Shown: positions 1 through 24,000 of the stretch, piece after piece
Layout: every line of letters starts with the position of its first letter
Numbering within the stretch: the stretch's first letter is position 1
Assembly: GCA_034430575.1 (NCBI GenBank)
Contig: DAOUDZ010000030.1
Span: 11,325-35,324, forward strand
Length of the DNA stretch: 24,000 nucleotides
Source: Dehalococcoidales bacterium
GTDB taxonomy: Bacteria > Chloroflexota > Dehalococcoidia > Dehalococcoidales > RBG-16-60-22
Reading direction: 5' to 3'
The notes under the pieces: model-generated
The model's input: only the letters and a program-made list of their open reading frames with translations
The model's database searches: none
Told to the model about the DNA's origin: nothing
Made by a program: the position numbers and the translations under genes

Positions 1-123
1 CCCCTCATCGGTGTGTATCTTAACGACAACGGTATCGGCGCAATCGGCAGTACCTCCTCCCATCTTCATCGGCTTGGCGAAGCGTAACGAGACAGGTATA
101 CATTCAATCTTGGTAATTTTCAT
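1..123 (-). CDS. Enolase-superfamily enzyme (mandelate racemase/muconate lactonizing enzyme-like), N-terminal fragment; gene continues past the window start
   Basis: Reverse complement of 1-123 reads MKITKIECIPVSLRFAKPMKMGGGTADCADTVVVKIHTDEG and is open to the window edge. GGAGG (complement of 131-135) lies 7 nt upstream of the ATG (121-123). The N-terminal pattern MKIxxIE..P......P......V.V.I.TDEG is typical of MR/MLE N-terminal domains. Too short for the ORF track. Confidence 0.45.
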   Translation of the reverse strand, partial: MKITKIECIPVSLRFAKPMKMGGGTADCADTVVVKIHTDEG

Positions 124-331
124 TAGAATTCCTCCGGTTATATATATAATTTAGAATCTAAGATAACGCCGGGCGATGCCTGGTGCTTTTTAATGGGAAC
201 TACATTTCTATATAACATTTTATTACATTATAAGTCAAATTCTGTGACTTATGTCATGGTGGGTAATTTGCTTTTTTGCGTATTATACTGGTAAGGGTAA
301 AAACAGCCCGCTTTTTAGGGAGGTGTTCGAT

Positions 332-559
332 ATGGAAGCCAAATGCCCCGGGCAGGATATAAGGAACCTTCGGGCGGCCATGTACAAATGCCCGAATTGC
401 GGTAACGAAGTTGAGATGTTCTCCGACGAACTAAGGATTAAGTGCAGAAAATGCGGAAAATACGTTTATAAAGAGCAGACTCCATCCTGCATAGAGTGGT
501 GCCCTTCGGCAAAGCAGTGCCTCGGAGAGGAGCGGTGGAAAGCCCTCACGGGCGGCTAA
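332..559 (+). CDS. Small cysteine-rich zinc-ribbon protein (75 aa), function unknown
   Basis: Part of track ORF 251-559. The internal ATG at 332 is preceded by AGGGAGG (318-324) with ~7 nt spacing. The upstream 27 codons are hydrophobic junk in an AT-rich promoter region. The product MEAKCPGQD...CPNCG...CRKCG...CIEWCPSAKQC has paired CxxC motifs plus further Cys. Confidence 0.6.
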   Translation: MEAKCPGQDIRNLRAAMYKCPNCGNEVEMFSDELRIKCRKCGKYVYKEQTPSCIEWCPSAKQCLGEERWKALTGG

Positions 560-1119
560 GAGGCGGCCAGTTTCTGGCCGATTGCGCAGGCATCGGCGAG
601 GGCGGCAGGGTGTTCCTTAATCTCGCCCTTCTTGTCGACGCCTCTCATCAATAGCTCTTCCGCGTACTCGGCATTAATCGCCTGGAAAAAGTATTTAATC
701 GTCAGTTTCGGCCCGTCGAACAGTTTCGCGCCTTTTGTCGCCCCCACGGCGATAAAAGCCCCCCGCTTCACAGGAATATCCAGATTTTTCAGGACATATC
801 TCCGCGCCCAGAGTGCCTGGCAGCGGCTTATCAGCAGCATGAGCTGGGCGCTGACGGTATAGAAGAATATGGGGGAGGCCACGATAACCGCATCCGCGTC
901 CAGTATCTTCTGGTACAGGCCGTCCATGTCGTCCCTGATGACGCATTTGCCGTCCTTGAGGCACCCGTAATATTCGCGGCAGGGCGAAATTTTGAGCTTG
1001 TCCACGATTATTTTTTCGGTCTCCGCCCCCCGGCTCTGCGCCCCCTTCAGGGCCTCATCGAGGAGAAGGTCGGTATTGCCCTTGATGCGCGGGCTGCCCA
1101 TGATACCCAGAACTTTCAA
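556..1119 (-). CDS. NADPH-dependent FMN reductase / flavodoxin-fold (iron-sulfur flavoprotein-like) protein
   Basis: Track ORF 556-1173. Matches family motifs: (M)KVLGIMGSPRIKGNT, ISPCREYYGCLKDGKCVIRDDM, ADAVIVASPIFFYTVSAQL. I prefer the TTG at 1119-1117 as start: it gives the canonical MKVLGI N-terminus, has GGGGG 5 nt upstream, and avoids overlap with the tautomerase gene ending at 1133. The ATG at 1173 is the alternative. Confidence 0.8.
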   Translation of the reverse strand: MKVLGIMGSPRIKGNTDLLLDEALKGAQSRGAETEKIIVDKLKISPCREYYGCLKDGKCVIRDDMDGLYQKILDADAVIVASPIFFYTVSAQLMLLISRCQALWARRYVLKNLDIPVKRGAFIAVGATKGAKLFDGPKLTIKYFFQAINAEYAEELLMRGVDKKGEIKEHPAALADACAIGQKLAAS

Positions 1120-1132
1120 ATTAACCCCCGGA

Positions 1133-1321
1133 TTACCGTCCGTCGACGAATAGCTTGCCGCCCTGGGCGACATTCTCTGTCTTAAGGTCTACGATGTCGA
1201 TTTGCACCGCCGCAAGCGGGCACTCGATATTCTTGACAATCGCCTCGGTGACGTCTTTAGCCATGCCACGCTTCTGCTCGACGGTTCTTCCTTCAAGGAT
1301 TTTTATGGTTACCAGCGGCAT
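1133..1321 (-). CDS. 4-oxalocrotonate tautomerase family protein (62 aa)
   Basis: MPLVTIKILEGRTVEQKRGMAKDVTEAIVKNIECPLAAVQIDIVDLKTENVAQGG has the catalytic Pro1, the EGRT.EQK motif and the family-typical length. It lies directly upstream of the flavoprotein gene on the same strand. Confidence 0.85.
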   Translation of the reverse strand: MPLVTIKILEGRTVEQKRGMAKDVTEAIVKNIECPLAAVQIDIVDLKTENVAQGGKLFVDGR

Positions 1322-1444
1322 TTTTAACCTCCCTGTGGATATCCCTGAAAAAAGTTTAAAGCTTTACGTGTGGGGAGTCAAATTTATCGAGGTGAGGTAA
1401 AGAAAATGAAAAAGCCTGAAAGAAGGTTGCTATATAGTGCCGTC

Positions 1445-4400
1445 CTAAAAACGCCGTATCTTAAGGACTATCGTAAATATGATGATTAGCGATAAAACGA
1501 TGGTGAAGAGCAGGCCCCCGACCAGATAGATAATCCAGCCCGGTATGCTCAAGGGCTGGCTAGGGACCGGCAGGGTAACACTCTCTGGGGGAGGTTCGGT
1601 CGCAGGTGGGGGTTGTATCTGTGGCGTTGATTGTATTGTCGGCAGGGTTGCCGCGGTCAGGGAAGGGGTTATTTCTGTTATATTTCCCTCGGGGTAGGGT
1701 GGTGCTGGCGGCTCGTTTGCTAACGGAACCGACTCCGTGGTAAAGACGCCGGCGGCGCTCCAGGGACTGTGCGTGCTGGCGCTGATAGCCCTGACCTTCC
1801 AGTAGTATGTCGTATCGTAATCAAGACCGACGTCACAACGCCAGGCATTGGTCGGAAGGGCGTATTCGTCAGTCCTGACGATAACGGGACTGCCGAAACC
1901 GGCATCGGTAGATACCAGCAGTTCGTAGGCCTCCGCCCCGATTACCGCCGTCCACTGGAATAGCGGTTTTCCCGGCACATTAAGGGCGCCGGCGGCAGGG
2001 CTTTCCGGCTTGAGGGCGATAGCCTCGGTGTCAAGGCTGGTGGTAAAAGACAGTTTCTCCGACCATGGACCGGTTACCGGGGCGCTGGCGCGCACGCGCC
2101 AGTAATAAGTGGCGGCCGGGTCGAGTGACGGCAGCCGGGCGGAACTGGCGGACGTGTTGCCCTCGAATCCGTCGGGGACGGATGTTAAATCGGTATCACC
2201 ATCGCATTGCCACTCGTAGCTGGTGGCGCCGTCCAGCGTTTCCCAATCCAGGATGATGTTCCTCACGGTGTGGTCGATGAGGCTGCCGATACCCGCTGCA
2301 CCGTCGTCCGGGGAAACCTGCGTCACCGGCGATGTCAGGGTGTCGAAAAAGGTCATCAGTCTTACATTGGCGGTATCTGTTGACCATAATCGGTTGCCTG
2401 ATTGCCATAGGCCGGACAGGGTGGCGCCGTCATCCAGGCCGCGGGTAACCGTTTCAAAAGTGGGGCCGAGGGTATACCTGGGATTGAGGCAGCGTTCCAT
2501 GCCGCCGTCGCCATCGCTGTTTACGGCGTAAAGGGTCCCATCGTCGATAACGGTCAGCCCGTTGAGTATCGCCTCATCGGGCAGGGTGCCGTCGATGCTT
2601 TCCCAGTCGGTGCTGGAGCCGATAACGAAGCGGTAGACCTCGCCATCGCTATCATCATCGGCGGCATAGACGGTGCGGTTGCTATCGAATTCAGGGTCGA
2701 AGGCCACGGCGATGGAGCCGGTGAGGTGTGACGCGGTATCATTCCCGGGCAGCGATTCGAATGAAAGGCAGTTGTCATTGGACCAGAAGACCCGGCCACT
2801 GGTGTTCCCGACCAGCACGGTGCCGTCCTTTTCGTATCTGGGTGAAATGGCGATGGAGTTTAGAGACTGGTTGCCCGCCGGCGTGCCTTCGGAATAGATA
2901 AAACCGCTATTGGTCGACTTATAAACCATTCCGTGACTGCCGTCGTAGCTGCCCGTGAATAAGGCGGTTTCACTGGCTATAGCCCAAGCATCGACGTAAA
3001 ATTCCGCGCCGCTGGTGGGGTCGTGGGTGAATCTACGTCGGTAGCTCTGGCCATCGTCGGTAGATTGCCATATGGCAGGACTGCCGTTGCTCTCACCGGC
3101 CACAAACAGCGCCCGGCAGTCGTCGCCGTATTCCGGCGGCAGGCCGACCAGGCTCATACTGTCTACAGCGGCCAGATTACCGGCTAAAGTCCTTTCCCAG
3201 GTATTGCCGCCGTCCCGACTGCGCCAGAGGCTATGCCCGTTGCCGAAAGTAAGCATGAATATGGTGTTGTCCTGCCCGTATCCGGGTGAAGGAGCCAGGT
3301 CGACGATGGTATCGATGGTGGTGTCAATCATACTGACCTGGTTCCAGGTTTCGCCGATATCCCGGCTTATAGAGATAGCGCTGCCGTCGCCGCTGGTGGT
3401 GGTATACATCCTGCCGGTAGTCGTGAAATCGGGCGCTATCAGCGCGCCGGTTGTGGACTGGCCGGTAGGCTCCTTGCGACTTCTTGACCAGCCGATACCG
3501 CCATCGGTGCTGACATAGGTCCGGGTGCTATCGGCGGCCCCGGCCAGTAATACAATAAACGGGTGGTCTCCCCGGGCCGCCAGACAGCCGACATCGATGT
3601 TGCTGTACCCGTATGTCAGGCCGATATTCAGGTCGGTAACTATGGGCGTATCCGGCGCATCGGCGCAGTTGATTTTATATACGTCCCCTTCACCCGTCCC
3701 GGTATTGATAGCCGCGAAAAGGGAGCCGCTGCCTGAAGCGGGGTCGGCGTTATAATTATCGGGGAAGACAATTGTCGCCGGGGTAGCCACCCTGACGGAA
3801 GTAGGTACCCCCGAGTTGTCCCTGTCCAGCCTGGCGTATCCTGCGGTATCGCTCCAGCTGGCATCGCCTGCTTTGGCGGCAAAGTAAGTATCGGTTTCGT
3901 CGGTTATTATGGCTACGAGCTGCTGGTCATAGGCGTAGTTGGGCGAGAAAGCCACGGCATAGACGTCATAACTCCCTATATTCGTATCCACCCAGGCCGG
4001 GGTGATGTTTGCCTCGTTCAAGGTATAGACCCCGCCGAACTCGGTGCTGTCCGCGTCTCTGGTGCCGACGGCTATAACATCATCGTTCAGCCAGGTAACA
4101 TCAATAGAGGTTATTTCTAAGTTGTCGGTTCCGGCCCCGCCGGGACTGGCCGGCAGTTGCACAAAGGTCTTGCCGCCGTTAGTGGAGCTGTAAATCGCCG
4201 AAGAAGTGGCATAGTATAACCTGTCGGCGTCATGGGGTGATATGGCGATATCTACTATTGTATCCTGGACACCGCCGATATGTACCCAGCCGGTGCCGCC
4301 GTCAGTAGATTTATACAGAGTATAGGTAAGGCCGTGGCCGCTGGCATAGAGAGTGCCATCGAGGGCCGCGGTCAGGTGCCGGACATCGGAGCCGTCGGCC

Positions 4401-4612
4401 AGGATCCAATCTCCCGCTTCGCTCTCGGTGGGAATATTTACCTTCATCCATTTGATTGCTTCGGGGGATGCTTCAGCCAGTGAGATAAAGCTGAAGGCGG
4501 CGAGTATTGATACAAGGATGAGTTTAACAAAAAGGATGCATAATTCCCGGGATAGCCTGCGAGGTAGCCTGTTATTTGCCATTCGGCGAATATATGCCGG
4601 CATAAAACCCAT
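1445..4612 (-). CDS. Large secreted cell-surface protein (1055 aa): signal peptide, BNR/Asp-box beta-propeller repeats, two FN3-like modules, Pro-rich stalk, C-terminal TM anchor (S-layer/envelope candidate)
   Basis: GAGGT sits 5 nt upstream of the ATG at 4612. Hydrophobic N-terminus ends ...SFISLAEA. Asp-box motifs (S-x-D-x-G-x-T-W): STDGGTGW, STNGGKTF, STDGGIGW, SRDIGETW, SRDGGNTW, STDDGQSY. Two modules end YYWRVRA and YYWKVRA. The tail is Pro-rich (PPAPPYPEG...QPPPATEPPPES), then the TM helix WIIYLVGGLLFTIVLSLIIIFTIVL and KIRRF. Confidence 0.85.
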   Translation of the reverse strand: MGFMPAYIRRMANNRLPRRLSRELCILFVKLILVSILAAFSFISLAEASPEAIKWMKVNIPTESEAGDWILADGSDVRHLTAALDGTLYASGHGLTYTLYKSTDGGTGWVHIGGVQDTIVDIAISPHDADRLYYATSSAIYSSTNGGKTFVQLPASPGGAGTDNLEITSIDVTWLNDDVIAVGTRDADSTEFGGVYTLNEANITPAWVDTNIGSYDVYAVAFSPNYAYDQQLVAIITDETDTYFAAKAGDASWSDTAGYARLDRDNSGVPTSVRVATPATIVFPDNYNADPASGSGSLFAAINTGTGEGDVYKINCADAPDTPIVTDLNIGLTYGYSNIDVGCLAARGDHPFIVLLAGAADSTRTYVSTDGGIGWSRSRKEPTGQSTTGALIAPDFTTTGRMYTTTSGDGSAISISRDIGETWNQVSMIDTTIDTIVDLAPSPGYGQDNTIFMLTFGNGHSLWRSRDGGNTWERTLAGNLAAVDSMSLVGLPPEYGDDCRALFVAGESNGSPAIWQSTDDGQSYRRRFTHDPTSGAEFYVDAWAIASETALFTGSYDGSHGMVYKSTNSGFIYSEGTPAGNQSLNSIAISPRYEKDGTVLVGNTSGRVFWSNDNCLSFESLPGNDTASHLTGSIAVAFDPEFDSNRTVYAADDDSDGEVYRFVIGSSTDWESIDGTLPDEAILNGLTVIDDGTLYAVNSDGDGGMERCLNPRYTLGPTFETVTRGLDDGATLSGLWQSGNRLWSTDTANVRLMTFFDTLTSPVTQVSPDDGAAGIGSLIDHTVRNIILDWETLDGATSYEWQCDGDTDLTSVPDGFEGNTSASSARLPSLDPAATYYWRVRASAPVTGPWSEKLSFTTSLDTEAIALKPESPAAGALNVPGKPLFQWTAVIGAEAYELLVSTDAGFGSPVIVRTDEYALPTNAWRCDVGLDYDTTYYWKVRAISASTHSPWSAAGVFTTESVPLANEPPAPPYPEGNITEITPSLTAATLPTIQSTPQIQPPPATEPPPESVTLPVPSQPLSIPGWIIYLVGGLLFTIVLSLIIIFTIVLKIRRF

Positions 4613-4765
4613 TGTTTACCTCTTAAAAGATGTTAATCTGCAAGACCGGGACTGATGTTGGGGATTTCAGCATTATCAATAATAATACATTTGACTACGG
4701 AAATGCTCGGTTTTATTCTAAAAAAACACTAAAAATTGGAGAAACCGGGATTACTATACTGTATG

Positions 4766-4795
4766 TTGAATAAGAGCAGATATGGAGTATATACT
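4766..4795 (+). promoter_or_regulatory. Candidate sigma70-type promoter for moeA
   Basis: TTGAAT (4766-4771), 18-nt spacer, TATACT (4790-4795). It lies ~30 nt upstream of the moeA ATG, which has GGAAGG 5 nt upstream. Confidence 0.35.
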
Positions 4796-4827
4796 AACAC
4801 AAGGACTCCTGATAATGGAAGGTAATC

Positions 4828-6093
4828 ATGGGAACGGACCATTACGAGATTGATGAAGGGACCGGCTATGTCGGTTACCGGGAAGCTTTTAGCCTTATAA
4901 CCTCGGATGTAAAGCCCGTAGGGATTGAAGAGCTATCGCTGGAATTGAGTGTCGACCGTATTGCGGCCGGGGATGTGGTGGCGCAGGTGAGTTATCCTTC
5001 AACGGATGTCTCGCTAAAAGACGGCTTTGCTGTAAAATCCGTTGATGTGGAGGCCGCATCGATGCAAAGTCCCGTATATCTCAAAGTCACCGGCTCTGTA
5101 TTCGCCGGCTCTAAGTTCGGCGGCGAGGTGAAACGGGGCAGCGCTGTCAAGATATGTTCCGGCGCGCCGATACCCCGTGGGGCAGATACCGTGGTCTCCG
5201 CAGAATTCTGCGACGAAATATCGCCGGAAGAGGTGCATGCTAAGGTCAATGCAGAGCCGGGGAGGAATATCCTCCGCGCCGGCGGAGAGGTAAAAGCGGG
5301 GGCGACCATTGTCGGCAGGGGCGGCAGACTTTTACCAGGCTACCTGGGTCTGGCGGCGGCGGCCGGCATCAACCGCGTCAGCGTTTACCGGCGGCCGGTA
5401 GTGGCCGTTGCGGGAATCGGTGATGAGGTAGTAGCGCCCGGGGAAGACTTAAGCCCCGGCCAGCTCTATGCCAGCAATCTGGTCACCATGGAGTCCTGGC
5501 TGGCTTCTTTCGGCATATCCTGCGTCACTTCGGTGGTCAATGATAGTGAGGAAGATATTAAGAATGAGTTGCGTAAAAACCTGCCGGATGTAGATGCTAT
5601 TCTAACCAGCGGCGGCGCCTGGGGCAGCGAGCGCGACCTTGTTGTCGGTTGCCTGAACCAGCTCGGCTGGCAGGAGATATTCCACCACGTGCGTATGGGG
5701 CCGGGTAAGGGTATCGCCTTCGGTCTATGGGAGGGCAAGCCCGTGTTTTGCCTCCCCGGCGGGCCGGCCAGCAACGAGATGGCTTTCCTGCAGCTTGCCC
5801 TGCCCGGAATACTGCGGATGAGCGGTGATACCAGGCATCCACTCCAGACTGTTACCGCCCGGCTTACCGAGGACCTGCAGACCCGCCACCTGGCGTGGAC
5901 GGAGTTCAAGGACGCCACGCTTTCCCGTGACACTGCGGGGAATTACAGGGTTGAGCTTTATAGAGACCGGAGCCGTTTACAGGCTATCGCCAGCGCCAAC
6001 AGCCTCGTCTGCATCCCGGAGGGCACGGAATCGTTGAAGAGCGGTGAGGCCGTCACCGTGCAGATACTGGCCCCCCGCCTTGACGATATATAA
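4828..6093 (+). CDS. moeA: Molybdopterin molybdenumtransferase MoeA
   Basis: The 421-aa product aligns by eye to MoeA along its length: SLKDGFAVKS (cf. S.MDGYAV), SGAPIPRGADTVV, RRPVVAVAGIGDEVV..G, ILTSGGAWGSERD, PGKGIAFG, VFCLPGGPASN. Confidence 0.85.
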   Translation: MGTDHYEIDEGTGYVGYREAFSLITSDVKPVGIEELSLELSVDRIAAGDVVAQVSYPSTDVSLKDGFAVKSVDVEAASMQSPVYLKVTGSVFAGSKFGGEVKRGSAVKICSGAPIPRGADTVVSAEFCDEISPEEVHAKVNAEPGRNILRAGGEVKAGATIVGRGGRLLPGYLGLAAAAGINRVSVYRRPVVAVAGIGDEVVAPGEDLSPGQLYASNLVTMESWLASFGISCVTSVVNDSEEDIKNELRKNLPDVDAILTSGGAWGSERDLVVGCLNQLGWQEIFHHVRMGPGKGIAFGLWEGKPVFCLPGGPASNEMAFLQLALPGILRMSGDTRHPLQTVTARLTEDLQTRHLAWTEFKDATLSRDTAGNYRVELYRDRSRLQAIASANSLVCIPEGTESLKSGEAVTVQILAPRLDDI

Positions 6094-6139
6094 TTCGTGC
6101 TGGATTAGCCGTTAGGTAATTATTATACGCGCATAAAAA

Positions 6140-6168
6140 GAGAGCCCCCCGAATTTCGGGGGGCTCTC
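6140..6168. terminator. Bidirectional rho-independent-type hairpin between convergent moeA and the surface-protein gene
   Basis: Near-perfect palindrome GAGAGCCCCCCGAA t TTCGGGGGGCTCTC (arms 6140-6153 and 6155-6168), preceded by AAAAA on the + strand. It sits between the two convergent stop codons (6093 and 6202). Confidence 0.6.
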
Positions 6169-6201
6169 GGAGTATCTGGAGTATTGTCCTTTAAGTCATT
6201 C

Positions 6202-9200
6202 TTAGACGGAACGTCTCGTCCTGACGATGAGGACAATTACCGCTATCACCAGGACAGCGCCGATGATGATTATCGCCCAGATGTATGCGGGAGCAATCTG
6301 CTCTGGCGCAGGTGCGGGCGGAATCTCAATGACGTTGGCCGGTGGTGCCGGCGGTATCTCGATTACCGGGGCCGGTACCTGCTCGATTACTACTGGTGCA
6401 GCAGGAGCAGGCGCTTCCTCGGCAATCATGAAGTTGGCAACGGTTGACCAGTCGCCATCAACCGGTTCCAGAGCTTTAACTCTCCAGAAGTAGGTTGTAC
6501 CTCTATCGAGCGCGGCGCTGGACAGGATGCCGGCACTCTCCAGCTGTTCGTCCATTAGGGTAGTTGCGAAGGCAGGGTCAGTAGACAACTGGAACTGGTA
6601 CATGGTCGCACCGGCTGCCGGTGTCCAGGAGAAGGCCGGGGTGGTGCTATCGATGGAACCGCCATTCTCCGGTGAGGCAATAGTCGGGACCGATGCCGCA
6701 GTGGGCTGGACAACGAAGCTTCGTGTCTCCGAGAATGCACTACCTATCGGAAGAGTAGCTGCTACTCTCCAGTAGTAGGTAGTGCCGGGCAGGAAAGTAC
6801 CACCGGCCTGAATCCGTGACACCGGGTCGTTAGCGTTGGGGAGTGCGACGGTGCCAACGGGAATCGGAGGAGCTACTACCAGCTCGGTGAAGCCGTCATC
6901 CAGCGCTATGAACAGGTCGTAGCCGGTAGCCAGGGATATCCGGTTCCAGGTGAAGTTGACGGCAGCAACGGCACCCGTTAACGGGCTGACGATATCGATG
7001 CGGTCGTTATCGGCCGGGCCTATCAGTGCAGGTCCGCCGAGAGCTACGGCATCATCGTAGTAGTAGACATTGGGGGTGCGAGGAGGATCACCCTGGTCAA
7101 CGGCGTATAGCATGATGCTGCCGGGTGCGCCGCCGCTTGTCTTCAGCGCCCAGAAATCGGTGAAGTCGAGGCCAGCCTCAACCCACTGGGTGCCCCAGAA
7201 AAAGGCGGGATGCACGGCTAGCGGAACGGTTGGCGCCAGCGTGCGGTTGAGGTAGGTGCTGGTAGCGCCGGCAGTCGCATCTGAAGATAGTACGTAGAGC
7301 ACGCCGTCGGTGTACGCTATGCCGGTAATTGCCTCAGCGGTGGCAGCACCTTGTGCGGGCGCGTTCATGTTCTTGAACTCACCCAGGAAGTTGGACGGGT
7401 CGAGTGAACAGCGCCAGACGGCTGGTACTGCGGCGCCGGTTTCAGCCGCGAAGACGTAGTCACTTGCGCCCAGACCGGAAGCGGCAACGTACACAGGCGT
7501 AAAGGTGTTTAAGACACCCAGGAGGGCTCTCCAGGTAGTGCCGCCATCGGCGGTATAGACCACACCACCCCAGGTGCCGCCAATGACCAGCTCGTTTTCA
7601 CCCAGGTTTGCCATGGAAAACGGGGTATTGGCGCCCGTCAGTCCGCAGTTCATGGGCAGGCTCCAGGTGAAGCCGGCGTTAACGGACTTGTATACGTTGA
7701 CAGTGGCGGGGTCGCCGATGTAGATAACCTGCGCGCTCTCTACCACGAGGTCAGCTATAGCAGCGATTGGAACGGAAGAGCGCTTATACCATCTACCCGT
7801 GCCGCCATCGGCCGAGTAGTAGATAACCGTGCCGGCCATGTCAGCGGCGTAGATGACGTCCTCGTCAGAATCGAGACCGCGTAGTATCAGGTTAAGTGCG
7901 CCTTTAAGCTCGCACAGCACCCTGGTTACGCCGAAATTGGACATGCGGTAGACGGAAGCTTTGGTTCCGTCTGTCGCTGCCAGGTACCATGTGTTACCTC
8001 CGGCAGTCATGTAGATGTCCTGGATGGTGGTAAGGGAGCTGTCCAGGAGGGAATAGTCGTTCCAGGTGTTACCGTAGTCGAGCGACTTGGAGATAGCCGA
8101 GCCATCGCCAATCTTGCCGCCGTACAGGGTCTCACCGTCGAACTTGAGGAGTACCGTATCGAAAGCGGCCGCGTCATCGATGCCGATTCTCTTCAGCGTG
8201 CGGGCCGGCAGGAAGGTGGGCGCTGTTGCCAGCGGGTCCGCCGAACGGAAAATGTTGTTGGTGAGATAGGCGCCAGCGGCCAGGTTCGTGCCGTCGAAGG
8301 CAACACTGGCGATATCCGTGCCCTGACCAAGAGTGGCCGAGCCGTATATCTTGACGGCGGGAGCGTTATCGTAGCAGCGCCAGATGCCGCCACTCGGGCC
8401 AGCAGTGGTGCCGTCAAGAATTGTTAAACCGGCGAAGGCGATACGCAGCGACTCGTCGCTGCCATCGTAGTCCGGCAACAGGGCTAGGTCCGCCTTGTTG
8501 ACGGTAATACCCGGGGTAGCTGCAGCAGAGCCGTTCTTGATGATTATCGGGTATAGGGTGGCAACTGCGGTATCCCAGGTGCGGGAGTTGAAGCTGAGGA
8601 TATGGTAGTCCACGGCACCAACGGCAGCGGTACCATTATCCACCAGGATAGCGGATGCCATCCAGTCGGACGGGAAGTTGGGAGAGAACTCGAAGGCTGC
8701 GACATCGTCATACGCGACAGCGGTGGCATGGACTACCGGGCCGGTGACGAAGTCAGTGGCAGCGGCAGCGTCGGTGGCATCTCTCCAGGCGCCCACGCCC
8801 GCGCCGTAGTTGTAGTAGAATACCGAGGCTGCACCGGCAGCGTCAGAACCGTAAGCGGCGATGTAGCGGACACCTCCGGTCACCATGGGCGAAATCGTCA
8901 CGCCGTTGAGAGCACCAGCGAGGTTAGTGCCGGTACCGTCCTGGATGAAGCCCATCGAGGTCCAGGAGGTACCGCCGTTGATAGTGATTGCGGCGCTCAG
9001 ACCGGCTGCGGGAGTAGCGTCAGCCACGACAACAACATTCGGGTCGTCGGGGGCTATCGCCACGTAGTCCGCGGTACCGATATCGGCGGGCATCCTCGTG
9101 GAGATATCGCTCCACCACCCACCGGCGTTATTACTTTGCATTACGGCCTGCGAAAAGGGAGCAGGGGCAACGCCGGTCACGGCATACATTGTCATGCCAT

Positions 9201-9390
9201 TGATATCGTAATCAGCGATGTTAGTGCCGGGTGCCAGCACTGCGAAAGGAATAGCAGCTGGTGTGTCAGCTACTTTCATTTCCCAGTTCAGCGGGTCGGC
9301 AGCGGAAGTCGGGACGGCGGCAATAAACAGGCTGGAAAGCAGCACTACTATCAGGCCAACGCCCCAGAATTTAGTTATGAATTTTTTCAT
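6202..9390 (-). CDS. Large secreted cell-surface protein (1062 aa), paralog of 1445-4612: signal peptide, BNR/Asp-box repeats, two FN3-like modules, Pro/Ala-rich repeat stalk, C-terminal TM anchor
   Basis: Signal peptide MKKFITKFWGVGLIVVLLSSLFIAAVPTSAADP. Asp-box-like motifs INGGTSW, SLDYGNTW, SADGGTGRW, SVNAGFTW, TADGGTTW. Modules end YYWRVAA and YFWRVKA. The stalk contains VIEIPPAPPANVIEIPPAPAP. TM helix YIWAIIIIGAVLVIAVIVLIV is followed by RTRRSV. AAGGAG lies 13 nt upstream of the ATG. Confidence 0.85.
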   Translation of the reverse strand: MKKFITKFWGVGLIVVLLSSLFIAAVPTSAADPLNWEMKVADTPAAIPFAVLAPGTNIADYDINGMTMYAVTGVAPAPFSQAVMQSNNAGGWWSDISTRMPADIGTADYVAIAPDDPNVVVVADATPAAGLSAAITINGGTSWTSMGFIQDGTGTNLAGALNGVTISPMVTGGVRYIAAYGSDAAGAASVFYYNYGAGVGAWRDATDAAAATDFVTGPVVHATAVAYDDVAAFEFSPNFPSDWMASAILVDNGTAAVGAVDYHILSFNSRTWDTAVATLYPIIIKNGSAAATPGITVNKADLALLPDYDGSDESLRIAFAGLTILDGTTAGPSGGIWRCYDNAPAVKIYGSATLGQGTDIASVAFDGTNLAAGAYLTNNIFRSADPLATAPTFLPARTLKRIGIDDAAAFDTVLLKFDGETLYGGKIGDGSAISKSLDYGNTWNDYSLLDSSLTTIQDIYMTAGGNTWYLAATDGTKASVYRMSNFGVTRVLCELKGALNLILRGLDSDEDVIYAADMAGTVIYYSADGGTGRWYKRSSVPIAAIADLVVESAQVIYIGDPATVNVYKSVNAGFTWSLPMNCGLTGANTPFSMANLGENELVIGGTWGGVVYTADGGTTWRALLGVLNTFTPVYVAASGLGASDYVFAAETGAAVPAVWRCSLDPSNFLGEFKNMNAPAQGAATAEAITGIAYTDGVLYVLSSDATAGATSTYLNRTLAPTVPLAVHPAFFWGTQWVEAGLDFTDFWALKTSGGAPGSIMLYAVDQGDPPRTPNVYYYDDAVALGGPALIGPADNDRIDIVSPLTGAVAAVNFTWNRISLATGYDLFIALDDGFTELVVAPPIPVGTVALPNANDPVSRIQAGGTFLPGTTYYWRVAATLPIGSAFSETRSFVVQPTAASVPTIASPENGGSIDSTTPAFSWTPAAGATMYQFQLSTDPAFATTLMDEQLESAGILSSAALDRGTTYFWRVKALEPVDGDWSTVANFMIAEEAPAPAAPVVIEQVPAPVIEIPPAPPANVIEIPPAPAPEQIAPAYIWAIIIIGAVLVIAVIVLIVRTRRSV

Positions 9391-9599
9391 CGAATTTTAT
9401 TTTCTCCTTAAGGTCTTTGTGTTTATTTGAATATGCTATATCCCCGCAAACAGGCAATCGACTTTTATTTTTCTTGTTTGCAGAGATACATTCCCTTAGA
9501 AGCGATCATCAGAGAAACTGGCTCTGTCTCCCCTTGCGGGCTATAGTCATCGCATCACCTCCTTCCGTGCGTACCAACAACAAGGTACACTTCAATATA

Positions 9600-9627
9600 A
9601 CTATAGCATATGCTCGTTGTTTGTCAA
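9600..9627 (-). promoter_or_regulatory. Candidate sigma70-type promoter for the 6202-9390 surface-protein gene, implying a ~200-nt 5' leader
   Basis: The minus strand reads TTGACA (9627-9622), a 16-nt spacer, then TATAGT (9605-9600). This is the only strong -35/-10 pair I found in the 360-bp intergenic region. Confidence 0.45.
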
Positions 9628-9751
9628 GCCTTTCATACGGTAAATTAACATAAATTCATAAAAATCGCACGATTTGCAGTTCTTGACCGGCTTTTATCCG
9701 TTTATTATAACGTAAAACTCGTGAAAAGGATAGCAAGAAGATGTTAAATAA

Positions 9752-11008
9752 TTATGAAGATGCAGTCAGCCGCTCCGCCAGTTTGCCGATTGCCACCGTC
9801 TCCTGCCGGGCGTTGGCCATGTCCCGCAGGACCGCCGTGCCGGCTTTCACCTCTTCATCGCCGATTATCACCGTATAACCCACCCCGAGGGAGTTTGCCT
9901 GCCTCATCTGGGCCTTGAGGCTTTTACCGCCGGTGGTGGTCGCCGCGCTGACGCCCGCCTGCCTCAAGACGGCGGCCAGCCTTATCGCTTCTTCCCTGGC
10001 GGCGTCACCCAGGTAAGCGATGAGCACCTGCAGCACGGGTGAACCGGGCACTTCAACCCCCTCTTTCTTGAGATTGAGGATTATCCGCTCGATTCCCGCC
10101 GCAAAACCGATGGCCGGCGTGGGCTTGCCGCCCAGCTCCTCGATGAGGTCGTCGTACCTGCCGCCTCCCCCCAGCGTGCTCTGGGCGCCCTCTTCATCCG
10201 GCTGGATTTCAAAAACGGTACGGGTGTAGTAGTCCAGGCCGCGTACCAGGTGGTGATTAAGCTCGAAAGGAATTTTGAGCAGTCCCAGGTATCCCTGCAG
10301 TTTACTGAAATGCTCGTCGCACTCCGCGCAGAGGTGACCGACGCTCTTCGGGGCGGACGCCGCTATCTCACGGCATGACGCCTGCTTGCAGTCCAGGAGG
10401 CGCAGCGTATTCTTCTCCAGCCGCGTTTTACAATCGGCGCAAAGCCGGTCGACGTAACCTGCATAGTAGTCTTTAAGCGCGGCAAGATAGCCGGGACGGC
10501 ACTGCCGGCAGCCGATGCTGTTGAGCTGCAGCGAAAGTCCGGTCAGACCGAGCGACCTGTAGAATTGCCAGGCCATGTCTATTACCTCGGCGTCGAGGGC
10601 GGGGTCGGCCTCACCGATGGTCTCGTAGCCGAACTGGTAGTGCTGGCGGTAGCGGCCTGCCTGGGGACGGTCGTAGCGGAAGATGGGTGAGACATAGTAC
10701 AGCTTGACCGGCCGGGGCAGGTTCTGGAGGCCGTGCTGAATGTAGGCACGGCAAACCGGCGGAGTCCCCTCCGCTTTCAGTGTCAGGCTGTTGCCCCCGC
10801 GGTCGTCGAAGGTGTACATCTCTTTCTGGACGATGTCGGTGTACTCGCCGGTACCCCGTCGGAAAAGGCCGGTATCCTCGAAAACCGGCGTATCGATACG
10901 GTTGTACCCGTATAATCGGCTGATTTCGGCGATTCCCCGCTCGATATAGCGCCAGTAGGGTTGCTCCTCCGGGAGGATATCTGTTGTCCCGCGTACGTTC
11001 TGGTACAA
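9752..11008 (-). CDS. hisS: Histidine--tRNA ligase
   Basis: 418 aa with class II aaRS / HisRS motifs: RGTTDILPEE, FRYDRPQAGRYRQHYQFG, GGGGRYD, and a C-terminal anticodon-binding domain. The start codon is TTG (11008-11006). Confidence 0.93.
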   Translation of the reverse strand: MYQNVRGTTDILPEEQPYWRYIERGIAEISRLYGYNRIDTPVFEDTGLFRRGTGEYTDIVQKEMYTFDDRGGNSLTLKAEGTPPVCRAYIQHGLQNLPRPVKLYYVSPIFRYDRPQAGRYRQHYQFGYETIGEADPALDAEVIDMAWQFYRSLGLTGLSLQLNSIGCRQCRPGYLAALKDYYAGYVDRLCADCKTRLEKNTLRLLDCKQASCREIAASAPKSVGHLCAECDEHFSKLQGYLGLLKIPFELNHHLVRGLDYYTRTVFEIQPDEEGAQSTLGGGGRYDDLIEELGGKPTPAIGFAAGIERIILNLKKEGVEVPGSPVLQVLIAYLGDAAREEAIRLAAVLRQAGVSAATTTGGKSLKAQMRQANSLGVGYTVIIGDEEVKAGTAVLRDMANARQETVAIGKLAERLTASS

Positions 11009-11382
11009 TCTATCCCATTGCCTTTCTTGACATTTAGTGTCATTTCAGCGGAAGCTGGAATCCAGTCGGGGGGATAAGGGGACCAGATTCTCGGGTCAAG
11101 CCCGAGAATGACATTGTTATTTGGTTTCTTAAGGCTAGAATACAGGATTAACGCCGTATTTGTAAAGGGAGGGATATTTTTAAGATGTGAACCCTTCGGC
11201 CCCCAACATTTCTTATCTTTTCCCACCCTGCCGCCCTCGTATCATCGACGGCTTATCCCGTAGGATATACCCCCTCCCCTCATTTTACACACCTCCCCTT
11301 TTGGGATATACTGAAAATATATTGCTACCTTATATTATTAAAGGAGAAAGAACTCCCGGGTTCTGGCTTACGGTGCGGTGTA

Positions 11383-13596
11383 ATGGAATTCAGTAGACTG
11401 CTGGAAAAGGCCGCGGAATATATCCCGCCGGAGAAACTTTCCGTTGTAGAGAAAGCCTATGAATTCGCCGCTGAAAAGCACGCAGGACAGGTGCGTCTTT
11501 CCGGGGGTCCTTATCTGGACCACCCCTTGCAGACGGCCTATATCCTCGCCGAGCTTCAGTTCGATGCCGGCACCCTGGCGGCAGCCCTCCTGCACGATAT
11601 CCCGGAAGACACTGGCCTGCCCATAGAAGATATCAAAGCTAAATTCGGACCGGAGATAGCCAAACTGGTCGACGGCGCCACCAAGCTGGGCAAGGTTTCG
11701 CTGGTTACCACCGGCACCGGAGCCAGCGCGTCACAGGCGGAAAACTTGAGGAAGATGCTGGTGGCCATGGCCGAAGACCTTCGGGTGGTCTTCATCAAAT
11801 TGGCCGACCGACTTCACAATATGCGTACCCTGGACGCCCTGCCCAAGGACCGGCAGCTCGTTAACGCCCAGGAAACCCTGGAGATATACGCGCCGCTGGC
11901 GCACCGACTGGGAATATGGGAGCTTAAGTGGCAGCTGGAAGACCTTTCCTTTCAGTATTTACAGCCCCAGCAGTACCAGCGTATCGCCCGCCTGGTGGAT
12001 ACCGGACGCGCCAGGCGAGAGAAATTTATAGTCCGCGCCATTGAGCTTCTGAAGAAAGAGTTCGATAAGGTGGGCCTGGTCGCGGATATATCCGGTCGAC
12101 CCAAGCATATCTACAGCATACACCAGAAAATGGAAAGATACGCCGCTATGGGCCGGCACTTCGACGAGATATACGACCTTCTCGCCCTGCGAGTGCTCGT
12201 CGACGGCGTGCCCGAATGCTACAGCGCCGTCGGCGTCATCCACAGTCTGTGGCATCCCCTGCCCGACGCCTTTGACGATTATATAGCCAGTCCCAAGCCG
12301 AACGGCTATCAGGCGCTGCATACCGCGATAATGGTTCCCGGCACCACACCATTGGAAATTCAAATTCGCACCCGCGAGATGCACCATGTCGCCGAGTATG
12401 GCGTGGCCGCCCACTGGCGCTATAAAGAGGGCGAAAAGAGGGATATGCAGTTCGAGGACAGGGTGGCCTGGTTGCGCCAGCTTATCGAGTGGCACCGCGA
12501 GCTCGCCGGCGCCGAGGAATTTCTGGAGTCGGTCAAGACCGACATCTTTATCGACCAGGTTTTCGTTTATACCCCGAAAGGAGAGATAAAGGACCTGCCC
12601 CGTGGTTCCACGCCGCTCGATTTCGCCTACCGCGTCCATACGGACGTGGGACACCGCTGCGTTGGGGCCAAGGTAAACGGCAAGCTGGTTCCCTTTAGCT
12701 ATCAGCTCAAGAACGGGGACGTTATCGAGATTATCTCGGCGAAGGCCCCAAGGGGGCCGAGTCTGGACTGGCTCAACCCCAATCTGGGGTATGTCAACAC
12801 CTCACACGCCAAAACCAAGATAAGGCAGTGGTTCAATAAGCAGGAGCGGACGGAGAACATCGAGCGCGGCCGGCAGATTCTGGATAAAGAACTGCGGCGA
12901 CTTGGAATAAAGACCGAGCGCCAGATGCTGGCCGAGCTTTTTGCTTACAGCAGTTTGGACGACTTTCTGGCGGCGGTCGGCAATGGCACCGTCACCGCCC
13001 ATCAGATTGTCCTGAAACTGGCGGCGCAGGAGGAAAAAGAGATACCGTTGACTGCGGTCGCCCCGTCCCGGACAGCGCCGTCAACGGTACAGGTGCTGGG
13101 GGTCGGTGACCTGGTAACGAATATCGCCCCGTGCTGCCATCCCGTCCCCGGCGATAAGATAATCGGCTATATTACACGGAGTCGCGGCGTCACCATCCAC
13201 CGCGAGGACTGCCGCAATATCCGCCATGAAGATGAAAAGGAGAGGCTGATACCGGTGGAGTGGGGGCAGAGCGATGAACTCCTTTATCCGGTCAATGTAC
13301 AGGTAGAGGCCTGGGACAGGGTAGGCCTCATGCGCGATGTTACCACAGTGGTGGCCGAGGAGAAAGTGAATATCGCCTCGGTAAGCCTCACCGAGGGTGA
13401 CGGAAACACCATTACCATGTTTTTAACTCTGGAGACTAAGGGGCTGGCGCATTTAAGCCGGATTTTAAAAAAGATAGATGCCGTAAAAGGCGTGCTTAGC
13501 GTTACCCGCATCGGTGACGACGCATCCAGGCAGGGTGCCGCCGATTCCCCGGTTCCGTTAACCAGGGCCGAAGACAACGGCTCGGGTAAAAAATAA
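11383..13596 (+). CDS. relA: Bifunctional (p)ppGpp synthetase/hydrolase (RelA/SpoT homolog, long RSH)
   Basis: 737 aa. HD hydrolase motifs (HPLQTA, LLHDIPEDT, DRLHNMRTL). Synthetase motifs (PKHIYSIHQKM, DLLALRVLV, GYQALHT, EIQIRT..MH). TGS region (VFVYTPKGEIKDLPRGSTPLDFAY) and a C-terminal ACT-like domain. Confidence 0.93.
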   Translation: MEFSRLLEKAAEYIPPEKLSVVEKAYEFAAEKHAGQVRLSGGPYLDHPLQTAYILAELQFDAGTLAAALLHDIPEDTGLPIEDIKAKFGPEIAKLVDGATKLGKVSLVTTGTGASASQAENLRKMLVAMAEDLRVVFIKLADRLHNMRTLDALPKDRQLVNAQETLEIYAPLAHRLGIWELKWQLEDLSFQYLQPQQYQRIARLVDTGRARREKFIVRAIELLKKEFDKVGLVADISGRPKHIYSIHQKMERYAAMGRHFDEIYDLLALRVLVDGVPECYSAVGVIHSLWHPLPDAFDDYIASPKPNGYQALHTAIMVPGTTPLEIQIRTREMHHVAEYGVAAHWRYKEGEKRDMQFEDRVAWLRQLIEWHRELAGAEEFLESVKTDIFIDQVFVYTPKGEIKDLPRGSTPLDFAYRVHTDVGHRCVGAKVNGKLVPFSYQLKNGDVIEIISAKAPRGPSLDWLNPNLGYVNTSHAKTKIRQWFNKQERTENIERGRQILDKELRRLGIKTERQMLAELFAYSSLDDFLAAVGNGTVTAHQIVLKLAAQEEKEIPLTAVAPSRTAPSTVQVLGVGDLVTNIAPCCHPVPGDKIIGYITRSRGVTIHREDCRNIRHEDEKERLIPVEWGQSDELLYPVNVQVEAWDRVGLMRDVTTVVAEEKVNIASVSLTEGDGNTITMFLTLETKGLAHLSRILKKIDAVKGVLSVTRIGDDASRQGAADSPVPLTRAEDNGSGKK

Positions 13597-13609
13597 GTGG
13601 AGGTAGGTC

Positions 13610-13927
13610 TTGGTAAGTAAATCAGCAGAAAAACAGGCACGTGTTGCCTCGAGGAGGCAGCAGCGGAATAAGTCTGTCCGCAGCGAGGTGAAAACCGATA
13701 TCACCAGCGCGGAAAAACTTATCTTCGCCGGTGAACTCAAAGAAGCTCAAGAAGCCGTAAACAAAGCCGTCAGTAATCTGGATAAAGCGGCGGAGAAGCA
13801 GATATTGCACGCGAATAATACCGCCCGGCGTAAATCGAGGCTGCTCAAGAAGCTGAATCAGGCAGTGGCTCAATCGAAAGCCGAACCCATACCTGAACCC
13901 GAGCCTGAACCAGAAGAAGCTGCGTAG
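13610..13927 (+). CDS. rpsT: 30S ribosomal protein S20, with acidic Pro/Glu C-terminal extension
   Basis: TTG start with GTGGAGGT upstream. SKSAEKQARVASRRQQRNKSVRSEVKT...LDKAAEKQILHANNTARRKSRLLKKL matches the S20 pattern. The tail is AEPIPEPEPEPEEAA. Confidence 0.88.
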   Translation: MVSKSAEKQARVASRRQQRNKSVRSEVKTDITSAEKLIFAGELKEAQEAVNKAVSNLDKAAEKQILHANNTARRKSRLLKKLNQAVAQSKAEPIPEPEPEPEEAA

Positions 13928-13987
13928 TCGACCAGCTTCCGTAGTGAAGAAAATCCGTTGCGCTTTTCAGACTTAAAGAAGCCTGGC

Positions 13988-14131
13988 TTAATCCGAGGAA
14001 GGAATAGGCCGGGCTTCCTGGACTTCCATCGGCTGGTCACAGCAGGTAAGCTCACCAGCACCGGCTTTGGTGCATAACGCTTCAGTGCCACATTTCTGGC
14101 AACGATATCTTTTACCTAATTGGCTTGCCAC
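13988..14131 (-). CDS. Desulforedoxin-like small Fe(Cys)4-type protein (47 aa), second of a tandem pair
   Basis: Not in the ORF track (<60 aa). GGAGG lies 7 nt upstream of the GTG start (14131-14129). Translation: (M)ASQLGKRYRCQKCGTEALCTKAGAGELTCCDQPMEVQEARPIPSSD. The CxxC...CC spacing is as in desulforedoxin. Confidence 0.65.
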   Translation of the reverse strand: MASQLGKRYRCQKCGTEALCTKAGAGELTCCDQPMEVQEARPIPSSD

Positions 14132-14158
14132 TTTCTAACCTCCTGCAAACTGGGTTGA

Positions 14159-14278
14159 TTATTGCTTTTGCTCCATGGGCTGGCCACAGCAGGTGATGGT
14201 GCCATCGCCTCCCTTGGTGATAATCATCTCGGCACCGCACTTTGTGCAGCGGTACCTTTTTCCTACCTGATTTGCCAT
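14159..14278 (-). CDS. Desulforedoxin-like small Fe(Cys)4-type protein (39 aa)
   Basis: Not in the ORF track. GAGGTGG lies ~6 nt upstream of the ATG (14278-14276). Translation: MANQVGKRYRCTKCGAEMIITKGGDGTITCCGQPMEQKQ. This closely parallels the desulforedoxin pattern Y.C..CG..V.V...G.GTLVCCG..M. Confidence 0.75.
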   Translation of the reverse strand: MANQVGKRYRCTKCGAEMIITKGGDGTITCCGQPMEQKQ

Positions 14279-14314
14279 GTTGCACCACCTCTTTGAGAGA
14301 CTTTGTTCTTAATT

Positions 14315-14344
14315 ATTATAAGCCGAAACCGCAGGCATTGTCAA
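14315..14344 (-). promoter_or_regulatory. Consensus sigma70-type promoter for the desulforedoxin-like gene pair
   Basis: The minus strand reads TTGACA (14344-14339), an 18-nt spacer, then TATAAT (14320-14315). It lies ~35 nt upstream of the ATG at 14278. Confidence 0.6.
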
Positions 14345-14378
14345 AGCTGTTGCCCGGCAAATACCGTGAAAAGTACTA

Positions 14379-14406
14379 TTGACAAATACGGGGATAGGAG
14401 TATAAT
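14379..14406 (+). promoter_or_regulatory. Consensus sigma70-type promoter, divergent from the previous one, for ORF 14429-14656
   Basis: TTGACA (14379-14384), a 16-nt spacer, then TATAAT (14401-14406). Both hexamers are perfect consensus. Confidence 0.6.
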
Positions 14407-14428
14407 CAAAAGCGCCTGATTTGAGCCG

Positions 14429-14656
14429 ATGGATAGATATTTGCTGATAGGTGAGGGGAGAGCAAGGTTCCGGCGCATGAAGCTTAGTGTGGATGCGGCG
14501 GCCGTGACGGACGGCTTTAGGGTACTTGAGTATCTATTCGAAAGCGGCCCCGGGTCGATAGAAGAAATCAGCGCTTCTATCGGACTATCTTGGGAGCAAG
14601 TAGTCTCTCAACTACAGATATATATGAGCCACGGCATGGTGGAAGAACTGGACTGA
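14429..14656 (+). CDS. Small hypothetical protein, possible winged-helix DNA-binding fold (75 aa; alternative start at ATG 14477 gives 59 aa)
   Basis: The ORF lies directly downstream of a consensus promoter. The segment VLEYLFESGPGSIEEISASIGLSWEQVVSQLQIYMSHGMVEEL resembles HTH/wHTH recognition units. No convincing SD precedes either ATG, so the start is uncertain. Confidence 0.4.
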   Translation: MDRYLLIGEGRARFRRMKLSVDAAAVTDGFRVLEYLFESGPGSIEEISASIGLSWEQVVSQLQIYMSHGMVEELD

Positions 14657-14686
14657 TAGTAAGATGTGATAGTAAGATGAAAAAAG

Positions 14687-14710
14687 GAAGAGGGGCGTAA
14701 GCCCCTCTTC
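14687..14710 (-). terminator. Rho-independent terminator for the flavodoxin gene
   Basis: Hairpin GAAGAGGGGC-gtaa-GCCCCTCTTC. On the minus strand it is followed by CCTTTTTT, 20 nt after the flavodoxin stop at 14731. Confidence 0.7.
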
Positions 14711-14730
14711 AACATTCTGCGCGGTTGGTA

Positions 14731-15165
14731 CTATAGCTGGGCTATCTTCCCCCCCAGCTCTTCGCAGGCTTTCAGGTTCTCCGGCGTGGGTTCCCGCTGG
14801 ATGCCGATACTATCATAGAGTCTCTTCATGCCCATGTTATCGCAGATTTTCTCCACGGTTTCGATAGCCGGCATGCCTCCGCCTCCGTAGCTCCCGAAAG
14901 CCACGTAAGGCTTGCTGGCCATTTTCTCCCGGACGGTGGGCCAGGCGCGGTCGAAGAAGTCCTTGACCATCCCCGCCATGTAGCTGAAATTGTTAGGCGT
15001 GCCGAAGGCCACCACGTCACAATCGAGCAGGTCTTTATCATCGGCCTCGACGGCTTTCTTCAGAATTACCGTTGCGCCTGCCGCGCCGGCGCCCTCCGCC
15101 ACCGCCTTCGCCATCGCCTCGGTATTGCCGGTCTGGGAATGGTAAATGATGAGCACTTTTTTCAT
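14731..15165 (-). CDS. Flavodoxin (short-chain type)
   Basis: 144 aa. MKKVLIIYHSQTGNTEAMAKAV carries the FMN phosphate-binding loop (S.TGNTE). DVVAFGTPN and FGSYGGGG are also present. AAGGAGG lies 9 nt upstream of the ATG. Confidence 0.85.
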   Translation of the reverse strand: MKKVLIIYHSQTGNTEAMAKAVAEGAGAAGATVILKKAVEADDKDLLDCDVVAFGTPNNFSYMAGMVKDFFDRAWPTVREKMASKPYVAFGSYGGGGMPAIETVEKICDNMGMKRLYDSIGIQREPTPENLKACEELGGKIAQL

Positions 15166-15219
15166 TGTCGGGTATCCTCCTTAATAAGATGTGTACTCGA
15201 AGCTTAGCTACGGATATGA

Positions 15220-15249
15220 AGTATACCCTTGAATAAATATCTGTGTCAA
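15220..15249 (-). promoter_or_regulatory. Candidate sigma70-type promoter for the flavodoxin gene
   Basis: The minus strand reads TTGACA (15249-15244), an 18-nt spacer, then TATACT (15225-15220). Confidence 0.5.
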
Positions 15250-15315
15250 ACCGCCGTCCCTCTTTTGGCTATTTCCTCCGAAGTGTTATTGATAGCCGCC
15301 CGGTATTTAAGGGGT

Positions 15316-15690
15316 TTACGTCCCTACGGCCTGCGTAACTACTGTACTTGCACCTAAAACGGAAAAATATACCAGGAGCACGTTTCCAAGAGTTACGAGT
15401 CCTTTCTGGATTTTTTGATTCCAGGTCGTTTTCTGCTCCGGTTGTGTCGCGAAAGCGAACGCCACGATAATTATCACGGTAAATAACAGAGGCCACGCTT
15501 CGCCTGCGAAGGTAGTCCCCCAGAGGCGTTTAAAAAGTGCCCAGATACCGCTGATCAGGAAACAGGCGCCGGCGAACGTCCCCAGGGTAGCCCACGTGTA
15601 AAAGCGCTTGCCGACATTGGCTATCGGTCTTTCTGACTTCTGAGAGTCTCCGTCTTCCGGCGCTCTCTCTTGTTCTGGTTGAACGTTCAT
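15316..15690 (-). CDS. Hypothetical integral membrane protein (~124 aa, about 3 TM segments)
   Basis: Track ORF 15316-15696. I prefer the ATG at 15690, preceded by GGGGGGTGGGT. A charged N-terminus is followed by hydrophobic stretches: WATLGTFAGACFLISGIWALF, WPLLFTVIIIVAFAFA, LVTLGNVLLVYFSVLGASTVV. I recognise no family. Confidence 0.5.
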   Translation of the reverse strand: MNVQPEQERAPEDGDSQKSERPIANVGKRFYTWATLGTFAGACFLISGIWALFKRLWGTTFAGEAWPLLFTVIIIVAFAFATQPEQKTTWNQKIQKGLVTLGNVLLVYFSVLGASTVVTQAVGT

Positions 15691-15717
15691 ACCCACCCCC
15701 CTATGTTAATAATAGGA

Positions 15718-15746
15718 AAGATAGAACATAAACCATCCGTTGTCAA
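15718..15746 (-). promoter_or_regulatory. Candidate sigma70-type promoter for the membrane-protein gene
   Basis: The minus strand reads TTGACA (15746-15741), a 17-nt spacer, then TATCTT (15723-15718). Confidence 0.4.
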
Positions 15747-15810
15747 GCCCGGAATGTCGGTGCTGTATGGCCGGATGCCGCGTTATTATTCTCCCCGCCG
15801 CACTATCCTA

Positions 15811-16601
15811 TCAGAGCCCTTTAAATTCCCCCCACACTATCTCCCCCATATCGAACACCGGGCCGTCCTTGCAGACCTGTTTCAGTCCGCTTTTCGTTTT
15901 AATGGTGCATCCGTAGCAGACGCCCATCCCGCACCCCATCATTATCTCCAGCGAGACCTGCACCGGTATCTTATAATTATTGTAGCTTGCCGCCATGGTA
16001 CGGTACATTTCCAACGGCCCGCAGGCGAAAATCTGGTCGACTCTCTCAAGGTAGGCGGGAATGAGGTCGGTGGCCGGCCCCTTAAAGCCCTCCGACCCGT
16101 CATCGGTGGCAGTGACGACATTCATGCTGGCGGGCAGCACGCCTTTATCGAAAAGTCCTTGGAGAGGGGATATCGGCAGGAGACAATCGGCGGAACGCGC
16201 CCCCGCGATTATCGTTACCTTTTTCCCTTCTCCGGCGGCGGTATCGGCCAGGAAGACCAGCGGTGCGATGCCCATGCCCCCGGCTACGAGCAGGAGATTA
16301 TTAGCATCGGGGTCAATGCGGAAACCGTTGCCCAGCGGCCCGAAGATATCCAGGCTGTCGCCCTTTTGCCGCTGTGAAAGCCAGCGCGTGCCTTTGCCGG
16401 CCGTGCTGAACAGCAGGGCTAGCCGGCCGCCGTCCACCCTGTGGACGCTTAAAGGACGCGGCAGCGTGGTATCTCCGCCGCAGCCCACCATGACGAACTG
16501 CCCCGGTAAGGCGGCGGTAGCTATCTGCGGGGCGTCCAGCCAGGAGAGATAAGTCCCCGGCGTAACTTCGACGGCGGAAATTATTTTCGCTTTAATCTGT
16601 T

Positions 16602-16605
<4 letters not shown>
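15811..16605 (-). CDS. pyrK: Dihydroorotate dehydrogenase electron-transfer subunit (FAD/[2Fe-2S])
   Basis: Track ORF 15811-16713. The start is moved to the ATG at 16605, giving [17 protein letters not shown]... It overlaps the carB stop in an ATGA junction. Motifs: [19 protein letters not shown], and the C-terminal cluster CGMGVCYGC...VCKDGPVF. Confidence 0.85.
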
Positions 16606-19839
<3,234 letters not shown>

Positions 19840-19856
<17 letters not shown>

Positions 19857-20619
19857 AGTCTTCCTTTTTAATTTCTTTTTTTACACACCATTCATTTATC
19901 CAACACGGTTCACATAGTTTTTTATCATACATGCAGAAGTTGTGACCTACAAACCAGAGATTATCTAGGGTTATAGGAGGTAGATTTTCTCCCATTATTG
20001 CTTCTTTTAATTCCTTTTGAAGTTGATTATATTCTTTATTTATCTCATGGTTTTTATCATAGTAAGAGAAATTTGGTCGTTTGAGTACGTCCCTTTCATT
20101 TTTTTTATCTTTTCCCCATGAAAATAGTTTGTTATACTTCTTAGTACCTACTGCTAGATGTGGATACCATAACAACTCTAATACCCACCGGTCTAAAGGA
20201 ACGTGTAGATACTCTTTCCATAATGGGAAATCCAAGCCGTCTATTTTAAATTCTTTGGAAAAATTAACTAAATGTTTTATATAGAGATTGGCTATTTTCT
20301 GATTAATCTGTGGAATTGTACATAACCAATCTAAGAATGATTTATGTTGTTCTTCAGGGCTTTTCCCCCGATACATGCAAATTCTATCTTTTATATCTTT
20401 GTTAAATATATCGTAGGCTGCTTCACTGTTAGCTTTACTTGCTCCTGCCCTTGCTTTGGTCTCTGCATAGAATATCCTTTTCATCTTATCAATTGAAGAC
20501 GCGTTCTTTACTCGATGGGATATTTGAGAGCGATAGTACGTCATTATGTCCTCATCGTGGTTATATAGTTCTTGTGCTACTTCTCTGAGTTTAGTGACAT
20601 CTTTTATGTAAGTTGTCAT
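19840..20619 (-). CDS. Orphan HhH-GPD/endonuclease III-like protein with C-terminal [4Fe-4S] cluster-loop motif (putative DNA glycosylase), 259 aa
   Basis: A 780-nt ORF in ~33% GC DNA, where random stops are frequent. AAAGGAGGG lies 8 nt upstream of the ATG. C-terminus: [25 protein letters not shown], i.e. C229-X6-C236-X2-C239-X5-C245 (DNA 19885-19935). Compare E. coli Nth [47 protein letters not shown] resembles the Nth HhH LEALPGVGRKTANVVLNTA, with the Lys retained. [11 protein letters not shown] resembles the catalytic-Asp segment AVDTHIFRV. The last 17 nt overlap the carB start. Confidence 0.6.
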
Positions 20620-20683
20620 TTTGCTACCCTCCTTTATTCATCCATCTTCTTTTCCTCACCCCCTTTGTTTAAATCCCTCTCGG

Positions 20684-20704
20684 TCTCCCTTTATTAAAGG
20701 GAGA
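20684..20704. repeat. Palindrome related to the 38-bp repeat core, spanning the DUF559 stop codon
   Basis: TCTCCCTTTA-t-TAAAGGGAGA is a 10-bp-arm palindrome. It has the same TC(C/T)CCCTTT...AAAGGG(G/A)GA design as the hairpin in the 38-bp repeats. Confidence 0.6.
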
Positions 20705-21122
20705 AGCTATTATGTATCCCTCTTCGTTTCCAAGTTTCCCCCTTTGAAAAAGGGGGACTAAGGGGGATTTTTCCAGAGATTTCTCCTTCGATTTTCTCCA
20801 AAACCCCCTTCATATTCTTTAACACATCGCTATTGGTGAACCTCAATACTCTCAAACCAAGGCTGCTCAAGTAATCATCCCTTATCCTGTCATATTCCAT
20901 CTTCTCACCAACGAGGTGGTGACTGCCGTCGATTTCAATAGCCAGCTTTGCCTTCGGGCAATAAAAATCCACGATGTAATCCCCAATGGGTTTCTGTCGA
21001 TAGAAAATCAATCCTTTAACTTGTTTCATCCTTATCTTCCACCAGAGACGCTTTTCGGCATCTGTCATATTATCTCTGAGTTGCTGCGCAAATTGTTTCA
21101 GGTTTTCATTGTAAGGTAGCAT
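20694..21122 (-). CDS. DUF559 endonuclease-domain protein (Vsr-like PD-(D/E)xK fold), 142 aa
   Basis: QLRDNMTDAEKRLWWKIRMKQVKGLIFYRQKPIGDYIVDFYCPKAKLAIEIDGSHH...YDRIRDDYLSSLGLRVLRFTNSDV matches the DUF559 consensus (T.aE..LW..LR......FRRQ...G.YIvDF.c....l.iE.DG..H....D..R...L...G..VlRf.n.dv). The last ~25 aa (IPLSPPFSKGE...) are encoded by the flanking repeat. Confidence 0.85.
   Translation of the reverse strand: MLPYNENLKQFAQQLRDNMTDAEKRLWWKIRMKQVKGLIFYRQKPIGDYIVDFYCPKAKLAIEIDGSHHLVGEKMEYDRIRDDYLSSLGLRVLRFTNSDVLKNMKGVLEKIEGEISGKIPLSPPFSKGETWKRRGIHNSFSL
20733..20770. repeat. 38-bp direct repeat, copy 1 (hairpin-containing), inside the 3' end of the DUF559 ORF
   Basis: AGTTTCCCCCTTTGAAAAAGGGGGACTAAGGGGGATTT is identical to 21147-21184. 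It contains the hairpin CCCCCTTT-gaa-AAAGGGGG. Confidence 0.9.
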
Positions 21123-21146
21123 TATTGCCCCTATAACCCCTTTTTC

Positions 21147-21184
21147 AGTTTCCCCCTTTGAAAAAGGGGGACTAAGGGGGATTT
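21147..21184. repeat. 38-bp direct repeat, copy 2, between the DUF559 start and the carA stop
   Basis: A perfect 38/38 match to 20733-20770, 414 bp away. Its last 2 nt overlap the carA stop codon (21183-21185). Confidence 0.9.
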
Positions 21185-22271
21185 ACTTCTCCATACTCTC
21201 CACGAACTTCCTGAACAGGTACACGTTGTCCAGCGGCCCCGGCGACGCCTCGGAGTGGTACTGGATGGAAAAGACCGGCAGCTCTTTGTGGCGCAGGCCT
21301 TCCACGGTATTATCGTTCAGGTTGATATGCGTCACCTCGAGCTCTTTCCCTATCGTATCGGGGTCGACGGCGTAGCCGTGGTTCTGGGCGGTGATGTGAA
21401 TGCTGCCCGTGGATAAGTCCCGCACCGGGTGGTTGCCGCCGCGGTGGCCGAACTTGAGCTTGAAGCACTTGCCCCCGTAAGCGCGGGCGATGAGCTGGTT
21501 GCCCAGGCAGATGCCCATGACCGGCTTCCTGCCAATGAGTTTTCTCACCTCCGCCACGATGTAATCAAGCAGGGCGGGGTCGCCCGGCCCCGGCGACAGG
21601 AGAATGCCATCGGGTTCTAGTTGTAAAATATCCTCCGCAGAAGTTGTGCAGGGGACGACGGTAGCGCGGCAGCCGTGCTTTGCCAGCAGGCGTAAAATGT
21701 TGTATTTCAGCCCGCAGTCCAGCGCGACCACGTGGTACATGGCTTTAGCGCCGTTTTTCCACTCGTAAGACTTTTCCGTGGTAACCTCGCGAACGAAGTC
21801 GATTTCCCCGTAGTCGGGCGCGTTTTTGATTGCCTCTAAAGCCTCGGCGGGCGTTTTCGACGTTGTAATCATGCCCATCATGACCCCCGCCGAGCGCAGT
21901 CGACGGGTGATGGCGCGGGTATCCACGCCCCATATTCCGGGGATGCCGCTCTCCGCCAGGTAGGCGTGGATGGCCTTGTTGTTAAGGTAGTGGCTGGGCC
22001 GGTCGCACTCCTCCCTGACGACGAATCCCTTGACCTGTATCCGCCTCGACTCATCGTCCTCGTCGTTGGTGCCGTAGTTGCCGATGAGGGGGTAGGTGGG
22101 GATTAAAATCTGGCCGGCATAGGAGGGGTCGGTAAGCATTTCCTGGTAGCCGGCCATGCTGGTATTAAAGACCGCCTCCCCGACCGTATCCGTCTCCGCC
22201 CCGAAGGCGTAGCCTTCGTACACCGAGCTGTCCGCCAGCACCAGTATCGCCGCTTTAGCCACTTTCTTCAC
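21183..22271 (-). CDS. carA: Carbamoyl-phosphate synthase small (glutaminase) subunit
   Basis: 362 aa. N-terminal LVLADSSVYEGYAFGA. The GATase triad region has GICLGNQL, FGHRGGNHPV and the IQYHSEASPGP motif. GTG start at 22271 (alternative GTG at 22262). Confidence 0.93.
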   Translation of the reverse strand: MKKVAKAAILVLADSSVYEGYAFGAETDTVGEAVFNTSMAGYQEMLTDPSYAGQILIPTYPLIGNYGTNDEDDESRRIQVKGFVVREECDRPSHYLNNKAIHAYLAESGIPGIWGVDTRAITRRLRSAGVMMGMITTSKTPAEALEAIKNAPDYGEIDFVREVTTEKSYEWKNGAKAMYHVVALDCGLKYNILRLLAKHGCRATVVPCTTSAEDILQLEPDGILLSPGPGDPALLDYIVAEVRKLIGRKPVMGICLGNQLIARAYGGKCFKLKFGHRGGNHPVRDLSTGSIHITAQNHGYAVDPDTIGKELEVTHINLNDNTVEGLRHKELPVFSIQYHSEASPGPLDNVYLFRKFVESMEK

Positions 22272-23574
22272 TCGTTTCTATTTTCAAAGATTCGTCCATG
22301 TAGACCGGATTGCCCGTGTAAATCGTCGCCATCACCTTGCCCTTGAGCGTCTGGCCGTCCAGCGGGGTGTTTTTCCCCCTGGAGACGAACGTGCTGGTAT
22401 CGACCACCCACTCTTTATGAAGGTCGAAGATGGTGATATCCGCCGGCGCACCATTTTGAAGCGTGCCCAGCTTTTCGTAGCCCAGAATGCGCGCCGGGCC
22501 GACGGTCAGCGCGGCGATGAGGGTGTTCAGGCTCAGCTCGCTGTTTAAAATCAGCCCGACCAGGCTGCCCAGCGCCGTCTCGAAGCCGCTGATGCCGAAA
22601 GCCGCCTGTGTGAACTCGCAGTTCTTATCGGCCTCGGTGTGAGGGGCGTGGTCCGTAGCCACGATATCGATAACGCTGTCGTTCAACGCCCGCAGCAGGG
22701 CCAGCGTGTCCCGCTTCGTCCGCAGGGGAGGGTTCACCTTGGCGTAAGTTTTATATTTCAATACCGCTTCCTCGGTGAGGGTGAGGTGGTGGGGGGTAAC
22801 CTCCGCAGTTACGTGTACGCCCTCTTCCTTGGCGGCGCGGATAAGCTCCACCGAGCCTTCCGTGCTGACGTGGGCGATGTGTATGTGACCGCCGGTCTCG
22901 CGGGCAAGGTCGAGGTCGCGCTGGACGATTAACTCCTCGGCGGTAGCCGGTATGCCGCGCAGTCCCAGTTCCAGAGAGACGACGCCCTCGTTTATCTGGC
23001 CGCCCTGGGTCAGAAAGAGATTCTCGCAGTGGTCGATTATCGGCCGGTTAAAGTCGCGACTGTACTCAAGTGCCCGGCGCATGGCTTCGTTGCTGACCAC
23101 CGGCGAGCCGTCGTCGCTGTAGGCAATCACCCCGGCCATTTCCAGCTCGCTCATATCTACCAGTTCCTCGCCTTTGCGGCCGACGGTAACACAGCCAATC
23201 GGCAGCACGCGGATAGGGCTTTCGTTGGTCGCTACCGTTTTCACGTAGCTTATCATCGATTCGTTGTCCAGGGGAGGGTTGGTATTGGGCATGCAGCAGA
23301 CGGTGGTAAATCCGCCCCGCGCCGCCGCCCGCGTCCCCGTGGCGATGGTCTCCTTTTCCTCGTCGCCCGGCTGCCGCAGGTGGCAATGAAAGTCGATAAA
23401 ACCGGGGCAGACAATCAGGCCTTCGGCGTTAAGTACGGCATAATCCACATCGGGCGGTATGCCCTCTCCGAGCCAGGCGATTTTTCCCTCTTTGATGAGC
23501 AGGTTGCCGGTCTTATCGATGTCCTGGCCGGGGTCGATGATGCGGCCGCCCCGTATCAGTAAAGCGTTTGCCAT
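22255..23574 (-). CDS. pyrC: Dihydroorotase
   Basis: Track ORF 22255-23652. The start is moved to the ATG at 23574 (MANALLIRGGRIIDP...), with GGGAGGA upstream and 4 nt after the preceding stop. Motifs: PGFIDFHCHLRQPG, GGFTTV, HIAHVST, ATDHAPH. Confidence 0.9.
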   Translation of the reverse strand: MANALLIRGGRIIDPGQDIDKTGNLLIKEGKIAWLGEGIPPDVDYAVLNAEGLIVCPGFIDFHCHLRQPGDEEKETIATGTRAAARGGFTTVCCMPNTNPPLDNESMISYVKTVATNESPIRVLPIGCVTVGRKGEELVDMSELEMAGVIAYSDDGSPVVSNEAMRRALEYSRDFNRPIIDHCENLFLTQGGQINEGVVSLELGLRGIPATAEELIVQRDLDLARETGGHIHIAHVSTEGSVELIRAAKEEGVHVTAEVTPHHLTLTEEAVLKYKTYAKVNPPLRTKRDTLALLRALNDSVIDIVATDHAPHTEADKNCEFTQAAFGISGFETALGSLVGLILNSELSLNTLIAALTVGPARILGYEKLGTLQNGAPADITIFDLHKEWVVDTSTFVSRGKNTPLDGQTLKGKVMATIYTGNPVYMDESLKIETSEESG

Positions 23575-23578
23575 TTCT

Positions 23579-24000
23579 CTAGTAATTTCCTCCCGTGAAG
23601 TGACTGGGCTTGTAGCCGTGGGCCTGCGCTTCCTCCGCCGTGTTGAATACAATCAGGTTCTCCGGTCGGATGGTCCTGGCCCAGTGGCTGTCCGCGTCGT
23701 GGTATTTCTTGGTGTCCAGCTTGCCTTCATGCCATTCGGTGCTGGCCACGAATTTCGGCTCGAAGCCGTGTTCGCAATAGACGCACCGCAGTGTCAGGGG
23801 CTGTATTTTCACTATCCTGAACTCGGGCTTGATATACTTCGTTTCGGTAGCCTGAATAGACACGCATTTAGGATTGGGGCACGCGGGGCTTATGTCATGG
23901 CGGTAGACGGGGTAGTCCGCCGTAGGAGGCGAATCCGCCTCCGGGATATCGATATCCCCGGCGCCCAGCAGGAGTGAGATAAGAGCCATCCTGACCGGTA
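23579..24000 (-). CDS. pyrB: 3' part of an aspartate carbamoyltransferase gene: PyrB C-terminus fused to a PyrI-type zinc domain plus an extra ~55-aa tail; ORF is open to the window edge
   Basis: The frame stays open upstream of the track's ATG (23989), reading ...PVRMALISLLLGAG, which resembles the PyrB C-terminal helix. CPNPKCVSIQATETKYIKPEFRIVKIQPLTLRCVYCEHGF matches the PyrI Zn domain (E. coli [37 protein letters not shown]). No PyrI allosteric domain is visible between them. Confidence 0.6.
   Translation of the reverse strand, partial: PVRMALISLLLGAGDIDIPEADSPPTADYPVYRHDISPACPNPKCVSIQATETKYIKPEFRIVKIQPLTLRCVYCEHGFEPKFVASTEWHEGKLDTKKYHDADSHWARTIRPENLIVFNTAEEAQAHGYKPSHFTGGNY

Follow-up and report, generated by a model that had tools for sequence, protein, structure and literature searches.

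A conserved DUF559 nuclease gene and a variable single-gene slot between carA and carB in a Dehalococcoidales pyrimidine operon

Analysis of the 24-kb window (the whole stretch of DNA under study) revealed that the low-GC island between carA and carB consists of two modules of different history and not of one acquired gene pair. The first module contains a DUF559 nuclease gene, an old resident that has descended vertically alongside carA and carB and is kept by selection; the second is a slot for a single gene, occupied by orf259 in the window and by unrelated genes in the closest relatives. We consider it moderately probable that an essential operon here harbours a defence hotspot, in which DUF559 is the conserved anchor beside a one-gene slot and the cargo is a candidate defence DNA glycosylase. 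The two modules would then be independent parts of a recombination hotspot that an uncultured Dehalococcoidales lineage carries in its pyrimidine operon. Defence hotspots between core genes and defence cassettes in integrons are already known. The present case would be a one-gene hotspot between two subunit genes of an essential enzyme, with no recombinase and with a nuclease and a near-invariant palindrome as permanent neighbours, and it suggests a further route by which small-genome bacteria such as Dehalococcoidia may keep and swap immunity genes.

The features of the junction are listed in Table 1. The island that separates the stop codon of carA from the ATG of carB (19857-21182; 1.33 kb) has a GC content of 0.374 against about 60% in the flanks. 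By gene, GC is 0.596 for carA, 0.607 for carB, 0.42 for the DUF559 ORF and 0.337 for orf259, and the corresponding GC3 values are 0.80, 0.79, 0.51 and 0.31. The insert is thus compositionally foreign DNA seated within the pyrimidine operon, and coordinates and composition agree with the original prediction of a low-GC insert of about 1.3 kb with two co-oriented ORFs. orf259 and carB overlap by 17 nt, and the carB Shine-Dalgarno (SD) sequence lies inside the inserted ORF, as had been proposed. The predicted absence of methyltransferase, integrase and transposase genes also held for the 24-kb window. The premise that carA and carB are normally adjacent applies outside Chloroflexota, where the gap is below 100 bp in 12 of 14 loci, but not to Dehalococcoidia, where it exceeds 200 bp in 27 of 39 loci; an occupied carA-carB junction is therefore common in Dehalococcoidia.

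Table 1. Coordinates of the features at the carA-carB junction, in positions of the window
Feature	Position	Strand	Remark
carA	21183-22271	(-)	carbamoyl-phosphate synthase small subunit; Pfam CPSase_sm_chain 2e-51, GATase 6e-52; conserved left flank of hotspot
carA stop codon	21183-21185	(-)
Module 1 (DUF559 gene and repeats)	20670-21184
Repeat A1	21147-21184	.	38 nt, palindrome-containing, begins at carA stop codon
DUF559 ORF	20694-21122	(-)	conserved core 20772-21122
Repeat A2	20733-20770	.	second copy of the 38-nt repeat
Repeat B	20670-20708	.	diverged inverted copy of A
GGGGGTGAGG motif	20654-20663	(-)	SD-like; conserved upstream of unrelated cargo genes (junction comparison)
Module 2, variable single-gene slot	19853-20632 (about)	(-)	segment without homology to the closest relatives
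SD of orf259, AAGGAGGG	20627-20634	(-)
orf259	19840-20619	(-)	259 aa, slot cargo
carB SD, AAGGAAG	19860-19866	(-)	within the 3' end of orf259
carB	16602-19856	(-)	very conserved 5' end forms the right border of the slot

Comparison of the inserted nuclease with protein families placed it in DUF559, as originally proposed: it matched PF04480 with an E-value of 2.2e-35 and 121.2 bits (cut-off 20.6), residues 7-114 covering profile positions 2-107 of 109. The NCBIfam model PRK09767 scored 75.6 bits, under its equivalog cut-off of 218, and similarity to PDB 3HRL was found at E 4e-20. Since the Pfam scan gave no match to the Vsr model PF03852 at E<=1, the protein is not Vsr proper. Among the DUF559/Vsr-fold PD-(D/E)xK nucleases (3HRL, Vsr and the cleavage domains of PvuRts1I and AbaSI) it is thus characterized by clear PF04480 membership and by its similarity to 3HRL, and it differs from Vsr also in that the 24-kb window has no methyltransferase. 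Weak PHROG matches were to families labelled HNH or homing endonuclease. The DUF559 family is large: 2,488 clusters match this protein alone at E<1e-20. To our knowledge stand-alone DUF559 proteins have no known function, and the titles and abstracts of the DUF559 papers surveyed do not mention mobility, repeats or a fixed association with a palindrome or the pyr operon. The pyr-operon setting offers a concrete, testable context for this orphan family. All six close homologues looked up (72-88% identity) are housed in pyr operons, and DUF559 with its repeats is kept at the carA-carB site in every close relative examined. Its divergence is in step with that of carA and carB, and it is under purifying selection: dN is 0.06 and dN/dS 0.06-0.10 against relatives, similar to carA and carB at 0.09-0.16. 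The L014 carA comparison, for which the coordinates were out of frame, is left out of these values. In one related locus (L124; L numbers denote related loci) DUF559 is retained in the pyr operon although carAB is absent.

Analysis of the repeats showed A1 and A2 to be a perfect direct repeat (38/38; chance expectation 0 matches), and the 36-nt core of repeat A is identical at 36 of 36 positions in L120 and L121 despite 13-15% divergence of the flanks. Over 39 nt, repeat B shows 79% complementarity to A, and A2 and B together form a palindromic element of about 100 nt (RNA fold -41.4 kcal/mol, z -2.3), out of which the last 25 or so codons of the DUF559 gene are read. The A-B element also occurs in L019 and L045, there without DUF559, and 38-80 nt of repeat A/B flank DUF559 both in the window and in L014. 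Repeat A was absent from the viral contigs searched. The GGGGGTGAGG motif is followed in the window by a 3-codon mini-ORF (20634-20645), and the motif was not found in native adjacent carA-carB junctions. Three other roles for these elements were considered and rejected. A PyrR attenuator, suggested by resemblance to CCGAGAGGGA, was ruled out: RF00515 had no match in 19700-21300 even at E<=1, and the same model does detect the true site upstream of the L014 operon (55.5 bits). As intrinsic terminators or internal promoters the hairpins gave nothing above chance. An integron attC site was likewise ruled out, as the A/B repeat has no GTTRRRY core (no GTT triplet) and there is no integrase. No recombinase was found in the window or in about 4-6 kb of flank of related junction loci.

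Comparison of carA-carB junctions across relatives, proposed as a check on the island, revealed that DUF559 and the repeats are present in all close ones examined and that orf259 is replaced by unrelated genes. Homology to the window by blastn runs up to 20633 and resumes from 19850 in L120 and L121; in L117 and L118 it runs up to 20671 and resumes from 19852. Between these breakpoints, relatives that are 86-90% nucleotide-identical in the flanks carry a gene of 146 aa, 154 aa or 249 aa. L001 and L117 co-occur in one sample. Cargo is of three kinds among genomes about 87-90% identical in the flanks and of at least 10 kinds clade-wide, and at least six other cargo genes besides orf259 accompany DUF559; slots without DUF559 (L007, L019, L087) vary as well. 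Run against every gap ORF of the relatives and against their six-frame fragments, the orf259-family HMM detected no hidden members, so the remaining cargo is truly unrelated to orf259. The junction accordingly combines conserved flanks, sharp breakpoints and unrelated cargo in close relatives, the properties by which a defence hotspot is recognized. GC of the cargo is low throughout (0.33-0.46). As judged by domain matches, cargo with recognizable domains appears to be mostly of anti-phage defence types: TIR proteins in L007, L009 and L014 (Pfam CAP12-PCTIR_TIR 6e-14; PADLOC PDC-S35 6e-16), AbiU2 in L019, Schlafen AlbA_2 with RNase_H_2 in L024 and a Hypoth_Ymh/HEPN protein in L119 (PADLOC Aga_HEPN 8.5e-18; HEPN cargo also matched PD-Lambda-3_B). 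A HicA/HicB-like pair in L013 was judged from sequence appearance only. The non-nuclease cargo includes a membrane protein, and several cargo genes (146 aa, 274 aa, 159 aa) have no recognizable defence domain. In L007, L090/L096 and L098 the inserted genes come with duplicated or remnant copies of the carB 5' end; for the GIY-YIG gene of L007 this is a flanking duplicate of 62 nt.

The orf259 family is rare and unannotated, with 39 clusters among 1.84 billion representatives. orf259 matched none of the Pfam (HhH-GPD and EndIII_4Fe-2S included), NCBIfam, PADLOC and PHROG models; its best PADLOC 2023 match was a marginal one of 13 bits, in a release that predates the Dag proteins. Pfam searches with 25 family members gave one weak HHH match (E 0.05) and three weak DUF2400 matches. 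A word-indexed protein search returned only orf259 itself, or two proteins when the family alignment was used, and the family was absent from the viral contigs, plasmids and phages searched. Matches of orf259 to ClpP alone, by phmmer against PDB sequences, were judged spurious. In the family alignment conservation is 90% or higher at Q107, K108 and D143, W145 is conserved, and P141 and V146 are invariant. The C-terminus carries an FeS-type loop, C-x6-C-x2-C-x5-C (C229, C236, C239, C245), in which C239 is invariant and the other three cysteines are at least 90% conserved. Comparison of the family with a 4-sequence Nth/MutY alignment by hhalign gave a probability of 81% and E 1.2e-5, pairing K108 with K120 (HhH, LPGVGRKTAN) and D143 with D138 (VPLDRWV/IAVDTHI) and aligning the FeS loops with each other (the orf259 loop to Nth 187-203); against Nth alone, the FeS loop was aligned and nothing else. 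The motifs are collinear with those of Nth/MutY, GxxQKTANLFLK corresponding to Nth GVGRKTANVVL and VPLDxWVLRLL to AVDTHIFRVCN, followed by the C-terminal cysteine loop. Differences from Nth/MutY are an unaligned N-terminus of about 95 residues, a 13-residue insert between HhH and Asp and an insert of about 36 residues before the FeS loop. The AF2 model has a pLDDT of 88.9 (single-sequence AF2, 40), and its top Foldseek matches were the HhH-glycosylase folds of OGG1, Tag and a phage amino-acid:DNA transferase, none of them significant (PDB, BFVD). The family profile reached EndoIII among PDB sequences at E 0.2-0.3, suggestive at most. The proposed EndoIII-like FeS identity thus gains from three conserved collinear motifs and the Nth/MutY profile match, but no Pfam model was reached. 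We infer that orf259 is a DNA glycosylase/AP-lyase serving defence. The rare HhH/Fe-S family would be a new candidate for glycosylase-based immunity, and the conserved K108, D143 and four cysteines are ready for mutagenesis.

Analysis of genomic neighbourhoods revealed that genes of the closer orf259 subfamily (35-52% identity) are almost always followed immediately by carB or by a remnant of its 5' end. Six lineages have a family member immediately before carB, in L091 the gene overlaps both carA and carB, and the homologues in L087 and L091 are at the same junction without DUF559. In L090/L096 and L098 the family genes are accompanied by remnants of the carB 5' end. For this carB-abutting subfamily a pyrimidine- or carB-linked role, or site-specific homing, could apply instead of defence. 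Distant members adjoin defence-type genes, which counts in favour of a defence role: a BpuJI-like REase and a C5-MTase::Vsr fusion (L103), a BglI-like REase and an N4/N6 MTase (L100), a PLD nuclease (L101), HerA, DruA and an HSDR_N-like protein (L102, L104) and a serine recombinase (L097). Mig.MthI is an R-M-linked T:G glycosylase, and Mig adjoins an R-M system; some distant orf259-family members likewise adjoin R-M systems, whereas the 24-kb window has no methyltransferase. Most relatives with the same operon lack the orf259 family.

The original prediction took both genes as one horizontally acquired cassette. Its EndoIII/Mig-type glycosylase and Vsr-fold nuclease might then act jointly, for example on the T:G mismatches that 5mC deamination leaves, or form a surveillance system of two parts. 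The two genes are adjacent and low in GC, their products appear to be of DNA-acting folds, and the distant member in L103 directly follows the C5-methylase::Vsr fusion of an R-M locus. The distribution nevertheless largely refutes the pairing, and a joint system is very improbable: DUF559 is conserved at this site in six of six close homologues and has diverged in step with the flanks, orf259 alone varies and is swapped for unrelated genes, family members in L087 and L091 do without DUF559, and GC3 is unequal (0.51 against 0.31). A T:G-mismatch repair pairing did not find support either in a window with no methyltransferase. No second pair of DUF559 and orf259-family genes was found elsewhere, which is essentially the outcome that the prediction had itself named as counting against it. 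A defence reading is still plausible, but not for DUF559 and orf259 as a unit. A low-GC island with two DNA enzymes should be checked in relatives before it is annotated as one system. The sharp GC drop exactly at the gene borders might instead suggest an assembly chimera or a contaminant joined between carA and carB, the probability of which is practically nil: six or more independent contigs, obtained from different samples with different assemblers (JGI and Logan assemblies), share an identical junction, by which an artefact is ruled out, homologous architecture recurs in many independent MAGs, and the ORFs read in frame and appear coupled to carB.

It is conceivable, though rather doubtful, that the junction is populated by selfish homing elements, DUF559, the L007 GIY-YIG gene and perhaps orf259 being free-standing genes of homing-endonuclease type that target the palindrome or the carB 5' end and persist by cutting empty alleles and not through a benefit to the host. 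The local duplications around small nuclease genes (repeats A/B in the window and L014; the carB 5' copy in L007), the travelling carB remnants, the closer orf259 subfamily abutting carB, the weak PHROG matches of DUF559 and a target that is essential and very conserved, as is typical for homing, are all consistent with this. Against it, DUF559 shows long vertical residence and strong purifying selection with no sign of a cycle of invasion and decay, its close homologues are all at one locus and not scattered, the orf259 motifs are of glycosylase and not nuclease type, and many cargo genes (TIR, HEPN, membrane protein) are not nucleases. The six lineages with a family member before carB, the L091 copy that overlaps carA and carB like an integrated operon gene, and the stay of DUF559 in the pyr operon of L124 would fit a housekeeping role. 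In that case orf259 would be a glycosylase of DNA repair, acting for instance on uracil or oxidised pyrimidines, with its expression tied to pyrimidine synthesis, and DUF559 a functional member of the operon. Both genes appear intact and constrained. Such a role is quite improbable for a family that is extremely rare (39 clusters) and missing from most relatives with the same operon: sister genomes hold TIR, HEPN and Abi genes in the same slot, distant members are in R-M or defence loci and not in pyr operons, and the gap between an orf259 GC3 of 0.31 and the 0.80 of carA speaks against a long stay.

In the preferred reading of a hotspot with a conserved anchor, module 1 would be that anchor, the DUF559 gene bracketed by A1, A2 and the inverted copy B, and module 2 would be bordered on the left by the repeat/SD module and on the right by the carB start codon. 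No terminator-like site was found on the coding strand of the island and promoter-like matches were not above chance, so read-through across the island is plausible; DUF559, orf259 and carB would be transcribed from the operon promoter, and translation of carB may be coupled to that of orf259 via the 17-nt overlap. Once DNA has passed between related strains, homologous recombination at the conserved borders would exchange the cargo, and, more speculatively, breaks made by the resident DUF559 nuclease may stimulate this. orf259 would attack modified or foreign DNA, like the Dag proteins, and not mend T:G mismatches of the host. A further-reaching possibility, which seems unlikely, is that DUF559, the near-invariant palindromes and the first 60 or so nt of carB make up a dedicated docking site that needs no integrase, at which single defence genes enter as small circles (Campbell-type) and cuts stimulate exchange; in function it would resemble an integron, but one driven by a nuclease. 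Campbell-type insertion of short-homology circles would leave the 38-80-nt duplications observed. If this were true, expression would be assured by an operon that is essential and constitutively needed, deletion would come at a cost, and orf259 would be the first defence glycosylase with an iron-sulfur cluster.

The Dag proteins are HhH-superfamily DNA glycosylases with a Lys-Asp catalytic pair and aromatic stacking residues beside it, found as promoterless, low-identity, exchangeable single-gene defence cassettes in Vibrio integrons (bioRxiv 10.1101/2025.10.29.685425). Brig1 (PMC11078745) belongs with Dag among the closest known systems. The orf259 family likewise has the conserved K108 and D143 and several Trp, a likeness drawn from the description of Dag. 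In contrast, the Dag paper mentions neither 'iron-sulfur' nor '4Fe-4S' (bioRxiv 10.1101/2025.10.29.685425), and the orf259 family has a four-Cys loop; the platform of orf259 is not an integron, the host belongs to Dehalococcoidales and the defence role is a candidate one. With defence islands, core-gene hotspots and integron arrays the carA-carB slot shares conserved flanks around exchanged low-GC single genes of defence type, and its cargo is co-oriented, preceded by a repeat or hairpin and probably expressed from an upstream promoter. It differs from hotspots and integrons in its place within an essential biosynthetic operon, where it parts the two subunit genes of one enzyme, in overlapping carB, to which it may be coupled, and in usually containing one gene at a time. 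It also differs from integrons in having no attC-like GTTRRRY core and no IntI in the window.

In the PeSL-type modular shuffling of T4-like phages a short conserved regulatory stem-loop and SD stand before each unrelated ORF, and free-standing homing endonucleases are small nuclease genes adjoining conserved genes. The carA-carB case differs in being on a bacterial chromosome and not in a phage, with a DUF559 gene that is stably inherited and under selection. Here too, a stem-loop and SD precede unrelated ORFs, and DUF559 and GIY-YIG are flanked by duplicated local sequence of the kind that Campbell-type insertion of a short-homology circle would yield.

The minus strand of the window carries a pyrimidine operon in the order pyrB/I fusion, pyrC, carA, a 142-aa ORF, a 259-aa ORF (orf259), carB and pyrK. 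In precisely the interval that separates the carA stop from the carB start, the GC content drops from about 0.60 to 0.32-0.44 (0.374 for the island versus 0.596 for carA and 0.607 for carB), confirming the low-GC insert of the original prediction; GC3 values are 0.80 (carA), 0.79 (carB), 0.51 (142-aa gene) and 0.31 (259-aa gene). As had also been proposed, the 259-aa ORF contains the carB SD (AAGGAAG); it also covers the initial 17 nt of carB. Six or more contigs, drawn from several JGI metagenomes and from Logan assemblies, show the identical carA-carB junction, so an assembly artefact is ruled out as the source of the island. The remaining genes of the window are housekeeping (hisS, relA/spoT, moeA, flavodoxin and two large secreted proteins), and the earlier statement that no methyltransferase, integrase or transposase is present holds across the 24 kb. 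After the PyrI zinc domain, the C-terminal part of the pyrB/pyrI fusion has a weak, sub-threshold match to an Ada zinc-binding domain (E 1e-3).

Features of the window and of compared loci (L-numbers; loci from other genomes or metagenomes)
Locus	Feature	Position	Strand
Window	pyrB/I fusion, truncated by window end		-
Window	pyrB/pyrI fusion, C-terminal part	23579-23989	
Window	pyrC	22255-23652	-
Window	carA	21183-22271	-
Window	142-aa ORF (DUF559)	20694-21122	-
Window	38-nt direct repeat A (A1, A2)	21147-21184; 20733-20770	
Window	Repeat B	20670-20708	
Window	GGGGGTGAGG motif	20654-20663	
Window	GGGGGTGAGG motif with 3-codon mini-ORF	20634-20663	
Window	259-aa ORF (orf259)	19840-20619	-
Window	carB SD	19860-19866	
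Window	carB	16602-19856	-
Window	126-aa ORF	15316-15696	
Window	1062-aa ORF	6202-9390	
L007	TIR protein (CAP12/Pycsar-type TIR 6e-14; PADLOC PDC-S35 6e-16), then GIY-YIG	3830-4207 (GIY-YIG)	
L007	62-nt carB 5' end duplication	3714-3775; 4185-4246	
L009	DUF5640 lipoprotein, DUF559, homologous TIR protein		
L013	HicA/HicB-like pair (assigned by sequence appearance alone), then further genes		
L014	DUF559, then homologous TIR protein		
L018	Unannotated genes		
L019	A-B element, then HEPN AbiU2		
L024	Schlafen AlbA_2, then RNase_H_2		
L117/L118	carA, DUF559, 146-aa gene, carB (unannotated genes in L117)		
L119	carA, DUF559, 249-aa gene (Hypoth_Ymh/HEPN; PADLOC Aga_HEPN 8.5e-18, PD-Lambda-3_B 5.5e-15), carB		
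L120/L121	carA, DUF559, 154-aa gene, carB (in L121 multi-pass membrane protein; 8xMP, weak)		
L124	DUF559 gene on 798-kb contig	3501-3896	
L045	A/B element array	5808-6001	
L087-L089, L091-L093	orf259-family gene between carA and carB, without DUF559 (L091 gene overlaps both neighbours)		
L095	Family gene immediately upstream of carB		
L090; L096	Family gene, then first 14 carB codons fused to pyrK-like sequence (two independent metagenomes)	1020-1147; 1100-1190	
L098	Family gene after pyrC, then degenerate 21-codon carB 5' remnant	1330-1400	
L097	Family member adjoining large serine recombinase		
L100	Family member adjoining BglI-like enzyme and N4/N6 methylase		
L101	Family member upstream of PLD/NgoFVII-like nuclease		
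L102, L104	Family member downstream of HerA, DruA and HSDR_N-like gene		
L103	R-M locus: BpuJI-like restriction enzyme, C5-cytosine methylase::Vsr fusion, family member directly downstream	1148-4900	
L027	138-aa ORF between carA and carB	7241-7657	
L030, L033, L035-L037, L039, L041-L043, L046, L050, L052, L071	138-aa ORF between carA and carB		

Comparison of carA-carB junctions revealed a gap of more than 200 bp in 27 of the 39 Chloroflexota loci holding both genes; outside Chloroflexota the two genes are adjacent in 12 of 14 loci. The carA sequence assigns the window to an uncultured bacterium of the Dehalococcoidales/Dehalococcoidaceae. The closest GTDB relative is L007, whose carA (84%) is the best match in the GTDB species set. 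By blastn, L120/L121 match the window over carA, the DUF559 gene and the repeats as far as 20633 (86%), and homology resumes at 19850 (90-93%); the breakpoints against L117/L118 fall at 20671 and 19852. The stretch without homology in the closest relatives comprises only the 259-aa gene and the SD that belongs to it. The region is very probably a two-module hotspot: the DUF559 gene and its palindromic repeats form a conserved, vertically inherited anchor, and a hypervariable slot for one gene before carB is the second module. The original prediction had both enzymes acquired jointly as one cassette. This is contradicted by the junction alignment, in which DUF559 is fixed and only the 259-aa gene differs, indicating separate histories; by the pairing of DUF559 with at least six other cargo genes; and by the presence of the 259-aa family at the same junction without DUF559. 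The related idea of a Mig plus Vsr-like response to T:G mismatches is likewise contradicted by the distribution, and a methyltransferase is absent from the window. In one locus only (L103) does a family member adjoin a methylase::Vsr fusion, which leaves room for a link to base modification and lends no support to the pairing. JGI sample 3300031651 holds two related populations (L117 and L001; flanks 87-89% identical) that share the DUF559 anchor and carry cargo of 146 aa and 259 aa, respectively.

As first assigned, the 142-aa protein clearly belongs to DUF559 (PF04480, 121 bits, E 2e-35), and it is similar to the structural-genomics entry 3HRL (E 4e-20); Vsr proper was rejected, with no match to PF03852. 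Its nearest relatives (86-88% identity) are all encoded directly after carA and followed by a differing gene and then carB, and in L123 a 78% homologue occupies the carA-carB gap along with two more genes. In L124 and L125 a 72%-identical DUF559 gene is flanked by pyrC and pyrK, in a pyr operon without carA or carB at this position; the nuclease gene is kept with the operon even in the absence of carAB. The DUF559 gene, with a dN of 0.06 and dN/dS of 0.06-0.10 versus 0.09-0.16 for carA and carB (L014 carA excluded), has diverged in step with these neighbours.

A perfect 38-nt direct repeat (A) occurs on both sides of the DUF559 gene, each copy containing the palindrome TCCCCCTTT-N3-AAAGGGGGA. 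A third element (B) is an inverted, diverged copy (79% complementary), and A2 and B are predicted to form a hairpin of about 100 nt (-41.4 kcal/mol, z -2.3). The final 25 or so codons of the DUF559 ORF in the window are read out of these repeats; the ORF of L121 ends ahead of them. Both copies of repeat A are 36/36 identical among the window, L120 and L121, while the surrounding DNA differs by 13-15%. Zero changes in 72 nt at 14% divergence have a chance of roughly 2e-5, and the repeat is therefore constrained or homogenised. No Rfam family matched the A/B repeats, PyrR sites were rejected by the same search, and on the coding strand the repeats do not resemble terminators. All A/B matches fell in pyr-operon junctions, within 1.04 Mb of loci picked nearly all around pyr genes. 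Copies without DUF559 occur in L019 and in L045, where an A/B array with no protein gene fills the pyrC-carA spacer; hence the repeat family is also present in other pyr-operon junctions. Elsewhere in the window, two ORFs (1062 and 126 aa) have no Pfam match and intergenic GC dips occur at about 4500-4950, 9300-9900 and 11100-11400; an A/B-type palindrome is absent from all these stretches.

In L007, L009, L013, L014, L018, L019, L024, L117, L119 and L121 the genes listed lie between carA and carB; all this cargo is low in GC (0.33-0.46), and part of it (TIR, HEPN, AbiU2 and Schlafen proteins) is of defence type. Unrelated cargo shares a 5' junction of at least one C-run/G-run hairpin followed by (A/G)AGGGGGTGAGGTAGA and, a few bases on, an ATG; the motif is absent from native adjacent carA-carB junctions. 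In the window, a 3-codon mini-ORF (ATG GAT GAA TAA) begins at an SD-like distance downstream of the conserved GGGGGTGAGG motif, and the SD of orf259 comes immediately after it. The mini-ORF may be a relic of an earlier cargo start or a translational coupling device.

No match was found for the 259-aa protein in Pfam, NCBIfam, PADLOC or PHROGs, and exhaustive phmmer against 1.84 billion cluster representatives gave only 39 relatives; the family is rare and has no name. Its alignment has three conserved blocks (LCxIPGxxQKTANLFLK, YLHVPLDxWVLRLL and LDxLWFVGxxFC-x6/7-C-x2-CW-x4-C), and AlphaFold run on it yielded a confident model (pLDDT 88.9, versus 40 from the single sequence). The EndoIII-like FeS call is supported at the motif and profile level: comparison with an Nth/MutY profile (E. 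coli nth and mutY and two Dehalococcoidia nth genes) gave Prob 81% and E 1.2e-5 over 99 columns, aligning K108 with Nth K120, D143 with Nth D138 and the four cysteines with the Nth iron-sulfur loop. Two weaker lines agree. The family profile matched EndoIII among PDB sequences (E 0.2), in the HhH as well as the FeS positions. The best Foldseek matches were OGG1, Tag and a phage amino-acid:DNA transferase, itself described as of glycosylase-like HhH fold (PMC8989533), all at E >= 2. The family is nevertheless divergent, with an N-terminal third that does not align and two insertions. orf259 is probably an EndoIII-type enzyme; it would combine DNA glycosylase and AP-lyase activities and bind a [4Fe-4S] cluster.

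Closer family members (35-52% identity) again occupy this pyr-operon site, and more distant ones (30-38%) are in other variable regions, with R-M and defence genes among their neighbours; none was found in the viral contigs, plasmids or phages searched. By analogy, a role in defence is a real possibility for orf259: the Dag proteins of the HhH superfamily, each a one-gene cassette of an integron, have a Lys-Asp pair and destroy phage DNA modified with 7-deazaguanine (10.1101/2025.10.29.685425), and Brig1 is another precedent (PMC11078745). The island and carB would be expressed by read-through, with carB translationally coupled.

As to exchange, we tentatively propose that cargo is swapped by homologous recombination between the conserved borders, a route that we regard as somewhat doubtful. 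Small nuclease genes are flanked by duplications such as Campbell-type insertion of a short-homology circle would leave: A/B sequence of 38-80 nt at DUF559 and, in L007, a 62-nt stretch from the carB 5' end at the GIY-YIG gene. Cutting of the palindrome by DUF559 may be the putative driver. The carB 5' remnants beside family genes elsewhere suggest that the same border is in use; they stem from loss of carAB at the hotspot, or else the cassettes bring the carB 5' end along. The GIY-YIG gene of L007, bracketed by duplicates that are 89% identical, is inserted at the carB start with an intact carB retained.

Precedents exist for defence hotspots, for defence cassettes in integrons and for HhH glycosylases that act in defence. 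We found no earlier description of a recombinase-free, one-gene swap site at carA-carB inside an essential operon, of a permanent DUF559 and palindrome neighbour of such a site, or of a rare Fe-S HhH family as slot cargo. A conserved 138-aa ORF (MSSFSMVLLEGGVDVEV...) lies between carA and carB in L027 and about 14 other Dehalococcoidia loci; it has no match in Pfam or PADLOC, the gaps that hold it are near host-like in GC (0.49-0.60), and it may be a true but so far overlooked member of the pyr operon in another Dehalococcoidia clade.

Follow-up and report, generated by a model that had tools for sequence, protein, structure and literature searches.

A divergent HhH and Cys-loop glycosylase-like gene, probably of defence type, in a foreign cassette between carA and carB of a Dehalococcoidales bacterium

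The window analysed here is a stretch of 24,000 nt from a Dehalococcoidales bacterium (assembly GCA_034430575.1, contig DAOUDZ010000030.1, positions 11,325-35,324, forward strand). A gene encoding a protein of 259 aa, designated ORF259, is wedged into the pyrimidine-synthesis operon, between carA and carB. The open reading frame was recovered in the ORF listing with the coordinates and length given by the initial annotation, on the minus strand; it is intact and was found with an identical sequence on 9 contigs from several samples. The following features were delimited at the locus (coordinates are those of the window):

19840-20619, minus strand: ORF259 (P0001), 259 aa, divergent HhH / [4Fe-4S]-loop glycosylase-like protein (ORF list, homologues, hhalign, AF2)
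19851-20639, minus strand: foreign segment carrying ORF259, 789 bp, GC 0.34, with its own Shine-Dalgarno sequence AGGAGG at 20628-20633 (GC/GC3, boundaries against relatives)
19840-19870, minus strand: carB junction (sequence, comparison of carB starts)
20634-20645, minus strand: three-codon relic ORF, ATG GAT GAA TAA, whose ATG GAT matches the start of the TIR-domain gene found at this position in the relative L028 (alignment A5)
20646-20732, minus strand: conserved junction module, consisting of a second hairpin TCTCCCTTTAATAAAGGGAGA, then GAGAGGGATTT, then the GGGGGTGAGG..AGAAG leader, common to L035 and L040 (A5)
20694-21122, minus strand: DUF559 gene (Vsr-like nuclease fold), 142 aa, in a neighbouring cassette (Pfam PF04480, E 2.2e-35)
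20733-20770, unstranded: downstream copy of a 38-nt perfect direct repeat with hairpin core CCCCCTTTTTCAAAGGGGG, encoding the C-terminal tail of the DUF559 protein
21147-21184, unstranded: upstream copy of the 38-nt direct repeat, beginning in the carA stop codon (repeat search)

The ORF259 gene is not native to this Dehalococcoidia genome and lies in an AT-rich foreign cassette. GC content and GC3 are 0.34 and 0.31 in the ORF259 segment, against 0.60 and 0.80 in carA and carB, and comparison with relatives places the segment boundaries: upstream homology ends after ATGGAT, and homology on the carB side returns at AAACCATCTAAAGTC. The 789-bp cassette took the place of a TIR-domain defence-candidate gene that occupies the same spot in relatives; in L028, the same GGGGGTGAGG..AGAAAAG leader is followed by ATGGATTTATTA. 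At the other end, carB begins with ATG CCC AAA CCA in the window versus TTG ACC ACC AAA CCA in relatives. The ribosome-binding site (AAGGAAG) and the ATG (19854-19856) of carB come from the foreign segment. The two genes overlap by 17 nt, and ORF259 ends in carB 5' sequence, which provides its final four codons and its stop. ORF259 is probably transcribed together with the pyrimidine operon, and a promoter and terminator scan of the island gave background levels. An exact look-up of carA for strains bearing another cassette returned no record.

The neighbouring DUF559 gene, which gives weak PADLOC matches to DpdF and methyl-directed REase models, has orthologues (49-70% identity) after carA in L030 and L035. 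It is bounded by its own repeats and is considered a separate cassette; no 38-nt perfect repeat is expected by chance (0 expected), and the hairpin of this repeat is also found at this locus in L035 and L040. Folded as single-stranded DNA, the junction module forms two 9-bp hairpins within a 7-bp outer stem (z -2.3). A dedicated pairing of DUF559 with ORF259 was ruled out, as DUF559 goes together with a TIR protein in relatives.

The gap between carA and carB measures 2-70 nt in many genomes, and in Dehalococcoidia it is a hotspot for variable cassettes. Cargo found there includes DUF559, a TIR protein (Pfam PF10137, PADLOC candidate PDC-S35), GIY-YIG, HEPN AbiU2 and Schlafen AlbA_2 proteins, as well as small gene pairs that resemble the HicAB and VapBC toxin-antitoxin systems in an assignment made by eye. 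The unannotated gap ORFs of L028, L030, L035, L039 and L040 were considered as distant relatives of ORF259 and ruled out, the hmmsearch with the family profile giving no match.

ORF259 is unannotated but it is not the orphan that it was initially taken to be: when 1.84 billion cluster representatives were searched exhaustively with phmmer, 39 proteins reached E <= 1e-3 and 29 of them E <= 1e-10. These 39 homologue clusters are all unannotated and all metagenomic, and relatives are encoded at 21 further metagenome loci. A word-indexed homology search with ORF259 returned only the query itself, and the family alignment used as query added only P0032. Searches with the single ORF259 sequence against Pfam, NCBIfam, PADLOC, PHROGs and PDB produced noise only, and no family member scored above the threshold of a Pfam or NCBIfam model. 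For PF00730, ORF259 had no match at E <= 10 and the members had none at E <= 1 (0/25). Neither PF00633 nor PF10576 of Pfam was matched by the family, one member of which gives a weak match (E 0.053) confined to the HHH motif model, and no model of PADLOC-DB v2 matched ORF259. Species-representative genomes yielded no relative with the ORF259 protein as sole query, a search that reaches close relatives only; family members were also absent from the viral contigs, phage records and plasmids searched. Decay is suggested by three homologues (L025, L026 and L027) that are truncated at the N-terminus.

Within the protein, four elements were located that can be aligned with endonuclease III (Nth):

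20281-20319, minus strand: helix-hairpin-helix (HhH) motif, residues 101-113, with the putative catalytic Lys108 (codon 20296-20298), aligned to Nth LPGVGRKTANVVL
20191-20208, minus strand: LHVPLD, residues 138-143, with the putative catalytic Asp143 (codon 20191-20193), aligned to Nth IAVD138
19945-19965, minus strand: D219-x2-W222-x2-G225, family-invariant (40/40), in the helix ahead of the Cys loop
19885-19935, minus strand: Cys loop C229-X6-C236-X2-C239-X5-C245, putative [4Fe-4S] cluster loop (sequence, alignment to the Nth Cys loop)

The four-Cys motif, with the exact spacing of endonuclease III that had been reported for it, is read directly from the sequence. This spacing arose in 4 of 200,000 shuffles of ORF259 itself, a protein with only 6 Cys. 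Conservation was counted on the 40-sequence family alignment: C229 is kept in 37/40 members, C236 in 38/40, and C239 and C245 in 39/40 each, the four being present together in 33/40 members and one being missing in the other 7/40. Lys108, the Lys retained in the initial alignment of this segment with the HhH motif, falls on Nth K120; it is conserved in 39/40 members, and the adjacent Q107 in 37/40. The same count of 39/40 holds for D143 and for P141; the member P0018 lacks both Lys and Asp. Asp143 is the residue of PLDRWV that had been put forward as a candidate catalytic Asp, and it does lie 35 residues past Lys108 and not about 18, with an insertion of ~17 residues relative to Nth between the HhH motif and D143. 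The family consensus reads as a Nth-like HhH (IPGxxQKTANLFLK) followed by PYLHVPLD. The reported loss of the Gly-rich hairpin is thus true of the ORF259 copy, in which the Gly is missing, but not of the family, whose consensus keeps IPG before QKTAN. In the helix ahead of the Cys loop, W222 and G225 are matched in Nth by the W and G of HHWLILHG.

Profile-profile comparison favours membership of the HhH-GPD superfamily. The 40-sequence family profile (A4) was aligned to an endonuclease III alignment using hhalign, with a probability of 86%, a P value of 5e-6 and a score of 45.0, above all of 60 column-shuffled controls (maximum 22.0). The Nth reference was made of proteins 86-99% identical to E. 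coli Nth, the only ones given by the homology search, and of two added by a viral-contig scan; with so shallow a reference profile, the 86% probability is conservative. The alignment is colinear over 145 columns (residues 47-239 against Nth 49-207), and in its register K108 pairs with K120, D143 with D138 and each of the four Cys with its Nth counterpart. Each half of the profile is significant alone, the HhH/Asp half scoring 34.2 (control maximum 21.5) and the Cys-loop half 20.9 (control maximum 15.5). The N-terminal ~95 residues had been described as resembling nothing recognisable; the alignment to the Nth profile begins at about residue 45, so this description holds only for the first ~45 residues (two helices), which stay unaccounted for. 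Among the weak PDB sequence matches, 10/14 belong to the HhH-GPD superfamily, and the weak NCBIfam matches include mutY, nth, ogg and the DR2438 glycosylase. The AF2 model of ORF259 has a pLDDT of 88.9. Foldseek searches with two confident models against PDB, and with one against BFVD, gave no significant match, the second model having zero glycosylase matches, and the global fold is accordingly unconfirmed.

The interpretation of ORF259 as a very divergent HhH-GPD member with a Nth-type loop is largely supported by its homologues, the hhalign result and the weak PDB and NCBIfam matches. On these alignments, the family appears to form a new and divergent branch within a known superfamily, and its closest characterised relatives would be enzymes of the endonuclease III / MutY type with a C-terminal [4Fe-4S] cluster loop. 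Nth, MutY, Mig and Deinococcus radiodurans EndoIII-1/-3 have the same order of elements: helical region, HhH with Lys, Asp, W..G helix and C-X6-C-X2-C-X5-C. The Lys/Asp pair of Nth, which is bifunctional, is kept in the ORF259 family. The protein differs from this group in ~45 unaligned N-terminal residues, in an insertion of ~45 residues that contains a low-confidence beta-hairpin and precedes the last two helices, and in its gene, which is foreign and mobile and has defence genes around it in place of a core repair-gene context. Among the families matched below threshold, the one hit most often is TIGR02757 / DUF2400, which is uncharacterised: 8/40 members match TIGR02757 (best E 4.9e-4), 3/25 match DUF2400, and P0034 aligns over residues 10-155 to positions 34-180 of the 225 of this profile (E 3.2e-4). 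All these matches are under the curated cut-offs, ORF259 itself has none, and the link adds no mechanism.

The relatives of ORF259 repeatedly adjoin restriction-modification genes, stand-alone nucleases, other defence genes and recombinases. In L015 the homologue lies 17 nt downstream of a set comprising a C5-methyltransferase, a BpuJI-like REase and a C5-methyltransferase-Vsr fusion, and in L012 it adjoins a BglI/SfiI-like REase and an N4/N6 methyltransferase, in a locus that also carries a tyrosine integrase. A PLD/NgoFVII-like nuclease gene is directly downstream in L013, a HSDR_N-like nuclease-fold gene directly upstream in L014 and L016 (the former also with NurA, HerA and DruA), and L009 carries a large serine recombinase. 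About half of the informative homologue loci (L010, L017, L023 and L025) have housekeeping or unknown neighbours. No methyltransferase gene was found in the 24-kb window, and there was one at just 2 of the roughly 13 homologue loci that were informative. This genomic context, not seen by the initial annotation, makes a mobile function linked to defence more likely than one in repair.

Given these repeated associations, a mobile defence-type role is considered the most likely, and ORF259 is probably a HhH/FeS-like glycosylase acting against modified or foreign bases in invading DNA, and not a housekeeping enzyme for the repair of oxidative damage. The defence reading is one of guilt by association from gene contexts; cluster binding, catalysis and substrate are likewise what we infer for ORF259. 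The HhH motif and the Cys4-ligated cluster loop would grip the DNA backbone, and a base would be flipped into a pocket lined by the helix bearing D219, W222 and G225. Asp143 would then activate Lys108 for attack on C1', leading to excision of the base, and the strand would probably be nicked by beta-elimination, as in the bifunctional Nth. The bases targeted would be modified or otherwise foreign ones of the invading DNA.

Two described defence systems can be compared with ORF259. Dag glycosylases of the HhH superfamily evade sequence annotation and protect against phages with modified guanines, and their genes lie in mobile, AT-rich regions with many defence genes (Getz et al., bioRxiv 10.1101/2025.10.29.685425). 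By description, Dag and ORF259 are alike in being single-gene, sequence-unannotatable HhH-type glycosylases in AT-rich, horizontally exchanged, defence-rich cassettes; for ORF259, the setting consists of a GC3 of 0.31 against 0.80, a hotspot with defence cargo, and homologues near restriction-modification genes, DruA/HerA/NurA and recombinases. The Lys-Asp pair and stacking Trp of Dag1 (K118, D184, W188) resemble K108, D143 or D219, and W222 of ORF259. Differences are that an iron-sulfur cluster is nowhere mentioned in the Dag paper (bioRxiv 10.1101/2025.10.29.685425) whereas ORF259 has a Cys4 loop, and that Dag families occur in thousands of genomes, mostly of Pseudomonadota, while the ORF259 family is known from metagenomes only, with the window copy in Dehalococcoidia. 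END nucleases are fusions of a PLD nuclease to an EndoIII/OGG-like sensor domain that also joins other nucleases and has lost its catalytic residues (PMC12191111). They share with ORF259 an EndoIII-like module in a defence setting, and nuclease genes adjoin several loci of the family; ORF259 and its relatives are nevertheless separate proteins, with catalytic Lys and Asp kept and a Cys4 loop present.

This likeness raises the alternative that ORF259 is the base-sensing partner of an adjacent nuclease, in a split END-type system whose EndoIII-like part recognises hypermodified bases while the nuclease cuts. A small nuclease-fold gene in the same orientation does immediately adjoin at several loci (DUF559 in the window, a Vsr/DUF559-like C-terminus in L015, HSDR_N-like in L014 and L016, PLD in L013), and the END fusions demonstrate that such a domain can be combined with PLD and with other nucleases (PMC12191111). 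We nonetheless judge this arrangement quite improbable: END sensors lost the catalytic residues (PMC12191111) that 39/40 members of the ORF259 family keep, several homologues have no adjacent nuclease, and the DUF559 partner is unspecific, being paired with a TIR protein in L030 and L035 and carried by a cassette with repeats of its own. Another alternative is an accessory of the Mig.MthI/Vsr type, travelling with restriction-modification systems and removing T or U mispaired with G where 5-methylcytosine or N4-methylcytosine has been deaminated. Mig is encoded beside a C5-methyltransferase. Family genes lie directly beside C5-methyltransferases in L015 and beside an N4/N6 methyltransferase in L012, the Methanothermobacter Mig (PDB 1kea), a HhH-GPD FeS enzyme, is among the Nth relatives, and the neighbour of ORF259 in the window, DUF559, has a Vsr-like fold. 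The window and most homologue loci are devoid of a DNA methyltransferase gene, however, and in L015 the methyltransferase is already fused to a Vsr domain, beside which a second enzyme for T:G repair would be superfluous. To our knowledge, the monofunctional mismatch glycosylases of the HhH-GPD superfamily do not have the Nth-type Lys, which is kept in 39/40 members here, and such an accessory role seems unlikely.

The gene could also be a horizontally acquired paralogue of housekeeping-type endonuclease III, acting on oxidised pyrimidines, or a selfish passenger without benefit to the host, its position in the hotspot being incidental. Repair enzymes are the only characterised relatives detectable by sequence, some homologues lie among metabolic genes (proA in L017, an M20 peptidase gene in L025, pyrC and a carB fragment in L010), and the truncated copies in L025, L026 and L027 point to decay. 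We regard this as the least probable of the three alternatives, considering that the family is uncommon and patchily distributed (39 clusters in 1.84 billion representatives), that species-representative genomes gave no relative (ORF259 query alone, close relatives only), that the composition is strongly foreign, that the gene replaced is a defence candidate in a slot that also holds abortive-infection-type and probable toxin-antitoxin genes, and that the divergence from Nth far exceeds that of known repair paralogues.

A more far-reaching form of the defence-type reading, to which we give a low probability, is that ORF259 represents a new FeS HhH "restriction glycosylase" acting alone on invading DNA, carried as a promoterless cassette into a dedicated site of exchange at the carB 5' end in Dehalococcoidia. 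The duplicated 5' ends of carB and the conserved hairpin repeats at the junctions would then be the marks of an integron-like, integrase-independent cassette system that borrows the transcription of the essential pyrimidine operon.

The endonuclease III / MutY iron-sulfur glycosylases would thus be extended to a lineage that is invisible to annotation models and tied to restriction-modification and defence neighbourhoods. The recognition of HhH glycosylases as anti-phage effectors, through the Dag proteins, is very recent; if the ORF259 family defends, it would provide a FeS-containing example from uncultured anaerobes, probably with another base specificity. One slot in an essential operon, filled from relative to relative by TIR, AbiU2 HEPN or Schlafen-like proteins, by probable toxin-antitoxin pairs or by this glycosylase-like protein, amounts to a clean natural experiment, in which this alternation points to functional interchangeability. 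The slot also offers a route to more defence genes in Dehalococcoidia, for which genetic tools are scarce.

The candidate glycosylase gene, ORF259, and the motifs of its protein (residue numbers refer to the latter) are located as follows.

19840-20619, minus strand: ORF259, called open reading frame of 259 aa
19885-19935, minus strand: C-terminal motif C229-X6-C236-X2-C239-X5-C245, read from the sequence
Residues 101-113: HhH segment
PLDRWV: motif containing D143

The ORF and its C-X6-C-X2-C-X5-C loop, as described in the initial annotation, are real: the protein holds 6 Cys in total, and shuffling its residues 200,000 times gave the exact Cys4 spacing 4 times. The positions assigned to residues 101-113 and PLDRWV were also correct. 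The called start is supported because start positions agree across homologues, which begin alike (M-x-Y-I/V-x-D). Elsewhere in the window, two minus-strand genes (1445-4612 and 6202-9390) flank moeA and encode proteins of ~1,060 aa, the first with Sortilin/BNR, fibronectin type III and Ig-like domains; for the second, a sub-threshold Ig-like match is all that was found. Both probably encode surface proteins and have no connection with ORF259.

The gene had been labelled an orphan, which did not hold. Among 1.84 billion cluster representatives, searched exhaustively with phmmer, 39 proteins were homologous at E <= 1e-3 (29 at <= 1e-10 and 10 at <= 1e-30), mostly full length and with 30-52% identity; in JGI metagenomes, 21 further loci with relatives were picked up by a pattern scan. 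As a single-sequence query, the ORF259 protein gave no credible match in Pfam, NCBIfam, PADLOC, PHROGs or PDB sequences; a word-indexed search recovered the protein itself only, no family member was found in viral contigs, phage records or plasmids, and no relative was found in species-representative genomes, where this query alone reaches close relatives only. The ORF259 family is real, rare and without annotation. Many members carry a C-terminal extension missing in the window copy (proteins P0006, P0007, P0013, P0015 and P0016; loci L009, L014, L016, L020, L022 and L023), which occupies the C-terminal 50-110 residues and is made of a Lys/Arg/Glu-rich stretch followed by 1-2 repeats resembling NPxxxxSDFxxFxxxxxGxxWL; this extension may be an additional DNA-binding or partner-binding module.

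Family profiles were compared with PDB sequences and with endonuclease III (Nth). A 25-member profile gave weak PDB matches only (Nth, colinear at the HhH and Cys loop, E 0.23). Enlarging the profile to 40 members gave 14 matches at E <= 10, of which 10 were HhH-GPD glycosylases (best E 0.062): MUTYH, an AlkA-like enzyme, and the Nth proteins of E. coli, Geobacillus and Deinococcus. The hhalign reference was an alignment of proteins annotated as endonuclease III, which is shallow (mutual identity 85-93%) and disfavours detection; against it, the 25-member profile reached a probability of 31% (P 5e-4, score 32.7) and the 40-member profile 86% (P 5e-6, score 45.0), aligning residues 47-239 with Nth 49-207. 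In this register K108 pairs with Nth K120, D143 with D138, each of the four Cys with its Nth counterpart, and W222 and G225 with the Trp and Gly of HHWLILHG. The wide Lys-to-Asp spacing noticed earlier (35 vs 18 residues) is accounted for by an insertion of ~17 residues, placed after the post-HhH helix and before the Asp.

Column-shuffled Nth alignments served as controls: 200 of them averaged 13.8 (sd 2.6, maximum 28.5) with the 25-member profile, and 60 scored at most 22.0 with the 40-member profile, all below the observed scores, which supports the divergent, Nth-type HhH-GPD reading of the initial annotation. The HhH/Asp half of the alignment exceeds its shuffles separately (34.2 vs a maximum of 21.5), as does the Cys-loop half (20.9 vs 15.5); the Cys pattern is thus not the sole source of the Nth signal. 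In agreement with this, sub-threshold NCBIfam matches among the 40 members were to TIGR02757 (8), mutY (4), the Deinococcus DR2438 glycosylase (4), ogg (1) and nth (1). Pfam DUF2400, which appears to be one family with TIGR02757, was matched by 3 of 25 members (P0034 residues 10-155 to profile positions 34-180, E 3.2e-4, sub-threshold). The AlphaFold2 model, computed with the family alignment as input, is confident and all-alpha (pLDDT 88.9, pTM 0.85), with a helix order compatible with Nth and a low-confidence beta-hairpin insertion at ~residues 168-190.

In the 40-sequence family alignment, the six residues singled out in the initial annotation are each kept in 37-39 members: K108 and D143 in 39, C229 in 37, C236 in 38, C239 and C245 in 39. 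The complete set of Cys occurs in 33/40, the other 7 members each lacking one, not always the same. D219, W222 and G225 are found in 40/40, P141 and Q201 in 39/40, Q107 in 37/40 and R57 in 36/40. K108 and D143 are both gone in a single member, P0018. The family consensus at the Lys (LCxIPGxxQKTANLFLK) is much nearer to the Nth HhH LPGVGRKTANVVLN than is the window copy, in which the HhH Gly is lost. As judged from sequence, these comparisons support the prediction that ORF259 encodes a divergent HhH glycosylase related to Nth, which has a Cys4 cluster loop and keeps the Lys/Asp pair.

ORF259 lies within a pyr operon (pyrR, pyrB/I, pyrC, carA, DUF559, ORF259, carB, pyrK), DUF559 being a gene of Vsr-like nuclease fold. 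The host belongs to the Dehalococcoidia, as judged from carA, which shares 84% identity with its counterpart in an uncultured Dehalococcoidaceae MAG. ORF259 has a GC of 0.34 and GC3 of 0.31, DUF559 an intermediate GC of 0.42, and carA/carB a GC of 0.60 and GC3 of 0.79-0.80. The following features delimit the segment.

19851-20639, minus strand: ORF259 segment of 789 bp, boundaries set by comparison with relatives
20645-20634, minus strand: three-codon relic ATG GAT GAA TAA
20733-20770 and 21147-21184: 38-nt perfect direct repeat with hairpin core CCCCCTTTTTCAAAGGGGG, on both sides of DUF559
20646-20775, minus strand (also L035:5490-5650 and L040:4850-4995): junction module ahead of cassette genes in several Dehalococcoidia

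The upstream junction is common to the window and the carA-carB loci L035, L040 and L028, and consists of two hairpins followed by GGGGGTGAGG..AGAAG ATG GAT, whose ATG GAT opens the TIR gene of L028; in the window GAA TAA comes next, then a new AGGAGG and the ORF259 ATG. Downstream, homology with relatives restarts at AAACCATCTAAAGTC, and carB starts with ATG CCC in the window vs TTG ACC ACC in relatives. It follows that the 789-bp segment took the place of the TIR gene; it now provides the carB ribosome-binding site and start codon, and ORF259 runs into carB before it ends. At L010, from a second organism (pyrC 63% and family gene 35% identical), the family gene is again at the carB start, its stop overlapping the carB ATG, and no more than 21 carB codons precede unrelated sequence. 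In L028 the insertion of a GIY-YIG nuclease gene (L028:3830-4207) came with a duplication of ~60 bp at the 5' end of carB (L028:3717-3776 vs L028:4190 onward). From this duplication and the L010 fragment, the carB start looks like a recurrent insertion point.

The downstream 38-nt repeat copy codes for the DUF559 C-terminal tail. The hairpin also occurs at L035:5532-5550 and L040:4877-4895, L040 having one copy at the same place without DUF559, which fits either insertion of DUF559 with hairpin duplication or its deletion by recombination between repeats. The conserved junction module (two 9-bp hairpins within a 7-bp outer stem, then a GGGGTGAGGTAGAAAAG-ATG leader; ssDNA fold z -2.3) resembles a cassette boundary, and no integrase was found nearby.

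Across 80 related genomes (L028-L107), carA and carB are separated by anything between 2-70 nt and 2.2 kb (for example L028:2414-4197, L030:5077-6932, L040:4845-5593 and L045:1621-3630). Its cargo in Dehalococcoidia is varied and mostly low-GC: a TIR-domain protein (Pfam PF10137; PADLOC candidate PDC-S35) with the GIY-YIG gene in L028, the closest relative; DUF559 followed by a protein of this TIR-type family in L030 and L035; HEPN AbiU2 in L040; Schlafen AlbA_2 in L045; and, by eye from sequence, small gene pairs resembling HicAB and VapBC toxin-antitoxins in L034 and L053/55/59/69. TIR/PDC-S35, GIY-YIG, AbiU2 and AlbA_2 were confirmed by family search. A conserved 138-aa ORF (MSSFSMVLLEGGVDVEV...), without a Pfam match, fills the gap in 13 Dehalococcoidia genomes (L048, L051, L054, L056-L058, L060, L062-L064, L067, L071 and L092; ~5230-5660 in each); its GC is near that of the host, and it may therefore be a resident small pyr-operon protein. 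The carA-carB intergenic region of Dehalococcoidia is a hotspot for variable cargo, whereas in many other genomes the two genes are a mere 2-70 nt apart. Elsewhere, homologues have the neighbourhoods listed here, and in most loci the family gene has a GC below its surroundings.

L009: large serine recombinase and integrase
L012: tyrosine integrase, BglI/SfiI-like REase, and N4/N6 methyltransferase adjoining the homologue
L013: homologue, then PLD/NgoFVII-like nuclease matching the PADLOC DrmC and ZacB models
L014: NurA, HerA, DruA, HSDR_N-like gene, then homologue
L015: C5-methyltransferase, BpuJI-like REase, C5-methyltransferase-Vsr fusion with DUF559-like tail; homologue 17 nt after
L016: HSDR_N-like neighbour, as in L014
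L017: homologue adjoining proA
L023: DUF1214 neighbour
L025-L027: M20 peptidase gene, then N-terminally truncated homologue starting at ~residue 88 (L025:6515-7213, L026:4934-5632, L027:1504-1746), decayed or misassembled
Further loci: unknown genes next to the homologue

The ORF259 protein would flip a base, Lys108 attacking C1' with the assistance of Asp143, and would probably carry out beta-elimination. The most economical reading of its role is a mobile, defence-type one, because its composition is foreign, it replaced a defence-candidate gene in a slot used by abortive-infection-type and probable toxin-antitoxin genes, and family neighbourhoods are rich in R-M, nuclease and recombinase genes. 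A Mig/Vsr-like repair accessory to methyltransferases is a possible, less well supported alternative, as are an acquired repair paralogue or passenger gene and a sensor partner of the adjacent nuclease. For the defence-type role, Dag glycosylases offer a direct precedent, likened to the ORF259 family by description rather than sequence: these members of the HhH superfamily, beyond recognition by sequence, are carried by mobile, AT-rich cassettes full of defence genes, and they break down 7-deazaguanine-containing phage DNA by means of Lys, Asp and a stacking Trp (bioRxiv 10.1101/2025.10.29.685425). In END nucleases, too, EndoIII domains have a part, there in inactivated form and as sensors of modification (PMC12191111).

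What is new here is a distinct family without annotation, at the limit of detection, and its distinctive insertion pattern relative to Nth. The HhH superfamily and the Cys loop themselves are textbook knowledge. A 2025 study has already described HhH glycosylases that act in defence (bioRxiv 10.1101/2025.10.29.685425). New as well are the predicted FeS loop in such a genomic context, and an exchangeable cassette within an essential operon of Dehalococcoidia.
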